Assembly (NCBI GenBank): GCA_964016885.1
Contig: OZ024744.1
Coordinates: forward strand, 135,532,001 to 135,596,000
Direction of reading: 5' to 3'
From: Eledone cirrhosa
Lineage: Eukaryota
Length of the DNA: 64,000 nt
Notes under the pieces: generated by a model
What the model was told of the DNA's origin: nothing
Seen by the model: only the letters and a program-made list of their open reading frames with translations
Database searches by the model: none
Shown: in pieces, positions 1 through 64,000 of the stretch
Layout: each line of letters begins with the position of its first letter
How positions within the stretch are numbered: position 1 is the stretch's first letter
Position numbers and translations under genes: made by a program

Positions 1-3000
1 TGTACACACTGTAAAGTGGTCATGTAGGTAACATGACATAAAGTACCCAGTACACACTGTAAAGTGGTCATGTAGGTGTCATGACAAAAAATACCCAGTA
101 AACACTGTAAAGTGGTCATGTAGGTGTCATGACAAAAAGTACCCAGTAAACACTGGAAAGTGGTCATGTAGGTGTCACATCAAAAAGTACCCAGTACACA
201 CTGTAAAGTGGTCATGTAGGTGTCACAACAAAATGTACCCAGTCCACACTATAAAGTGGTCATGTAGGTGTCACAACAAAAAATACCCAGTACACACTGT
301 AAAGTGGTCATGTAGGTGTCATTACAAAAAGTACCCAGTACACACTGTAAAGTAGTCATGTAGGTGTCACAACAAAAAGCACCGAGTATACACTGTAAAG
401 TGGTCATGTAGGTGTCACAACAAAAAGTACCCAATACATACTGTAAAGTGGTCATGTAGGTTTCACAACAAAAATTACCCAGTCCACACTGTAAAGTAGT
501 CATGTAGGTGTCACAACAAAAAGTACACAGTACATACTGTAAAGTGGTCATGAAGGTGTCATGACAAAAAGTATCCATTCCACACTATAAAGTGGTCATG
601 TAGGTTTTACAATAAAAAGAACCCAGTTCATACTGTAAAGTAGTCATGTAGGTGGCACAACAACAAGCACCCAGTACACACTGTAAAGTAGTCATGTAGG
701 TGGCACAACAATTCCCAGTAGATACTGTAAAGTGGTCATGAAGGTGTCATGACAAAAAGTACCCAGTCTACGCTGTGTGGTCATGTAGGTGTCATGACAA
801 AAAGTACCCAGTCCACACTGCAAAGTAGTCATGTAGGTGTCACAAGACAAAGTACCCAGTCCACACTGTAAAGTAGTCATGTAGGTGTCACAAGACAAAG
901 TACCCAGTCCACACTGTAAAGGAGTCATGTAGGTATCATGACAAAAAATACCCAGTAAAGACGGGAAAGTTGTCTTGTAGGTGTCACAACAAAAAGCACC
1001 CAGTACATACTGTAAAGTGGTTATGAAGGTGTCATGACAAAATGTACCCAGTACACACTGTAAAGTGGTCATGTAGGTGTCTCAACAAAAATAACTCAGT
1101 ACATACTGTAAAGTGGTTATGAAGGTGTCATGACAAAAAGTACCCATTTTACACTGTAAAGTGGTCATGTAGGTTTTACAACAAAAAGTACCCAGTCCAC
1201 ACTGTAAAGTAGACATGCAGGTGTCACAACAAAAAGTACTCAGTCCACACTGTAAAGTAGACATGTAGGTGTCACCGCAAAAAGTACTTAGTACACACTG
1301 TAAAGTGGTCATGTAGGTGTCACAACAAAACGTACCCAGTACAAACTGTAAAGTGGTCATGTAGGTGTCACAACAAAAAGTACCCAGTACACATTGTAAA
1401 TTGGTCATGTAGGTGTCACAACAAAATGTACCCAGTACACACTGTAAATTAGTCATGTAGGTGTCACAACAAAAAGTACCCTGTACACACTGTAAAGTGG
1501 TCATGTAGGTAACATGACAAAAAGTACCCAGTACACACTGTAAAGGGGTCATGTAGGTGTCATGACAAAAAATACCCAGTAAACACTGTAAAGTGGTCAT
1601 GTAGGTGTCATGACAAAAAGTACCCAGTAAACACTGGAAAGTGGTCATGTAGGTGTCACATCAAAAAGTACCCAGTACACACTGTAAAGTGGTCATGTAG
1701 GTGTCACAACAAAATGTACCCAGTCCACACTATAAAGTGGTCATGTAGGTGTCACAACAAAAAATACCCAGTACACACTGTAAAGTGGTCATGTAGGTGT
1801 CATTACAAAAAGTACCCAGTACACACTGTAAAGTAGTCATGTAGGTGTCACAACAAAAAGCACCGAGTATACACTGTAAAGTGGTCATGTAGGTGTCACA
1901 ACAAAAAGTACCCAGTACATACTGTAAAGTGGTCATGTAGGTGTCACAACAAAAATTACCCAGTCCACACTGTAAAGTAGTCATGTAGGTGTCACAACAA
2001 AAAGTACACAGTACATACTGTAAAGTGGTCATGAAGGTGTCATGACAAAAAGTACCCAGTACACACTGTAAAGTGGTCATGTAGGTGTCACAACAAAAAT
2101 TACTCAGTACATACTGTAAAGTGGTTATGAAGGTGTCATGATAAAAAGTACCTATTCCACACTGTAAAGTAGTCATGTAGGTGGCACAACAACAAACACC
2201 CAGTACACACTGTAAAGTGGTCATGTAGGTGTCACAAGACAAAGTACCCAGTCCACACTGTAAAGTGGTCATGTAGGTGTCACGGCAAAAAGTACCCAGT
2301 ACACACTGTAAAGTGGTCATGTAGGTGTCACAACAAAAAGAACCCAGTACACACTGTAATGTAGTCATGTAGGTGTCACAACAAACAGTACCCAGTACAC
2401 ACTGTAAAGTGGTCATGTAGATGTCACAACAAAGAGTACCCAGTACACACTGTAAAGTGGTCATGTAGGTGTCACAACAAAAAGTACCCATTCCACACTG
2501 TAAAGTGGTCATGTAGGTGTCACGGCAAAAAGTACCCAGTACACACTGTAAAGTGGTCATGTAGATGTCACAACAAAAAGTACCCAGTACACACTGTAAA
2601 GTGGTCATTTAGATGTCACAACAAAGAGTACCCAGTACACACTGTAAAGTGGTCATGTAGATGTCACAACAAAGAGTACCCAGTTCACACTGTAAAGTGG
2701 TCATGTAGGCGTCACATCAAAAAGTACCCAGTACAGAATGTAAAGTGGTCATGTAGGTGTCATGACAACAAATACCCAGTAAACACTGGAAAGTGGTCAT
2801 GTAGGTGTCACAACAAAAAGTACCCATTCCACACTGTAAAGTGGTCATGTAGTTGTCACAACAAAAGTACCCATTCCACACTGTAAAGTGGTCATGTAGG
2901 TGTCACAACAAAAAGTACCCGTTCCACACTGTAAAGTGGTCATGTAGTTGGCACAACAATAAGCACCCAGTACACACTGTAAAGAGGTCATGTAGGTTTC

Positions 3001-6000
3001 ATGACAAATAGTACCCAGTACATACTGAAAGTAGTCATGTAGGTGGCAAAACAAGTACCCAGTACATACTGTAAAGTGATCATGTAGGTGTCATGACAAA
3101 AAGTACCCAGTCCACACTGCAAAGCAGTCTTGTAGGTGTCACAAGACAAAGTACCCAGTCCACACTGTAAAGTGGTCATGTAGGTGTCAACAAAAAGTAC
3201 CCAGTACACACTGTAAAGTGGTCATGATGGTGTCACAACAAAAAGTACGCAGTCCACACTGTAAAGTGGTCATGTAGGTGTCACAACAAAAAGTACCCAG
3301 TACATACTGCAAAGTGGGCATGTAGGTGTCACAACAAAATGTACCCAGTCCACACTGTAAAGTAGTCATGTAGGTGTCACAAGACAAAGTACCCAGTCCA
3401 CACTGTAAAGTAGTCATGTAGGTGTCACAAGACAAAGTACCCAGTCCACACTGTAAAGTAGTCATGTAGGTATCATGACAAAAAATACCCAGTAAAGACG
3501 GGAAAGTCGTCTTGTAGGTGTCACAACAAAAAGCACCCAGTACATACTGTAAAGTGGTTATGAAGGTGTCATGACAAAATGTACCCAGTACACACTGTAA
3601 AGTGGTCATATAGGTGTCTCAACAAAAATAACTCAGTACATACTGTAAAGTGGTTATGAAGGTGTCATGACAAAAAGTACCCATTTTACACTGTAAAATG
3701 GTCATGTAGGTTTTACAACAAAAAGTACCCAGTCCACACTGTAAAGTAGACATGCAGGTGTCACAACAAAAGGTACTCAGTCCACACTGTAAAGTAGACA
3801 TGTAGGTGTCACCGCAAAAAGTACTCAGTACACACTGTAAAGTAGTCATGTAGGTGTCACAACAAAAAGTACCCAGTACAAACTGTAAAGTGGTCATGTA
3901 GGTGTCACAACAAAAAGTACCCAGTACACATTGTAAATTGGTCATGTAGGTGTCACAACAAAAAGTACCCAGTACACACTGTAAAGTAGTCATGTAGGTG
4001 TCACAACAAAAAGTACCCTGTACACACTGTAAAGTGGTCATGTAGGTAACATGACAAAAAGTACCCAGTACACACTGTAAAGGGGTCATGTAGGTGTCAT
4101 GACAAAAAATACCCAGTAAACACTGTAAAGTGGTCATGTAGGTGTCATGACAAAAAGTACCCAGTAAACACTGGAAAGTGGTCATGTAGGTGTCACATCA
4201 AAAAGTACCCAGTACACACTGTAAAGTGGTCATGTAGGTGTCACAACAAAATGTACCCAGTCCACACTATTAAGTGGTCATGTAGGTGTCACAACAAAAA
4301 ATACCCAGTACACACTGTAAAGTGGTCATGTAGGTGTCATTACAAAAAGTACCCAGTACACACTGTAAAGTAGTCATGTAGGTGTCACAACAAAAAGCAC
4401 CGAGTATACACTGTAAAGTGGTCATGTAGGTGTCACAACAAAAAGTACCCAGTACATACTGTAAAGTGGTCATGTAGGTTTCACAACAAAAATTACCCAG
4501 TCCACACTGTAAAGTAGTCATGTAGGTCTCACAACAAAAAGTACACAGTACATACTGTAAAGTGGTCATGAAGGTGTCATGACAAAAAGTATCCATTCCA
4601 CACTATAAAGTGGTCATGTAGGTTTTACAATAAAAAGAACCCAGTTCATACTGTAAAGTAGTCATGTAGGTGGCACAACAACAAGCACCCAGTACACACT
4701 GTAAAGTAGTCATGTAGGTGGCACAACAATTCCCAGTAGATACTGTAAAGTGGTCATGAAGGTGTCATGACAAAAAGTACCCAGTCTACGCTGTGTGGTC
4801 ATGTAGGTGTCATGACAAAAAGTACCCAGTCCACACTGCAAAGTAGTCATGTAGGTGTCACAAGACAAAGTACCCAGTCCACACTGTAAAGTAGTCATGT
4901 AGGTGTCACAAGACAAAGTACCCAGTCCACACTGTAAAGGAGTCATGTAGGTATCATGACAAAAAATACCCAGTAAAGACGGGAAAGTTGTCTTGTAGGT
5001 GTCACAACAAAAAGCACCCATTACATACTGTAAAGTGGTTATGAAGGTGTCATGACAAAATGTACCCAGTACACACTGTAAAGTGGTCATGTAGGTGTCT
5101 CAACAAAAATAACTCAGTACATACTGTAAAGTGGTTATGAAGGTGTCATGACAAAAAGTACCCATTTTACACTGTAAAGTGGTCATGTAGGTTTTACAAC
5201 AAAAAGTACCCAGTCCACACTGTAAAGTAGACATGCAGGTGTCACAACAAAAAGTACTCAGTCCACACTGTAAAGTAGACATGTAGGTGTCACCGCAAAA
5301 AGTACTTAGTACACACTGTAAAGTGGTCATGTAGGTGTCACAACAAAACGTACCCAGTACAAACTGTAAAGTGGTCATGTAGGTGTCACAACAAAAAGTA
5401 CCCAGTACACATTGTAAATTGGTCATGTAGGTGTCACAACAAAAAGTACCCAGTACACACTGTAAATTAGTCATGTAGGTGTCACAACAAAAAGTACCCT
5501 GTACACACTGTAAAGTGGTCATGTAGGTAACATGACAAAAAGTACCCAGTACACACTGTAAAGGGGTCATGTAGGTGTCATGACAAAAAATACCCAGTAA
5601 ACACTGTAAAGTGGTCATGTAGGTGTCATGACAAAAAGTACCCAGTAAACACTGGAAAGTGGTCATGTAGGTGTCACATCAAAAAGTACCCAGTACACAC
5701 TGTAAAGTGGTCATGTAGGTGTCACAACAAAATGTACCCAGTCCACACTATAAAGTGGTCATGTAGGTGTCACAACAAAAAATACCCAGTACACACTGTA
5801 AAGTGGTCATGTAGGTGTCATTACAAAAAGTACCCAGTACACACTGTAAAGTAGTCATGTAGGTGTCACAACAAAAAGCACCGAGTATACACTGTAAAGT
5901 GGTCATGTAGGTGTCACAACAAAAAGTACCCAGTACATACTGTAAAGTGGTCATGTAGGTGTCACAACAAAAATTACCCAGTCCACACTGTAAAGTAGTC

Positions 6001-9000
6001 ATGTAGGTGTCACAACAAAAAGTACACAGTACATACTGTAAAGTGGTCATGAAGGTGTCATGACAAAAAGTACCCAGTACACACTGTAAAGTGGTCATGT
6101 AGGTGTCACAACAAAAATTACTCAGTACATACTGTAAAGTGGTTATGAAGGTGTCATGATAAAAAGTACCTATTCCACACTGTAAAGTAGTCATGTAGGT
6201 GGCACAACAACAAACACCCAGTACACACTGTAAAGTGGTCATGTAGGTGTCACAAGACAAAGTACCCAGTCCACACTGTAAAGTGGTCATGTAGGTGTCA
6301 CGGCAAAAAGTACCCAGTACACACTGTAAAGTGGTTATGTAGGTGTCACAACAAAAAGAACCCAGTACACACTGTAATGTAGTCATGTAGGTGTCACAAC
6401 AAACAGTACCCAGTACACACTGTAAAGTGGTCATGTAGATGTCACAACAAAGAGTACCCAGTACACACTGTAAAGTGGTCATGTAGGTGTCACAACAAAA
6501 AGTACCCATTCCACACTGTAAAGTGGTCATGTAGGTGTCACGGCAAAAAGTACCCAGTACACACTGTAAAGTGGTCATGTAGATGTCACAACAAAAAGTA
6601 CCCAGTACACACTGTAAAGTGGTCATTTAGATGTCACAACAAAGAGTACCCAGTACACACTGTAAAGTGGTCATGTAGATGTCACAACAAAAAGTACCCT
6701 GTTCACACTGTAAAGCGGTCATGTAGGCGTCACATCAAAAAGTACCCAGTACAGAATGTAAAGTGGTCATGTAGGTGTCATGACAACAAATACCCAGTAA
6801 ACACTGGAAAGTGGTCATGTAGGTGTCACAACAAAAAGTACCCATTCCACACTGTAAAGTGGTCATGTAGTTGTCACAACAAAAAGTACCCATTCCACAC
6901 TGTAAAGTGGTCATGTAGGTGTCACAACAAAAAGTACCCGTTCCACACTGTAAAGTGGTCATGTAGTTGGCACAACAATAAGCACCCAGTACACACTGTA
7001 AAGAGGTCATGTAGGTTTCATGACAAATAGTACCCAGTACATACTGAAAGTAGTCATGTAGGTGGCAAAACAAGTACCCAGTACATACTGTAAAGTGATC
7101 ATGTCGGTGTCATGACAAAAAGTACCCAGTCCACACTGCAAAGCAGTCTTGTAGGTGTCACAAGACAAAGTACCCAGTCCACACTGTAAAGTGGTCATGT
7201 AGGTGTCAACAAAAAGTACCCAGTACACACTGTAAAGTGGTCATGATGGTGTCACAACAAAAAGTACGCAGTCCACACTGTAAAGTGGTCATGAAGGTCT
7301 CATGACAAAAAGTACCCAGTACACACTGTAAAGTAGTCATGTAGGTGTCACAACAAAAATTACTCAGTACATACTGTAAAGTGGTTATGAAGGTTTCATG
7401 AGAAAAAGTAGCCATTCCACACTGTAAAATGGTCATGTAGGTGTCACAACAAAAATTACCCAGTCCACACTGTAAAGTGGTCATGTAGGTGTCACAACAA
7501 AAATTACCCAGTCCACACTGTAAAGTAGTCATGTAGGTGTAACAACAAAAATTACTCAGTACATACTGTAAAGTGGTTATGAAGGTGTCATGAGAAAAAG
7601 TACCCATTCCACACTGTAAAGTGGTCATGTAGGTGTCATGACAAATAGTACCCAGTACACACTGTAAAGTAGACGTGTAGGTGGCAAAAGTACCCAGTAC
7701 ATACTGTAACGTGGTCATGTAGGTATTATGACAAAAAGTACCCAGTCTACACTGTGTGGTCATGTAGGTGTCACAACATAATGTACCCAGTACACACTGT
7801 AAAGTGGTCATGTATGTGTCACGACAAATAGTACCCAGTATACACTGTAAAGTAGTCATGTAGGTGGCACAACAAGTACCCAGTACATACTGTAAAGTGG
7901 TTATGAAGGTGTCATGACAAAAAGTACCCAGTACACACTGTAAAGTAGTCATGTAGGTGTCTCAACAAAAATAACTCAGTACATACTGTAAAGTGGTTAT
8001 GAAGGTGTCATGACAAAAAGTACCCATTTTACACTGTAAAGTGGTCATGTAGGTTTTACAACAAAAAGTACTCAGTCCACACTGTAAAATAGACATGCAG
8101 GTGTCACAACAAAAAGTACTCAGTCCACACTGTAAAGTAGACATGTAGGTGTCACCGCAAAAAGTACCCAGTACACACCGTAAAGTAGTCATGTAGGTGT
8201 CACAACAAAAAGTACCCAGTACACACTGTAAAGTGGTCATGTAGGTGTCACAACAAAAAGTACCCAGTACACATTGTAAAGTGGTCATGTATGTGTCATG
8301 ACAAAAAATACCCAGTAAAGACGGGAAAGTTGTCTTGTAGGTGTCACAACAAAAAGCACCCAGTACATACTGTAAAGTGGTTATGAAGGTGTCATGACAA
8401 AAAGTACCCAGTACACACTGCAAAGTGGTCATGTAGGTGTCTCAACAAAAATAACTCAGTACATACTGTAAAGTGGTTATGAAGGTGTCACAACAAAAAG
8501 TACCCAGTACACACTGTAAAGTAGTCATGTAGGTGTCACAACAAAAAGTACCCTGTACACACTGTAAAGTGGTCATGTATGTAACATGACAAAAAGTACC
8601 CAGTACACGCTGTAAAGTGGTCATGTAGGTGTCATGACAAAAAATACCCAGTAAACACTGTAAACTGGTCATGTAGGTGTCATGACAAAAAGTACCCAGT
8701 AAACACTGGAAAGTGGTCATGTAGGTGTCACATCAAAAAGTACCCAGTACACACTGTAAAGTATTCATGTAGGTGTCACAATAAAAAGTACCCAGTACAC
8801 ACTGTAAAGTAGTCATGTAGGTGTCATGACAAAAAGTACCCAGTAAACACTGGAAAGTGGTCATGTAGGTGTCACAACAAAAAGTACCCATTCCACACTA
8901 TAAAGTGGTCATGGAGGTGTCACAACAAAAAGTACCCAGTACATACTGTAAAGTGGTCATGTAGGTGTCATGACAAAAAATACCCTGTAAACACTGTAAA

Positions 9001-12000
9001 GTGGTCATGTAGGTGTCACAACAAAAATTACCCAGTACACACCGTAATGTAGTCATGTAGGTGTCACAATAAAAAGTACCCAGTACACATTGTAAATTGG
9101 TCATGTAGGTGTCACAACAAAAAGTACCTAGTACACACTGTAAAGTAGTCATGTAGGTGTCACAATAAAAAGTACCCAGTACACACTGTAAAGTGGTCAT
9201 GTAGGTGTCATGACAAAAAGTACCCAGTAAATACTGTAAAGTGGTCATGTAGGTGTCACAACAAAAATTACTCAGTACATACTGTAAAGTGGTTATGAAG
9301 GTGTCATGATAAAAAGTACCTATTCCACACTGTAAAGTAGTCATGTAGGTGGCACAACAACAAACACCCAGTACACACTGTAAAGTGGTCATGTAGGTGT
9401 CACAAGACAAAGTACCCAGTCCACACTGTAAAGTGGTCATGTAGGTGTCACGGCAAAAAGTACCCAGTACACACTGTAAAGTGGTCATGTAGGTGTCACA
9501 ACAAAAAGAACCCAGTACACACTGTAATGTAGTCATGTAGGTGTCACAACAAACAGTACCCAGTACACACTGTAAAGTGGTCATGTAGATGTCACAACAA
9601 AGAGTACCCAGTACACACTGTAAAGTGGTCATGTAGGTGTCACAACAAAAAGTACCCATTCCACACTGTAAAGTGGTCATGTAGGTGTCACGGCAAAAAG
9701 TACCCAGTACACACTGTAAAGTGGTCATGTAGATGTCACAACAAAAAGTACCCAGTACACACTGTAAAGTGGTCATTTAGATGTCACAACAAAGAGTACC
9801 CAGTACACACTGTAAAGTGGTCATGTAGATGTCACAACAAAAAGTACCCTGTTCACACTGTAAAGCGGTCATGTAGGCGTCACATCAAAAAGTACCCAGT
9901 ACAGAATGTAAAGTGGTCATGTAGGTGTCATGACAACAAATACCCAGTAAACACTGGAAAGTGGTCATGTAGGTGTCACAACAAAAAGTACCCATTCCAC
10001 ACTGTAAAGTGGTCATGTAGTTGTCACAACAAAAAGTACCCATTCCACACTGTAAAGTGGTCATGTAGGTGTCACAACAAAAAGTACCCGTTCCACACTG
10101 TAAAGTGGTCATGTAGTTGGCACAACAATAAGCACCCAGTACACACTGTAAAGAGGTCATGTAGGTTTCATGACAAATAGTACCCAGTACATACTGAAAG
10201 TAGTCATGTAGGTGGCAAAACAAGTACCCAGTACATACTGTAAAGTGATCATGTCGGTGTCATGACAAAAAGTACCCAGTCCACACTGCAAAGCAGTCTT
10301 GTAGGTGTCACAAGACAAAGTACCCAGTCCACACTGTAAAGTGGTCATGTAGGTGTCAACAAAAAGTACCCAGTACACACTGTAAAGTGGTCATGATGGT
10401 GTCACAACAAAAAGTACGCAGTCCACACTGTAAAGTGGTCATGAAGGTCTCATGACAAAAAGTACCCAGTACACACTGTAAAGTAGTCATGTAGGTGTCA
10501 CAACAAAAATTACTCAGTACATACTGTAAAGTGGTTATGAAGGTTTCATGAGAAAAAGTAGCCATTCCACACTGTAAAATGGTCATGTAGGTGTCACAAC
10601 AAAAATTACCCAGTCCACACTGTAAAGTGGTCATGTAGGTGTCACAACAAAAATTACCCAGTCCACACTGTAAAGTAGTCATGTAGGTGTAACAACAAAA
10701 ATTACTCAGTACATACTGTAAAGTGGTTATGAAGGTGTCATGAGAAAAAGTACCCATTCCACACTGTAAAGTGGTCATGTAGGTGTCATGACAAATAGTA
10801 CCCAGTACACACTGTAAAGTAGACGTGTAGGTGGCAAAAGTACCCAGTACATACTGTAACGTGGTCATGTAGGTATTATGACAAAAAGTACCCAGTCTAC
10901 ACTGTGTGGTCATGTAGGTGTCACAACATAATGTACCCAGTACACACTGTAAAGTGGTCATGTATGTGTCACGACAAATAGTACCCAGTATACACTGTAA
11001 AGTAGTCATGTAGGTGGCACAACAAGTACCCAGTACATACTGTAAAGTGGTTATGAAGGTGTCATGACAAAAAGTACCCAGTACACACTGTAAAGTAGTC
11101 ATGTAGGTGTCTCAACAAAAATAACTCAGTACATACTGTAAAGTGGTTATGAAGGTGTCATGACAAAAAGTACCCATTTTACACTGTAAAGTGGTCATGT
11201 AGGTTTTACAACAAAAAGTACTCAGTCCACACTGTAAAATAGACATGCAGGTGTCACAACAAAAAGTACTCAGTCCACACTGTAAAGTAGACATGTAGGT
11301 GTCACCGCAAAAAGTACCCAGTACACACCGTAAAGTAGTCATGTAGGTGTCACAACAAAAAGTACCCAGTACACACTGTAAAGTGGTCATGTAGGTGTCA
11401 CAACAAAAAGTACCCAGTACACATTGTAAAGTGGTCATGTATGTGTCATGACAAAAAATACCCAGTAAAGACGGGAAAGTTGTCTTGTAGGTGTCACAAC
11501 AAAAAGCACCCAGTACATACTGTAAAGTGGTTATGAAGGTGTCATGACAAAAAGTACCCAGTACACACTGCAAAGTGGTCATGTAGGTGTCTCAACAAAA
11601 ATAACTCAGTACATACTGTAAAGTGGTTATGAAGGTGTCACAACAAAAAGTACCCAGTACACACTGTAAAGTAGTCATGTAGGTGTCACAACAAAAAGTA
11701 CCCTGTACACACTGTAAAGTGGTCATGTATGTAACATGACAAAAAGTACCCAGTACACGCTGTAAAGTGGTCATGTAGGTGTCATGACAAAAAATACCCA
11801 GTAAACACTGTAAACTGGTCATGTAGGTGTCATGACAAAAAGTACCCAGTAAACACTGGAAAGTGGTCATGTAGGTGTCACATCAAAAAGTACCCAGTAC
11901 ACACTGTAAAGTATTCATGTAGGTGTCACAATAAAAAGTACCCAGTACACACTGTAAAGTAGTCATGTAGGTGTCATGACAAAAAGTACCCAGTAAACAC

Positions 12001-13350
12001 TGGAAAGTGGTCATGTAGGTGTCACAACAAAAAGTACCCATTCCACACTATAAAGTGGTCATGGAGGTGTCACAACAAAAAGTACCCAGTACATACTGTA
12101 AAGTGGTCATGTAGGTGTCATGACAAAAAATACCCTGTAAACACTGTAAAGTGGTCATGTAGGTGTCACAACAAAAATTACCCAGTACACACCGTAATGT
12201 AGTCATGTAGGTGTCACAATAAAAAGTACCCAGTACACATTGTAAATTGGTCATGTAGGTGTCACAACAAAAAGTACCTAGTACACACTGTAAAGTAGTC
12301 ATGTAGGTGTCACAATAAAAAGTACCCAGTACACACTGTAAAGTGGTCATGTAGGTGTCATGACAAAAAGTACCCAGTAAATACTGGAAAGTGTTCATGT
12401 AGGTGTCACAACAAAAAGTACCCGTTCCACATAGTAAATTGGTCATGTAGGTGTCACAACAAAAAGTACCCAGTACACACTGTAAAGTGGTAACGTAGGT
12501 ATCATGACAAAAAGTACCTAGTACACACTGTAAAGTGGTCATGTAGATGTCACAACCAAAAGTACCCAGTACACACTGTAAAATGGTCATGTAGGTGTCA
12601 TGACAAAAAGTATCCAGTACACACTGTAAAGTGGTCATGTAGGTGTCACAACAAAAAGTACCCAGTACATACTGTAAAGTGGTCATGAAGACGTCATGAC
12701 AAAAAATACCCAGTAAACACTGGAAAGTGGTCATGTAGGTGTCACAACAGAAAGTACCCATTCCACACTGTAAAGTGGTCATGTAGATGTCCCAACAAAA
12801 AGTACCCAATACCCACTGTAAAGTAGTCATGTAGGTGGCCCAACAACAAGTACCCAGTACACACTGTAAAGTGGTCATGTATGTGTCACAACAAATAGTA
12901 CCCAGTATACACTGTAAAGTAGTCATGTAGGTGGCACAACAAGTACCCAGTACATACAGTAAAGTGGTCATGTAGGTGTTATGACAAAAAGTACCCAGTC
13001 TACACTGTGTGGTCATGTAGGTGTCATGACAAAAAGTACCCAGTCCACACTGGAAAATACTCATGTAGGTGTCACAACAATAAGTACCCAGTACACACTG
13101 TAAAGTGGTCATGTAGGTGTCACAACAATAAGTACCCAGTACACACTGTAAGGTAGTCATGTAGGTGTCACAACAAAAAGTACCCAGTCCACACTGCAAA
13201 GCAGTCATGTAGGTGTCACAACAAAAAGTACCCAGTCCACACTGCAAAGCAGTCATGTAGGTGGCACAACAAAATGTATCCAGTACACATAGTAAAGTGG
13301 TCATGTAGGTGTCACAAAAAAAAGTACCCAGTACACACTGTAAAGTGGTT
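1..13350. repeat. 48-bp tandem satellite (consensus CCCAGTACACACTGTAAAGTGGTCATGTAGGTGTCACAACAAAAAGTA), ~278 copies, with kb-scale higher-order duplications; runs off the left edge
   Basis: Monomer read directly from the sequence. Identical variant blocks recur at offsets 4018, 3150, 2537 and 1481 bp (matching ORF-track pairs). Confidence 0.99.
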
Positions 13351-13490
13351 AGTGTTAGGAAGGGCATCCAACTGTAGAAACCAAGCCAGAAACAGTGCTG
13401 TATGAGCAGAACATAGTCACCTGACCTGGCTTGTCTCACATGGGACAACTTGTCTAACCCATACTAACTTGGAAAATGGACATTAAATGG
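13325..13490 (+). mobile_element. 3' tail of RTE-LINE/SINE family, continuous with the last satellite monomer
   Basis: ...CACTGTAAAGTGGTTAGTGTTAGGAAGGGCATCCAACTGTAGAAACCAAGCCAG...TGTCTAACCCATACTAACTTGGAAAATGGACATTAAA matches the RTE 3'UTR at 32570-32745 and the reverse complement of 17690-17865. Confidence 0.9.
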
Positions 13491-13523
13491 TTAAGATACA
13501 AGATTAAATGGTTAAGATACAAG
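13482..13523. repeat. Perfect 21-bp tandem duplication ATTAAATGGTTAAGATACAAG x2
   Basis: Read directly from the sequence. Confidence 0.9.
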
Positions 13524-13524
13524 C

Positions 13525-13850
13525 GCTTCTTAATAAAAAATGATGTTGGGGTAAGTGGAGTAGGTGTTTTACTAGCCAAGAAGTGGATGGACAAAATAGT
13601 TGAGAGGGAATTATCTATCTTGGTTATCACAAGAATCGTGGCTAACGAGAGAACAGAAATACCATTCTTGTGTGGGCAGACAACTTCAATAACAAGACCT
13701 GGACAGAATCCTCGGTTTGTCAGTAATGTCACCCATTGATGGATTACTTCAGTGACTACTTTAACTCTCCCAAATCATTTCAACATTTCACCAACTATCT
13801 CTGACAATCCAACAGTTTTACCATTTTTGATCTCATTGATCCACCTTGCC
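13525..13850. mobile_element. Degenerate RTE-LINE scraps (endonuclease piece on +, pre-RT piece on -)
   Basis: + strand GVSGVGVLLAKKWMDKIVE resembles the RTE APE domain. - strand IKNGKTVGLSEIVGEMLK resembles MKMGKATGPSGIAAEMLK of the RTE at 19588-19842. Confidence 0.55.
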
Positions 13851-13929
13851 TAAACAGCAATGATGGGCTGTTAAAAATGTGGATTATGGTATGATCAAAT
13901 TGGATATTGATGTCTGGTCCTCACATATT

Positions 13930-14495
13930 TATTATCTTCTTGTTCTTGCTCAATGAGACAAGGGTCATCCTCAGTCAGTGATCCCAGAGGCATCATCATC
14001 CATAGAGCCAACCAGGTTCCTCAGTGCTCTCCATTGTTGGTGGTATTGTGCCACCCCCTCTGCATCCTCGTGACATCGAGTCTCTGGAGATCTTCCTTGA
14101 AGATATGCAACCATCTGGTGAGGGAACTGTCACGGGTCCTCTTCCAGCCTGTACCTGCTGTGCTCAACATATCTATTGTTCACTGTTAAAATTAAGTGAC
14201 TGACTGACAACTCCTGTGTCGGATCTCTGTCATCACCATGCATGGCTGGTGTCTGTTTCCAATGAAGTGGCTGAAGCTAGCTAAACCCATCCTGAGATAG
14301 TGCCAACACTGTATTTGTGTCGGTACTTCCCCAATGATGACACAAAAACAGATGAGGTCAGTCCAGACACATTCACATAAAATCCTCCAATATAATTTTC
14401 TGAACTTACTTAAAAACTTGGATTGAACCATTGTCCGAAGCTGATGCCAATATGTCGGTACCTTTACAGAACGCCATATGCTGGATGTGGCCACC
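13930..14495 (-). mobile_element. Decayed non-LTR retrotransposon 3' fragment
   Basis: - strand C-terminal motif GTGWKRTRDSSLTRWLHIFKEDLQRL (degenerate KRPRGRP..RW..DL), followed by a short A-rich tail. Confidence 0.55.
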
Positions 14496-14544
14496 TGAAA
14501 TATTAAAATACAAAACTTAGAACAAAATCAACTGAAGGAATGTC

Positions 14545-14616
14545 ATAGTGCTGTATGAGCAAGATATGGTCATCTGATCTGGCTTGTCTCACAATGAACG
14601 GCTTGTTTAACCCATG
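14545..14616 (+). mobile_element. RTE-family tail fragment
   Basis: AGTGCTGTATGAGCAAGATATGGTCATCTGATCTGGCTTGTCTCACA..TTTAACCCATG is similar to 13393-13462. Confidence 0.7.
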
Positions 14617-15243
14617 TGGGAACCAACTCACAGGAGACACAGTAGAGGAAGTTATACACAAGTTACTATTGTGGGAACTGAGGGGAGACACAGTATCGAG
14701 GAAGGATTAACGGCATTAACATCTTCAGTAGCAGGGATGATTTCCGGTACTACTATTAACTCTCAGTGCCTATAAAAATCGACATGACCCAAGCAGTTCA
14801 CTTCAGTTTTATGTTGAACTTCCTTGTGGCAAGGTAAGAGGTATTAAAATTACTAGTACATACAAACTGACGTTAATTTTTCTGAAAATCTGTGCTTCAA
14901 TATTAAAATCTTTTATCCAATTTGAAAGACTGTAGGAATAAAATGGCTAAATATTTCCTTTTTTAATACAAATTTAAAACTTCAATTTATAACTTTGTAT
15001 TTATCTGATATATATATATGTTTTGAGAAATATAAAAATATCAATGGTGATCATAATGGAATAAATTTGGTAACAATGATTAATGACTTGCAGAGATGTC
15101 TTTTTTTATTATTTAAGTTATTTTAACGCCTAACATTTATATTTACCTTGACCATATTTTATGTAAATATGTCTTTTATTTGTTGCCAAATATCTTTTAA
15201 TTTTTTAACAATTTTATATTTCTTAACAAAAACCTGTAATATA

Positions 15244-16142
15244 TGAGGTGTGTCAGAAAAGTTCCAGGACTGATGTCACAAAAGATTTATTTCAAACCCA
15301 AACTTCACACTAAGAGTTTTCTCCTTCAAAGTCATCCCCCTGGGGTCTAATGCACTTTTCCATCCTTTTCTGCCATGCTTGTATGCACTCCTGGAAGGAT
15401 TCTTCCAGGATCCTCTGCAGTTCCGTCGTCACGGCCTTTTTGATGTCATCCACGTCTTCAAAACGAGTCCCCCTCCGGGTCGTACTCGAAGATCCATGAC
15501 TCATTACCGGTGATGACTGTCCCTAGCAAGTCTGGTTTGGTTTCAAGACACTCGAGGATCTCCTGGCACACTTGCATACGTCAACCCTTTTGGCACCATC
15601 TTCGCGCAGACTTTCCGCATGTCCAAATCTTCAGTGAGAATCTTCCAGACACTGTCCCGATTCATTCCCAGCTCATTTGCCATCAGTTGAACAGTCAGCC
15701 GACGATCGCTACGCACCATCTGCCTGACGTGCTCAACGTTGACCTCAGTCCTGGTTGTTGAGGGCCTTCCGCTCCTGGGGTCATCTTTCACGTCCTCACG
15801 TCCTTCTTTAAACCTCTTGCACCACTCAAAAACACGTGAGCGTCACATCGTGAGCATCACACGTGAGCGTCTCATCTCCATACACTTGCTGCAGCGGAGT
15901 TTTCCCCAACCGTACCAGAAACTTCAAGTTTGTTTGTTGCTCTGTGCTCATTGCTTGACAACCTGAAACAGAGGACATGTATATAAAATTATGAAGAAAA
16001 AAGTTTGATCACTGCAGAGAGCTAAGATTACAGTTACATACTCCAGGGGGATTACTTTGAAGAAGAAAACTCTTAGTGTGAAGTTTGGGTTTGAAATAAA
16101 TCTTTTATGACATCAGTCCTGGAACTTTTCTGACACACCTCA
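15244..16142 (-). mobile_element. Internally deleted mariner DNA transposon with ~105-bp TIRs and TA target duplication
   Basis: TIR TGAGGTGTGTCAGAAAAGTTCCAGGACTGATGTCA... at both ends, flanked by TA (15242-43, 16143-44). Transposase remnants DDPRSGRPST, DRRLTV, RKVCAKMVPK and VITGNESWIFEYDPE are joined directly to the C-terminal GTRFEDVDDIKK...QGDDFEG. Confidence 0.95.
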
Positions 16143-16192
16143 TATGTTGCAACAGCTATATATAATTATTAAATTTTTTTTACAGACAACCC

Positions 16193-17687
16193 ATGGCTGC
16201 TCCAAGTAAGAAGTGCCGACAGTATTCTGTTGAATATTTGTCTTACAGATTTATTCCATCACCACATAATAAAACGAAACCAATGTGCCTCATATGTACG
16301 GATGTACTTTCAAATGATAGCATGAAACCTTGTAAACTAAAAGTCCATCTAGAAACGAAGCACAAAGGAAAGGAAAATCAACCAGTAGAATACTTTAAAA
16401 AACAGTGTTTCAAGTGTTTTAAAAAAAAGTGAGTAAAATGAGTGATGGTTTACTAGCATCTTATGAAATTAGCAAGATAATAGCAAAGGCTGGAAAACCC
16501 CATAATATTGGTGAAACAGTAATTTTACCGGCTTTATCTGTTATAATTTCATCAGTTATGAAACAAAATCTAAGTGAAATTACTAATTCCATCCCTTTAA
16601 GCAACTCTTCTATGTCACGGTGCATTGATGAAATGGCAGAGAATGCAGAAAAACAATTAATAGCTAATTTGCAAGTAAAACAGTTTGCCCTTCAGCTTGA
16701 TGAATCTACCTTAACAGATAATAATGAAGCCATGCTATTAGCATATGTGAGATTTAAAGATGATAAAGGACCCAGAGAGGAAATGCTCTTTGCTAGAAGT
16801 CTTAGGACAGACACAAAAGGTGAAAGAATTGTTAATGAAGTTGTTACTTATTTCAAGGAAAACAATATTCCACTCAAAAATATAATTGCATGTGCTACTG
16901 ATGGTGCACCATCCATGACAGCCAGATACAAAGGTTTTATTACAAATTTGAAAAAAGCTGTTCCCGAAGTATTTTGTATTCACTGTGTGATACACCGTCA
17001 ACACTTGCAAAGAAATTGAGTGGACTTCTGGATGATGCCCTTGCTGTTGTGATAAAAGTGTTTAACCATATTAAATAAAATTCTCTCCGAGGCTGCCTTT
17101 TTCGTGAATTCTGTAATCAAAATGGAGAAGAGTTTGCGCGCCTTATATTACATACTGAGGTGAGGTGGCTTTCAAAGGGGAATTGTCTTCAACGTTTTAT
17201 TGCACTTTGGGATTCTATTGTCTCATTTCTTGCTAACACCCAGCCGGGAGAACAACTGCTTGCAACTAAATGTGATGTATTTTACTTAGCAGATATATTT
17301 GAAAAATTAAATTTACTTAATAAACAGCTCCAAAGAAAAGATTCTGATCTCATATCTAGTAAAGGTGTTATTACTGCTTTTCTGAGAAAACTACAGTTGT
17401 ACAAAAATAATATCAGGCGTCGTGCATTTGAACAGTTTCCTTTTTTTGCTTCGATTAGCAGCGATTTGCACAATGAAGACCTTCTATTATAAAGTGAATA
17501 TTTAGAAAATATGCACGAATATATGCAAACTCGCTTTAGTGACCTACTCATGATGGATATACCAACTTGGGTGACAATTCCTTTCGAAGTTAATGTTGCT
17601 GATATAGACATTTCTTTGCAGGAGCCCCTCATTGAATTACAAAGTGATGAAATAATGCGCGCAAAATACAAAGATGAGAAGTGTAAT
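16193..17687 (+). pseudogene. hAT (Buster/Charlie-type, ZBED8/SCAND3-like) transposase pseudogene, 3'-truncated
   Basis: BED finger CLIC...KLKVHLETKH; FALQLDEST; ACATDGAPSM; HCVIHRQHL; HTEVRWLSKG. Broken by frameshifts and stops into four ORF pieces, and cut by a retroposon tail at ~17688. Confidence 0.92.
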
Positions 17688-17925
17688 ATCATCATCATCA
17701 TCGTTTAACGTCTATCTTCCACGCTAGCATGGGTTAAACGGTAATTGTCCCACTTGAGGCAAGACTGGTCAGGTGACCAAGTCTCGCTCGTATAGGACTC
17801 TACCTGGCAGGTTTTCTACGGCTGGATGCCCTTCCTAACACCAACCACATTTACAGTGTGGACTGGGAGCTTCTTTACCGTGTTACCTACACGGCCACAT
17901 TATAGCGTGGACTGGGTGTTTTATT
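17688..17925 (-). mobile_element. RTE-tailed SINE or short LINE 3' end carrying ~1.5 copies of the 48-bp motif
   Basis: (ATC)n tail, GCTAGCATGGGTT, GGATGCCCTTCCTAACACCAACCAC, then TTTACAGTGTGGACTGGG...TTATAGCGTGGACTGGG about 48 bp apart. Confidence 0.85.
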
Positions 17926-17980
17926 CAATTATATGATAAAGTTATATCTGTATAACTATGTTCGAAAATCAATTCAAAGT

Positions 17981-20155
17981 CATCATCATCACCGTTTTAC
18001 ATCCGTTCTTCCATGCTAGCATGGGTTAGACGGGTTGTCCTGTTGTGGGCAGTGTCTGGTCGGCTGACCATGCCTTGCTCATGCAGGAACTGATTTGGCT
18101 TGATTTCTACAGCTGGATGCCCTTCCTAACACCAACCTCATTTACAGTATGGGCTGGGTGCTTTTTTGCCATGGCACCTCCACGACCACCTTGCAGTGGG
18201 AGGGTGTGGGGCATATTGTCTATATGCTTCAGCTTGTACCCATGGGAGGTCGGGTACTCTGTATTACTGCGTGACGCCAGAGGTCACGGTCGTGTGTCAT
18301 CGCCTTTGAGAGGTTAATTGGGTAAAGTCGGCTTTTATCACCTCATCCCAGGTCTTCTTGGGTCTCCCCACTCCGCGGTTTCCATTGACTTCTAGTGCTC
18401 TGCACCTTTTTATGCAGCTGTCATCCTTCATACGCATCACATGTCCATACCAACGCAACCGCCTCTCCTGCATGCAGCATTTGATTCCTCTTATGCTCAG
18501 TCTCTCTCTCAATTCATTTATGCTTTGTCGTTCGCGTATATTACTTTTACACATCCATCGGAGCATGCAGGCTTCGTTTCTTTCTAATTAACGTAAGTCT
18601 TCCACCTTCAGCGCCCAGGTCTCACTACCATGTAACATTGCTGTTCGGATACACGCATCATACAGTCTGCCTTTCATTCTGAGGGAGAAGCCTTTTGCAG
18701 CTAGCAGTGGCAGTAGTTCCCTGAACTTCTTCCATCCCGTTCTTACCCTAGTTATTGTACTTTCTGAACAGCCACCTCCGCTGCTAATTCGGTCACCTAG
18801 GTAGCAGAAGCTGTCTACTGTTTCTACAGAGCCCTCCCAGAGATTGGTGGTACTTGTTTCCTGTGGCTGTTTGCTGCTTGCTGTCTCAGCACAGCTGCTG
18901 CATGTGAAGCCTACATTCTTAATTAAGCTTCCTGAGATCCTGCTACATCTCTTGAGTACCCATTGTTTGCATTTGGGGCAGAGAATGGAGTTCCTACCTA
19001 CACCTTTCCTACATACTGAGCAAGGCCATTTCCCTGAGGGGATCTGGGCTCTGTTTTCTCGTCTACTTACAAGGACCTTAGTCTTTGAGACCCTTTCTTT
19101 CTAGTCTCTGCTTCCAAGTTTGGAATTTCTTCTCTAGTTCTACCATAGATTCAGCTATAAGTGCGAGGTCATCAGCATACAGGAATTCCCATGGGCATCC
19201 GGTCTTAAACTCCTCCGTTATTGCCTGCAGGACTATGATGAACAGGAGAGGGCTAAGAACAGAGCACTGGTGGACCCCAACCTGTACGCTAAATTCCTCG
19301 CTATACTCATTGCTAATCCTAACTTTGCTGACTGCTCCCCTATACATGGCTTGTACAGCTTTCACAAGCCATTCATCTACTCCTAGTTTTCTAAGAGCCC
19401 ACCAGATTACAGCACGTGGAACTCTGTCAAAGGCTTTCTCGAGATCGACGAATGCCAAGTAGAGTGGCTTACTTTTAGCTAGGTACTTTTCCTGTAACTG
19501 CCTCACAAGGAAGAGGGTATCAGTGGTGCCTCTTCCTGGTACAAACCCAAATTGCATCTCATCTAGTTTCACCCGGTCCCTAATCAACTATGCTATAACT
19601 CTTTCTGTTACTTTCATGACCTGGTCCATCAGCTTTATACCTCTATAGTTTCCTCTAACTAGTGCATCACCTTTACCTTTGTAGCAGTTGACAATGATGC
19701 TACTGCACCAATCTTTTGGTATGACACCTTCTAGTATTACCTGGTTAACAATACGTGTGGTTATAGTGTGACCTACAGACCCAGATGCCTTCAGCATCTC
19801 GGCAGCTATACCCGATGGACCGGTTGCCTTCCCCATCTTCATATCTTTGATTGCCTTACTTACTACGCTGCTGCTGACTTATACTGCTGGCCCCTCTATA
19901 GGATCTACTTGGGGTAGGGTCTCTTCTTCCCATGCATTCTCCTCATTTAGTAATCTATGATAATGGCTCTTTTATGCATCTTTCTTCTCAGCACTTGTGA
20001 GGGCAAGCTCACCTTTATCATTCCGGATACACTTCTCTCCAATGACATCACAATTCTCTCTGACACACTGCCTCGCAATCTTGAACACCTCCTGATTCTG
20101 GTCCTCACGTTGCAAAACATGCTTGAATTTTCTATCCTCTGCTTCCCTCCTAGCT
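17981..20155 (-). mobile_element. 5'-truncated RTE-clade LINE (RT domain, Cys-rich insert, 3'UTR, (GAT)n tail), inactivated
   Basis: NYRGIKLM, QFGFVPGRGTTD, FVDLEKAFDRVP, GVHQCSVLSPLLF, LYADDLAL, RRLRWYGHVMR, GRPKKTW; in-frame stops and frameshifts. Confidence 0.95.
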
Positions 20156-20324
20156 AAGTATACTTAGTATCACTTTTACAATTTACATTAAAATGTGTAT
20201 ATTTGGCATGTTTACCATTCACATTACTGTTTTTACTTTTGTATTTTCACGGTAATCACTTTAACTCACATAATATCAAATTTATGAGATTTTGATTCAC
20301 ATTGTACCATTGGTAACTGTTTTT

Positions 20325-20347
20325 CTCTCTCTCTCTCTCTCTCTCTC
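20325..20347. repeat. (CT)n microsatellite
   Basis: Read directly from the sequence. Confidence 0.9.
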
Positions 20348-20509
20348 ATCTCTTGTTCTTACTGTTGTTTTTTTAGAACAATACCTTAATATAAGTATGT
20401 AATATATGGAAAACAAATGATATTGCTACAAAGTAGCCATTACTCTGGGAAAAAGCACAGCTCTACCTTATTGCTTTTCCATCATCTTACTTGGTTGAAT
20501 CAGGATTTA

Positions 20510-20592
20510 GTGATGGAGGTGGCTGATAGTGGTGGTGGTGGTGATGGTGGAAGTGGTGGTGTTGGTGGAAGTGGTGGTGTTGGTGATGATGG
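20510..20592. repeat. (TGG)n-rich low-complexity tract
   Basis: Read directly from the sequence. Confidence 0.85.
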
Positions 20593-20618
20593 CTGAAAGT
20601 AAGTAAAATGTTTGTTAC

Positions 20619-20747
20619 CTTGCTTGCTGTATGTGAACTTTGACCGGTTAGCGACACTTTTTCCTTCCAACTGGCCACAGTCCCATAACTTCATAGTTCC
20701 GTCTGGAACATGTAGCAAACATGGAGTGGTCTGTACACACAGCAATC
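20619..20747 (-). CDS. PIK3R4: PIK3R4/Vps15 exon (7th in window), first WD40 repeat; contains an apparent 2-nt deletion at ~20704
   Basis: ttttttaaag|G ATT GCT...CAA G|gtaac. Reads [14 protein letters not shown][shift]DGTMKLWDCGQLEGKSVANRSKFTYSKQG, versus recalled human [44 protein letters not shown]. Confidence 0.88.
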
Positions 20748-20848
20748 CTTTAAAAAATAACACAAGAATTTTATGACATGATTAATTATGTCACAGCATA
20801 AAATTCATTTTAGAAATTTTATGCAGTGAAGACATTTTTCCAATTCAG

Positions 20849-21115
20849 GTGGGTTCTATAAAAGTGGTTGATAGCTTCCAGTACCTAGGTGATCAGATTA
20901 GCATGGGAGAGGGGTGCTCCGAGGCCATAGTATCTAGAATAAGGACGGGTTGGAAGAAGTTTAGGGAGCTGCTCCCTCTGTTGACAAAGAAGGGTCTCTC
21001 CCTGCATATGAAAGGACAGTTATATGATGCAACTGCAGAAGATATGCAACGGCTGGAGAGAAATGAAGCAAGCATGCTCCGTTGGATGTGCAATGTCAAT
21101 GTACGTGAAAGACCA
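20849..21115 (+). mobile_element. RTE-LINE fragment (post-RT region, internally deleted)
   Basis: VVDSFQYLGDQIS, RIRTGWKKFRELLPLL, ERNEASMLRWMC. Confidence 0.85.
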
Positions 21116-21139
21116 CTGGAATGGAGAATTTTATATCAA

Positions 21140-21330
21140 TGGAGGCACATGGCTTAGTGGTTAGAGCATTGGCCTTGCAATCGAAATGTCTCTATGTGGT
21201 TAAATCGACTTGTTAGAAATAGTAGTTAAATCTACCTCAAATAACAACTCCCACATATCCAACAACAACATTGAAGGACAGTCTCTATATGGTTGATTGA
21301 CCTGCTAGAAACTATAGCTAAATCTCATTA
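21140..21330 (+). mobile_element. Degenerate tRNA-derived SINE
   Basis: A-box-like head TGGCTTAGTGGTTAGAGC, followed by a duplicated GACTTGTTAGAAATAG/GACCTGCTAGAAACTATAG segment. Confidence 0.55.
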
Positions 21331-21346
21331 ACAAACAACAACTCCC

Positions 21347-21955
21347 ATGGTGGTGGTGGTGATGGTGATGGTGGTGGTGGTGGTGGTGGTGGTGGTGGTG
21401 GTGATGGTGGTGGTGATGGTGGTGATGGTGGTGGTTGTGGTGGTGGTGAAGGTGGTGGTGATGGTGGTGGTAGTGGTGGTGTTGGTGGTGATGGTGGTGA
21501 TGGTTGTGGTGGTGGTGGCAGTTAGGGTGGTGGTGTTGGTGGTGGTGGTGTTGATGTTGGTGGTTGTGTTGGTGGTGGTGGTGTTGGTGGTGGTGATGGT
21601 GGTGGTGTTGTTGGTGGTGGTGGTGGTGTTGGTGGTGGTGGTGTTGGTGTTGGTGGTGTTGGTGGTGGTGATGGTGGTGGTGTTGGTGGTGGTGTTGGTG
21701 GTGGTGATGGTGGTGTTGGTGGTGGTGATGGTGGTGGTGGTAGTGAGGGTGGAGGTGGTGGTGGTGGTGGTGATGGTAATGGTGGTGGTGGTAATGGTGA
21801 TGGTGATGGTGGTGATGGTGGTGGTGGTAGAGGCAGTGGCAGTGAGAGTGGTGATGATAATGATTATTATGATGATGATGATTATGATGGTAGTGGTGAT
21901 GATGGTATTGGTGGTGATGATGATGTTGATGTTGATGATTATGGTGATGATGACA
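21347..21955. repeat. ~600-bp compound (GGT)n grading into (GAT)n trinucleotide repeat, intronic, ending ~20 bp from a splice donor
   Basis: Read directly from the sequence; the poly-Val ORF is an artefact. Confidence 0.95.
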
Positions 21956-21975
21956 AAGCTATTTGTAAAATTTAC

Positions 21976-22165
21976 CTGTTCACAACTGACTTGTGTTCTT
22001 GCATGTGAGCAACAAGTTGACCCTTTGGTTTCCAGTTCTGTGGAGGAAAAATCTGGTCAAGACCAACCCCTTCCAAGATGTCTTTTGTCCTAATATCAGC
22101 TTCGTATTGCTCTCGCCTGCGATTCACTAAATTCCTTAGGTCTTGTTTGCAAGGTGCATAACGAG
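21976..22165 (-). CDS. PIK3R4: PIK3R4/Vps15 exon (6th in window)
   Basis: tttactttag|CT...AAC AG|gtaaat. Reads [63 protein letters not shown], versus recalled human ...[24 protein letters not shown]. Confidence 0.93.
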
Positions 22166-22479
22166 CTAAAGTAAATCAGCAAAAGAGGAAAAACTGTTCA
22201 AACACATTTGTAACAATAGAAAAAATACAAGTAGTCCCCTGTTAAGTTATGTTCCAAACACCCCTGGTTCTATCAGACAAAACTGTTTTAAAGTGTTTAT
22301 ATTTATCTAAAAACCTTCCATCATAATTTTACCTAAGAACCTTTGCTAAGTTATGTTCCAAACACCAGCTTTACAATAAGAAAGTAACTTATATTACTAA
22401 ATCCTTCCAAATTCTTGGTTATTTTCACAGACAGTGAGAGTCCTTTCATAAAAAAAATATGGTAATGTGATTGTTAAGA

Positions 22480-23041
22480 AATAATTGTTTCTACTTTTGA
22501 CACAAGGCCAGCAATTACCCAGTACTTTATTTTATCGACCCCGGAAGGATGAAAGACAAAGTTAACCTCAGCGGGATTTGAACTCAGAATGACAAGGGCC
22601 ATAACTCTATGCGTCAAAGCATGGCGTCCGACCCTCTACCGATACTGCCAATCCAAAATAATAATTGTTTCTACTTTAGGCACAATGCCAGCAATTACCC
22701 AGTGCATTACTGGTACTTTATTTTATCGACTCCGTAAGGATGAAAGGCAAAGTCAACCTCAGTGGGATTTGAACTCAGATCGTAAAGGGACGTAACTATG
22801 CTGGAAAGCATGGCGTCCGACCCTCTACCGATACTGCCAATCCACCGCCAATCCAAAATAATAATTGTTTCTACTTTAGGCACAAGGCCAGCAATTACCC
22901 AGTACATTACTGGTACTTTATTTTATCGACCCTGTAAGGATGAAAGGCAAAGTCAACCTCGGCGGGATTTGAACTCAGATCGTAAAGGGACGTAACTATG
23001 CTGGAAAGCATGGCGTCCGACCCTCTACCGATACTGCCAAT
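22480..23041 (-). mobile_element. Three head-to-tail copies of a ~200-bp tRNA-derived SINE
   Basis: AATAATTGTTTCTACTTT..GCACAAGGCCAGCAATTACCCAGT...GGATGAAAGGCAAAGTCAACCTC..GGATTTGAACTCAGA at ~22480, ~22660 and ~22860; B-box-like GAGTTCAAATCC on the - strand. Confidence 0.85.
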
Positions 23042-23068
23042 GCAAATAATAATAAAACATAAACAGAC

Positions 23069-23279
23069 TCTGGATAGTTTGTTTTTCAGGAATTGTTCCT
23101 CGAAGATTGTTCCCTTCCAAAGAAGTCTGTGCAAAGACATTTGACGTGAGAGCAGGATTTGTTAAAGATGATCGGCGTTCTGAACCACTCTCCCATTTGA
23201 TGTTTCCTTTAGACTTTGGAGAACTCGACAAGGATTTTTCTGTGTCACTTGAACCAAACATACTTTTCCATTCAGCATT
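23069..23279 (-). CDS. PIK3R4: PIK3R4/Vps15 exon (5th in window)
   Basis: ttttttcccag|AAT GCT GAA TGG; NAEWKSMFGS matches recalled human NEEWKSMFGS. Phase-1 donor A|gtctgt is inferred from the phase of the next exon. Confidence 0.88.
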
Positions 23280-23799
23280 CTGGGAAAAAAAGAAAAAAAA
23301 AATATATATATATAAGAGAGTATTGAAGTTTGCTTGAAGCATTGTGGAATAATAAGATTTATTTTCTTTTGGTCGTTTTGGAAGCCTCAACAATGCAGAT
23401 GGGTAAGTCTCCGGGTAACAGGATCCGGTGGTGAAGAGAGAGATGTAAGGTAATGTAGAATGAGATGTATAGTGTGTAGAGGAACGTAGGAAAGAGCGTA
23501 AAAAATAAAAATAATAACACGAGATAGAGTTACCTTGGGAGAGATTTAATTGTCCCTATATTTCGGATTCGCATCCATCAACTGGGTTTTCCGGGGGAGA
23601 GGTGGGGAGTTATCTGTCGGAGAGGAACGGTATGTGTCCTCTGCTGTTCGCTGTTTGTGACTAACTGAGGTATTCTGCAGATAGCACGTGCGTGCGGAAT
23701 AGGTGCGGTCAAGCAAAGGTCGAAGCAGTTCTTTTAATTGTGGGAGTGGGATGGTGTTAGCTGTCAATCCATTGTAACTGCTAGTACCAAAAACCAGCA

Positions 23800-24345
23800 C
23801 AGATAAATAGTGTAGAGGGATACTACATCTAGGCTGAAGGTGTACCTATTGGATTTGAGGGTGTCAAGTTCTAGTTTGTTGAGTCGCTGGATGACATCAT
23901 CTGAGCTATAGATGTGGCCCGGGAAGGTTGTCAACAGGAGCTTTAAAATCTTGGACAGAAGCCAAAAGATTTTATAAGATGGTCCTTCAACACTGGAGAC
24001 AATGGGTCTAATTTTCAGGTCGGGTCCTTCTTCGTGGGTTTTGATCAGGTGGTAGAAGTTGGGCAGCTTGCTGTTTCTTGTTATGTAATTTTACTGGAAT
24101 CTCTTCGGGAGCCTTCGTTGATCACAGATGTTGGTCCAGGCAGTGTTGATCTGGTTCTCTATCAGTGTGGGTGTAATTCCAGTGACTTTTGAGTAGAGAC
24201 TGTCGTAGTTGAGATGTTGGTGGGTTCGGTTGTTGTAGGCCTCCCTATTAATAACACAAAACTCTTTTTCCTTGTCCAATGGGAGGTATACAAGGTCCTT
24301 AGATCTGAGGTTGCTTAGGGTAGCAAGTTGTGATCTGGAGGGATT
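23800..24345 (-). mobile_element. Penelope-like element RT fragment
   Basis: DKEKEFCVINREAY, LPNFYHLIKTH, KIRPIVSSVEGPSYKIFWLLSKILK, FSLDVVSLYT. Confidence 0.85.
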
Positions 24346-24654
24346 GTGGGGAGTGTGTGTGTGTTATTGTAGGATGTTAGTCATGGTAAGTTTTAACTGT
24401 CAGAGTTTATTCTCAAGATCACGGTTGATAGGTGGAGAGTGTAGTAAGCGGGGAATTCACGCACACACATACATATATCATACATTTCACAATGTGCACG
24501 TTCAAAATGTTAACGTCTTTTCATTTCATTTAACTTAAATCTGTATCTTTCGTATCTCCATAGTTAACAAAAGGGTTTTTATACCACAACAAAAAGATGA
24601 CCAAACAGAGGCACAGTTTACCATAGCTAGAAATAAACTTAGATAGGTAGTAGA

Positions 24655-24918
24655 CCATTCCCATGACTTTCGGAAACATTTTTTCACGCTCAGAGTTGCT
24701 GAAGCATGGAACAAACTACCTGCATCAGTTGTTAGCTGTCGAGACACTGCATCCTTTAAGACCTCCATGCTTCCCGAGATCCGCCAACACTACAGCTAAC
24801 ACATACACACATGTACTTCCCTGACATTTGTGTATTATTCTATGTACTATACATACACCTTTGACGAGTTGTAGTGCACCTGAGCACTTTACACAATAAT
24901 TTCATTATTATTATTATA
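24655..24918 (+). mobile_element. CR1-type LINE 3' end
   Basis: HDFRKHFFTLRVAEAWNKLPASVV..ASFK*, then a 3'UTR ending in (ATT)n. Confidence 0.85.
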
Positions 24919-24924
24919 TATTAA

Positions 24925-25410
24925 GAGACAAAACAGACAAGAGGTTCAACAACTTGGAAGAAAACCTGCAGAAGGCCTACTTAGCCTCAAGCAGTGCACA
25001 AGGGATGGTGAGGTAGTGTGTCTACCCACAGATAAATCTGGTAGGATGTCAATAGACAGCATACCAAACTATATCAAGGCTATGCTACCCCACAACATCA
25101 ACATGAGTGAAACAATACCACATGAGGAGAGAGAAAAGATTGTCAATGCTCACATGATGTGGACTGATATCCTAAAACCAAGTAGACATACAGCCAACAA
25201 CTTCCAAGCGTTTAACAATGACATACCACCCCTTGTATGGGCTCTGCAAAAACCATAAAACAACTAATGACCCTATACAGGACCACCAACAAGACCTGTA
25301 TGCGGAGCCAATATTGCTAGTAACTACAAGATCTCCTACTTCCTCTCTATGATTATACGCCCCATAATTAAAATGTCCCCTGATGTATGTTGCATCACAG
25401 AGGACATGGC
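24925..25410 (+). mobile_element. Second, divergent Penelope-like RT N-terminal fragment
   Basis: VVCLPTDKSGRMSI; frameshifted IPPL-YG..K.HK; PPTRPVCGA..ASNYKISYFLSMIIRP. Confidence 0.65.
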
Positions 25411-25606
25411 TTTAAAAATGAGGCTTGCTTGCATAATTGCAAATGAATTATATATTATTATTAATATCCGAAAAACTAAAATTATATTTATTATATTCAG
25501 CCATTTTTTTTTAATATGGCAAAGACGCTTGTATACAGGAAACTGTATATTCTTTGCTCTCGTGTTGGTATGTAAACAGAACTGCAGACACTAATGTTTC
25601 TGGGTA

Positions 25607-26435
25607 TTACTCTTCATCAGTACAGTTATGCAAATCTGGCTGATTTGCATAACGTTGTAGAACATGCTTGAACTTTCTAACCTCTGCTTCCTTTCCTGCA
25701 AAGTACACTTGTTGTCTAGCTTCTCTCCTAGCTACCCAATAGAGTTCTCTACTACCCCCATCCTGCCATTCTTTCCATACCTGCTTTTTGTCCTTGATGG
25801 ACTCCTCCACCTTACTATTCCACCACCATGTCACTCTCCTCCTGCCTAATGGTCTGCTCCAGCCACAGAATTCATCAGTCGCCTTCAGCAGGTTAACTTT
25901 CAGGAATTCCCACTGTTCCTCTATATTGTATGTCTCTAATTGCTCTTCCTTACTGTCAAAGGCATCAAGTAATATGCTTTTAAATTTGTTACTGGCTGTG
26001 GGGTCCTTCAACTTCCATATTCTTCTCCTCAAGGTAGTCCTCCTCTGTCGTCGAGTACGCCTCGTCCTGACTATGAGGACGCTAATTATGAGGCTATGTT
26101 GGGAGGTGCATCCTTCATGGGGGAGGGACTTAGTGTTTACAACAGACACTGTCACGTCTTCTAGTAAGGATATAATCTATCTGGCTGGCGTGTTCCCCTG
26201 ATGTACAGGTGATCAAGTGATTGTCTCGTTTTTTGAAGTTTGTGTTAGATAGTTAGGTTATTAGCATCACAGAATTTCAGGAGCCTAAAGCCTTCCTCAT
26301 TTCTAGTATCAAACCTATAGCCTCCATGGATTCCGTCATAGCCATCAAAATGTTGACCAATGTGATCATTTAGGTCACATTGGTCTCGTTTTTTGAAGTT
26401 TGTGTTACAGATAGTTAGGTTATTAGCGTCACATA
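25607..26435 (-). mobile_element. RTE-LINE endonuclease/linker fragment with a local ~50-bp duplication
   Basis: GIHGGY..RNEEGFRLLKFCDANNLTI, SQIDYIL, RRIWKLKD, TWWWN; 26380-26432 repeats 26221-26270. Confidence 0.85.
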
Positions 26436-26699
26436 TATTAGTATCATACATATATGTGTCCCACCTTTGTAAGCAAGGAAAAGCGGAGGTAAAATGATGA
26501 TGATACATACATACACACACATACATATACAACCACACACACACACATATATACACACACACAGTAGAGATACATGTTGATGCAGGTATTCCACAGAAAA
26601 CTCCTGTTTCGAGGAGTTTAACTAATTTTTCTAAAACAATAAAAGAGAAAAAAATGAAAACTTGGTAAAATAAAATATAAATATTCTTGTAATAGTTAC

Positions 26700-26748
26700 C
26701 ATAGCAACTGCTGAGTTGTCTAACTGGGGACTTTTCTTCCTTCGTGAT
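26700..26748 (-). CDS. PIK3R4: PIK3R4/Vps15 49-bp exon (4th in window)
   Basis: ttctttattccacgatag|A TCA CGA AGG AAG...GCT ATG|gtaact. Reads SRRKKSPQLDNSAVAM and exactly bridges the phase-2 and phase-0 ends of its neighbours. Confidence 0.82.
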
Positions 26749-26809
26749 CTATCGTGGAATAAAGAAAAAAGAATAAAATAATCAAGTGGATATATATATG
26801 TATATATAT

Positions 26810-26890
26810 ATCATCATCATCGTTTAACGTCTATCTTCCATGCTAGCATGGGTTACATGGGAATTGTCCCATTTAAGGTAAGATTGGTGT
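26810..26890 (-). mobile_element. Short RTE-family tail insertion
   Basis: ATCATCATCATCGTTTAACGTCTATCTTCCATGCTAGCATGGGTTA, near-identical to 17691-17737. Confidence 0.8.
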
Positions 26891-26926
26891 CTCTGTGTCT
26901 ATCTATCTATAAATATATATTACTAC

Positions 26927-27788
26927 GATATTTGTTCGCAAGATTACGGTCTAGGAAAAAATAACACATTAGTTTTATTTTTTAAGATATATTTATCAAA
27001 CTTGGGTCAGTTTGTCTTCATGACTTGTTCTTTCAATCTCACTCGATAAACCTGCCATTGGCTTTGATGACGGCCTCAAGGCGGCCTTGGAACCGGCTAC
27101 AGGCCTTCGTCACTGTCCCCTGACTTAGGCCCCTAAAGGCATTTGTGATCCTGGCCTTCAGATCGTCTTTTGTATTGCAGCTAGATCTGTTGGTATCTCA
27201 TTCCACTGCGCCCCACACAAAGAAGTCGAGGGGGTTGCAGTCAGACTAGCTGGGAGGCCAGATATCAGGGGAAGTGTGGTCGACGAAGTTCTCTGACAGC
27301 CAGGCTTGGATCTTTCGGCTGGCATGGCAGGGCGCTGAGTCTTGGTGCCACACGTACGGCCTACCTGCAGCTACCTGGTCGATCCAGGGCTTTACTACCT
27401 CGCTCAGAACGCGGATGTAGCCATCGGTGTTCAGCTTGAGACCCTCAGGCATGAAGTCACCTTGACTGCTGACGACACCTAAGACCAATGTTCTTGCTGG
27501 AAACTTTGTTTGCATGACTCTGGGCACATCTTTGGATGAGACAGCGAGCCACCTGTTGTTCTGGGAGTTGATCTTCTGGTCTTATTTGTCCTCGCGGCGC
27601 GGATTCTAAGAACTCCGTGTCTCTTCCACAAATTTGGAGGTTCAAAATTATTCATAATCAATTATTCTGAAAAGAAATAATGGAAATATAGTCACTGTTT
27701 TTATGAAGACAAGAGTGACAACGGAAGTAAGAAAAATTTGCATAAAATTAGCAGTTGAAAATTGCGAACAAATATCATCCACACCCTG
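26927..27788 (-). mobile_element. Tc1/mariner superfamily, DD37D (maT)-type, deleted copy
   Basis: WHQDSAPCH...WPPS*SDCNPLDFFVWG with 37 residues between the two Asp. TIR core GATATTTGTTCGCAA is inverted at both ends (left end eroded); the right end CACCCTG is followed by TA. Confidence 0.88.
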
Positions 27789-27811
27789 TATATATATATA
27801 CAGAGAGAGAG

Positions 27812-27907
27812 ATATGAGCAAGGCATGGTCAGCCGACCAGACACTGCCCACAACAGGACAACCCGTCTAGCATGGAAGAACGGACGTAAAACAGTGATGA
27901 TGATGAT
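27812..27907 (+). mobile_element. RTE-LINE 3' tail fragment with (GAT)n
   Basis: Near-identical to the reverse complement of 17981-18083. Confidence 0.85.
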
Positions 27908-28059
27908 ATATATATATATATTTATATATATATATGTACATAAATATATAGTGGCAAGAAACTCCCAGGAGAGCTGGGACAAAGGTCTTCAGAGAAGAGA
28001 CCACCACCCACCCAGATGAGTGTTTTGGCCCTTAACTTTTATATATATCTATATATACA

Positions 28060-28240
28060 CTTACATGACCACTTTAGAGTGTGTACTGGGTACTTTTTGT
28101 TGTGACACCTACATGACCACTTTACAGTGTGGACTGGGTACTTTTTGTTGTGACACCTACATGACCACTTTTTGTCTCACATGGGACAACTTGTCTAACT
28201 CATGCTAACATGGAAAATAGATGTTGACCAGTGATGATGG
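28060..28240. mobile_element. Orphan ~2.3 monomers of the 48-bp satellite (inverted) fused to a + strand RTE tail
   Basis: 28060-28171 is the reverse complement of the array consensus. It is followed by TTGTCTCACATGGGACAACTTGTCTAAC, identical to 13431-13458. Confidence 0.9.
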
Positions 28241-28396
28241 TGGTGGTGGTGGTGATGGTGGTGGTGGTGATGATGTGATGGTGTGATGGTGGTGATGATG
28301 GTGGTGATGGTGATGGTGGTGGTGGTGGTTATGGTTGTGGTGGTGATGGTGGTGGTAGTGGTGATGATGGTGATGGTGGTGGTGACGGTGGTGATG
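28232..28396. repeat. (TGG/TGA)n trinucleotide tract
   Basis: Read directly from the sequence. Confidence 0.9.
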
Positions 28397-28430
28397 AAAA
28401 TACGTAATAAAAAAAATTCCTACTACATAC

Positions 28431-28580
28431 CGTGCCGGTGAGTTTGGTGTTTCTGTTCTGGTATCTTTAGGTTTGAAGAGATCAGCATGTCTTCGGGTAA
28501 ATGTGTTACCAAGATGACGAAGATTTAGTTTCCCACGTGAACATTCATCATCTATTTCAGCAAATACAGCTTCAACAGAG
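28431..28580 (-). CDS. PIK3R4: PIK3R4/Vps15 exon (3rd in window)
   Basis: tatacttgtag|C TCT GTT...GCA CG|gtatgt. Reads SVEAVFAEIDDECSRGKLNLRHLGNTFTRRHADLFKPKDTRTETPNSPAR, versus recalled human [22 protein letters not shown]. Confidence 0.85.
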
Positions 28581-28804
28581 CTACAAGTATAATTGTGCAT
28601 GGTACAATGGCTTCTGATTTAGGTAGAAAAGAGAGGGTGGGGGAGCCAATTGCATTGACCTCAGCGAGTTAATGGTACTTTATTTTATTCAATAAATATA
28701 CATCAAGAAAATTAGCACCAGTCTGAAATATACATTAGGGTTGATATGATTGATCGGATTGGTTAAAACCTTGTATATGACCAACAAAAACCTGCCCCAG
28801 CATG

Positions 28805-29850
28805 CAGGGCTGGATATAGACTGGGGACACACACACATACACTTCAGGTTTGGAGGGACTCATACACAAAAAACTACAATTCCCAGCAAACCCCCCAATT
28901 TTACATATCAAAGTTAGCTTGTCCAGCTAACCTCAGTCTCCTCTGTGTCACTTTTGAGCTGACCTTTGGGAGGCTCCCATACAGCTATGAGTTTTTCATC
29001 CTCAGTGTATACTGATTCATGTTCAGAGCCATCCTCAGTATTCTCATGTAGCACCCATCCACCATCTGGGTGAGTTTCTTGGTTAATGTCCAAGTCTCAG
29101 ACCCGTACAGCAGCAGATTCCACTACAGCAATGAAGAGGCGGATCTTCAGGTCTTTATGAAGGTTCGACTTCCACACCGATCTCAATCTGTGGCACACCG
29201 CCCAGGATTTGCTCTTCCTCTCAACTACATCATCTTCCGTATTCCCAATTCTATGATCCCCTCTGGCTTCTCAACATTCTCTACCAGACATTTTGTCTTA
29301 GTCTCATTCATTCTCAGCCCCACACTCATCGACACAGTCTCAACTTCCTGCATCAAATCCTCTGCCTCCTTCACTGTATTTGTCACCAAAACTATGTCGT
29401 CGGCAAATTCAGCATCTGATATCTTTTTCACAGAGGAGACTGAGGTTAACTGGACATGCTCACTGACATCCAGAGTTGACACTGCACTCAGTGCTCCTGT
29501 AGGAGCCCCTGCATGGACACACTGGAAGAGGAAGACCAAGGTTAACGTATGTTGATGCCCTAAGGACAGACACTGGTCTCTTGGAGACGCAGGACATGGC
29601 AGCAATAATGAGGGACAGAGACTGCTGGAGAGAACTCGTCCATGGATCTCGGGAATTTTACCCGCTCTAGACAGTTAGCTTGGTGCAAGTAATTAGAATT
29701 AAAAAGTTATACATACAGGTATTAAATTAAAAAATTCTAACCATTATAAAACTAAAAAGCCCAGCTGAGGACACTCAGCCATTGCTGTTGGGAGCCCCAC
29801 TGTAGGGGACCTGGGGAAATTACCCCCACCTCCCATTAAATCCAGCCCTG
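28805..29850. mobile_element. Non-autonomous hAT-type element with an 8-bp TSD, containing a LINE insertion
   Basis: TIRs CAGGGCTGGAT / ATCCAGCCCTG; perfect TSD CCAGCATG at 28797-28804 and 29851-29858. Confidence 0.88.
28921..29672. mobile_element. 5'-inverted (twin-primed) LINE insertion, same family as 30035-30765
   Basis: 28921-~29427 on - (EFADDIVLV..), ~29428-29672 on +; flanked by the direct repeat AGTTAGCTTG (28912-21, 29673-82). Confidence 0.85.
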
Positions 29851-29901
29851 CCAGCATGGCCACAGTCAAGTGTTAAGAGGTGTACATGTAATGAAACTTA
29901 C

Positions 29902-29945
29902 CTGGAGCGAGATCTGTTGAGTTTTAATATGAAATCTTTCATAGC
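29902..29945 (-). CDS. PIK3R4: PIK3R4/Vps15 44-bp exon (2nd in window)
   Basis: ctttcttctttag|GCT ATG AAA GAT TTC...TCC AG|gtaagt. Reads AMKDFILKLNRSRS, versus recalled human ALKDFMMKSNKAK. Confidence 0.9.
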
Positions 29946-30034
29946 CTAAAGAAGAAAGTGGGTGTAATTAGAAACAAGTAGAGAACTCTGAGAGCTGTTG
30001 TGTTAAGGTACAGCATTACATACCTTGAACATTA

Positions 30035-30765
30035 CAGTTTTGGTGACAAATACAGTGAAGTAGGCAGAGGATTGGATTCAGGAGGTTGAGACTGTGTTGA
30101 TGAGTGTGGGGCTGAGAATGAATGAGACTAAAACAAAATATCTGGTAGAGAATGTTGAGAAGCCAGAGGGGATCACTAATGTAGGCAGGAAGCCGCTAGA
30201 ACTGGTTGAGGACTTACTGTATTTGGGAGCAAAGATTGGGAATACGGAAGATGATGTGGTTGAGAGGAAGAGCAAGGCCTGGGCGGCGTGCCACAGCTTG
30301 AGATCGGTGTGGAAGTCGGACCTTCGTAAAGACCTGAAGATCCGTCTCTTCATTGCAGTAGTGGAGTCTGTGCTGCTGTACGGGTCTGAGACTTGGACAC
30401 TGACCAAGAAACTCACTCAGATGGTGGATGGGTGCTACACGAGAATGCTGAGGATGACTCTGAACATTAATCAGTATACACTGAGGATGAAAAACTCAGA
30501 GCTGTATGGGAGCCTCCCAAAAGTCAGCTCAAAAGTGACACAGAGGAGACTGAGGTTAGCTGGACATGCTCGCCGACATCCAGAGTTGACACTGCACTCA
30601 GTGCTCCTGTAGGAGCCCCTACATGGACACACTGGAAGGGGAGACCAAGGTTAACGACAGACACTGGTCTATTGGAGACGCAGGACATGGCAGCGATAAT
30701 GAGGGACAGAGACCGCTGGAGAGAACTCGTCCATGGATCTCGGGAATTTTACCCGCCCTAGAATT
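30035..30765 (+). mobile_element. 5'-truncated non-LTR retrotransposon (RTE-group C-terminal RT region; clade uncertain)
   Basis: GLRMNETKTK, LYLGA, VESVLLYGSETWTLT, RRLRLAGHARRH, GRGRPRL. Confidence 0.9.
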
Positions 30766-30864
30766 GATATACGACAGTCGATTGACTTTCGTCAAATTGG
30801 ACCGAGGAAACAATGTTTCCAATTGTTTCCATTGTTAATACTATCTATCGGTCGCAACTCCAGG

Positions 30865-30982
30865 TAGAAGGAGCAACATGAAATAAAGTGTCTTGCTCAA
30901 TCATCACCTGGTCCAGGAATTGAACTCACAACTTCACGATTGCAAATCCTGGTCTCTAACCACTCAGCCGCACGCCTTCACT
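30865..30982 (-). mobile_element. tRNA-derived SINE 5' part
   Basis: - strand GGCTGAGTGGTTAGAG (A box), GAGTTCAATTCC (B box), then TTGAGCAAGACACTTTATTTCA shared with 32945-32970. Confidence 0.75.
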
Positions 30983-31099
30983 GTATTGATATACAGCATT
31001 TGTTAAATCTGGTGGAGCCCTTCTCCTCTCCAGGTCTGAATACCAGACAAAGATAGAGAGGGTGAGAGAATGGAAGTGAGGAAGAGATACAGAGAGAGT

Positions 31100-31400
31100 A
31101 TAGACTCCAGTACACGACTGGTACTTTTATATTGACCTTGATTGGATGAAAGGTAAAGTTGACCTTGGTGGTGTGTGTCTGTGTTTCTGTGTATGTTGTG
31201 TGTGTGTATTTCGGTGTGTTTCTGTGTGTATATGTATGTCTGTGTGTGTGTGTGTATGTATGTGTTTCTGTGTGTATGTGTGTCTGTGTGTGTGTGTCTG
31301 TGTATGTGTGTCTGTGTGTGTCTGTGTATGTGTATATGTGTGTGTGTATCTGTTTCTGTATGTGAGTGTATGCGTGTGTGTGTGGCTGTATGTGTGCATG
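31100..31400. repeat. SINE fragment (same family as 22480-23041) followed by a (TG)n-rich compound microsatellite
   Basis: ACTGGTACTTTTAT..GGATGAAAGGTAAAGTTGACCT, then a TG-rich tract at 31170-31400. Confidence 0.85.
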
Positions 31401-31601
31401 GGCTTCTATATGTGAGTGCCTGTATGTGTTTCTTGATGTCATAAGGAAAATCTCCGTTACAACTCATAAATACACACCTGGTGAGACTTAAAATTTACCT
31501 AAGTTTGATTTATCTGATTAATTAACAGGTAATTCAAGATAAATAAGATTTTAATAATTTAAACTGAACTGAAGCACTCTATCAGTTACAACGATGAGTG
31601 T

Positions 31602-32749
31602 AGAGAAGAAATTCCAAACATGGAAGCAGGGACTAGAAACAAAAGGTCTCAAAGTCAACCTGACAAAGACTAAGGTCCTTGTAAGTAGACGAGAAAACAG
31701 AACCCAGATCCCCTGAAGGAAATGGCCTTGCTCACTATGTAGGAAAGGTGTAGGTAGGAACTCCATTCTCTGCCCCAAATGCAAACAATGGGTTCACAAG
31801 AGATGTAGCGGGATCTCAGGAAGCTTAACTAAGAATGAAGGCTTCACATGTAGCAGCTGTGCTGGGACAGGAAGCAGCAAACAGCCACAGGAAACAATCA
31901 CCACTAAACTCTGGGAGGGCTCTGTAGAAACAGTAGACAGCTTCTGCTACCTAGGTGACCAAATTAGCAGCAGAGGTGGGTGTTCGGAAAGTACAATAAC
32001 TAGGGTAAGAACAGGATGCAAGAAGTTCAGGGAGCTACTGCTACTGCTAGCTGCAAAAGGCTTTTCCCTCAAAATGAAAGGCAGACTGTATGATGCGTGT
32101 ATACGAACAGCGATGTTACATGGTAGTGAGACCTGGGCACTGCCTGTGGAAGATTTGTGTAGATTGGATGTGTAATAGTAATATATGCGAACGGCAAAGC
32201 ATAAATGAATTGAGAGAGAGACTGAGCATAAGAGGAATCAAATGCTATGTCCAGGAGAGGCGGTGACGTTGGTATGGACATGTGATGCGTATGAAGGATG
32301 ACAGCTGCATAAAAAGGTGCAGAGCACTAGAAGTCAATGGAAACCGCGGAGTGGGGAGACCCACGAAGACCTGGGATGAGGTGATAAAAGCCGACTTTAC
32401 CCAATTACACCTCTCAAAAGCGATGACATACGACCGTGACTTCTGGCGTCATGCAGTAATACAGAAGACCCGGCCCCCAATAGGTACAAGCAGAATCTGA
32501 AGCATATAGACAATATGCCCCCACACCCTCCCACTGCAAAGAGGTCGTGGAGGTGCCACGGCAAAAAAGCACCCAGCACCCACTGTAAATGAGGTTGGTG
32601 TTAGGAAGGGCATCCAGCTGTAGAAATCAAGCCAGAATCAGTTCCCGTATGAGCAAGACAAGGTCAGCCGACCGGGCACTGCCCACTACAGGACAACCCG
32701 TCTAACCCATGCTAGCATGGAAGAACGGACGTAAAACCGTGATGATGAT
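31602..32749 (+). mobile_element. 5'-truncated RTE LINE, close relative of 17981-19135, inserted into a SINE
   Basis: Reverse-complement similarity along its length; (GAT)n tail; TSD GATGAGTGT at 31593-31601 and 32750-32758. Confidence 0.93.
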
Positions 32750-33035
32750 GATGAGTGTTCTAGTTGATCCGATTAACAGAACAGCCTGCTCATAAAATTA
32801 ACGTGCATGTGACTGAGCATTCCACAGATATGTGGGCACTTAACGTAGTTCTCAGGGAGATTCAACATCATACAGAATGTGACAATGCTAGCTCTTCGAA
32901 TTACATGTACAATTTATTTTTGCCAGGTGAGTGGACTGGAGCAACGTGAAATAAAATGTCTTGCTCAGGGACACAACACATCGCCAGGAATCGAACTGAC
33001 AACCTTACGATTGTAAACCCAATACCCTAACCACA
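32750..33035 (-). mobile_element. tRNA-derived SINE (remainder at ~31570-31601, split by the RTE)
   Basis: - strand head GTGGTTAGGGTATTGGG..GTTCGATTCC (B box); core CTGAGCAAGACATTTTATTTCACGTTGCTCCAGTCCACTCA. Confidence 0.8.
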
Positions 33036-33048
33036 ATGCCATCTAAAG

Positions 33049-33411
33049 CAGTGGCGAAGGGTAACCTGGAAAGCAGTGCATGCAGTCCAATCGCCATGGC
33101 GGAAAGTGGTGTTGTGCAGCCTTACCCCCACACCTCCCAATTCCCTCTAAATCATCCTCCCGGTCAAAGCTGCATGTAGTGTTATCTAGTGTGTGTTCTC
33201 TTTCTATGTGTCTACGATTTAGTAAGCAGTCTAATTTCTGCTTGCCCCAAAGCTGTTGTGTGTTTGTGTGTTTGTGTGTATGTGTGTGTGCATGTGTGTT
33301 ATCTTTTTTGTGTCTATACGTTTTAGTAAGCAGCCAAAATTCTGCTTGCTTCAACCGACGCAATTGATCAACTCAAGATTCTATAACGCATGCACGGACC
33401 CTTCGCCCCTG
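33049..33411. mobile_element. 363-bp hAT MITE
   Basis: TIRs CAGTGGCGAAGGGT / ACCCTTCGCCCCTG; TSD ATCTAAAG / ATATAAAG (7 of 8 match, central TA as in Buster-type targets). Confidence 0.8.
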
Positions 33412-33639
33412 ATATAAAGTACTAACAGTGGTACCTGGCGTTGCACGGGATAAGGTATTGTGAAATATATAACTGCCTTAGCTAAGCTTAGTATTGCCAC
33501 AACCACAGCTGGCAAAGAAGTAAGGGTCTGGTGGTACATAAGTAAGCAACACTGTGGCTTAAAACATGAGGAAGAAGTTGTGTGCACTTACCAACTGTTT
33601 GGGGAATGAGTGTGAGATTTGTGTTGAGCAAGAGTGGCA

Positions 33640-34002
33640 GAATAATCGGAGGCAGCAGACAGCCAGACATACAGACAGATATTATAAGGGCGCGTTCTGG
33701 ACGCAGAGCGAATTGTAGGAAGTGACGTAATGCAGACAGCCAGACATATAGAGAGATATTATAAGGGTGCGACGTTATATGTATGTATCTATCTAAAAAG
33801 AGAAAGACTAAGAATTATAGAGAGAGATCGCTAAATTGCCTAGGGCATTGAAAATTTGAAATTTCTTTTTGCTCAGAACACTCCCTGAAACATTAGTATT
33901 ACATGTGTAAAGTTTGAAAACAGTCGGTTGGGTGGTTCTCTAGTTTTAGGGATTCAAACTCACACACAAAGACAGACATCCTCAGTTTTATATATATATA
34001 GA
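33640..34002 (-). mobile_element. Probable Helitron-like non-autonomous element fragment
   Basis: - strand starts TCTATATATATATAAAACTGAGGATGTCTGTC; internal duplicated GCAGACAGCCAGACAT..GATATTATAAGGG (33654 and 33732). Confidence 0.5.
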
Positions 34003-34329
34003 TATTAGAAACGATAATTCTAGTAATATATGACAAATATTCACAAAGTTGGCTAAAAAACCTTTGATTACATAAATATGGGAAAGATAGGTAAAAGGTA
34101 AAATAAGGAGAAAATAGGGGAGGGGGAAGAAGGGCAGGTCTGGTTGTGAGGGACGGTAAGAAAAGGGCAGATCTGGTTGGAGGCGAGTGTGAGGGGGTAA
34201 AGCAGGACAGATCTAGCTGTGGAGGGGAGTGGTAGAGAATGCCAGATCTGGCTTGGGTACAGAAAAGGATACACACTGTTGGGTTTTTTTGTTATTTTTA
34301 TTATTTTGCAACTGTTAAAATCTACTTAC

Positions 34330-34386
34330 AATTAATTTCTCTTCGGTTAATTCACTCATTCCAAGAGAGAAAAGCTTCCGGAAGAC
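34330..34386 (-). CDS. PIK3R4: PIK3R4/Vps15 57-bp exon (1st in window)
   Basis: tattatttgacag|GTC TTC CGG...TTA ATT|gtaagt. Reads VFRKLFSLGMSELTEEKLI, versus recalled human LLKKLLSQGMTEEEEDKLL; in frame with the next exon. Confidence 0.9.
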
Positions 34387-34444
34387 CTGTCAAATAATAT
34401 CACCATTTTCATTACAAACATGTCATCATCATTGTTTTCTAAAC

Positions 34445-37400
34445 TGACATGGGCTAGACAAGTAATTACAGACTATTGTCCTACATACATGGGTTGGACA
34501 AGTTATTACAGGCTATTGACCTACATACATGGGTTGGACAAGTTATTACAGACTATTGTCCTACCTGGCATGGGTTGGACAATGTATTACAGACTATTGT
34601 CCTACCTGTCATGGGTTGGACAAGTTATTACAGACTATTGTCCTACCTGTCATGGGTTGGACAAGTTATTACAGACTATTGTCCTACCTGTCATGGGTTG
34701 GACAAGTTATTACAAACTATTGTCCTACATACATGGGTTGGACAAGTTATTACAGACTATTGCCCTACCTGTCATGGGTTGGACAAGTTATTACAGACTA
34801 TTGTCCTACCTGTCATGGGTTGGACAAGTTATTACAGACTATTGTCCTACATACATGGGTTGGACAAGTTATTACAGACTATTGCCCTACCTGTCATGGG
34901 TTGGACAAGTTATTACAGACTATTGCCCTACCTGTCATGGGTTGGACAATGTATTACAGACTATTGTCCTACCTGTCATGGGTTGGACAAGTTATTACAG
35001 ACTATTGTCCTACATACATGGGTTGGACAAGTTATTACAGACTATTGTCCTACCTGTCATGGGTTGGACAAGTTATTACAGACTATTGTCCTACATACAT
35101 GGGTTGGACAAGTTATTACAGACTATTGTCCTACCTTTCATGGGTTGGACAAGTTATTACAGACTATTGTCCTACATACATGGGTTGGACAAGTTATTAC
35201 AGACTATTGTCCTAACTGTCATGGGTTGGACAAGTTATTAGAGACTATTGTCCTACCTGGCATGGGTTGGACAAGTTATTACAGACTATTGTCCTACCTG
35301 TCATGGGTTGGACAAGTTATTACAGACTATTGTCCTACATACATGGGTTGGACAAGTTATTACAGACTATTGTCCTACCTGTCATGGGTTGGACAAGTTA
35401 TTACAGACTATTGTCCTACCTGGCATGGGTTGGAGAAGTTATTACAGACTATTGTCCTACATACATGGGTTGGACAAGTTATTACAGACTATTGTCCTAC
35501 CTGTCATGGGTTGGACAAGTTATTACAGACTATTGTCCTACATACATGGGTTGGACAAGTTATTACAGACTATTGTCCTATATACATGGATTGGACAAGT
35601 TATTACAGACTATTGTCCTACCTGTCATGGGTTGGACTAGTTATTACAGACTATTGTCCTATATACATGGGTTGGACAAGTTATTACAGACTATTGTCCT
35701 ACCTGTCATGGGTTGGACAAGTTATTACAGACTATTGTCCTACATACATGGGCTGGACAAGTTATTACAGTCTATTGTCCTATATACATGGGTTGGACAA
35801 GTTATTACAGACTATTGTCCTACCTGGCATGGGTTGGATAAGTTATTACAGACTATTGTCTTACCTGTCATGGGTTGGACAAGCTATTACAGACTATTGT
35901 CCTACCTGTCATGAGTTGGACAAGTTATTACAGACTATTGTCTTACCTGTCATGGGTTGGACAGGTTATTACAGACTATTGTCCTACATACATGGGTTGG
36001 ACAAGTTATTACAGACTATTGTCCTACATACATGGGTTGGACAAGTTATTACAGACTATTGTCCTACCTGTCATGGGTTGGACAAGTTATTACAGACTAT
36101 TGTCCTACATACATGGGTTGGACAAGTTATTACAGACTATTGTCCTACCTGGCATGGGTTGGATAAGTTATTACAGACTATTGTCTTACCTGTCATGGGT
36201 TGGACAAGCTATTACAGACTATTGTCCTACCTGTCATGAGTTGGACAAGTTATTACAGACTATTGTCCTACCTGTCATGGGTTGGACAGGTTATTACAGA
36301 CTATTGTCCTACATACATGGGTTGGACAAGTTATTACAGACTATTGTCCTACATACATGGGTTGGACAAGTTATTACAGACTATTGTCCTACATACATGG
36401 GTTGGACAAGTTAGTACAGACTATTGTCCTACATACATGGGTTGGACAAGTTATTACAGAATATTGTCCTACATACATGGGTTGGACAAGTTATTACAGA
36501 CTATTGTCCTACATACATGGGTTGGACAAGTTATTACAGACTATTGTCCTACCTGTCATGGGTTGGACAAGTTATTACAGACTATTGTCCTACATACATG
36601 GGTTGGACAAGTTATTACAGACTATTGTCCTACCTGGCATGGGTTGGATAAGTTATTACAGACTATTGTCTTACCTGTCATGGGTTGGAGAAGCTATTAC
36701 AGACTATTGTCCTACCTGTCATGAGTTGGACAAGTTATTACAGACTATTGTCCTACCTGTCATGGGTTGGACAGGTTATTACAGACTATTGTCCTACATA
36801 CATGGGTTGGACAAGTTATTACAGACTATTGTCCTACATACATGGGTTGGACAAGTTATTACAGACTATTGTCCTACATACATGGGTTGGACAAGTTATT
36901 ACAGACTTTGTCCTACCTGTCATGGGTTGGACAAATTATTACAGACTTTTATCCTACCTGGCATGGGTTGGACAAGTTATTACAGACTATTGTCCTACCT
37001 GTCATGGGTTGGACAAGTTATTACAGACTATTGTCCTACCTGTCATGGGTTGGACATGTTATTACAGAGTATTGTCCTACCTGTCATGGGTTGGACAAGT
37101 TATTAGAGACTATTGTCCTACATACATGGGTTGGACAAGTTATTACAGACTATTGTCCTACCTGTCATGGGTTGGACAAGTTATTACAGCCTATTGTCCT
37201 ACATACATGGGTTGGACAATTTATTACAGACTATTGTCCTACCTGTCATAGGTAGGACAAGTTATTACACACTATTGTCATACCTGTCATGGATTGGACA
37301 AGTTATTACAGACTATTGTCCTACCTGTCATGGCTTGGACAAGTTATTACAGACTATTGTCCTAAATTCATGGGTTGGACAAGTTATTACAGACTATTGT

Positions 37401-40400
37401 CCTACCTGTCATGAGTTGGACAAGTTATTAGACTATTGTCCTACCTGAATTGGGTTGGACAAGTTATTACAGACTATTGTCCTACATACATGGGTTGGAC
37501 GAGTTATTACAGACTATTGTCCTACCTGTCATGGGTTGGACAAGTTATTACAGAATATCGTCTTACCTGTCATGGGTTGGACAAGTTATTACAGACATTT
37601 GTCCTACATACATGGGTTGGACGAGTTATTACAGACTATTGTCCTACCTGTCATGGGTTGGACAAGTTATTACAGAGTATTGTCTTACCTGTCATGGGTT
37701 GGACAAGTTATTACAGACTATTGTCCTACATACATGGGTTGGATAAGTTATTACAGACTATTGTCCTACCTGTCATGGTTTGGACAAGTTATTACAGACT
37801 ATTGTCCTACCTGTCATGGGTTGGCCAAGTTATTACAGACTATTGTCCTACATACATGGGTTGGACAAGTTATTACAGACTATTGTCCTACCTGTCATTG
37901 GATGGACAAGTTATTACACACTATTGTCGTACATACATGGGTTGGACAAGTTATTACAGACTATTGTCCTACATACATGGGTTGGACAAGTTATTACAGA
38001 CTATTGTCCTACATACATGGGTTGGACAAGTTATTACAGACTATATTGTCCTAGCTGTCATGGGTTGGACAAGTTATTACAGACTATTGTCCTACATACA
38101 TGGGTTGGACAAGTTATTACAGACTATTGTCCTACCTGTCATGGGTTGGACAAGTTATTACAGACTATTGTCCTACATACATGGGTTGGACAAGTTATTA
38201 CAGACTATTGTCCTACCTGTCATGGGTTGGACAAGTTATTACAGACTATTGTCCTGCCTATCATGGGTTGTACAACTTATTACAGACTATTGTCCTACAT
38301 ACATGGGTTGGACAAGTTATTACCGACTATTGTCCTACCTGTCATGGGTTGGACAAGTTATTACAGACTATTGTCCTACATACATGGGTTGGACAAGTTA
38401 TTACACACTATTGTCCTACCTGTCATGGGTTGGGCAAGTTATTACAGACTGTTGTCCTACCTGTCATAGGTTGGACAAGTTATTACAGGCTATTGACCTA
38501 CATACATGGGTTGGACAAATTATTACAGACTATTGTCCTACCTGGCATGGGTTGGACAAGTTATTACAGGCTATTGTCCTACATACATGTGTTGGATAAG
38601 TTATTACAGACTATTGTCCTACATACATGGGTTGGACAAGTTATTACAGACTATTGTCCTACCTGGCATGGGCTGGACAAGGTATTACAGACTATTGTCC
38701 TACCTGTCATTGGTTGGACAAGGTATTACAGACTATTGACCTACCTGTCATGGGTTGGACAAGTTATTACAGACTATTTTCCTACCTGTCATTGGTTGGA
38801 CAAGGTATTACAGACTATTGTCCTACCTGTCATGGGTTGGACAAGTTATTACAGACTATTGTACTACCTGTCATGGGTTGGACATGTTATTACAGGCTAT
38901 TGTCCTACATACATGGGTTGGACAAGTTATTACAGACTATTGTCCTACCTGTCATGGGTTGGACAAGTTATTACACACTATTGTCCTACCTGTCATGGGT
39001 TGGACAAGTTATTACAGACTATTGTCCTACCTGTAATGGGCGAGACAAGTTATTACAGACTATTGTCCTACCTGTCATGGGTTGGACAAGTTATTACAGA
39101 CTATTGTCCTACCTCTCATGGGTTGGACAAGTTATTACAGACTATTGTCCTGCATACATGGGTTGGACAAGTTATTACAGACTATTGTCCTACCTGTCAT
39201 GGGTTGGACAAGTTATTACAGACTATTGTCCTACATGTCATGGGTTGGACAAGTTATTACAGACTATTGTCCTACATACATGGGTTGGACAAGTTATTAC
39301 AGACTATTGTCCTACATACATGGGTTGGACAAGTTATTACAGACTATTGTCCTACTTGTCATGGGTTGGACAAGTTATTACAGACTATTGTCCTACCTGT
39401 CATGGGTTGGACAAGATATTACAGACTATTGTCCTACCTATCATGGGTAGGACAAGTTATTACAGACTATTGTCGTACCTGTCATGGGTTGGACAAGTTA
39501 TTACAGACTATTGTCCTACATACATGGGTTGGACAAGTTATTACATACTATTGTCCTACCTGTCATTGGTTGGACAATGTATTACAGACTATTGTCCTAC
39601 CTGTCATGGGTTGGACAAGTTATTACAGACTATTGTCCTACCTGTCATGGTTTGGACAAGTTATTACAGACTATTGTCCTACATACATGGGTTGGACAAA
39701 TTATTACAGACTATTGTCCTACATACATGGGTTGGACAAGTCATTACAGACTATTGTCCTACCTGTCATTGGTTGGACAAGGTATTACAGACTATTGTCC
39801 TACCTGTCATGGGTTGGACAAGTTATTACAGACTATTGTCCTACATGTCATGGGTTGGACAAGTTATTACAGACTATTGTCCTACATACATGGGTTGGAC
39901 AAGTTATTACAGACTATTGTCCTAGCTGTCATGGGTTGGACAAGTTATTACAGACTATTGTCCTACCTGTTATGGGATGGACAAGTTATTACAGACTATT
40001 GTCCTACCTGTCATCGGTTGGACAAGTTATTACAGACTATTGTCCTACATACATGGGTTGGACAAGTTATTACAGACTATTGTCTTACCTGTCATGGGTT
40101 GGGCAAGTTATTACAGAGTATTGTCCTACATACATGGGTTGGACAAGTTATTACAGACTATTGTCCTACCTGTCATTGGTTGGACAAGGTATTACAGACT
40201 ATTGTCCTACCTGTCATGGGTTGGACAAGTTATTAGAGACTATTTTCCTACCTGTGATTGGTTGGACAAGTTATTACAGACTATTGTCCTACCTGGCATG
40301 GGTTGGACAAGTTATTACAGACTATTGTACTACCTGTCATGGGTTGGACAAGTTATTACAGACTATTGTCCTACCCGTCACGGGCTGGACAAGTTATTAC

Positions 40401-43400
40401 AGACTATTGTCTTACATACATGGGTTGGACAAGTTATTACAGACTATTGTCCTACCTGTCATGGGTTGGACAAGTTATTACACACTATTGTCCTACCTGT
40501 CATGGGTTGGACAAGTTATTACAGACTATTCTCCGACCTGTCATTGGTTGGACAAGGTATTACAGACTATTGTCCTACCTGTCATGGGTTGGACAAGTTA
40601 TTACAGACTATTCTCCGACCTGTCATTGGTTGGAAAGGTATTACAGACTATTGTCCTACCTGTCATGGGTTGGACAAGTTATTACAGACTATTCTCCGAC
40701 CTGTCATTGGTTGGACAAGTTGTTACAGACTATTGTCCTACATGTCATGGGTTGGACAAGTTATTACAGACTATTGTCCTACCTGTCATGGTTTGGACAA
40801 GTTATTACAGACTATTGTCCTACCTGTCATTGGTTGGACAAGGTATTACAGACTATTGTCCTACCTGTCATGGGTTGGACAAGTTATTACAGACTATTCT
40901 CCTACCTGTCATTGGTTGGACAAGGTATTACAGACTATTGTCCTACCTGTCATGGGTTGGACAAGTTATTACAGACTATTGTCCTACATGTCATGGGTTG
41001 GACAAGTTATTACAGACTATTGTCCTACATACATGGGTTGGACAAGTTATTACAGACTATTGTCGTAGCTGTCATGGGTTGGACAAGTTATTACAGACTA
41101 TTGTCCTACCTGTCATGGGATGGACAAGTTATTACAGACTATTGTCCTACCTGTCATCGGTTAGACAAGTTATTACAGACTATTGTCCTACATACATGGG
41201 TTGGACAAGTTATTACAGACTATTGTCCTACCTGTCATGGGTTGGACAAGTTATTACAGACTATTGCCCTACCTGTCATGGGTTGGGCAAGTTATTACAG
41301 AGTATTGTCCTACATACATGGGTTGGATAAGTTATTACAGACTATTGTCCTACCTGTCATTGGTTGGACAAGGTATTACAGACTATTGTCCCACCTGTCA
41401 TGGGTTGGACAAGTTATTAGAGACTATTTTCCTACCTGTCATTGGTTGGACAAGGTATTACAGACTATTGTCCTACCTGTCATAGGTTGGACAAGTTATT
41501 ACAGACTATTGTACTACCTGTCATGGATTGGACAAGTTACTACAGACTATTTTCCTACCTGTCATTGGTTGGACAAGGTATTACAGACTATTGTCCTACC
41601 TGTCATGGGATGGACAAGTTATTACAGACTATTGTCCTACCTGTCATGGGTTGGACAAGTTATTACAGACTATTGTCCTACCTCTCATGGGTTGGACAAG
41701 TTATTACAGACTATTGTCCTGCATACATGGGTTGGACAAGTTATTACAGACTATTGTCCTACCTGTCATGGGTTGGACAACTTATTACAGACTATTGTCC
41801 TACATACATGGGTTGGACAAGTTATTACAGACTATTGCCCTACCTGTCATGGGTTGGACAAGTTATTACAGACTATTGTCCTACATGTCATGGGTTGGAC
41901 AAGTTATTACAGACTATTGTCCTACCTGTCATCGGTTGGACAAGTTATTACAGACTATTGTCCTACATAGATGGGTTGGACAAGTTATTACAGACTATTG
42001 TCTTTCCTGTCATGGGATGGACAAGTTATTACAGACTATTTTCCTACCTGTCATGGGTTGGGCAAGTTATTACAGAGTATTGTCCTACATACATGGGTTG
42101 GACAAGTTATTACAGACTATTGTCCTACCTGTCATGGGTTGGACAAGTTATTACAGAGTATTGTCTTACCTGTCATGGGTTGGACAAGTTATTACAGACT
42201 ATTGTCCTACATACATGGGTTGGACGAGTTATTACAGACTATTGTCCTACCTGTCATGGGTTGGACATGTTATTACAGAATATCGTCTTGCCTGTCATGG
42301 GTTGGACAAGTTATTACAGACATTTGTCCTACATACATGGGTTGGACGAGTTATTACAGACTATTGTCCTACCTGTCATGGGTTGGACAAGTTATTACAG
42401 AGTATTGTCTTACCTGTCATGGGTTGGACAAGTTATTACAGACTATTGTCCTACATACATGGGTTGGACAAGTCATTACAGACTATTGTCCTACCTGTCA
42501 TTGGATGGACAAGTAATTACACACTATTGTCCTACATACATGGGTTGGACAAGTTATTACAGACTATTGTCCTACCTGTCATGGGTTGGATAAGTTATTA
42601 CAGACTATTGTCCTACCTGTCATGGTTTGGACAAGTTATTACAGACTATTGTCCTACCTGTCATGGGTTGGCCAAGTTATTACAGACTATTGTCCTACAT
42701 ACATGGGTTGGACAAGTTATTACAGACTATTGTCCTACCTGTCATTGGATGGACAAGTTATTACACACTATTGTCGTACATACATGGGTTGGACAAGTTA
42801 TTACAGACTATTGTCCTACATACATGGGTTGGACAAGTTATTACAGACTATTGTCCTACATACATGGGTTGGACAAGTTATTACAGACTATATTGTCCTA
42901 GCTGTCATGGGTTGGACAAGTTATTACAGACTATTGTCCTACATACATGGGTTGGACAAGTTATTACAGACTATTGTCCTACCTGTCATGGGTTGGACAA
43001 GTTATTACAGACTATTGTCCTACCTGTCATGGGTTGGACAAGTTATTACAGACTATTGTCCTACCTATCATGGGTTGTACAAGTTATTACAGACTATTGT
43101 CCTACATACATGGGTTGGACAAGTTATTACCGACTATTGTCCTACCTGTCATGGGTTGAACAAGTTATTACACACTATTGTCCTACCTGTCATGGGTTGG
43201 GCAAGTTATTACAGACTATTGTCCTACCTGTCATAGGTTGGACAAGTTATTACAGGCTATTGACCTACATACATTGGTTGGACAAATTATTACAGACTAT
43301 TGTACTACCTGTCATGGGTTGGACAAGTTATTACAGGCTATTGTCCTACCTGAATTGGGTTGTACAAGTTATTACAGACTATTGTCCTACATACATGGGT

Positions 43401-46400
43401 TGGACGAGTTATTACAGACTATTGTCCTACCTGTCATGGGTTGGACATGTTATTACAGAATATCGTCTTGCCTGTCATGGGTTGGACAAGTTATTACAGA
43501 CATTTGTCCTACATACATGGGTTGGACGAGTTATTACAGACTATTGTCCTACCTGTCATGGGTTGGACAAGTTATTACAGAGTATTGTCTTACCTGTCAT
43601 GGGTTGGACAAGTTATTACAGACTATTGTCCTACATACATGGGTTGGACAAGTCATTACAGACTATTGTCCTACCTGTCATTGGACGGACAAGTAATTAC
43701 ACACTATTGTCCTACATACATGGGTTGGACAAGTTATTACAGACTATTGTCCTACCTGTCATGGGTTGGATAAGTTATTACAGACTATTGTCCTACCTGT
43801 CATGGTTTGGACAAGTTATTACAGACTATTGTCCTACCTGTCATGGGTTGGCCAAGTTATTACAGACTATTGTCCTACATACATGGGTTGGACAAGTTAT
43901 TACAGACTATTGTCCTACCTGTCATTGGATGGACAAGTTATTACACACTATTGTCGTACATACATGGGTTGGACAAGTTATTACAGACTATTGTCCTACA
44001 TACATGGGTTGGACAAGTTATTACAGACTATTGTCCTACATACATGGGTTGGACAAGTTATTACAGACTATATTGTCCTAGCTGTCATGGGTTGGACAAG
44101 TTATTACAGACTATTGTCCTACATACATGGGTTGGACAAGTTATTACAGACTATTGTCCTACCTGTCATGGGTTGGACAAGTTATTACAGACTATTGTCC
44201 TACCTGTCATGGGTTGGACAAGTTATTACAGACTATTGTCCTACCTATCATGGGTTGTACAAGTTATAACAGACTATTGTCCTACATACATGGGTTGGAC
44301 AAGTTATTACCGACTATTGTCCTACCTGTCATGGGTTGAACAAGTTATTACACACTATTGTCCTACCTGTCATGGGTTGGGCAAGTTATTACAGACTATT
44401 GTCCTACCTGTCATAGGTTGGACAAGTTATTACAGGCTATTGACCTACATACATGGGTTGGACAAATTATTACAGACTATTGTACTACCTGTCATGGGTT
44501 GGACAAGTTATTACAGGCTATTGTCCTACATACATGTGTTGGATAAGTTATTACAGACTATTGTCCTACCTGTCATTGGTTGGACAAGGTATTACAGACT
44601 ATTGTCCTACCTGTCATGGGTTGGACAAGTTATTACAGACTATTTTCCTACCTGTCATTGGTTGGACAAGGTATTACAGACTATTGTCCTACCTGTCATG
44701 GGTTGGACAAGTTATTACAGACTATTGTACTACCTGTCATGGGTTGGACAAGTTATTACAGGCTATTGTCCTACATACATGGGTTGGACAAGTTATTACA
44801 GACTATTGTCCTACCTGTCATGGGTTGGACAAGTTATTACACACTATTGTCCTACCTGTCATGGGTTGGACAAGTTATTACAGACTATTGTCCTACCTGT
44901 AATGGGCGAGACAAGTTATTACAGACTATTGTCCTACCCGTCACGGGCTGGACAAGTTATTACAGACTATTGTCTTACATACATGGGTTGGACAAGTTAT
45001 TACAGACTATTGTCTTACATACATGGGTTGGACAAGTTATTACAGACTATTGTCCTACCTGTCATGGGTTGGACAAGTTATTACACACTATTGTCCTACC
45101 TGTCATGGGTTGGACAAGTTATTACAGACTATTCTCCGACCTGTCATTGGTTGGACAAGGTATTACAGACTATTGTCCTACCTGTCATGGGTTGGACAAG
45201 TTATTACAGACTATTCTCCGACCTGTCATTGGTTGGAAAGGTATTACAGACTATTGTCCTACCTGTCATGGGTTGGACAAGTTATTACAGACTATTCTCC
45301 GACCTGTCATTGGTTGGACAAGTTATTACAGACTATTGTCCTACATGTCATGGGTTGGACAAGTTATTACAGACTATTGTCCTACCTGTCATGGTTTGGA
45401 CAAGTTATTACAGACTATTGTCCTACATATATGGGTTGGACAAGTTATTACAGACTATTGTCCTACATACATGGGTTGGACAAGTTATTACAGACTATTG
45501 TCCTACCTGTCATTGGTTGGACAAGGTATTACAGACTATTGTCCTACCTGTCATGGGTTGGACAAGTTATTACAGACTATTCTCCTACCTGTCATTGGTT
45601 GGACAAGGTATTACAGACTATTGTCCTACCTGTCATGGGTTGGACAAGTTATTACAGACTATTGTCCTACATGTCATGGGTTGGACAAGTTATTACAGAC
45701 TATTGTCCTACATACATGGGTTGGACAAGTTATTACAGACTATTGTCGTAGCTGTCATGGGTTGGACAAGTTATTACAGACTATTGTCCTACCTGTCATG
45801 GGATGGACAAGTTATTACATACTATTGTCCTACCTGTCATCGGTTGGACAAGTTATTACAGACTATTGTCCTACATACATGGGTTGGACAAGTTATTACA
45901 GACTATTGTCCTACCTGTCATGGGTTGGACAAGTTATTACAGACTATTGCCCTACCTGTCATGGGTTGGGCAAGTTATTACAGAGTATTGTCCTACATAC
46001 ATGGGTTGGATAAGTTATTACAGACTATTGTCCTACCTGTGATTGGTTGGACAAGGTATTACAGACTATTGTCCCACCTGTCATGGGTTGGACAAGTTAT
46101 TAGAGACTATTTTCCTACCTGTCATTGGTTGGACAAGGTATTACAGACTATTGTCCTACCTGTCATAGGTTGGACAAGTTATTACAGACTATTGTACTAC
46201 CTGTCATGGATTGGACAAGTTATTACAGACTATTTTCCTACCTGTCATTGGTTGGACAAGGTATTACAGACTATTGTCCTACCTGTCATGGGTTGGACAA
46301 GTTATTACAGACTATTTTCCTACCTGTCATTGGTTGGACAAGGTATTACAGACTATTGTCCTACCTGTCATGGGTTGGACAAGTTATTACTGACTATTGT

Positions 46401-49400
46401 ACTACCTGTCATGGGTTGGACATGTTATTACAGGCTATTGTCCTACATACATGGGTTGGACAAGTTATTACAGACTATTGTCCTACCTGTCATGGGTTGG
46501 ACAAGTTATTACACACTATTGTCCTACCTGTCATGGGTTGGACAAGTTATTACAGACTATTGTCCTACCTGTAATGGGCGAGACAAGTTATTACAGACTA
46601 TTGTCCTACCTGTCATGGGTTGGACAAGTTATTACAGACTATTGTCCTACCTCTCATGGGTTGGACAAGTTATTACAGACTATTGTCCTGCATACATGGG
46701 TTGGACAAGTTATTACAGACTATTGTCCTACCTGTCATGGGTTGGACAAGTTATTACAGACTATTGTCCTACCTGTCATGGGTTGGACAAGTTATTACAC
46801 ACTATTGTCCTACCTGTCATGGGTTGGACAAGTTATTACAGACAATCGTCCTACCTGTCATGGGTTGGACAAGTTATTACAGACTATTGTCCTACCTGTC
46901 ATGGGTTGGACAAGTTATTACACACTATTGTCCTACCTGTCATGGCTTGGACAAGTTATTACAGACAATCGTCCTACCTGTCATGGGTTGGACAAGTTAT
47001 TACAGACTATTGTCCTACATACATGGGTTGGAGAAGTTATTACAGACTATTGTCCTACCTGTCATGGGTTGGACAAGTTATTACAGACTATTGTCCTACC
47101 TGTCATGGTTTGGACAAGTTATTACAGACTATTGTCCTACATACATGGGTTGGACAAGTTATTACAGACTATTGTCCTACATACATGGGTTGGACAAGTT
47201 ATTACAGACTATTGTCCTACCTGTCATTGGTTGGACAAGGTATTACAGACTATTGTCCTACCTGTCATGGGTTGGACAAGTTATTACAGACTATTGTCCT
47301 ACATGTCATGGGTTGGACAAGTTATTACAGACTATTGTCCTACATACATGGGTTGGACAAGTTATTACAGACTATTGTCCTACCTGTCATGGGTTGGACA
47401 AGTTATTACAGACTATTGTCCTAGCTGTCATGGGTTGGACAAGTTATTACAGACTATTGTCCTACCTGTTATGGGATGGACAAGTTATTACAGACTATTT
47501 GCCTACCTGTCATCGGTTGGACAAGTTATTACAGACTATTGTCCTACATATATGGGTTGGACAAGTTATTACAGACTATTGTCCTACCTGTCATGGGATG
47601 GACAAGTTATTACAGACTATTGTCCTACCTGTCATGGGTTGGGCAAGTTATTACAGAGTATTGTCCTACATACATGGGTTGGACAAGTTATTACAGACTA
47701 TTGTCCTACCTGTCATTGGTTGGACAAGGTATTACAGACTATTGTCCTACCTGTCATGGGTTGGACAAGTTATTACAGACTATTGTACTACCTGTCATGG
47801 ATTGGACAAGTTATTACAGACTATTTTCCTACCTGTCATTGGTTGGACAAGGTATTACAGACTATTGTCCTACCTGTCATGGGTTGGACAAGTTATTACA
47901 GACTATTTTCCTACCTGTCATTGGTTGGACAAGGTATTACAGACTATTGTCCTACCTGTCATGGGTTGGACAAGTTATTACAGACTATTGTACTACCTGT
48001 CATGGGTTGGACAAGTTATTACAGGCTATTGTCCTACATACATGGGTTGGACAAGTTATTACAGACTATTGTCCTACCTGTCATAGGTAGGACAAGTTAT
48101 TACACACTATTGTCCTACCTGTCATGGATTGGACAAGTTATTACAGACTATTGTCCTACCTGTCATGGCTTGGACAAGTTATTACAGACTATTGTCCTAA
48201 ATACATGGGTTGGACAAGTTATTACAGACTATTGTCCTACCTGTCATGAGTTGGACAAGTTATTAGACTATTGTCCTACCTGAATTGGGTTGGACAAGTT
48301 ATTACAGACTATTGTCCTACATACATGGGTTGGACGAGTTATTACAGACTATTGTCCTACCTGTCATGGGTTGGACAAGTTATTACAGAATATCGTCTTA
48401 CCTGTCATGGGTTGGACAAGTTATTACAGACATTTGTCCTACATACATGGGTTGGACGAGTTATTACAGACTATTGTCCTACCTGTCATGGGTTGGACAA
48501 GTTATTACAGAGTATTGTCTTACCTGTCATGGGTTGGACAAGTTATTACAGACTATTGTCCTACCTGTCATGGGTTGGCCAAGTTATTACAGACTATTGT
48601 CCTACATACATAGGTTGGACAAGTTATTACAGACTATTGTCCTACCTGTCATTGGATGGACAAGTTATTACACACTATTGTCCTACATACATGGGTTGGA
48701 CAAGTTATTACAGACTATTGTCCTACCTGTCATGGGTTGGATAAGTTATTACAGACTATTGTCCTACCTGTCATGGTTTGGACAAGTTATTACAGACTAT
48801 TGTCCTACCTGTCATGGGTTGGCCAAGTTATTACAGACTATTGTCCTACCTGTCATTGGATGGACAAGTTATTACACACTATTGTCGTACATACATGGGT
48901 TGGACAAGTTATTACAGACTATTGTCCTACATACATGGGTTGGACAAGTTATTACAGACTATTGTCCTACATACATGGGTTGGACAAGTTATTACAGACT
49001 ATTGTCCTACATACATGGGTTGGACGAGTTATTACAGACTATTGTCCTACATACATGGGTTGGACAAGTTATTACAGACTATTGTCCTACATACATGGGT
49101 TGGACAAGTTATTACAGACTATTGTCCTACATACATGGATTGGACAAGTTATTACAGACTATATTGTCCTAGCTCTCATGGGTTGGACAAGTTATTACAG
49201 ACTATTGTCCTACATACATGGGTTGGACAAGTTATTACAGACTATTCTCCGACCTGTCATTGGTTGGACAAGGTATTACAGACTATTGTCCTACCTGTCA
49301 TGGGTTGGACAAGTTATTACAGACTATTCTCCGACCTGTCATTGGTTGGACAAGGTATTACAGACTATTGTCCTACCTGTCATGGGTTGGACAAGTTATT

Positions 49401-52400
49401 ACAGACTATTCTCCGACCTGTCATTGGTTGGACAAGTTATTACAGACTATTGTCCTACATGTCATGGGTTGGACAAGTTATTACAGACTATTGTCCTACC
49501 TGTCATGGATTGGACAAGTTATTACAGACTATTGTCCTACATATATGGGTTGGACAAGTTATTACAGACTATTGTCCTACATACATGGGTTGGACAAGTT
49601 ATTACAGACTATTGTCCTACCTGTCATTGGTTGGACAAGGTATTACAGACTATTGTCCTACCTGTCATGGGTTGGACAAGTTATTACAGACTATTCTCCT
49701 ACCTGTCATTGGTTGGACAAGGTATTACAGACTATTGTCCTACCTGTCATGGGTTGGACAAGTTATTACAGACTATTGTCCTACCTATCATGGGTTGTAC
49801 AAGTTATTACAGACTATTGTCCTACATACATGGGTTGGACAAGTTATTACCGACTATTGTCCTACCTGTCATGGGTTGAACAAGTTATTACACACTATTG
49901 TCCTACCTGGCATGGGTTGGGCAAGTTATTACAGACTATTGTCCTACCTGTCATAGGTTGGACAAGTTATTACAGGCTATTGACCTACATACATGGGTTG
50001 GACAAATTATTACAGACTATTGTACTACCTGTCATGGGTTGGACAAGTTATTACAGGCTATTGTCCTACATACATGTGTTGGATAAGTTATTACAGACTA
50101 TTGTCCTACCTGTCATTGGTTGGACAAGGTATTACAGACTATTGTCCTACCTGTCATGGGTTGGACAAGTTATTACAGACTATTTTCCTACCTGTCATGG
50201 GTTGGACAAGTTATTACAGACTATTTTCCTACCTGTCATTGGTTGGACAAGGTATTACAGACTATTGACCTACCTGTCATGGGTTGGACAAGTTATTACA
50301 GGCTATTGTCCTACATACATGGGTTGGACAAGTTATTACAGACTATTGTCCTACCTGTCATGGGTTGGACAAGTTATTACACACTATTGTCCTACCTGTC
50401 ATGGGTTGGACAAGTTATTACAGACTATTGTCCTACCTGTAATGGGCGAGACAAGTTATTACAGACTATTGTCCTACCCGTCACGGGCTGGACAAGTTAT
50501 TACAGACTATTGTCTTACATACATGGGTTGGACAAGTTATTACAGACTATTGTCCTACCTGTCATGGGTTGGACAAGTTATTACACACTATTGTCCTACC
50601 TGTCATGGGTTGGACAAGTTATTACAGACTATTCTCCGACCTGTCATTGGTTGGACAAGGTATTACAGACTATTGTCCTACCTGTCATGGGTTGGACAAG
50701 TTATTACAGACTATTCTCCGACCTGTCATTGGTTGGAAAGGTATTACAGACTATTGTCCTACCTGTCATGGGTTGGACAAGTTATTACAGACTATTCTCC
50801 GACCTGTCATTGGTTGGACAAGTTATTACAGACTATTGTCCTACATGTCATGGGTTGGACAAGTTATTACAGACTATTGTCCTACCTGTCATGGTTTGGA
50901 CAAGTTATTACAGACTATTGTCCTACATATATGGGTTGGACAAGTTATTACAGACTATTGTCCTACCTGTCATTGGTTGGACAAGGTATTACAGACTATT
51001 GTCCTACCTGTCATGGGTTGGACAAGTTATTACAGACTATTCCCCTACCTGTCATTGGTTGGACAAGGTATTACAGACTATTGTCCTACCTGTCATGGGT
51101 TGGACAAGTTATTACAGACTATTGTCCTACATGTCATGGGTTGGACAAGTTATTACAGACTATTGTCCTACATACATGGGTTGGACAAGTTATTACAGAC
51201 TATTGTCGTAGCTGTCATGGGTTGGACAAGTTATTACAGACTATTGTCCTACCTGTCATGGGATGGACAAGTTATTACAGACTATTGTCCTACCTGTCAT
51301 CGGTTGGACAAGTTATTACAGACTATTGTCCTACATACATGGGTTGGACAAGTTATTACAGACTATTGTCCTACCTGTCATGGGATGGACAAGTTATTAC
51401 AGACTATTGTCCTACCTGTCATTGGTTGGACAAGGTATTACAGACTATTGTCCTACCTGTCATGGGTTGGACAAGTTATTACAGACTATTTTCCTACCTG
51501 TCATTGGTTGGACAAGGTATTACAGACTATTGTCCTACCTGTCATGGGTTGGACAAGTTATTACAGACTATTGTACTACCTGTCATGGGTTGGACAAGTT
51601 ATTACAGGCTATTGTCCTACATACATGGGTTGGACAAGTTATTACAGACTATTGTCCTACCTGTCATGGGTTGGACAAGTTATTACACACTATTGTCCTA
51701 CCTGTCATGGGTTGGACACGTTATTACAGACTATTGTCCTACCTGTAATTGGCGAGACAAGTTATTACAGACTATTGTCCTACCCGTCACGGGCTGGACA
51801 AGTTATTACAGACTATTGTCTTACATACATGGGTTGGACAAGTTATTACAGACTATTGTCCTACCTGTCATGGGTTGGACAAGTTATTACACACTATTGT
51901 CCTACCTGTCATGGGTTGGACAAGTTATTACAGACTATTCTCCGACCTGTCATTGGTTGGACAAGGTATTACAGACTATTGTCCTACCTGTCATGGGTTG
52001 GACAAGTTATTACAGACTATTGTCCTACCTGTCATGGTTTGGACAAGTTATTACAGACTATTGTCCTACATATATGGGTTGGACAAGTTATTACAGACTA
52101 TTGTCCTACATACATGGGTTGGACAAGTTATTACAGACTATTGTCCTACCTGTCATTGGTTGGACAAGGTATTACAGACTATTGTCCTACCTGTCATGGG
52201 TTGGACAAGTTATTACAGACTATTCTCCTACCTGTCATTGGTTGGACAAGGTATTACAGACTATTGTCCTACCTGTCATGGGTTGGACAAGTTATTACAG
52301 ACTATTGTCCTACATGTCATGGGTTGGACAAGTTATTACAGACTATTGTCCTACATACATGGGTTGGACAAGTTATTACAGACTATTGTCGTAGCTGTCA

Positions 52401-55400
52401 TGGGTTGGACAAGTTATTACAGACTATTGTCCTACCTGTCATGGGATGGACAAGTTATTACAGACTATTGTCCTACCTGTCATGGGTTGGACAAGTTATT
52501 ACAGACTATTGTCCTACCTCTCATCGGTTGGACAAGTTATTACAGACTATTGTCCTACATACATGGGTTGGACAAGTTATTACAGACTATTGTCCTACCT
52601 GTCATGGGATGGACAAGTTATTACAGACTATTGCCCTACCTGTCATGGGTTGGGCAAGTTATTACAGAGTATTGTCCTACATACATGGGTTGGATAAGTT
52701 ATTACAGACTATTGTCCTACCTGTCATTGGTTGGACAAGGTATTACAGACTATTGTCCTACCTGTCATGGGTTGGACAAATTATTAGAGACTATTTTCCT
52801 ACCTGTCATTGGTTGGACAAGGTATTACAGACTATTGTCTTACCTGTCATGGGTTGGACAAGTTATTACAGACTATTGTCCTACCTGTCATGGGTTGGAC
52901 AAGTTATTACACACTATTGTCCTACCTGTCATGGCTTGGACAAGTTATTACAGACAATCGTCCTACCTGTCATGGGTTGGACAAGTTATTACAGACTATT
53001 GTCCTACCTGTCATGGGTTGGACAAGTTATTACAGACTATTGTCCTACATACATGGGTTGGAGAAGTTATTACAGACTATTGTCCTACCTGTCATTGGTT
53101 GGACAAGGTATTACAGACTATTGTCCTACCTGTCATGGGTTGGACAAATTATTAGAGACTATTTTCCTACCTGTCATTGGTTGGACAAGGTATTACAGAC
53201 TATTGTCCTACCTGTCATGGGTTGGACAAGTTATTACAGACTATTGTCCTACCTGTCATGGGTTGGACAAGTTATTACACACTATTGTCCTACCTGTCAT
53301 GGCTTGGACAAGTTATTACAGACAATCGTCCTACCTGTCATGGGTTGGACAAGTTATTACAGACTATTCTCCGACCTGTCATTGGTTGGACAAGGTATTA
53401 CAGACTATTGTCCTACCTGTCATGGGTTGGACAAGTTATTACAGACTATTGTCCTACCTGTCATGGTTTGGACAAGTTATTACAGACTATTGTCCTACAT
53501 ATATGGGTTGGACAAGTTATTACAGACTATTGTCCTACATACATGGGTTGGACAAGTTATTACAGACTATTGTCCTACCTGTCATTGGTTGGACAAGGTA
53601 TTACAGACTATTGTCCTACCTGTCATGGGTTGGACAAGTTATTACAGACTATTCTCCTACCTGTCATTGGTTGGACAAGGTATTACAGACTATTGTCCTA
53701 CCTGTCATGGGTTGGACAAGTTATTACAGACTATTGTCCTACATGTCATGGGTTGGACAAGTTATTACAGACTATTGTCCTACATACATGGGTTGGACAA
53801 GTTATTACAGACTATTGTCGTAGCTGTCATGGGTTGGACAAGTTATTACAGACTATTGTCCTACCTGTCATGGGATGGACAAGTTATTACAGACTATTGT
53901 CCTACCTGTCATGGGTTGGACAAGTTATTACAGACTATTGTCCTACCTGTCATCGGTTGGACAAGTTATTACAGACTATTGTCCTACATACATGGGTTGG
54001 ACAAGTTATTACAGACTATTGTCCTACCTGTCATGGGATGGACAAGTTATTACAGACTATTGCCCTACCTGTCATGGGTTGGGCAAGTTATTACAGAGTA
54101 TTGTCCTACATACATGGGTTGGATAAGTTATTACAGACTATTGTCCTACCTGTCATTGGTTGGACAAGGTATTACAGACTATTGTCCTACCTGTCATGGG
54201 TTGGACAAATTATTAGAGACTATTTTCCTACCTGTCATTGGTTGGACAAGGTATTACAGACTATTGTCCTACCTGTCATGGGTTGGACAAGTTATTACAG
54301 ACTATTGTCCTACCTGTCATGGGTTGGACAAGTTATTACACACTATTGTCCTACCTGTCATGGCTTGGACAAGTTATTACAGACAATCGTCCTACCTGTC
54401 ATGGGTTGGACAAGTTATTACAGACTATTGTCCTACCTGTCATGGGTTGGACAAGTTATTACAGACTATTGTCCTACATACATGGGTTGGAGAAGTTATT
54501 ACAGACTATTGTCCTACCTGTCATGGGATGGACAAGTTATTACAGACTATTGTCCTACCTGTCATTGGTTGGACAAGTTATTACAGACTATTGTCCTACC
54601 TGTCATGGGTTGGACAAGTTATTACAGACTATTGTCCTACCTGTCATGGTTTGGACAAGTTATTACAGACTATTGTCCTACATACATGGGTTGGAGAAGT
54701 TATTACAGACTATTGTCCTACATACATCGGTTGGACAAGTTATTACAGACTATTGTCCTACCTGTCATTGGTTGGACAAGGTATTACAGACTATTGTCCT
54801 ACCTGTCATGGGTTGGACAAGTTATTACAGACTATTGTCCTACATGTCATGGGTTGGACAAGTTATTACAGACTATTGTCCTACATACATGGGTTGGACA
54901 AGTTATTACAGACTATTGTCCTAGCTGTCATGGGTTGGACAAGTTATTACAGACTATTGTCCTACCTGTTATGGGATGGACAAGTTATTACAGACTATTT
55001 GCCTACCTGTTATCGGTTGGACAAGTTATTACAGACTATTGTCCTACATACATGGGTTGGACAAGTTATTACAGACTATTGTCCTACCTGTCATGGGTTG
55101 GCCAAGTTATTACAGACTATTGTCCTACATACATAGGTTGGACAAGTTATTACAGACTATTGTCCTACCTGTCATGGTTTGGACAAGTTATTACAGACTA
55201 TTGTCCTACCTGTCATGGGTTGGCCAAGTTATTACAGACTATTGTCCTACCTGTCATTGGATGGACAAGTTATTACACACTATTGTCGTACATACATGGG
55301 TTGGACAAGTTATTACAGACTATTGTCCTACATACATGGGTTGGACAAGTTATTACAGACTATTGTCCTACATACATGGGTTGGACAAGTTATTACAGAC

Positions 55401-58400
55401 TATTGTCCTAGCTGTCATGGGTTGGACAAGTTATTACAGACTATTGTCCTACCTGTTATGGGTTGGACAAGTTATTACAGACTATTGTCCTACATACATG
55501 GGTTGGACGAGTTATTACAGACTATTGTCCTACATACATGGGTTGGACAAGTTATTACAGACTATTGTCCTACATACATGGGTTGGACAAGTTATTACAG
55601 ACTATTGTCCTACCTGTCATTGGTTGGACAAGGTATTACAGACTATTGTCCTACCTGTCATGGGTTGGACAAGTTATTACAGACTATTGTCCTACATGTC
55701 ATGGGTTGGACAAGTTATTACAGACTATTGTCCTACATACATGGGTTGGACAAGTTATTACAGACTATTGTCCTAGCTGTCATGGGTTGGACAAGTTATT
55801 ACAGACTATTGTCCTACCTGTTATGGGATGGACAAGTTATTACAGACTATTTGCCTACCTGTCATCGGTTGGACAAGTTATTACAGACTATTGTCCTACA
55901 TACATGGGTTGGACAAGTTATTACAGACTATTGTCCTACCTGTCATGGGTTGGCCAAGTTATTACAGACTATTGTCCTACATACATAGGTTGGACAAGTT
56001 ATTACAGACTATTGTCCTACCTGTCATGGTTTGGACAAGTTATTACAGACTATTGTCCTACCTGTCATGGGTTGGCCAAGTTATTACAGACTATTGTCCT
56101 ACCTGTCATTGGTTGGACAAGTTATTACAGACTATTGTCCTACATACATGGGTTGGACAAGTTATTACAGACTATTGTCCTACATACATGGGTTGGACAA
56201 GTTATTACAGACTATTGTCCTAGCTGTCATGGGTTGGACAAGTTATTACAGACTATTGTCCTACCTGTTATGGGTTGGACAAGTTATTACAGACTATTGT
56301 CCTACATACATGGGTTGGACGAGTTATTACAGACTATTGTCCTACATACATGGGTTGGACAAGTTATTACAGACTATTGTCCTACATACATGGGTTGGAC
56401 AAGTTATTACAGACTATTGTCCTACATACATGGATTGGACAAGTTATTACAGACTATATTGTCCTAGCTCTCATGGGTTGGACAAGTTATTACAGACTAT
56501 TGTCCTACATACATGGGTTGGACAAGTTATTACCGACTATTGTCCTACCTGTCATGGGTTGGACAAGTTATTACACATTATTGTCCTACCTGTCATGGGT
56601 TGGGCAAGTTATTACAGACTATTGTCCTACCTGTCATAGGTTGGACAAGTTATTACAGGCTATTGACCTACATACATGGGTTGGACAAATTATTACAGAC
56701 TATTGTACTACCTGTCATGGGTTGGACAAGTTATTACAGGCTATTGTCCTACATACATGTGTTGGATAAGTTATTACAGACTATTGTCCTACCTGTCATA
56801 GGTTGGACAAGGTATTACAGACTATTGTCCTACCTGTCATGGGTTGGACAAGTTATTACAGACTATTTTCCTACCTGTCATTGGTTGGACAAGGTATTAC
56901 AAACTATTGTCCTACCTGTCATGGGTTGGACAAGTTATTACAGACTATTGTACTACCTGTCATGGGTTGGACAAGTTATTACAGGCTATTGTCCTACATA
57001 CATGGGTTGGACAAGTTATTACAGACTATTGTCCTACCTGTCATGGGTTGGACAAGTTATTACACACTATTGTCCTACCTGTCATGGGTTGGACAAGTTA
57101 TTACAGACTATTGTCCTACCTGTCATGGGTTGGACAAGTTATTACAGACTATTGCCCTACCTGGCATGGGCTGGACAAGTTATTACAGACTATTGTCTTA
57201 CATACATGGGTTGGACAACTTATTACAGACTATTGTCCTACCTGTCATGGGTTGGACAAATTATTACACACTATTGTCCTACCTGTCATGGGTTGGACAA
57301 GTTATTACAGACTATTCTCCGACCTGTCATTGGTTGGACAAGGTATTACAGACTATTGTCCTACCTGTCATGGGTTGGACAAGTTATTACAGACTATTCT
57401 CCGACCTGTCATTGGTTGGACAAGGTATTACAGACTATTGTCCTACCTGTCATGGGTTGGACAAGTTATTACAGACTATTCTCCGACCTGTCATTGGTTG
57501 GACAAGTTATTACAGACTATTGTCCTACATGTCATGGGTTGGACAAGTTATTACAGACTATTGTCCTACCTGTCATGGTTTGGACAAGTTATTACAGACT
57601 ATTGTCCTACATATATGGGTTGGACAAGTTATTACAGACTATTGTCCTACATACATGGGTTGGACAAGTTATTACAGACTATTGCCCTACCTGTCATTGG
57701 TTGGACAAGGTATTACAGACTATTGTCCTACCTGTCATGGGTTGGACAAGTTATTACAGACTATTCTCCTACCTGTCATTGGTTGGACAAGGTATTACAG
57801 ACTATTGTCCTACCTGTCATGGGTTGGACAAGTTATTACAGACTATTGTCCTACATGTCATGGGTTGGACAAGTTAATACAGACTATTGTCCTACATACA
57901 TGGGTTGGACAAGTTATTACAGACTATTGTCGTAGCTGTCATGTGTTGGACAAGTTATTACAGACTATTGTCCTACCTGTCATGGGATGGACAAGTTATT
58001 ACAGACTATTGTCCTACCTGTCATCGGTTGGACAAGTTATTACAGACTATTGTCCTACATACATGGGTTGGACAAGTTATTACAGACTATTGTCCTACCT
58101 GTCATGGGATGGACAAGTTATTACAGACTATTGTCCTACCTGTCATGGATTGGGCAAGTTATTACAGAGTATTGTCCTACATACATGGGTTGGACAAGTT
58201 ATTACAGACTATTGTCCTACCTGTCATTGGTTGGACAAGGTATTACAGACTATTGTCCTACCTGTCATGGGTTGGACAAGTTATTAGAGACTATTTTCCT
58301 ACCTGTCATTGGTTGGACAAGGTATTACAGACTATTGTCCTACCTGTCATGGGTTGGGCAAGTTATTACAGAGTATTGTCCTACATACATGGGTTGGACA

Positions 58401-61400
58401 AGGTATTACAGACTATTGTCCTACCTGTCATGGATTGGACAAGTTATTACAGACTATTGTCCTACCTGTCATGGCTTGGACAAGTTATTACAGACTATTG
58501 TCCTAAATACATGGGTTGGACAAGTTATTACAGACTATTGTCCTACCTGTCATGAGTTGGACAAGTTATTAGACTATTGTCCTACCTGAATTGGGTTGGA
58601 AAAGTTATTACAGACTATTGTCCTACCTGTCATGCGTTGGACAAGTTATTACAGAATATCGTCTTACCTGTCATGGGTTGGACAAGTTATTACAGACATT
58701 TGTCCTACATACATGGGTTGGACGAGTTATTACAGACTATTGTCCTACCTGTCATGGGTTGGACAAGTTATTACAGACTATTGTCCTACCTGTCATGGGT
58801 TGGACAAGTTATTACAGATTATTCTCCTACATATATGGGTTGGACAAGTTATTACAGACTATTGTCCTACATACATGGGTTGGACAAGTTATTACAGACT
58901 ATTGCCCTACCTGTCATTGGTTGGACAAGGTATTACAGACTATTGTCCTACCTGTCATGGGTTGGACAAGTTATTACAGACTATTCTCCTACCTGTCATT
59001 GGTTGGACAAGGTATTACAGACTATTGTCCTACCTGTCATGGGTTGGACAAGTTATTACAGACTATTGTCCTACATGTCATGGGTTGGACAAGTTAATAC
59101 AGACTATTGTCCTACATACATGGGTTGGACAAGTTATTACAGACTATTGTCGTAGCTGTCATGTGTTGGACAAGTTATTACAGACTATTGTCCTACCTGT
59201 CATGGGATGGACAAGTTATTACAGACTATTGTCCTACCTGTCATCGGTTGGACAAGTTATTACAGACTATTGTCCTACATACATGGGTTGGACAAGTTAT
59301 TACAGACTATTGTCCTACCTGTCATGGGATGGACAAGTTATTACAGACTATTGTCCTACCTGTCATGGATTGGGCAAGTTATTACAGAGTATTGTCCTAC
59401 ATACATGGGTTGGACAAGTTATTACAGACTATTGTCCTACCTGTCATTGGTTGGACAAGGTATTACAGACTATTGTCCTACCTGTCATGGGTTGGACAAG
59501 TTATTAGAGACTATTTTCCTACCTGTCATTGGTTGGACAAGGTATTACAGACTATTGTCCTACCTGTCATGGGTTGGGCAAGTTATTACAGAGTATTGTC
59601 CTACATACATGGGTTGGACAAGGTATTACAGACTATTGTCCTACCTGTCATGGATTGGACAAGTTATTACAGACTATTGTCCTACCTGTCATGGCTTGGA
59701 CAAGTTATTACAGACTATTGTCCTAAATACATGGGTTGGACAAGTTATTACAGACTATTGTCCTACCTGTCATGGGTTGGACAAGTTATTACACACTATT
59801 GTCCTACCTGTCATGGGTTGGACAAGTTATTACAGACTATTCTCCGACCTGTCATTGGTTGGACAAGGTATTACAGACTATTGTCCTACCTGTCATGGGT
59901 TGGACAAGTTATTACAGACTATTGTCCTACCTGTCATGGTTTGGACAAGTTATTACAGACTATTGTCCTACATATATGGGTTGGACAAGTTATTACAGAC
60001 TATTGTCCTACATACATGGGTTGGACAAGTTATTACAGACTATTGTCCTACCTGTCATTGGTTGGACAAGGTATTACAGACTATTGTCCTACCTGTCATG
60101 GGTTGGACAAGTTATTACAGACTATTCTCCTACCTGTCATTGGTTGGACAAGGTATTACAGACTATTGTCCTACCTGTCATGGGTTGGACAAGTTATTAC
60201 AGACTATTGTCCTACATGTCATGGGTAGGACAAGTTATTACAGACTATTGTCCTACATACATGGGTTGGACAAGTTATTACAGACTATTGTCGTAGCTGT
60301 CATGGGTTGGACAAGTTATTACAGACTATTGTCCTACCTGTCATGGGATGGACAAGTTATTACAGACTATTGTCCTACCTGTCATGGGTTGGACAAGTTA
60401 TTACAGACTATTGTCCTACCTGTCATCGGTTGGACAAGTTATTACAGACTATTGTCCTACATACATGGGTTGGACAAGTTATTACAGACTATTGTCCTAC
60501 CTGTCATGGGATGGACAATTATTACAGACTATTGCCCTACCTGTCATGGGTTGGGCAAGTTATTACAGAGTATTGTCCTACATACATGGGTTGGATAAGT
60601 TATTACAGACTATTGTCCTACCTGTCATTGGTTGGACAAGGTATTACAGACTATTGTCCTACCTGTCATGGGTTGGACAAATTATTAGAGACTATTTTCC
60701 TACCTGTCATTGGTTGGACAAGGTATTACAGACTATTGTCCTACCTGTCATGGGTTGGACAAGTTATTACAGACTATTGTCCTACCTGTCATGGGTTGGA
60801 CAAGTTATTACACACTATTGTCCTACCTGTCATGGCTTGGACAAGTTATTACAGACAATCGTCCTACCTGTCATGGGTTGGACAAGTTATTACAGACTAT
60901 TGTCCTACCTGTCATGGGTTGGACAAGTTATTACAGACTATTGTCCTACATACATGGGTTGGAGAAGTTATTACAGACTATTGTCCTACCTGTCATGGGA
61001 TGGACAAGTTATTACAGACTATTGTCCTACCTGTCATTGGTTGGACAAGTTATTACAGACTATTGTCCTACCTGTCATGGGTTGGACAAGTTATTACAGA
61101 CTATTGTCCTACCTGTCATGGTTTGGACAAGTTATTACAGACTATTGTCCTACATACATGGGTTGGAGAAGTTATTACAGACTATTGTCCTACATACATG
61201 GGTTGGACAAGTTATTACAGACTATTGTCCTACCTGTCATTGGTTGGACAAGGTATTACAGACTATTGTCCTACCTGTCATGGGTTGGACAAGTTATTAC
61301 AGACTATTGTCCTACATGTCATGGGTTGGACAAGTTATTACAGACTATTGTCCTACATACATGGGTTGGACAAGTTATTACAGACTATTGTCCTAGCTGT

Positions 61401-64000
61401 CATGGGTTGGACAAGTTATTACAGACTATTGTCCTACCTGTTATGGGATGGACAAGTTATTACAGACTATTTGCCTACCTGTCATCGGTTGGACAAGTTA
61501 TTACAGACTATTGTCCTACATACATGGGTTGGACAAGTTATTACAGACTATTGTCCTACCTGTCATGGGTTGGCCAAGTTATTACAGACTATTGTCCTAC
61601 ATACATAGGTTGGACAAGTTATTACAGACTATTGTCCTACCTGTCATGGTTTGGACAAGTTATTACAGACTATTGTCCTACCTGTCATGGGTTGGCCAAG
61701 TTATTACAGACTATTGTCCTACCTGTCATTGGATGGACAAGTTATTACACACTATTGTCGTACATACATGGGTTGGACAAGTTATTACAGACTATTGTCC
61801 TACATACATGGGTTGGACAAGTTATTACAGACTATTGTCCTACATACATGGGTTGGACAAGTTATTACAGACTATTGTCCTAGCTGTCATGGGTTGGACA
61901 AGTTATTACAGACTATTGTCCTACCTGTTATGGGTTGGACAAGTTATTACAGACTATTGTCCTACATACATGGGTTGGACGAGTTATTACAGACTATTGT
62001 CCTACATACATGGGTTGGACAAGTTATTACAGACTATTGTCCTACATACATGGGTTGGACAAGTTATTACAGACTATTGTCCTACATACATGGATTGGAC
62101 AAGTTATTACAGACTATATTGTCCTAGCTCTCATGGGTTGGACAAGTTATTACAGACTATTGTCCTACATACATGGGTTGGACAAGTTATTACAGACTAT
62201 TGTCCTACCTGTCATTGGTTGGACAAGGTATTACAGACTATTGTCCTACCTGTCATGGGTTGGACAAGTTATTACAGACTATTGTCCTACATGTCATGGG
62301 TTGGACAAGTTATTACAGACTATTGTCCTACATACATGGGTTGGACAAGTTATTACAGACTATTTCCTAGCTGTCATGGGTTGGACAAGTTATTACAGAC
62401 TATTGTCCTACCTGTTATGGGATGGACAAGTTATTACAGACTATTTGCCTACCTGTCATCGGTTGGACAAGTTATTACAGACTATTGTCCTACATACATG
62501 GGTTGGACAAGTTATTACAGACTATTGTCCTACCTGTCATGGGTTGGCCAAGTTATTACAGACTATTGTCCTACATACATAGGTTGGACAAGTTATTACA
62601 GACTATTGTCCTACCTGTCATGGTTTGGACAAGTTATTACAGACTATTGTCCTACCTGTCATGGGTTGGCCAAGTTATTACAGACTATTGTCCTACCTGT
62701 CATTGGTTGGACAAGTTATTACAGACTATTGTCCTACATACATGGGTTGGACAAGTTATTACAGACTATTGTCCTACATACATGGGTTGGACAAGTTATT
62801 ACAGACTATTGTCCTAGCTGTCATGGGTTGGACAAGTTATTACAGACTATTGTCCTACCTGTTATGGGTTGGACAAGTTATTACAGACTATTGTCCTACA
62901 TACATGGGTTGGACGAGTTATTACAGACTATTGTCCTACATACATGGGTTGGACAAGTTATTACAGACTATTGTCCTACATACATGGGTTGGACAAGTTA
63001 TTACAGACTATTGTCCTACATACATGGATTGGACAAGTTATTACAGACTATATTGTCCTAGCTCTCATGGGTTGGACAAGTTATTACAGACTATTGTCCT
63101 ACATACATGGGTTGGACAAGTTATTACCGACTATTGTCCTACCTGTCATGGGTTGGACAAGTTATTACACATTATTGTCCTACCTGTCATGGGTTGGGCA
63201 AGTTATTACAGACTATTGTCCTACCTGTCATAGGTTGGACAAGTTATTACAGGCTATTGACCTACATACATGGGTTGGACAAATTATTACAGACTATTGT
63301 ACTACCTGTCATGGGTTGGACAAGTTATTACAGGCTATTGTCCTACATACATGTGTTGGATAAGTTATTACAGACTATTGTCCTACCTGTCATAGGTTGG
63401 ACAAGGTATTACAGACTATTGTCCTACCTGTCATGGGTTGGACAAGTTATTACAGACTATTTTCCTACCTGTCATTGGTTGGACAAGGTATTACAGACTA
63501 TTGTCCTACCTGTCATGGGTTGGACAAGTTATTACAGACTATTGTACTACCTGTCATGGGTTGGACAAGTTATTACAGGCTATTGTCCTACATACATGGG
63601 TTGGACAAGTTATTACAGACTATTGTCCTACCTGTCATGCGTTGGACAAGTTATTACAGAATATCGTCTTACCTGTCATGGGTTGGACAAGTTATTACAG
63701 ACATTTGTCCTACATACATGGGTTGGACGAGTTATTACAGACTATTGTCCTACCTGTCATGGGTTGGACAAGTTATTACAGACTATTGTCCTACCTGTCA
63801 TGGGTTGGACAAGTTATTACAGATTATTCTCCTACATATATGGGTTGGACAAGTTATTACAGACTATTGTCCTACATACATGGGTTGGACAAGTTATTAC
63901 AGACTATTGCCCTACCTGTCATTGGTTGGACAAGGTATTACAGACTATTGTCCTACCTGTCATGGGTTGGACAAGTTATTACAGACTATTCTCCTACCTG
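34445..64000. repeat. 41/40-bp tandem satellite (GGGTTGGACAAGTTATTACAGACTATTGTCCTAC + CTGTCAT or ATACAT), ~725 copies; runs off the right edge
   Basis: Monomer read directly from the sequence; two interspersed length classes. Block duplications at offsets 325, 485, 852, 1180, 1220, 1429, 4847, 6472, 6594 and 10835 bp are seen in matching ORF-track pairs. Confidence 0.99.

Follow-up and report, generated by a model that had tools for sequence, protein, structure and literature searches.

How does a satellite come to end in the tail of a retroposon? In the window analyzed here, a 64,000-nt stretch of Eledone cirrhosa DNA (contig OZ024744.1, positions 135,532,001–135,596,000), a tandem array with a 48-bp unit runs directly into such a tail. 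The initial annotation had read this array as an amplified segment of the 3′ untranslated region (UTR) of an RTE LINE. The homology and the intact tail junction were upheld in our analysis, and the LINE as the ancestral state was not. The array, the unit of which is homologous to an abundant RTE-type module, probably grew in place from an inserted copy with few units.

A 48-bp array ends in register in a retroposon tail

The array occupies positions 2–13349 of the forward strand (TRF period 48, 279.4 copies). Our own monomer split yielded 279 units (257 of 48 bp; 125 distinct), 7.8% from the consensus; because the array begins at the window edge, 279 is a minimum. Its visible growth steps are kb-scale duplications, with blocks of 3.2 kb (6027–9273 repeated at 9177–12423, 99.7% identity) and 2.9 kb (1–2867 repeated at 4019–6885, 99.6% identity), although these near-identical blocks could in part be an assembly duplication.

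The last monomer (13299–13346, forward strand) matches the array consensus at 47 of 48 positions and continues, without a break as first described, in register into a retroposon tail at 13347–13489 of the same strand. This tail consists of a conserved core motif of the RTE 5′-UTR type (13347–13380), a subfamily-specific middle and an RTE 3′ end, so that the terminal unit runs on for ~143 nt to the tail end, minus the (ATG)n tract, which is absent here. The stem-loop in the tail (13459–13472) is decayed, with 3 of 5 pairs left in the terminal stem. The monomers showed no gradient toward LINE sequence at the tail end (mean of 0.71 for the last 10 vs. 0.73 overall).

A 21-bp direct duplication marks the tail end (13482–13523, forward strand). 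It is missing from one contig of run X1 and from 75 reads (1 start) of run X7, and is therefore an allele or an assembly slip. The adjoining RTE endonuclease fragment (13515–13604, forward strand), equivalent to residues 95–124 of relative P0011, is likely the flank that received the founder insertion.

The unit is homologous to a segment of retroposon copies in the window

Two 5′-truncated RTE-like LINEs carry the unit behind their ORF and share the ORF-to-module junction (copies are named by their position in the window). The 18-kb LINE (17980–20163, reverse strand) has reverse transcriptase (RT) and PHD-finger regions in broken frames, and closes with the module, which carries ~1.2 units. 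In the 32-kb LINE (31579–32755, forward strand), the unit homologue (32532–32589) is followed by core, tail and (ATG)n. The ORF of the latter ends at about 32460–32499, which places the unit segment in the 3′ UTR, as had been claimed. The short 17.8-kb copy (17690–17920, reverse strand), with no ORF upstream, comprises 1.5 units, core, tail and (ATG)n. The 28-kb copy consists of 2.4 monomers (28057–28171, reverse strand), both complete ones identical to the array consensus at 47 of 48 positions, in opposite orientation to an adjoining tail end of the array's subfamily (46/50) that leads into a (TGA/TGG)n tract (28172–28393, forward strand). Further tail fragments belong to the array's subfamily (57/69; 14547–14615, forward strand), to the 17.8-kb subfamily (61/69, with (ATG)n; 26810–26888, reverse strand) and to the 32-kb subfamily (79/95, with (ATG)n; 27813–27907, forward strand).

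The monomer consensus was compared with the retroposon copies against 2000 dinucleotide shuffles each, with match counts derived from the printed alignments and scores. It matched the 32-kb LINE at 47/58 positions (score 69 vs. a shuffle maximum of 37), the 18-kb copy at 45/58 (61 vs. 32) and the 17.8-kb copy at 56/73 over the 1.5 units that had been reported there (75 vs. 42). In this comparison, which the initial annotation had proposed, 0 of 2000 shuffles reached the score of any of the three copies. The 28-kb copy matched at 112/115 over its 2.4 units. The consensus looks like the founder, because it differs at only one of 48 positions from the last array monomer and from each of the full 28-kb monomers, and the average monomer is 7.8% off.

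Unit numbers in the window are about 1.2, 1.2, 1.5, 2.4 and at least 279. The initial annotation took such a series (1, ~1.5, ~2.3 and ~278) as stages of growth; the copies are present, but they do not form one lineage. The array tail is equally far from the 32-kb (113/144), 18-kb (112/147) and 17.8-kb (112/146) copies, at 76–78%, and nearer to the ORF-less 28-kb (49/56) and 14.5-kb (57/69) fragments, at 83–92%. These distances indicate that the copies are cousins from at least three subfamilies. The 32-kb element, proposed as the ancestor, is likewise a cousin, with an in-register unit of 50 bp vs. 48 bp in the array. Within the window, the closest relative of the array is the 28-kb copy with its inverted, near-consensus monomers.

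The 28-kb copy resembles 5′-inverted (twin-primed) L1 retrocopies in its inverted 5′ part, forward 3′ end and simple-repeat tail, but differs from them, as described in the accessible text of PMC2912911 and PMC4245944, in that it lacks ~120 nt between its two parts and there is no target-site duplication (the 66 nt upstream and the 68 nt downstream have no word of ≥7 letters in common). The accessible part of PMC4245944 adds that 5′ inversions were seen almost only for human L1 in its experiments. For these reasons, an RNA origin of the 28-kb copy is uncertain.

The module appears to be bipartite

The LINE pieces in the window match RVT_1 and PHD, with no full-length copy within the window. 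Twelve of 74 relatives exceed 1000 aa, and 11 of those 12 carry PF03372 and PF00078; by proxy, the 18-kb and 32-kb LINEs would belong to elements with a single ORF of ~1000–1100 aa encoding APE endonuclease and RT. Window tails carry a short simple-repeat (ATG)n tract after the conserved end, as in RTE-clade LINEs. Of the 42 distant 3′ ends, 18 share a 5-bp stem-loop with the window tails, with changes on both sides, in a search that prescribed the outer two pairs. From this architecture and from a motif in common with hagfish, the 18-kb and 32-kb LINEs are putative RTE elements.

The motif right behind the array lies ~80 nt from the 5′ end in two hagfish RTE consensus sequences. The label "RTE tail" therefore holds for position, which is 3′ UTR in the local LINE, and fails for homology, by which this motif is of the 5′-UTR type. 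Within 150 nt of the ORF end, the core motif was found in 0 of 42 distant relatives. Among 82 loci with distant relatives, which may derive from few host species, 17 contained a total of 19 core matches, as dispersed short elements headed by the motif. A second head copy within 40 nt was present in 6 of 16 distant elements vs. 83 of 20000 control windows, and tail-end duplications were present at two distant loci (L080 and L050). In five distant copies, core and tail end are 180–195 nt apart, and three of the five have 12–19-bp flanking repeats. By their sequence, the distant copies appear to be a 5′-UTR-derived part joined to an RTE 3′ end without an ORF, and it is plausible that the 17.8-kb copy is a bipartite non-autonomous RTE derivative of this sort. 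Only the last ~41 nt of the tail are conserved RTE 3′ end. The monomer matches distant heads over about 10–20 nt only, and its position next to the core suggests that it may derive from a 5′ UTR.

No tRNA was found in the window and no Rfam match at gathering score in 13200–34700, both searches being weak on decayed SINE heads. As the only Rfam hits were two chance matches at 32400–32800, a ribozyme in the unit is unsupported. An identity of the core with the 66-bp Meta domain of MetaSINEs was considered; it gained no support but may still hold, the motif being absent from the available text of PMC4824008 and its searched supplements. Nor was the core motif found in the searched supplements of PMC5786205 and PMC4758252, and exact scans returned 0 matches in metagenome contigs and 0 in viral contigs.

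A second satellite may stem from the tail end

A 41/40-bp satellite of 726 units (34444–64000, reverse strand) is cut by the window end. It ends in a shortened unit, followed by a non-repeated stretch (34421–34443, reverse strand) with an (ATG)3 tract on the tail-matching strand, 12 bp from the array end. Aligned with the local tail profile, the 41-bp unit covers the final 40 columns gap-free (26.5 bits, reached by 0 of 1500 shuffles). The fit to a profile of 18 distant 3′ ends was not significant (201 of 1500 shuffles as good), but the test is weak there, since the 28-kb tail scores even lower on that profile. In individual pairwise comparisons, the values ranged from 2 to 52 of 1000. The unit keeps 2 of 5 stem pairs. 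Of six stretches folded, five were unremarkable (z −0.86 to 0.20), and three units of this satellite gave z −2.27. The 41-bp satellite likely derives, as judged from this fit, from the last 41 nt of the same retroposon module. With a second satellite 21 kb away likely coming from the same element, this family has probably given rise to satellite DNA repeatedly.

Monomer-like DNA is very abundant in sequencing reads

A 48-bp go-back joint was seen in 902 reads from 44 starts (run X7) and in 6 contigs (run X1), and 2084 X7 reads run upstream into another monomer; run X4 yielded 2 contigs and run X6 0, which is evidence neither for nor against. Go-back joints of 28–59 bp were considered as evidence of varied unit lengths and dropped, for with the between-letters added the checkable ones were ~47–49 or 96 bp. 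Summed contig depth, which is not copy number, was 1.9–3.7 million on monomer plus core vs. 7.07 on unique flank. The mobile element family behind the array is very abundant. At position 13325, the LINE-like C is present in 5910 of 7529 X7 reads vs. 17 of 257 array monomers; its dominance in the reads places most monomer-like DNA outside this array variant. The reads did not show several units plus tail at many separate loci.

Origin of the 48-bp array

Growth in place from an inserted few-unit copy would start from a bipartite module, in which an RTE 5′-UTR-type head and core are joined to an RTE 3′ end. The module would spread in two forms, by itself as a short non-autonomous element and, in the local LINE, as its 3′ end. 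Duplication of the head region, during reverse transcription or by slippage at a 13–26-nt internal repeat, is the likely source of the first two or three units, and copies with several units could probably still move at that stage. One copy would then have been expanded by unequal exchange to >13 kb, with its last unit and tail surviving as a remnant. A similar course, starting from the last 41 nt of the module, is likely for the 41-bp satellite.

It is unlikely, though it accounts for some of the evidence, that the array began with one unit in the 3′ UTR of an autonomous LINE copy, which slippage at a short direct repeat duplicated and which then expanded there. Both LINEs hold the unit behind the ORF, and the bounding direct repeat described for the 32-kb element was recovered (13 nt, 2 mismatches, offset 49), alongside one of 26 nt in the 17.8-kb copy; slippage at the 9-bp direct repeat first pointed out may be possible. 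However, the array tail is closer to the two ORF-less fragments than to these copies, the unit lengths of array and 32-kb LINE differ, and the window contains no LINE of the array's subfamily. In addition, a 2.4-unit copy at 47/48 only 15 kb away shows that multi-unit forms exist beyond the array locus.

Still less probable is an origin of the satellite at another site, from the same module, with a secondary tail junction here: a monomer would have recombined with the matching unit of a dispersed element, or a 5′-truncated copy would have been joined to that unit by homology. The extreme abundance of monomer-like plus core sequence makes ectopic partners plentiful, homology would yield a seamless in-register joint, and the 28-kb copy demonstrates that monomers can be linked to tail pieces in an altered order. 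Against a secondary junction, the last monomer is the closest to the consensus of the last 12, the tail is of the same subfamily as the monomer-bearing 28-kb copy, and satellites derived from SINEs in squamates regularly have such one-sided anatomy, according to the accessible text of PMC10702118.

The reverse direction, in which an older satellite gave one or two units to a retroposon family, is very improbable: similarity alone is directionless, but the retroposon copies differ over the unit (39/50 alike between the 32-kb and 17.8-kb copies) far beyond the 7.8% by which monomers depart from their consensus, and the unit passes at its end directly into a core that distant animals also conserve. 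That the array length is mostly an assembly artefact around a short tandem copy is scarcely credible: the ~3-kb blocks at 99.6–99.7% identity and the 21-bp duplication absent from one X1 contig would agree with it, but 125 distinct monomers at 7.8% divergence cannot arise by copying a few units, and monomer-to-monomer joints are seen in reads.

Comparison with known systems and significance

Growth in place of a retroposon copy has parallels. The unit of the 48-bp array is homologous to part of an element, and its terminal unit reaches the element end. Satellites of this kind are further characterized by many loci with a range of unit numbers and by a subtelomeric or pericentromeric bias. Squamate SINE-derived satellites (sSats), in the accessible text of PMC10702118, likewise have a tandem unit from part of a retroposon and a longer terminal unit matching to the element's end, with short and long arrays of up to 1000 units side by side. 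Their sources are tRNA-headed SINEs with ~125–150-bp units, whereas the source here is a module of RTE type in which no tRNA head was detected, the units are of 48 and 41 bp, the host is an invertebrate, and two satellites likely come from two parts of one element.

Tandem repeats in the 3′ UTR of Lathyrus sativus Ogre LTR-retrotransposons expand into satellites and, as far as the accessible part of PMC7004042 describes them, resemble the local family in their short tandem seeds borne by a mobile element, occasional long arrays and several satellites per family. Ogre, however, is an LTR element with particle-based strand transfer, and the element here is non-LTR. Bipartite RTE derivatives and RTE-mobilized SINEs, in the available text of PMC5786205 and PMC7245038, combine a 5′-UTR piece with an RTE 3′ end as the module does here; unlike those reported there, the whole module is also a LINE 3′ end and carries a variable number of 48–50-bp units. 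Hagfish RTE 5′ UTRs and hagfish SINEs, in the parts of the sources available, have the same core motif. No paper listed in the literature search, PMC13282606 and PMC9115989 included, describes either satellite in the text available, and an earlier annotation may exist in Repbase or Dfam.

For annotation, both arrays are retroposon-derived, non-coding repeats, with long ORFs that are period artefacts; no function is implied for the 48-bp or the 41-bp satellite. A LINE 3′ end carrying a 5′-UTR-type motif is a further point of interest for RTE biology. In a high-copy family with one-, few- and hundreds-unit states, and with a tail that marks orientation and subfamily, seeding events can be counted. 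If seeds form during reverse transcription, multi-unit copies with target-site duplications should be dispersed and common across loci, and DNA slippage predicts locus-specific expansions.

More tentatively, the RTE machinery may itself be a satellite seeder: as it copies short partner elements, it would duplicate their head and their terminal stem-loop and spread multi-unit seeds to new sites as RNA, and in this genome both ends of one element would have become arrays of >13 kb and >29 kb, 21 kb apart. If so, the process would be general, since both duplication hot spots are seen in distant animals, and a high-copy family would give the complete series from one unit to hundreds.

Array 1 continues into a retroposon tail

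Array 1, the 48-bp satellite at 2-13349 (cut by the window start), comprises 279.4 copies of its period according to TRF and was split into 279 units, of which 257 measure 48 bp and 125 are distinct (mean divergence from the consensus 7.8%). It is homologous to a segment of retroposons in the same window. The monomer consensus matched the segment 5′ of the tail core in the 32-kb (31579-32755), 18-kb (17980-20163) and 17.8-kb (17690-17920) copies at 47/58, 45/58 and 56/73 positions, each above every one of 2000 dinucleotide shuffles, and matched 28057-28171 at 112/115. As the initial annotation had claimed, the final unit passes in register into a tail alignable with the 32.6-, 18.0- and 17.8-kb copies, and a short direct repeat is present: it spans 13 nt (2 mismatches, offset 49) in the 32-kb copy and 26 nt in the 17.8-kb copy, and is decayed in the 18-kb copy.

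Array 1 contains internal block duplications of 3.2 kb (99.7%), 2.9 kb (99.6%) and 1.3 kb (98.7%). Adjacent monomers were not more similar than far-apart ones, save at the block periods, a pattern that we infer to be the one expected from unequal exchange in kilobase steps; part of the duplication could be assembly duplication. The first half of the unit (13299-13346 in array 1; 32543-32592 in the 32-kb copy) allows a hairpin of 6-7 bp in the LINE copies, and a linked two-letter variant restoring it occurs in 68/257 array-1 monomers; neither folding nor Rfam supported a conserved structure there.

The window LINE and the module

Two stretches of the window, 18.6-19.6 kb and 31.7-32.2 kb, matched RVT_1 and PHD. 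One search returned 74 relatives, 12 of which exceed 1000 aa as single ORFs of 1040-1088 aa, and 11 of these 12 matched the APE endonuclease family. Octopus bimaculoides proteins (54 and 58%) were the only named animal matches (2/74); together with the character of octopus repeats, they point to an octopus as the likely host. Full-length relatives mapped onto the window placed the ORF end at ~32460-32499, so that the unit lies within the 3′ UTR of the LINE, and the 18-kb copy is a 2.2-kb 5′-truncated element. The PHD finger is inserted 3′ of the RT domain in the 18- and 32-kb copies, as in many relatives. The clade name RTE is putative, drawn from architecture and the core motif (13347-13380 in array 1) rather than from a tree. 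This 3′-UTR motif is a 5′-UTR motif in other RTEs, and a passage of a hagfish paper (PMC7245038) assigns the corresponding part of a SINE to an RTE 5′ UTR.

Distant relatives with 33-50% identity to the query provided a comparison set of 82 loci, the metagenome scan covering the best 80 of 532; within this set, the core gave 19 matches in 17/82 loci, mostly in dispersed elements, and was found within 150 nt 3′ of the ORF in 0/42 loci with at least 150 nt behind it. Five core-bearing distant elements extend 180-195 nt to an RTE-type end, three of them with 12-19-bp flanking repeats. L035, L038, L039, L045, L048, L049 and L080 form a dispersed element family of 230-300 nt in animal metagenomes that has the same core and an RTE end, is flanked by repeats of 12-19 bp and often carries a duplicated head. 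With the window-module profile, distant loci gave no match over the unit's first two thirds. The last ~41 nt of the tail are common to distant 3′ ends and form a 5-bp stem-loop with both sides changed, present in 18/42 of these ends (its outer pairs are fixed by the search pattern). The module looks like a bipartite RTE derivative, carried also as 3′ end by this genome's LINE, and resembles those in the portion of PMC5786205 describing such derivatives. With 3/5 stem pairs retained and no (ATG)n, the array-1 tail is what a dead relic should look like.

Tail fragments at 26810-26888, 27813-27907 and 28057 lie by eye in or adjoining (TA)n tracts, which suggests a target preference. Animal-type LINE sequence in contigs titled bacterial metagenome-assembled genomes (loci L081 and L082, protein P0004) is probably contamination.

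The founder of array 1

The array-1 tail matched the 32-, 18- and 17.8-kb copies at 113/144, 112/147 and 112/146 positions, and the fragments at 28172 and 14547 at 49/56 and 57/69. In register, the LINE unit is 50 bp and matches the consensus at 37-39/50; each of two full 28-kb monomers, likewise the final array-1 monomer, matches at 47/48. Because of these tail identities, the LINE unit length and the 47/48 monomers, we place the founder in a third subfamily. The 32-kb element, earlier taken as the ancestral state, does not fit that role, the array-1 tail being nearer the 28172 and 14547 fragments and the LINE unit being 50 bp; we regard growth inside a LINE copy as unlikely.

A multi-unit member of the founder's subfamily, the 28-kb copy (28057-28393), is located 15 kb from array 1. 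Its monomers lie on the minus strand and are joined to a tail end on the plus strand and to a (TGA/TGG)n tract, the layout of a 5′-inverted retrocopy as outlined in part of PMC2912911; no target-site duplication was found at this copy. A section of PMC4245944 describes 5′ inversions as almost exclusively seen for human L1. An RNA route for the 28-kb copy has roughly an even chance.

Reads and duplicated ends

Reads of the host species were mapped to 13285-13735 at 85% likeness. The 48-bp go-back joint was found in 902 reads (44 starts) of X7, a reduced-representation library, and in 6 contigs of run X1, which may be the source sample; 2084 reads extend upstream into a further monomer, and diverged additional monomers had 81-130 reads each, joints that do not give the number of loci uniting several units with the tail. 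A secondary junction of array 1 with the tail is improbable. Summed contig depth (not copy number) was 1.9-3.7 million for monomer plus core, 9,000-84,000 for the distal tail and 7.07 for the unique flank; this contrast shows a very abundant family dividing into several tails behind 13380-13396. The LINE-like C at 13325 was present in 5910/7529 X7 reads versus only 17/257 array-1 monomers. That an older satellite instead donated units to the retroposon family is very improbable, and so, given the read joints, is an array length due largely to an assembly artefact.

A second head copy lay at most 40 nt upstream in 6/16 distant elements with a recognisable head versus 83/20000 control windows, a count that leaves out 3/19 elements lacking such a head and whose loci may come from few hosts. 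In L080 the final 45 nt occur almost two times, and the end of L050 contains a duplication of 13 nt.

The abundant RTE-type module would have duplicated its head region to 2-3 units, via template restart in reverse transcription or slippage at the internal repeat. Multi-unit copies likely spread; one would have inserted beside an old piece of endonuclease sequence (13515-13604) and then grown through unequal exchange, retaining its last unit and tail. The homology, the junction and the block duplications are observed; we infer how the units were seeded, that multi-unit copies were mobile and that the array grew where it stands.

Satellite 2

Satellite 2 (34444-64000) consists of 726 units of 41/40 bp (TRF), 1.5-3% from the consensus, with kilobase-scale internal duplications. 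Its 41-bp consensus, on the minus strand, fitted without gaps the final 40 columns of a profile of seven local tails (26.5 bits; 0/1500 shuffles, both strands), and the 40-bp form fitted 17 columns (2/1500). (ATG)3 closes the satellite end, 12 bp from the array; of the four other minus-strand (ATG)n tracts across the 21 kb separating the arrays, three are tail ends. Against a tail origin stand pairwise scores reached by 2 to 52 of 1000 shuffles, a fit to 18 distant ends that was not significant (201/1500) and a unit that retains 2/5 stem pairs. Satellite 2 probably derived from the tail end (last 41 nt) of the array-1 retroposon.

Other features of the window

PIK3R4/Vps15-like exons lie on the minus strand at 21976-22172 and 20616-20752 (E 9e-11 and 0.007 versus solved human-type chains) and likely at 13880-14500 and 23081-23285. 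The 20.7-kb exon appears frame-shifted and the 14-kb pieces contain stops; the locus is a decayed copy or reflects assembly errors. The gene points at array 1 and may be interrupted by it. A dispersed ~200-bp repeat in ~3 tandem copies (22480-23041; TRF period 200, 96% for two) presumably resembles a cephalopod SINE. The stretches 15250-16150, 16200-17680, 27040-27600, 23560-24400 and 29000-30760 contain decayed DNA transposons that look mariner-like and hAT-like by eye, together with Penelope-like RT pieces and inverted copies of a second LINE family; Pfam named 0 of the 3 DNA-transposon or Penelope pieces submitted to it, and the second LINE family matched DUF6451 below cut-off.

Relation to known systems

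No published description of either satellite was found in the literature, Repbase and Dfam lying outside the search. A retroposon-derived satellite is an already known kind. Squamate SINE-derived satellites, with up to 1000 units, have the same one-sided anatomy as array 1 in the pertinent part of PMC10702118, which also notes LINE segments as satellite sources; Ogre 3′-UTR repeats gave several satellites from one family, as a passage of PMC7004042 reports. Array 1 and satellite 2 are set apart by the RTE-type bipartite module and short units, by the head and tail duplications that distant animals show in parallel and, likely, by the origin of two satellites from the module's two ends.

Follow-up and report, generated by a model that had tools for sequence, protein, structure and literature searches.

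Does an octopod gene carry long satellite arrays within its introns? The question is raised by a 64,000-nucleotide stretch of the Eledone cirrhosa contig OZ024744.1 (the window), for which a first-pass annotation had described seven PIK3R4 (Vps15) exons between two tandem arrays and had proposed satellite-filled giant introns. The seven exons (57, 44, 150, 49, 211, 190 and 129 bases) lie on the minus strand, each bounded by AG and GT; their sizes and GT-AG ends were borne out, except that exon 1 starts at 34386 and not at 34387. The gene assignment held as well, since the protein search did return PIK3R4: when the O. bimaculoides protein was searched against the window with tblastn, every exon was matched (E 2e-34 to 2e-3, with the top background match at E 2.6), and 285 of 299 residues were equal. 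Corresponding counts were 280/299 for each of O. vulgaris and O. sinensis and 278/299 for Argonauta hians, so that the four orthologues (XP_052829468.1, CAI9734703.1, XP_029648574.1 and GAB1604564.1, in the order O. bimaculoides, O. vulgaris, O. sinensis, A. hians) are 93-95% identical to the window over 299 residues. For comparison, O. bimaculoides and O. vulgaris are alike at 298 of 306 positions over this region. Residue differences from the orthologues are concentrated in the variable linker of exon 5, and the whole portion is orthologous in sequence to the linker and first WD40 repeats of PIK3R4/VPS15, residues 754-1059 of an orthologue of 1344 amino acids.

Exon 1 (34330..34386, 57 bases, residues 754-772) has a weak acceptor, with 8 pyrimidines in 20 bases; the real PIK3R4 acceptors in the window range from 8 to 20. 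Exon 2 (29902..29945, 44 bases) follows at a boundary that is the same in the old, split O. bimaculoides gene models P0009/P0010. Exons 3 (28431..28580, 150 bases), 4 (26700..26748, 49 bases) and 5 (23069..23279, 211 bases, with a weak donor) lead to exon 6 (21976..22165, 190 bases), which encodes the end of the coiled region and the start of the first WD40 repeat; its peptide is 100% identical to XP_052829468 and matches residues 937-998 of human PIK3R4 with E 2.6e-11. Once joined, exons 1-6 form a single open frame, and up to this point the junction phases match as the first-pass annotation had claimed, but exon 7 (20619..20747) shifts the frame and exits in a phase that does not fit exon 8.

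Exon 8 itself had been overlooked. No further WD40 exon had been reported between 13350 and 20618, and from this a downstream intron of more than 20 kb had been deduced; an 85-base WD40 exon lies at 14494-14410 on the minus strand (14410..14494), covering residues 1032-1059 with a tblastn E value of 3e-12 and a Pfam WD40 E value of 0.0037 that falls under the curated cut-off. The intron between exons 7 and 8 is thus an ordinary one of 6,124 bases, and the array-bearing intron beyond exon 8 has a lower bound of 14,409 bases. Searches with tblastn and four orthologues found no exons hidden in the arrays or in 13350-14409, and no PIK3R4 exons before residue 754 or after residue 1059 within the window; the N-terminal kinase and HEAT region and the other WD40 repeats are absent from it. 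Judged by their sequence, the matched segments are eight internal exons of octopod PIK3R4, shown in identity and in order.

Splicing of these exons is documented by a contig from a different E. cirrhosa sample (run X4, record 26; 2,094 bases, depth 24), which contains exons only and has no differences from the window in 550 bases of exons 3, 5 and 6. From this exon-only contig we infer that X4 is an RNA-type run. Exon 4 fits a 51-base gap between the pieces listed for the record (49 bases plus the first 2 of exon 5), and the weak donor of exon 5 is backed by the direct adjacency of record positions 512 and 513. The record holds at least 3 of the 8 exons among the pieces listed and runs on for 1,391 bases past exon 6, a remainder that by arithmetic fits exons 7-8 (216 bases), the 859 coding bases left to complete the orthologue and roughly 317 bases of untranslated region. 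By the same arithmetic it begins one base before exon 1, too late to show how that exon connects with the one before it. PIK3R4 is therefore spliced in E. cirrhosa, with exons 3, 5 and 6 on one contig, and continues beyond the window. One X4 record overruns one end or the other of the aligned stretch. In run X10, from another organism, the pieces listed match only a transposon-like stretch (14694-17683) and no exon.

The open reading frame across the exons is broken in the assembled copy by a 2-base loss in exon 7, which has 129 bases here and 131 in the orthologues. The frame changes near 20704, after residues ATCS (tblastn frames -1 then -2), and reaches a stop at 20650-20648; the peptide given in the first-pass annotation stops exactly at this break. 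A consensus error is an unlikely cause, because a DNA contig of depth 8.2 carries the loss without any difference and the site is not a homopolymer. DNA contigs over 20596-20875 measure 280 bases in run X1 and 282 in run X2, so that sample S1 shows the window form in one run (depth 8.2) and a form with 2 additional bases somewhere in this interval in the other (depth 4.5); both runs possibly derive from the same sample as the window and are then not independent of it. VPS15 is described as essential in fly and mouse (PMC5123056), and an intact PIK3R4 copy must therefore exist. With two forms in the DNA of one sample, the frameshift is probably heterozygous, and it would represent a null allele covered by an intact one.

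The lesion fits a second reading equally well, in which exons 1-8 and portions of the arrays form a recent partial duplicate, now dead, produced by exchange between arrays, and the working gene with the longer exon 7 lies elsewhere. A frameshift in an essential gene, the two exon 7 forms in one sample, the arrays on both sides, which favour unequal exchange, and the lack of flanking PIK3R4 exons within the window all speak for such a duplicate, and the depth of exon-bearing pieces (4.5-13.3) is too noisy to tell a heterozygote from a second copy. Against it, the 915 exon bases carry no lesion besides the 2-base loss and the 550 compared with the transcript are all identical, which a duplicate could show only if it were very young. 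Breakpoints placed inside the arrays would also leave the parent gene with array-bearing introns anyway. We regard the duplicate as unlikely, though as the most serious competitor of a heterozygous null allele, and the edges of the arrays bear on it further.

Upstream of exon 1, a 41/40-base tandem array occupies 34444..64000 (at least 29,557 bases, running off the window; 726 copies by TRF). Its distance from the exon 1 acceptor was measured at 57 bases, close to the 55 or so given earlier. Parsing yielded 724 units, 495 of them 41 and 218 of them 40 bases long, with 154 distinct units, a mean identity to the consensus of 96.3% and no interruption longer than 80 bases. The array makes up 99.8% of what the window shows of the upstream intron, whose lower bound is 29,614 bases. 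Its unit matches the retroelement described below over 16-17 bases, with no match at E 0.05, and in four comparisons of the array edge with the element the score was equalled by 20, 17, 3 and 4 shuffles out of 500, a weak link. A shared origin of the 41- and 48-base units was considered and found unsupported, the best local scores being 13-14.

The 48-base array, beyond exon 8, spans 2..13349 (at least 13,348 bases in 279 copies, running off the window) and accounts for 92.6% of what the window shows of the downstream intron, with 121 distinct units. A stop-free frame of 471 residues, running from 13463 into the array, was rejected as a gene, since 48 is divisible by 3 and one consensus frame has no stops. 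Overlapping the inner edge of the array is a plus-strand copy of a retroelement 3' tail (13293..13480); the array's final unit forms its 5' part, and this copy is the likely seed. Three other tails, at 18192-18009, 32538-32722 and 17902-17711, align with the copy over about 190 bases at 77-79% identity (E 2e-37 to 6e-31), and none of 500 shuffles reached the end-to-end score; the copy's non-array part alone (13350-13480) matches six places within 13481-34387 with E up to 0.025. The 48-base unit is in turn 75-79% identical to 18198-18141, 32532-32588 and 17917-17850. A broken non-LTR reverse-transcriptase element on the minus strand of intron 7 (approximately 17980..20150), which may be RTE-like, holds the progenitor of the unit in its 3' tail and contains a Pfam RVT_1 domain at 19081-19587 (E 2.9e-21). 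At 28057..28221, 2.4 copies of the unit lie in the opposite orientation, adjoining 50 bases that are 92% like the element at the array's edge. From the sequence continuity between tail and array, a retroelement tail likely seeded the 48-base array.

These features also bear on the possibility that PIK3R4 is intact and single and that the assembly has misjoined or inflated the arrays, the true introns being far shorter or the arrays coming from elsewhere. Exact duplicates occur within both arrays, of up to 1,131 bases in the 41-base array and of 2,900 bases (offset 3,150) in the 48-base array, which also has a 99% duplicate at offset 4,018; the 2,900-base copy may be an assembly artefact, and none of the contigs listed spans an array. 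For the greater part of each array, however, no exact twin exists, and hundreds of distinct units follow one another uninterrupted; such numbers of variants (154 and 121 distinct units) are what a real array would show. The 48-base array is continuous in sequence with an intronic element, and DNA contigs of runs X1 and X2 extend 150 and 172 bases beyond 34399 towards the 41-base array with raised depth (21.8 and 32.7), above that of the other exon-bearing pieces. We therefore consider misassembly on this scale improbable, more so than a dead duplicate. The array edges look like natural ends and not like the breakpoints that a duplicate might show: the 48-base array passes directly into its parent element at a point 1,060 bases into the intron, and the 41-base array stops 57 bases short of an intact exon 1 acceptor.

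The transcribed strand of the 41-base array carries a motif that could suggest a more active role. Among the 724 units there are 433 YAG/GTR sites on this strand and 2 on the other; 372 of them read CAG/GTAGGA, which agrees with the U1 consensus, used here for donor match counts over 9 positions, at 7 of 9 (the eight real donors score 4-9), and the 20 bases upstream of the array sites contain 10-13 pyrimidines, compared with 8 at the real exon 1 acceptor. The AG/GT sites might then act as a ladder for recursive splicing, or as decoys that cut PIK3R4 output in proportion to array length. In the fullest version, transcription of PIK3R4 would pass across two satellites born of retroelements and tens to hundreds of kilobases long, with several hundred recursive sites upstream and an AG/GT unit that grows by aiding its own removal. 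Yet a single motif copied many times is one event, the motif was spotted after the fact, and 3% of shuffled units contain one on a given strand. In the 48-base array the site occurs 199 times on the non-transcribed strand and 6 times on the transcribed strand, indicating that the motif arises easily, and the sites of the 41-base array appear to lack a strong pyrimidine tract. Any 41-base unit taken in as an exon would bring stops in all frames. Active splicing within the array is, in our judgement, very improbable, and the fullest version equally so.

We consider it probable that both arrays sit in PIK3R4 introns, with the flanking exons in cis beyond them and outside the window. Polymerase II would read through the arrays, and ordinary exon-definition splicing would remove them. 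The arrays may have grown by slippage or unequal exchange, first from a short internal repeat of the element and then by block duplications of kilobases, and they would be passengers, neutral or slightly costly. The account as a whole, with eight PIK3R4 exons, arrays that grew in place in the flanking introns and a 48-base array derived from a retroelement tail, is in our view probably correct. The old O. bimaculoides gene models break at the exon 1/2 boundary and not at the array-bearing intron, and thus offer no hint of a large intron at that place in O. bimaculoides.

Comparable cases are in print. The 30-bp VNTR TRACT in an intron of human CACNA1C ranges from 3 to more than 30 kb with many variants, and its long alleles are associated with lower expression in some tissues (PMC13131567). 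It resembles the arrays here as a short-unit, many-variant array on a kilobase scale, in the intron of a working gene there and in what we infer to be introns here; it is one array as against two, its abstract gives no retroelement origin, and both arrays here run off the window, one of them ending 57 bases short of an acceptor. SINE-derived satellites of squamate reptiles form loci of 320, about 950 and more than 1,200 monomers (PMC10702118), and the limpet satellite PcH-Sat, pericentromeric with a 179-bp unit, derives from Nin-SINE (PMC11121367). Like the 48-base array, these are described as tandem copies of the internal part of a dispersed retroelement, but their parents are SINEs, whereas the parent here is a 3' tail common to a reverse-transcriptase element and shorter copies; the word 'intron' is absent from the main text of the reptile paper, and the arrays here are probably intronic. 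Chicken lampbrush chromosomes are reported to have transcribed 41-bp arrays, started from LTRs (PMC11602149).

Giant introns of Drosophila occur in the Y fertility genes kl-3 and kl-5 and in the autosomal genes Pzl, Myo81F and Mitf (PMC6508621, PMC6508613, PMC11207136). As in the visible parts here (99.8% and 92.6%), tandem repeat fills them almost throughout. They are described as hundreds of kilobases to megabases long and made of simple repeats such as 5-mers, in contrast to at least 29.6 and 14.4 kb of 41- and 48-base units, and the earlier term 'giant' in the sense of the Y genes (PMC6508621) goes beyond these lower bounds; long VNTRs within introns and satellites that arose from retroelements resemble the locus more closely. 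With units of 41/40 and 48 bases, the arrays are not of the simple short-unit type such as (AATAT)n. The Y genes are further described as testis-only and served by dedicated RNA-binding proteins, and PIK3R4 is an essential housekeeping gene. For cephalopods, literature searches listed no study of introns filled with satellite or of satellites derived from retroelements; neither topic is treated in the covered parts of the main text of the 2026 O. vulgaris repeat annotation, and 'satellite' has no occurrence in Albertin 2022 (PMC9068888, term search), a Bioessays review (PMC12988792) or PMC9115989. The locus is a tidy instance of known processes, not a new system, and current views stand.

The 48-base array offers a clean snapshot of satellite birth, in which the parent element, copies of two units and an array of 13 kb all occur within 20 kb. 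Introns of this kind would break gene models; one octopod annotation set the intron maximum at 20,000 bases (PMC9795677). Should the arrays be intronic, octopods tolerate tens of kilobases of homogeneous satellite in an essential gene, to within 57 bases of a weak acceptor, and a housekeeping gene of a cephalopod would be added to the fly fertility genes and human VNTRs as a setting of intronic satellites.

Two tandem arrays flank 21 kb of mixed sequence in the window: 48-base units fill 13.3 kb at 2-13349, and 41-base units fill 29.6 kb at 34444-64000. When the seven minus-strand PIK3R4 (Vps15) exons proposed in the first-pass annotation were cut out by coordinates, all were bounded by AG and GT, with exon 1 starting at 34386. 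Tblastn with four full-length homologues recovered each of them above background, whereas residues 1-753 and 1060-1344 of these queries had no match in the window. The annotation had reported no further WD40 exon in 13350-20618, but tblastn placed an 85-base exon 8 at 14494-14410, in which 26 of 27 residues are the same as in O. bimaculoides. Exon 7 is therefore followed by an intron of 6,124 bases. The likely intron that bears the 48-base array, earlier put at more than 20 kb, begins instead after exon 8 and spans at least 14,409 bases, 92.6% of this visible part being array. Mean length across the seven internal introns is 2.7 kb.

Protein searches with exon 6 bore out the gene assignment: it is 100% identical to PIK3R4 of O. 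bimaculoides (XP_052829468.1; two matches among five candidates), and it matches residues 937-998 of human PIK3R4 at E 2.6e-11. Of 299 residues encoded by whole codons, the window shares 285 with O. bimaculoides, 280 each with O. vulgaris and O. sinensis, 278 with Argonauta hians and 233 with a more distant protein (P0011). O. bimaculoides and O. vulgaris are alike at 298 of 306 across the region of exons 1-8, so the window likely comes from another octopod. The reference PIK3R4 protein contains kinase, VPS15 helical and WD40 domains (Pfam). The O. sinensis model XP_029648574.1 (P0006; 1,291 residues) has an aberrant C-terminus, likely caused by an assembly frameshift. Behind exon 5 (22647-23041) is a 200-base repeat in two copies, which belongs to a very abundant dispersed element, and a 480-base (TGG)n-type run stands just behind exon 6 (21348-21828).

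Contigs from sequencing runs X1 and X2 (both from sample S1), X4 (same organism label, another sample) and X10 were compared with 14400-34399; none of the 14 runs found is on record as RNA. In two repeat-poor bins X4 had a depth of 1.3 and 1.6, compared with 41 and 576 for X1, from which we infer that X4 is RNA. Its contig 26 (2,094 bases, depth 24) matches 28580-28431, 23277-23069 and 22165-21975 at contig positions 103-252, 304-512 and 513-703 with 0 differences in 550 bases, so that exon 5 directly abuts exon 6; the gap preceding exon 5 has the right length for exon 4, and exons 1 and 2 with one further base would account for the first 102 bases. These are at least three of the eight exons, and the join of exon 1 to its upstream exon is not among the pieces. 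The exon 5 donor (23069-23068), used in this spliced contig, matches only 4 of 9 positions of the donor consensus. Past exon 6 the contig runs for 1,391 bases, a length accounted for by exons 7-8 (216), 859 orthologue coding bases and ~317 of UTR, and a transcript identical to the window exons thus likely continues into exons beyond the window. The contig would thus start one base upstream of exon 1, as it might at a fork between a spliced and an unspliced path; this is a weak hint at most.

The matching junction phases described earlier hold for exons 1-6, which form one open frame, and fail at the WD40 exon 7 (20747-20619), which has 129 bases where orthologues need 131. Its frame shifts after ATCS and reaches a stop at 20650-20648, and the phase in which it ends is wrong for exon 8. 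Over 20596-20875, X1 contig 3 (depth 8.2) carries the window's 280 bases with zero differences, and X2 contig 18 (depth 4.5) carries 282, differing by one substituted letter and two gap positions; the extra bases are placed to within this interval, where orthologues need exactly two. Since X1 and X2 come from the same sample, both forms are present in the DNA of one animal, and on a simple reading the two-base loss is likely a heterozygous null allele. We think it unlikely that the window holds a recent dead duplicate of PIK3R4, a reading that would set the frameshift beside exons matched without a difference by a spliced contig; depth varies too much from one exon-bearing piece to another (4.5-13.3, with the two at exon 1 set aside) to reveal a second copy, and X1 and X2 may be the assembly's own source reads and so not independent of it. 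As a heterozygous allele, the loss would spoil this assembly's model of an essential gene, loss of VPS15 being lethal in fly and mouse (PMC5123056).

The 48-base array was parsed into 274 units (92.3% alike, 121 distinct). Intron 7 holds a reverse-transcriptase element (Pfam RVT_1, E 2.9e-21), which we take to be RTE-like; a stretch in the 3' tail of this element and of other copies is 75-79% like the array unit, and the last unit of the array passes unbroken into the rest of the element tail. Here 13293-13480 aligns with three window copies over ~190 bases at 77-79%; for the two copies tested, none of 500 shuffles scored as high. Intermediate forms have two units (17917-17844) and 2.4 units (28057-28171). 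The latter is inverted and, within 28057-28221, joined to 50 bases 92% like the array's edge element, which suggests that the 48-base seed was copied and rearranged here. Contigs joining the tail-like part to the 48-base-unit part have a depth of ~460-490, which makes it likely that elements of this kind are numerous in the rest of the genome. In octopus, RTE LINEs have been reported as active (PMC9115989, PMC13282606).

Block duplications within the array occur at offsets of 4,018 (at least 99% over 2.5 kb, 1-2500 vs 4019-6500) and 3,150 (exact over 2,900 bases, 6337-9236 vs 9487-12386), the exact one being either very recent growth or an assembly artefact. A misjoined assembly or inflated arrays would be an improbable explanation of the whole. 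Growth in place is favored because both array edges are natural ends, not cuts, and because X1 and X2 contigs extend past 34399 at raised depth by 150 and 172 bases, lengths given without their letters.

Parsing of the 41-base array gave 724 units, among them 495 with 41 bases and 218 with 40, in irregular order; they are 96.3% alike, with 154 distinct and no interruption. The link of this array to the same retroelement is weak: in four comparisons of its edge with the element tail, 3-20 of 500 shuffles met the score, and a further search gave no match. On the minus strand of 34444-64000, most 41-base units contain CAG/GTAGG (433 sites) and most 40-base variants GTATGT (195 sites). A role for this array in splicing is very improbable: its 433 YAG/GTR sites are on the transcribed strand, mostly with 7 of 9 matches to the donor consensus, and the real exon 1 acceptor beside it is unusually weak, but the ladder is one motif copied, which chance would put on a given strand in 3% of shuffled units, and in the 48-base array this motif lies on the wrong strand. 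The same minus strand has a single AATAAA in 29.6 kb, so few poly(A) signals would lie in the path of read-through transcription.

At ~14700-17700, transposase-like broken frames (16423-17019 and 17079-17492, no Pfam match) belong to what is presumably a DNA transposon, broken by an insertion at ~15241-16141. A 1,882-base contig from X10, an RNA-type run of another organism, is ~96-97% alike without the insertion, and the element is either widely shared or horizontally moved.

We consider it probable that a repeat in a retroelement copy grew into an array within an intron and that the gene is transcribed through and spliced normally. An intronic copy with a short internal repeat would have been the starting point, slippage and unequal exchange would have made it an array, and later growth would have proceeded in kilobase blocks, with PIK3R4 transcribed across the arrays as passengers. 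Introns of O. minor average 5.4 kb (PMC6279123), a length that the upstream intron would exceed by a factor of five or more. The arrays resemble human TRACT, a 3-30+ kb intronic VNTR (PMC13131567), and are built in the same manner as reptile SINE-derived satellites (PMC10702118). Drosophila gigantic introns contain simple repeats (PMC6508621), unlike the 41- and 48-base units here, and the lower bounds on intron size in the window do not show membership of that class. In the literature covered, which includes few subscription papers, we found no report of satellite-filled introns or retroelement-derived satellites in cephalopods; supplements, the O. vulgaris repeat library among them, may hold these units. 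The reverse-transcriptase element, in which a PHD-like zinc finger scores below cut-off (E 8e-5), has two broken, opposite-oriented copies at 17980-20150 and ~31600-32760, and in one pre-mRNA such an inverted pair could give double-stranded RNA for A-to-I editing.

Follow-up and report, generated by a model that had tools for sequence, protein, structure and literature searches.

Satellites born from the 3' regions of retrotransposons are well documented in the part of PMC9659126 used here, which traces the pea satellite PisTR-A to 3'UTR tandem repeats of Ogre LTR elements, the common cetacean satellite to the L1 3' end, 18HT to HeT-A/TART and chicken HinfI to CR1. Regarding spread, the consulted sections of PMC7403614 describe young, near-identical repeats (Rsp-like and 1.688) that have spread into older homologous sites, with microhomology-mediated repair, interlocus gene conversion, eccDNA and MMBIR/FoSTeS-type switches as the proposed routes. 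How satellites reach new loci, as RNA, as circles or by gene conversion, is an open question.

The window, the 64,000-nucleotide stretch of Eledone cirrhosa DNA analysed here, contains the 3' part of a big array of 48-bp units (1..13349, plus strand; 77.3 kb and ~1,611 units for the whole array), which leads in register with its last unit into a LINE 3' tail (13342..13487, plus strand) that lacks the (GAT)n end. Its first unit lies within a (TA)n(CA)n microsatellite, ~64 kb before the left edge of the window, and neither a LINE body upstream nor a TSD was seen at this start. A preliminary description of the window had singled out a small piece, in which inverted array-type monomers are fused to a forward tail. 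It had been read as a sign of a separate, SVA-like non-autonomous element, mobilised as RNA, whose array-plus-tail transcripts seed new arrays.

Three LINE copies in the window each contain, within the 3'UTR, one unit homologous to the monomer (75-81% identity) and in register with the tail. The monomer is thus not foreign to the LINE, as had been supposed. Specifically, a 5'-truncated copy (31717..32750, plus strand) comprises the ORF end (PHD), the 3'UTR, one 48-bp unit (32538-32589), the tail and (GAT)n; a second copy (17981..19587, minus strand) has one unit (18141-18192) and the tail, together with remnants of RT and PHD coding sequence; and a short LINE 3' end of another subfamily (17690..17915, minus strand) consists of a unit and a tail. 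The window copies gave RVT_1 and PHD matches, and their relatives are ~1,050 aa long, with endonuclease, RT and PHD domains. The features looked for in a parent LINE were present, namely a long ORF with endonuclease and RT, and a microsatellite 3' end, (GAT)n. Following the preliminary description, we take this LINE to be putatively of the RTE type. Judging from sequence identity, the 48-bp satellite unit matches a repeated unit in the 3'UTR of the RTE-type LINEs of this genome, and the proposed SVA-like element would be replaced by the 3'UTR repeat of an autonomous LINE.

Elsewhere in the window, a 41-bp satellite (34444-64000) contains, on its minus strand, a 17-mer that matches the LINE tail at 15/17 positions, a value reached by 0/200 shuffled units; the end of this LINE may thus have given rise to a second satellite. 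Degraded frames at 16423-17492, 23764-24090 and 27246-27581 resemble fragments of transposase or RT from other elements, and no Pfam match was obtained for the frames at 16423-17019, 23764-24090 and 27246-27581.

LINE copies have 1-4 units, followed by a tail of ~145 nt and (GAT)n. A search with the ORF end and UTR returned 30 loci, 15 of which were copies of one multiplied insertion; 14 of the 16 independent insertions were readable, with ~2-4 position-specific units each (one was parsed as 1.4). The 15 near-identical copies include flank and lie on seven contigs (L218, L220-L223, L225, L228-L232, L234-L236 and L239), indicating that this LINE insertion lies in a larger multiplied unit. One tail motif alone had 1,854 matches genome-wide. 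Among 40 of its first 41 exact matches on contig C1, 4 reached the LINE UTR or ORF and 3 had at least 5 units, the largest having 8. Of 6,216 candidates, 40 were scored, and these included 38 non-self loci, on 13 contigs, with the combination of monomer, RTE-type tail and (GAT)n; to this extent the preliminary description was right in expecting a dispersed family. Since few tail matches reach the UTR or ORF or hold many units, such loci are mostly the normal 5'-truncated product of the autonomous LINE. TSD-like matches were found in 15/81 short stubs of units plus tail, against a shuffled mean of 8.3 and maximum of 12, a weak excess in agreement with this; short arrays do move as RNA, in the form of ordinary LINE 3'UTR.

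A SINE-like element combines a 48-bp unit with a shortened LINE tail in 35/368 elements parsed (a non-random sample). Most often there is a single unit, CpG-rich and of a type peculiar to this element, unlike the satellite type, and its head had no tRNA match in Rfam. In full-length SINEs, TSD-like matches were seen in 7/15 against a shuffled mean of 3.8, which is a weak test. One SINE-like copy (L298, 5353-6156) holds 12 of its own CpG-rich 48-bp units, as in-place growth inside a SINE, and at L305 (1-2500 and beyond) the unit of a 100-bp tandem repeat resembles the SINE-like core (72-85% over ~60 nt).

Arrays directly on LINE tails formed a size series from 7 to ~1,600 units at many scattered loci; those of 7-197 units ended in register on (GAT)n tails at many loci, and some others were tail-less. 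The LINE UTR was still upstream in three arrays, of 136 (L247), 18 (L255) and 17 units (L008). Both features tested for a satellite derived from a 3'UTR repeat, that is, an in-register homologous unit and homogenised arrays beyond transposable length, were present. Unit number changes in place, because L058 and L177, which are paralogous copies with the same flanks, carry 13 and 8 units, the big array of 77.3 kb measures 83.6 kb in its duplicate, and arrays hold private unit variants (L248, L126, L074, L271 and L292). The 32 arrays analysed deviated by 1.7-11.6% from their own majority, and distances between tails correlated with distances between array majorities over these arrays (Mantel r 0.38, p 0.009), favouring in-place growth for part of the 32. 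A comparison of a tail distance of 0.217 with an array-majority distance of 0.054 was set aside, as it compared single sequences with majorities. Many long arrays lie on contigs C25, C27 and C28, which may reflect regional spread, although the sample is biased. At L259 (4070-6851 and 7872-8304), one joint, between satellite units and an RT ORF end, is present two times, in one case following a LINE piece and in the other a SINE unit, and this repeated joint looks like local recombination at the 48-bp unit.

Among the 32 arrays of at least 7 units, the closest tails were 8.3% apart (median, 13.1%), with no near-identical pair. The big-array tail had no relative above 87% genome-wide among 40 candidates scored, and the tails of L008 and L059 had none above 91% among 40 candidates scored for each; likewise, no dispersed daughter of the big-array tail was found among the candidates scored genome-wide. 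Over these 32 arrays and the three tails searched, no dispersed family of the kind expected for an SVA-like arrangement, with a recent common tail and a defined 5' head was found, the 5' ends of arrays being truncations or LINE UTR. TSD tests, both of weak power, gave one 6-nt match, in simple sequence, for 11 truncated arrays of at least 11 units, and 4/30 for arrays of at least 4.5 units against a shuffled mean of 1.9 and maximum of 3. Given that daughters of a seeding RNA should share its tail, the lack of any two of these 32 arrays with a common tail leaves RNA seeding unsupported. The earlier proposal of RNA mobilisation holds for short arrays, as 3'UTR of an autonomous LINE, and is unsupported for the long ones.

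The units of several young arrays did not fit the old tails, of other subfamilies, on which they sit. Tails were grouped by one Ward clustering cut at five groups, and the satellite unit is the unit of tail cluster 4. In short elements of clusters 1 and 2, the units have 2-6 fixed non-CpG differences from the satellite unit, and tail-proximal units within 1 non-CpG substitution of it numbered 0/32 and 0/19, respectively. On tails of clusters 1 and 2, however, eight arrays (15-159 units) had a majority with 0 (seven arrays) or 1 (one array) non-CpG differences, and several of them keep a native-looking last unit. The arrays of L008 and L059 were 1.7% and 1.9% from their own majority, and their tails 14% and 10% from the majority of their cluster, so that array and tail differ in age. 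Because private changes would have become fixed in arrays grown from the resident unit, as at L248, L126, L074, L271 and L292, it is likely that resident LINE copies recently received satellite units through recombination at the homologous unit. Note that 20/32 arrays were picked up through similarity to the very unit that served as yardstick. Private variants are frequent in arrays that were found by other means, so import appears to be one route and not the only one. Part of the pattern could also come from selection acting on the unit sequence or from a cDNA donor. A T in the A-run of the unit was dropped as a satellite marker, as 18/139 short elements carry it.

Taken as a first pass, these comparisons favour DNA-level import into old LINE copies plus local growth. 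Here, 5' truncation of LINE copies leaves stubs of units and tail across the genome, and units would be imported at a resident 48-bp unit by homologous recombination, gene conversion or re-integration of a circle, the donor being a chromosome, a circle or cDNA. Under such import, old LINE copies would act as landing pads. A variant with an RNA donor, in which satellite transcripts are copied by LINE reverse transcriptase into breaks at resident 48-bp units, seems distinctly doubtful to us. The odds are equally long against its corollary that thousands of dead LINE copies form a landing-pad grid, that the satellite 'homes' into old copies of its parent and that the piece singled out earlier is an aborted event of this kind.

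That piece begins with inverted satellite-type units (28057..28171, minus strand; TRF: period 48, 2.4 copies, 95% matches) of the young 48-bp type, antiparallel to the big array, and the forward tail begins at 28172, as had been described. The tail consists of a 28-nt tract identical to part of the big-array tail (28172..28199, plus strand), with a rare 1-nt deletion within its first 12 nt, followed by an older LINE tail 3' end with a (GAT)n terminus (28200..28240, plus strand), which would be the resident copy that was patched. The piece terminates in GTGATGATG and continues into a (GGT/GAT)n run (28238..28393, plus strand), likely the expanded microsatellite end of the tail. It shows an inverted 5' segment and a forward 3' end bearing the terminal repeat of the element. 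On the left lies (TA)n (28040..28060), whose last 4 nt, 28057-28060, are compatible with flank and unit alike; on the right, the GGT run gives way to unrelated sequence. In agreement with the earlier reading, no TSD was visible in these low-complexity flanks. The whole spacer between the two satellites (~13000-35000 in the window) is duplicated, together with both flanking arrays, 11 Mb away on the same contig in inverted orientation (22 kb, 99% identity), in what is either a recent duplication or an uncollapsed haplotype. A second 100% match of the flagged piece sits in this duplicate and was therefore not counted as an independent copy. The flagged joint is supported solely by its occurrence in both segmental duplicates; three DNA contig sets from one sample, compared with 27940-28240, gave no piece across the joints. 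An unpatched ancestral version of the site was not found.

The tract at 28172-28199 had 0/28 differences from 13431-13458, as stated previously, and the 28-mer (one position degenerate) occurred 4 times in the 3.0-Gb assembly, in the flagged piece, the big-array tail and their two segmental duplicates; the match exceeds chance. Beyond it, the two tails differed at 11/35 positions (31%), the median for unrelated tails being 12; the contrast between 0/28 and 11/35 gave a Fisher p of 0.0007 with a breakpoint picked after seeing the data. The tract had also been called distinct from the LINE copies. This applies to its only diagnostic part, the 1-nt deletion in the first 12 nt, and not to nt 10-28, which are common in the family. 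In fact, nt 10-47 of the flagged tail were matched equally well or better by other tails, and the tail of L090 on another contig matched nt 13-47 exactly. The deletion form was present at 11 other places against 1,854 of the undeleted form (~0.6% of tails), a variant one substitution from it had 79 matches, and the diagnostic deletion of the big-array tail had one other exact match in the genome. The tie between the flagged tail and the neighbouring array hangs on this one 1-nt deletion.

The inverted units had their best match, with 2/115 mismatches, at three places inside the 77-kb array, all at least 28 kb upstream of its tail. They differed at 6-15/115 positions from the units adjoining that tail and at no fewer than 3/115 from tested arrays at other loci; arrays on other contigs match almost as well (3 vs 2 mismatches). 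The inverted units also look several times younger than the tail to which they are joined. The flagged piece is a mosaic, in which young units and a rare deletion common to the neighbour lie on an older, different tail.

We consider the probable origin of the flagged piece to be a one-off, local, DNA-level template-switch repair patch, for which the neighbouring array served as template and an older LINE tail as recipient (probability roughly 0.65). A break at the resident tail near 28200 would have been repaired on the homologous tail 15 kb away, with 12-28 nt copied from the big-array tail, after which synthesis would have jumped to the array as a new template, running in the opposite direction, copied 115 nt and finally been joined to (TA)n. 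The switch may have used two 5-nt microhomologies, an after-the-fact reading that is allowed by the occurrence of a 10-mer across the joint in 288 units of the big array; the final 12-mer of the joint was absent from that array. Local rearrangement at the DNA level, which the preliminary description had kept as a fallback, fits best, and by itself the piece is most likely a minor local rearrangement.

The same structure could be read as a twin-primed retrocopy, in which an array-plus-tail RNA, of the kind that would seed arrays, was reverse-transcribed by LINE machinery from two primers. On our reading of the model in the available text of PMC2912911, twin priming requires one RNA, an inversion that starts near the forward part and usually a TSD. 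The inverted 5' part, the forward 3' part, the (GAT)n end and the loss at the joint fit that text (PMC2912911), as does the 4-nt overlap at the left junction, and the weak TSD-like excess of short stubs agrees with the movement of short arrays as RNA. However, one RNA cannot yield a tail that has 0/28 and then 31% differences over 35 nt from its source; no tail above 90% to the small tail was found among 40 candidates scored of 1,218, and the best-matching units lie at least 28 kb upstream instead of adjoining the tail. Furthermore, no TSD is visible, and landing 15 kb from the source is improbable in a 3-Gb genome. When the genome was searched exactly for a tail motif preceded, at a distance of 5-110 nt, by a satellite-type motif in inverted orientation, it returned only the flagged locus and its duplicate, so that no second case with this motif pair is at hand. 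Of 228 truncated elements, 13 had inverted family sequence at the 5' end, mostly as head-to-head neighbours, and two or three of these could fit twin priming; head-to-head or fold-back tail pairs at 5' ends were also seen near 3850-4130 of L175 and at L200. With no daughters among the 32 long arrays, whose minimum tail distance is 8.3%, we hold twin priming at this locus to be quite unlikely, and its extension to RNAs that seed new arrays finds no footing.

Two further readings were weighed. An old 65-nt LINE stub may have come to lie beside a satellite fragment, through later insertion of the fragment or because a deletion left it there, with two separate origins of the 1-nt deletion. Such a juxtaposition draws on the frequency of head-to-head neighbours in this LINE family, on the good match of other tails to nt 10-47, and on the recurrence of the deletion at 11 other places, and the window itself holds several tails. 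It is unlikely nonetheless: the inversion joint is precisely where the common tract starts, and the units find their best template in the same neighbouring array, so chance would need two coincidences. Alternatively, the array end may have been duplicated locally long ago, with an inversion and a deletion, the tails having then diverged and the units having been refreshed later by conversion; such a history would account for the less common variant at nt 37 (17 vs 147 tails) in both the flagged and the big-array tails. It appears very improbable, as the differences are confined to the last 35 nt, where the small tail resembles other tail groups, and the units look younger than the tail by the margin given above. 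On present evidence, and as far as sequence comparison can tell, the repeat is not a retrotransposable satellite, and a patch copied from the neighbouring array remains the preferred reading of the flagged piece.

The LINE tail of each array records the age and subfamily of its site independently of the array, and import, in-place growth and retrotransposition make different countable predictions within one assembly. This satellite, which derives from a LINE, spans a full range of array sizes and shows signs of import into old copies of that LINE, is a good test system for the spread of satellites. The open literature yielded no account of this repeat or of a satellite recolonising copies of its parent LINE, with Repbase/Dfam, subscription papers and supplements outside the scope of the search.

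Among the described systems, the flagged piece shares an inverted 5' segment with twin-primed, 5'-inverted L1, and the VNTR upstream of a tail recalls SVA, the hominid VNTR composite (PMC2912911 and PMC3287187, in the parts available). Unlike SVA and 5'-inverted L1, as far as those texts describe them, the present repeat has no distinct non-autonomous head and no tail-sharing daughter families, and the flagged locus is without a visible TSD and has a mosaic tail. The SINE-like element, with its 48-bp unit and shortened LINE tail, resembles RTE-tailed SINEs, including the cephalopod Ceph-SINEs, as presented in the portions of PMC5786205 and PMC6007223 used here. As noted, however, its unit is usually single, CpG-rich and specific to it instead of satellite-like, and a tRNA origin of its head is putative. 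Compared with PisTR-A/Ogre and kin, as outlined in the part of PMC9659126 cited at the outset, the parent in the present case is a LINE of the RTE type that carries 1-4 position-specific units, many arrays remain in register on a LINE tail, that of 77 kb included, and steps from 1 to ~1,600 units coexist. As with Rsp-like and 1.688, in the sections of PMC7403614 referred to above, young repeats occupy older homologous sites; in our case, scattered copies of the parent LINE serve as landing pads, and their tails label the age and subfamily of the site independently. By analogy with these systems, our findings would combine two known processes, an origin like that of PisTR-A from Ogre and a spread like that of Rsp-like and 1.688.

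Follow-up and report, generated by a model that had tools for sequence, protein, structure and literature searches.

Satellite arrays and retroposon copies in the window

The stretch of DNA analysed here (the window, 64,000 nucleotides) consists of two giant tandem arrays, with periods of 48 bp (2-13349) and 41 bp (34444-64000), placed around 21 kb of transposon debris. Within these 21 kb, HMM searches identified eight copies of one retroposon tail. The short strings from which a first-pass annotation had linked this tail to the second array were found at 34423, 17692 and 17723 and, as reverse complement, at 13441. The features are as follows.

2-13349, plus: satellite array with a 48-bp unit, which comes from a more upstream part of this tail
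13344-13497, plus: tail copy T1, closest to the 41/40-bp monomer (28/40 at 13447-13486), continuing the 48-bp array
14536-14616, plus: tail copy T2, truncated, T1 subfamily
17690-17850, minus: tail copy T3
17981-19878, minus: broken LINE with reverse transcriptase (RT; Pfam RVT_1, E 2.9e-21), PHD finger, C-terminal piece, 3' UTR and tail T4 (17981-18140)
26810-26888, minus: tail copy T5
27813-27905, plus: tail copy T6, with a 10-nt deletion
28057-28241: 2.4 inverted 48-bp units (28057-28171) joined directly to tail T7 (28172-28241, plus; 26/40 to the monomer)
31601-32751, plus: second LINE copy, 5'-truncated, with PHD finger, C-terminus, 3' UTR and tail T8; 87-96% identity to the first copy
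34423-34464, minus: terminal unit, a LINE 3' end lacking ~11 nt between two A-runs, followed by (GAT)3
34448-64000, minus (element sense): satellite array of 41/40-bp units in two interleaved variants, numbering at least 724 and running past the window end

Tails T4 and T8 are continuous with the RT and PHD frames of the broken gene over 1.1 kb at 87-96% identity, and the tail is therefore the 3' UTR of a LINE, an RT-encoding element with a simple-repeat end. Presumably this LINE belongs to the RTE type, as judged from its motifs and the microsatellite end; the names of its homologues give no clade. The named homologues of the protein, three Octopus sequences among 81 matches, come from Octopus vulgaris and O. 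bimaculoides and show 53-71% identity, which makes an octopod the likely host. RVT_1 and PHD occur together in many homologues. The PHD finger lies directly after the RT domain in both copies (18591-19100, minus; 31717-32172, plus). In the literature searched, the papers on PHD concern ORF1, and none by title deals with a PHD finger after the RT.

A homologous end lies 355-467 nt past the protein match in 13 of 79 distant loci from metagenome contigs, the 79 including any contigs that end before this point. The homology of distant ends was found by a motif search that gave 27 matches, 13 of them used in a profile and 18 in an alignment, with the other 9 left out; the HMM of the window's tails found no matches to the terminal segment in the 79 loci at E <0.1. 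A dispersed SINE-like repeat in some of the distant hosts (L021, L035, L036, L043, L065, L067 and L074; e.g. L036:2150-2400) has the terminal hairpin and a 12-nt internal motif in common with the tail in the window, and the RT-PHD LINEs of those hosts have shorter 3' UTRs. The tail motifs gave no matches in viral contigs or in prokaryote genome contigs, and Rfam gave two matches on 13000-35000, each under the gathering score. No occurrence of the motifs was found in the literature text searched or in supplements 1-4 of PMC9115989.

Several further elements were observed between the arrays. Three tandem copies (~190-200 bp) of a SINE-like repeat at 22480-23046 represent another retroposon in early tandem amplification; we take them to resemble an octopus SINE. 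At 15235-16151 lies a Tc1/mariner-like element that has lost internal sequence and carries an HTH fragment and terminal inverted repeats of 112 nt. Another LINE family is represented by two fragments at 28916-30642, which include inverted and directly duplicated pieces of 93-95% identity. From its end motifs we assume that 33420-34003, 420 nt from the junction with the 41/40-bp array, is a non-autonomous Helitron-type element. The sequence after the very end of T1 presumably contains a LINE endonuclease fragment, to judge from a motif.

The 41/40-bp monomer and the LINE 3' end

In the whole window, TRF reported the period-41 array with 726 copies. Splitting gave 724 complete units (493 of 41 bp, 220 of 40 bp, seven of 43 bp, three of 39 bp and one unsplit unit of 82 bp), the 41- and 40-bp units being mixed along the array without a fixed period. 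It is long, homogeneous and head to tail, with a mean divergence of units from the array consensus of 3.3% and a mean pairwise identity of 94% among its 41-mers. In run X1, a public run of the same organism, monomer words reach ~3800 times the flank depth, a rough figure that carries no locus information and is a rough sign of thousands of copies. Consensus-like monomers (34448-34527) also occur in contigs of three other organisms (runs X5, X6 and X7) at low depth (21, 14 and 6); they stem either from a small array common to these organisms or from traces of contamination and were excluded from the support. The exact monomer motif gave no matches in metagenome contigs.

Read on the minus strand, the monomer matches the final 40 nt of the tail before the microsatellite over its full length in a gap-free alignment. 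This collinearity is observed directly. Ungapped identity is 28/40 to T1, 26/40 to T7 and T4, 25/40 to T8 and 23/40 to T3 and T5, as against 18 and 17 for the truncated T2 and the deleted T6. The value for T1 is the same as that between tail subfamilies (T1 and T3, 28/40). The first-pass annotation had matched a monomer core to the terminal segment of the tail and had called the case weak on account of a short match; the match is real, although it involves the entire monomer rather than the core alone, and with the full 40 nt aligned the observation is stronger than had been claimed. With the register fixed by the first half, the second half of the monomer alone gives 50 of 92 matches (P 0.002, or 0.01 with shifts), and the summed alignment score of the monomer to the eight tails exceeded that of all 400 shuffles. 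An unbiased 17-mer scan across the intervening 21 kb gave tail copies as all four of its best loci; shuffled monomers gave a mean of 1.7 loci at ≥14/17, and 17 of 150 reached ≥15/17.

For a profile search, which the annotation had proposed for the junction and the monomer, an HMM of 159 model positions was built from the eight tail copies outside the arrays. It aligned the junction (34423-34463, minus) to model positions 106-157 with 8.3 bits (E 0.058 window-wide) and scored monomers at up to 9.6 bits, scores of 8-10 bits corresponding to window-wide E values of 0.02-0.06. As a blind search of the window, these scores are marginal and not significant; at the place specified beforehand, however, the junction score was reached by none of 3000 dinucleotide shuffles. 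In the same kind of test the 41-mer score was reached by 0 and the 40-mer score by 2 of 3000 shuffles, and when only the 33-nt flank was shuffled the junction score was reached 5 times in 3000. A profile made from the 13 distant LINE ends alone placed the monomer on the predicted strand and in the predicted register, one of 82 placements, with a score that was not significant (reached by 180 of 2000 shuffles) and from a profile that misplaced three of four true tails.

At its edge the array finishes in a single unit (34423-34464) that extends to the terminus of the element, where (GAT)3 is directly seen, despite the 11-nt deletion. This edge unit is 22/30 identical to the monomer and likewise 22/30 to T1, and in ten diagnostic columns it has the tail state in three, the monomer state in five and another state in two; from these letters it appears to be an intermediate between tail and monomer. 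A 595-nt contig of run X1 covers flank and junction with three substitutions and one gap, and the junction is thus not an assembly artefact. Two other organisms have 31/36 and 34/38 as their best matches to the junction, both within unrelated flanks. The chance of such matches at this place is 9e-4 and 4e-6, respectively, while 0.42 matches of the 31/36 kind are expected somewhere along the query; one of the two continues tail-like, with 9 of 13 letters as in T4 (by eye).

The segment of the tail that matches the monomer contains a conserved 3'-terminal stem-loop. Across 24 LINE ends, 91.7% of the 120 cells of a 5-bp hairpin are paired, compared with 10-60% in slid controls. Two of the five pairs show compensatory changes on both sides among these 24 ends, distant LINEs included, which are related sequences, so that shuffles overstate the significance. 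The hairpin is followed by a conserved purine-rich stretch and then by the microsatellite; stem-loops of this kind are described for stringent-type LINE ends (PMC3747384). In the monomer and in the edge unit the LINE hairpin is not formed and a different one forms instead. Selection for retrotransposition has therefore apparently been lost, and the array is probably no longer a substrate of the RT. Folding z-scores for the hairpin in single tails and monomers were modest (-2.3 to +0.6).

Origin and growth of the arrays

Because the monomer matches the last ~40 nt of the tail and the array closes with a decayed version of the same end, the array likely arose from the terminal piece of the LINE, and we regard it as very probably tail-derived. 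As the first-pass annotation had proposed, the two satellites come from different pieces of the same tail in opposite orientation: on T1 the source pieces do not overlap, the 41-bp piece, which is the last ~40 nt, lying 97 nt beyond the point where the 48-bp segment stops. Each array either adjoins or most resembles the T1/T2/T7 subfamily. Comparison of the 48-mer with T3 needs a gap (~38 of 49 columns by eye), and ungapped comparisons understate that match. The arrangement of each array with a 3' end facing the middle was also borne out (13497, plus; 34423, minus); the convergent orientation is treated as coincidence, a single case with even odds. With two arrays in one window, the tail may be a recurrent generator of satellites. 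An exact duplication of 2900 nt at an offset of 3150 lies inside the 48-bp array (6337-12386), and is either very recent or an assembly artefact.

The longest exact internal repeat of the 41/40-bp array is 1131 nt, compared with 165-192 nt in ten shuffles of unit order. Such exact repeats, which are seen directly, sit at offsets of 1-14 kb, and 57% of the array lies within exact blocks of ≥300 nt. Exact duplications of kilobase blocks point to growth of the bulk of the array at the DNA level and not by reverse transcription, and the reiterative reverse transcription suggested by the annotation is not supported for that bulk. With good confidence, we propose that the array likely began when the terminal ~40 nt of one inserted LINE tail formed a head-to-tail duplication, and that duplication of blocks at the DNA level likely enlarged it. 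We infer that a tail of the T1/T7 subfamily would have inserted, and that its last 39-41 nt would have been duplicated once. Slippage during replication and a template jump of the RT both fit this first duplication, which a 3-nt AAC repeat at both unit ends may have aided. Unequal exchange would then have made the array longer and more uniform and fixed changes that disrupt the LINE hairpin, while the edge unit may have escaped full homogenisation and retained the microsatellite.

A tentative alternative, which we consider rather unlikely, shares this origin but has the LINE RT both seed and spread the array: repeated re-priming on the terminal hairpin would write several tandem copies upon insertion, array-plus-tail RNAs would retrotranspose, and only late growth would be at the DNA level. 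The unit is indeed the conserved terminal hairpin segment adjoining the microsatellite, T1 ends in an exact 21-bp tandem duplication of its own (13482-13523), and inverted 48-bp units abut the 3' end of a tail at 28057-28241. The latter locus looks as if an RNA carrying the array had been retrotransposed with its 5' part inverted, and its arrangement is what twin priming would leave. Template slippage on LINE 3' repeats has also been described for UnaL2 (PMC3747384). However, the hairpin is broken in the monomer and terminal unit, no target-site duplication (TSD) of ≥6 nt was found in the tested 56-57 nt flanks around 28057-28393, and the TRF listing gave a tandem repeat of the last 40 nt in none of the 13 distant LINE ends. 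The block structure requires DNA-level steps regardless, and exact blocks of 1131 nt together with the lack of an intact recognition hairpin are not what an RT-written array would show. A bolder version, in which the RT re-primes on the 3' hairpin like telomerase, lays down arrays of many 40-nt copies as it inserts and moves RNAs of array plus tail to other sites, so that one tail parents several large satellite families across octopods, is in our view doubtful.

It is quite improbable that only a 17-nt core is tail-derived in register and that the remainder of the monomer represents the sequence upstream of the hairpin with a 10-nt internal duplication. T3 does align 11/13 to the other half of the monomer and slightly prefers the upstream register (14 against 13 of 24), T7 being neutral (11 against 11), but this register needs a gap and free shift, totals 63 against 73 of 144 for the downstream register over six tails, and is not the one chosen by the distant-LINE profile. 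That the satellite had another origin, its likeness to the tail being accidental or due to a small insertion of the tail at the edge, would agree with the low bit scores and with a density of tail copies (8 in 21 kb) at which one at the array edge is not improbable, yet this reading is very improbable and largely refuted by interior monomers that match the tail by themselves (0/3000 and 0/400 shuffles) and share orientation and register with the intermediate edge unit.

Comparison with known satellites

The formation of a satellite from a retrotransposon by ordinary DNA duplication, the origin favoured here, is a known route to satellite DNA. In cephalopods satellite DNA has been little described; the literature searched, with most subscription journals outside its scope, contained no report of a LINE-tail satellite for this group, and the parts covered of two papers on octopus repeats (PMC13282606 and PMC9115989) hold no such satellite. 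Two large arrays from separate pieces of one 3' UTR, with the parent junctions attached and 21 kb apart, represent a clean case for the birth of a satellite. Published cases of satellites from transposable elements leave the maker of the first repeat to inference; if short terminal duplications with TSDs prove to be common, the present case would test RT against DNA slippage for that repeat.

LINE-derived satellites include the chicken HinfI and Cen repeats from CR1 and PROsat from LINE-1, in addition to TE-derived minisatellites (PMC6947457), and these satellites come from other LINE clades than the parent here. In the RTE-generated microsatellite families of Lepidoptera, RTE 3' ends, often 3' fragments, finish in simple repeats that are explained by slippage in the course of retrotransposition (PMC2887409); their units are of a few bases, in contrast to the 40-nt units in a 30-kb array found here. 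A molluscan satellite with a retroposon-derived monomer is PcH-sat of the limpet Patella caerulea, which differs in its 179-bp unit containing 118 bp of the Nin-SINE body, and whose description in the abstract includes no terminal junction (PMC11121367). The sSat1-3 satellites of squamates (snakes and lizards) are SINE-derived and have in common with the present array a tandem unit corresponding to part of a dispersed retroposon, an extended last unit that runs to the terminus of the element, alternating sub-variants, up to ~1200 units per locus and several independent satellites per parent family (PMC10702118). They differ in that the present array has as its parent a LINE 3' UTR, or a SINE with this 3' UTR in common, the unit is 40-41 nt compared with their 67-290 nt (PMC10702118) and consists of the terminal hairpin segment itself, and the host is probably a cephalopod.
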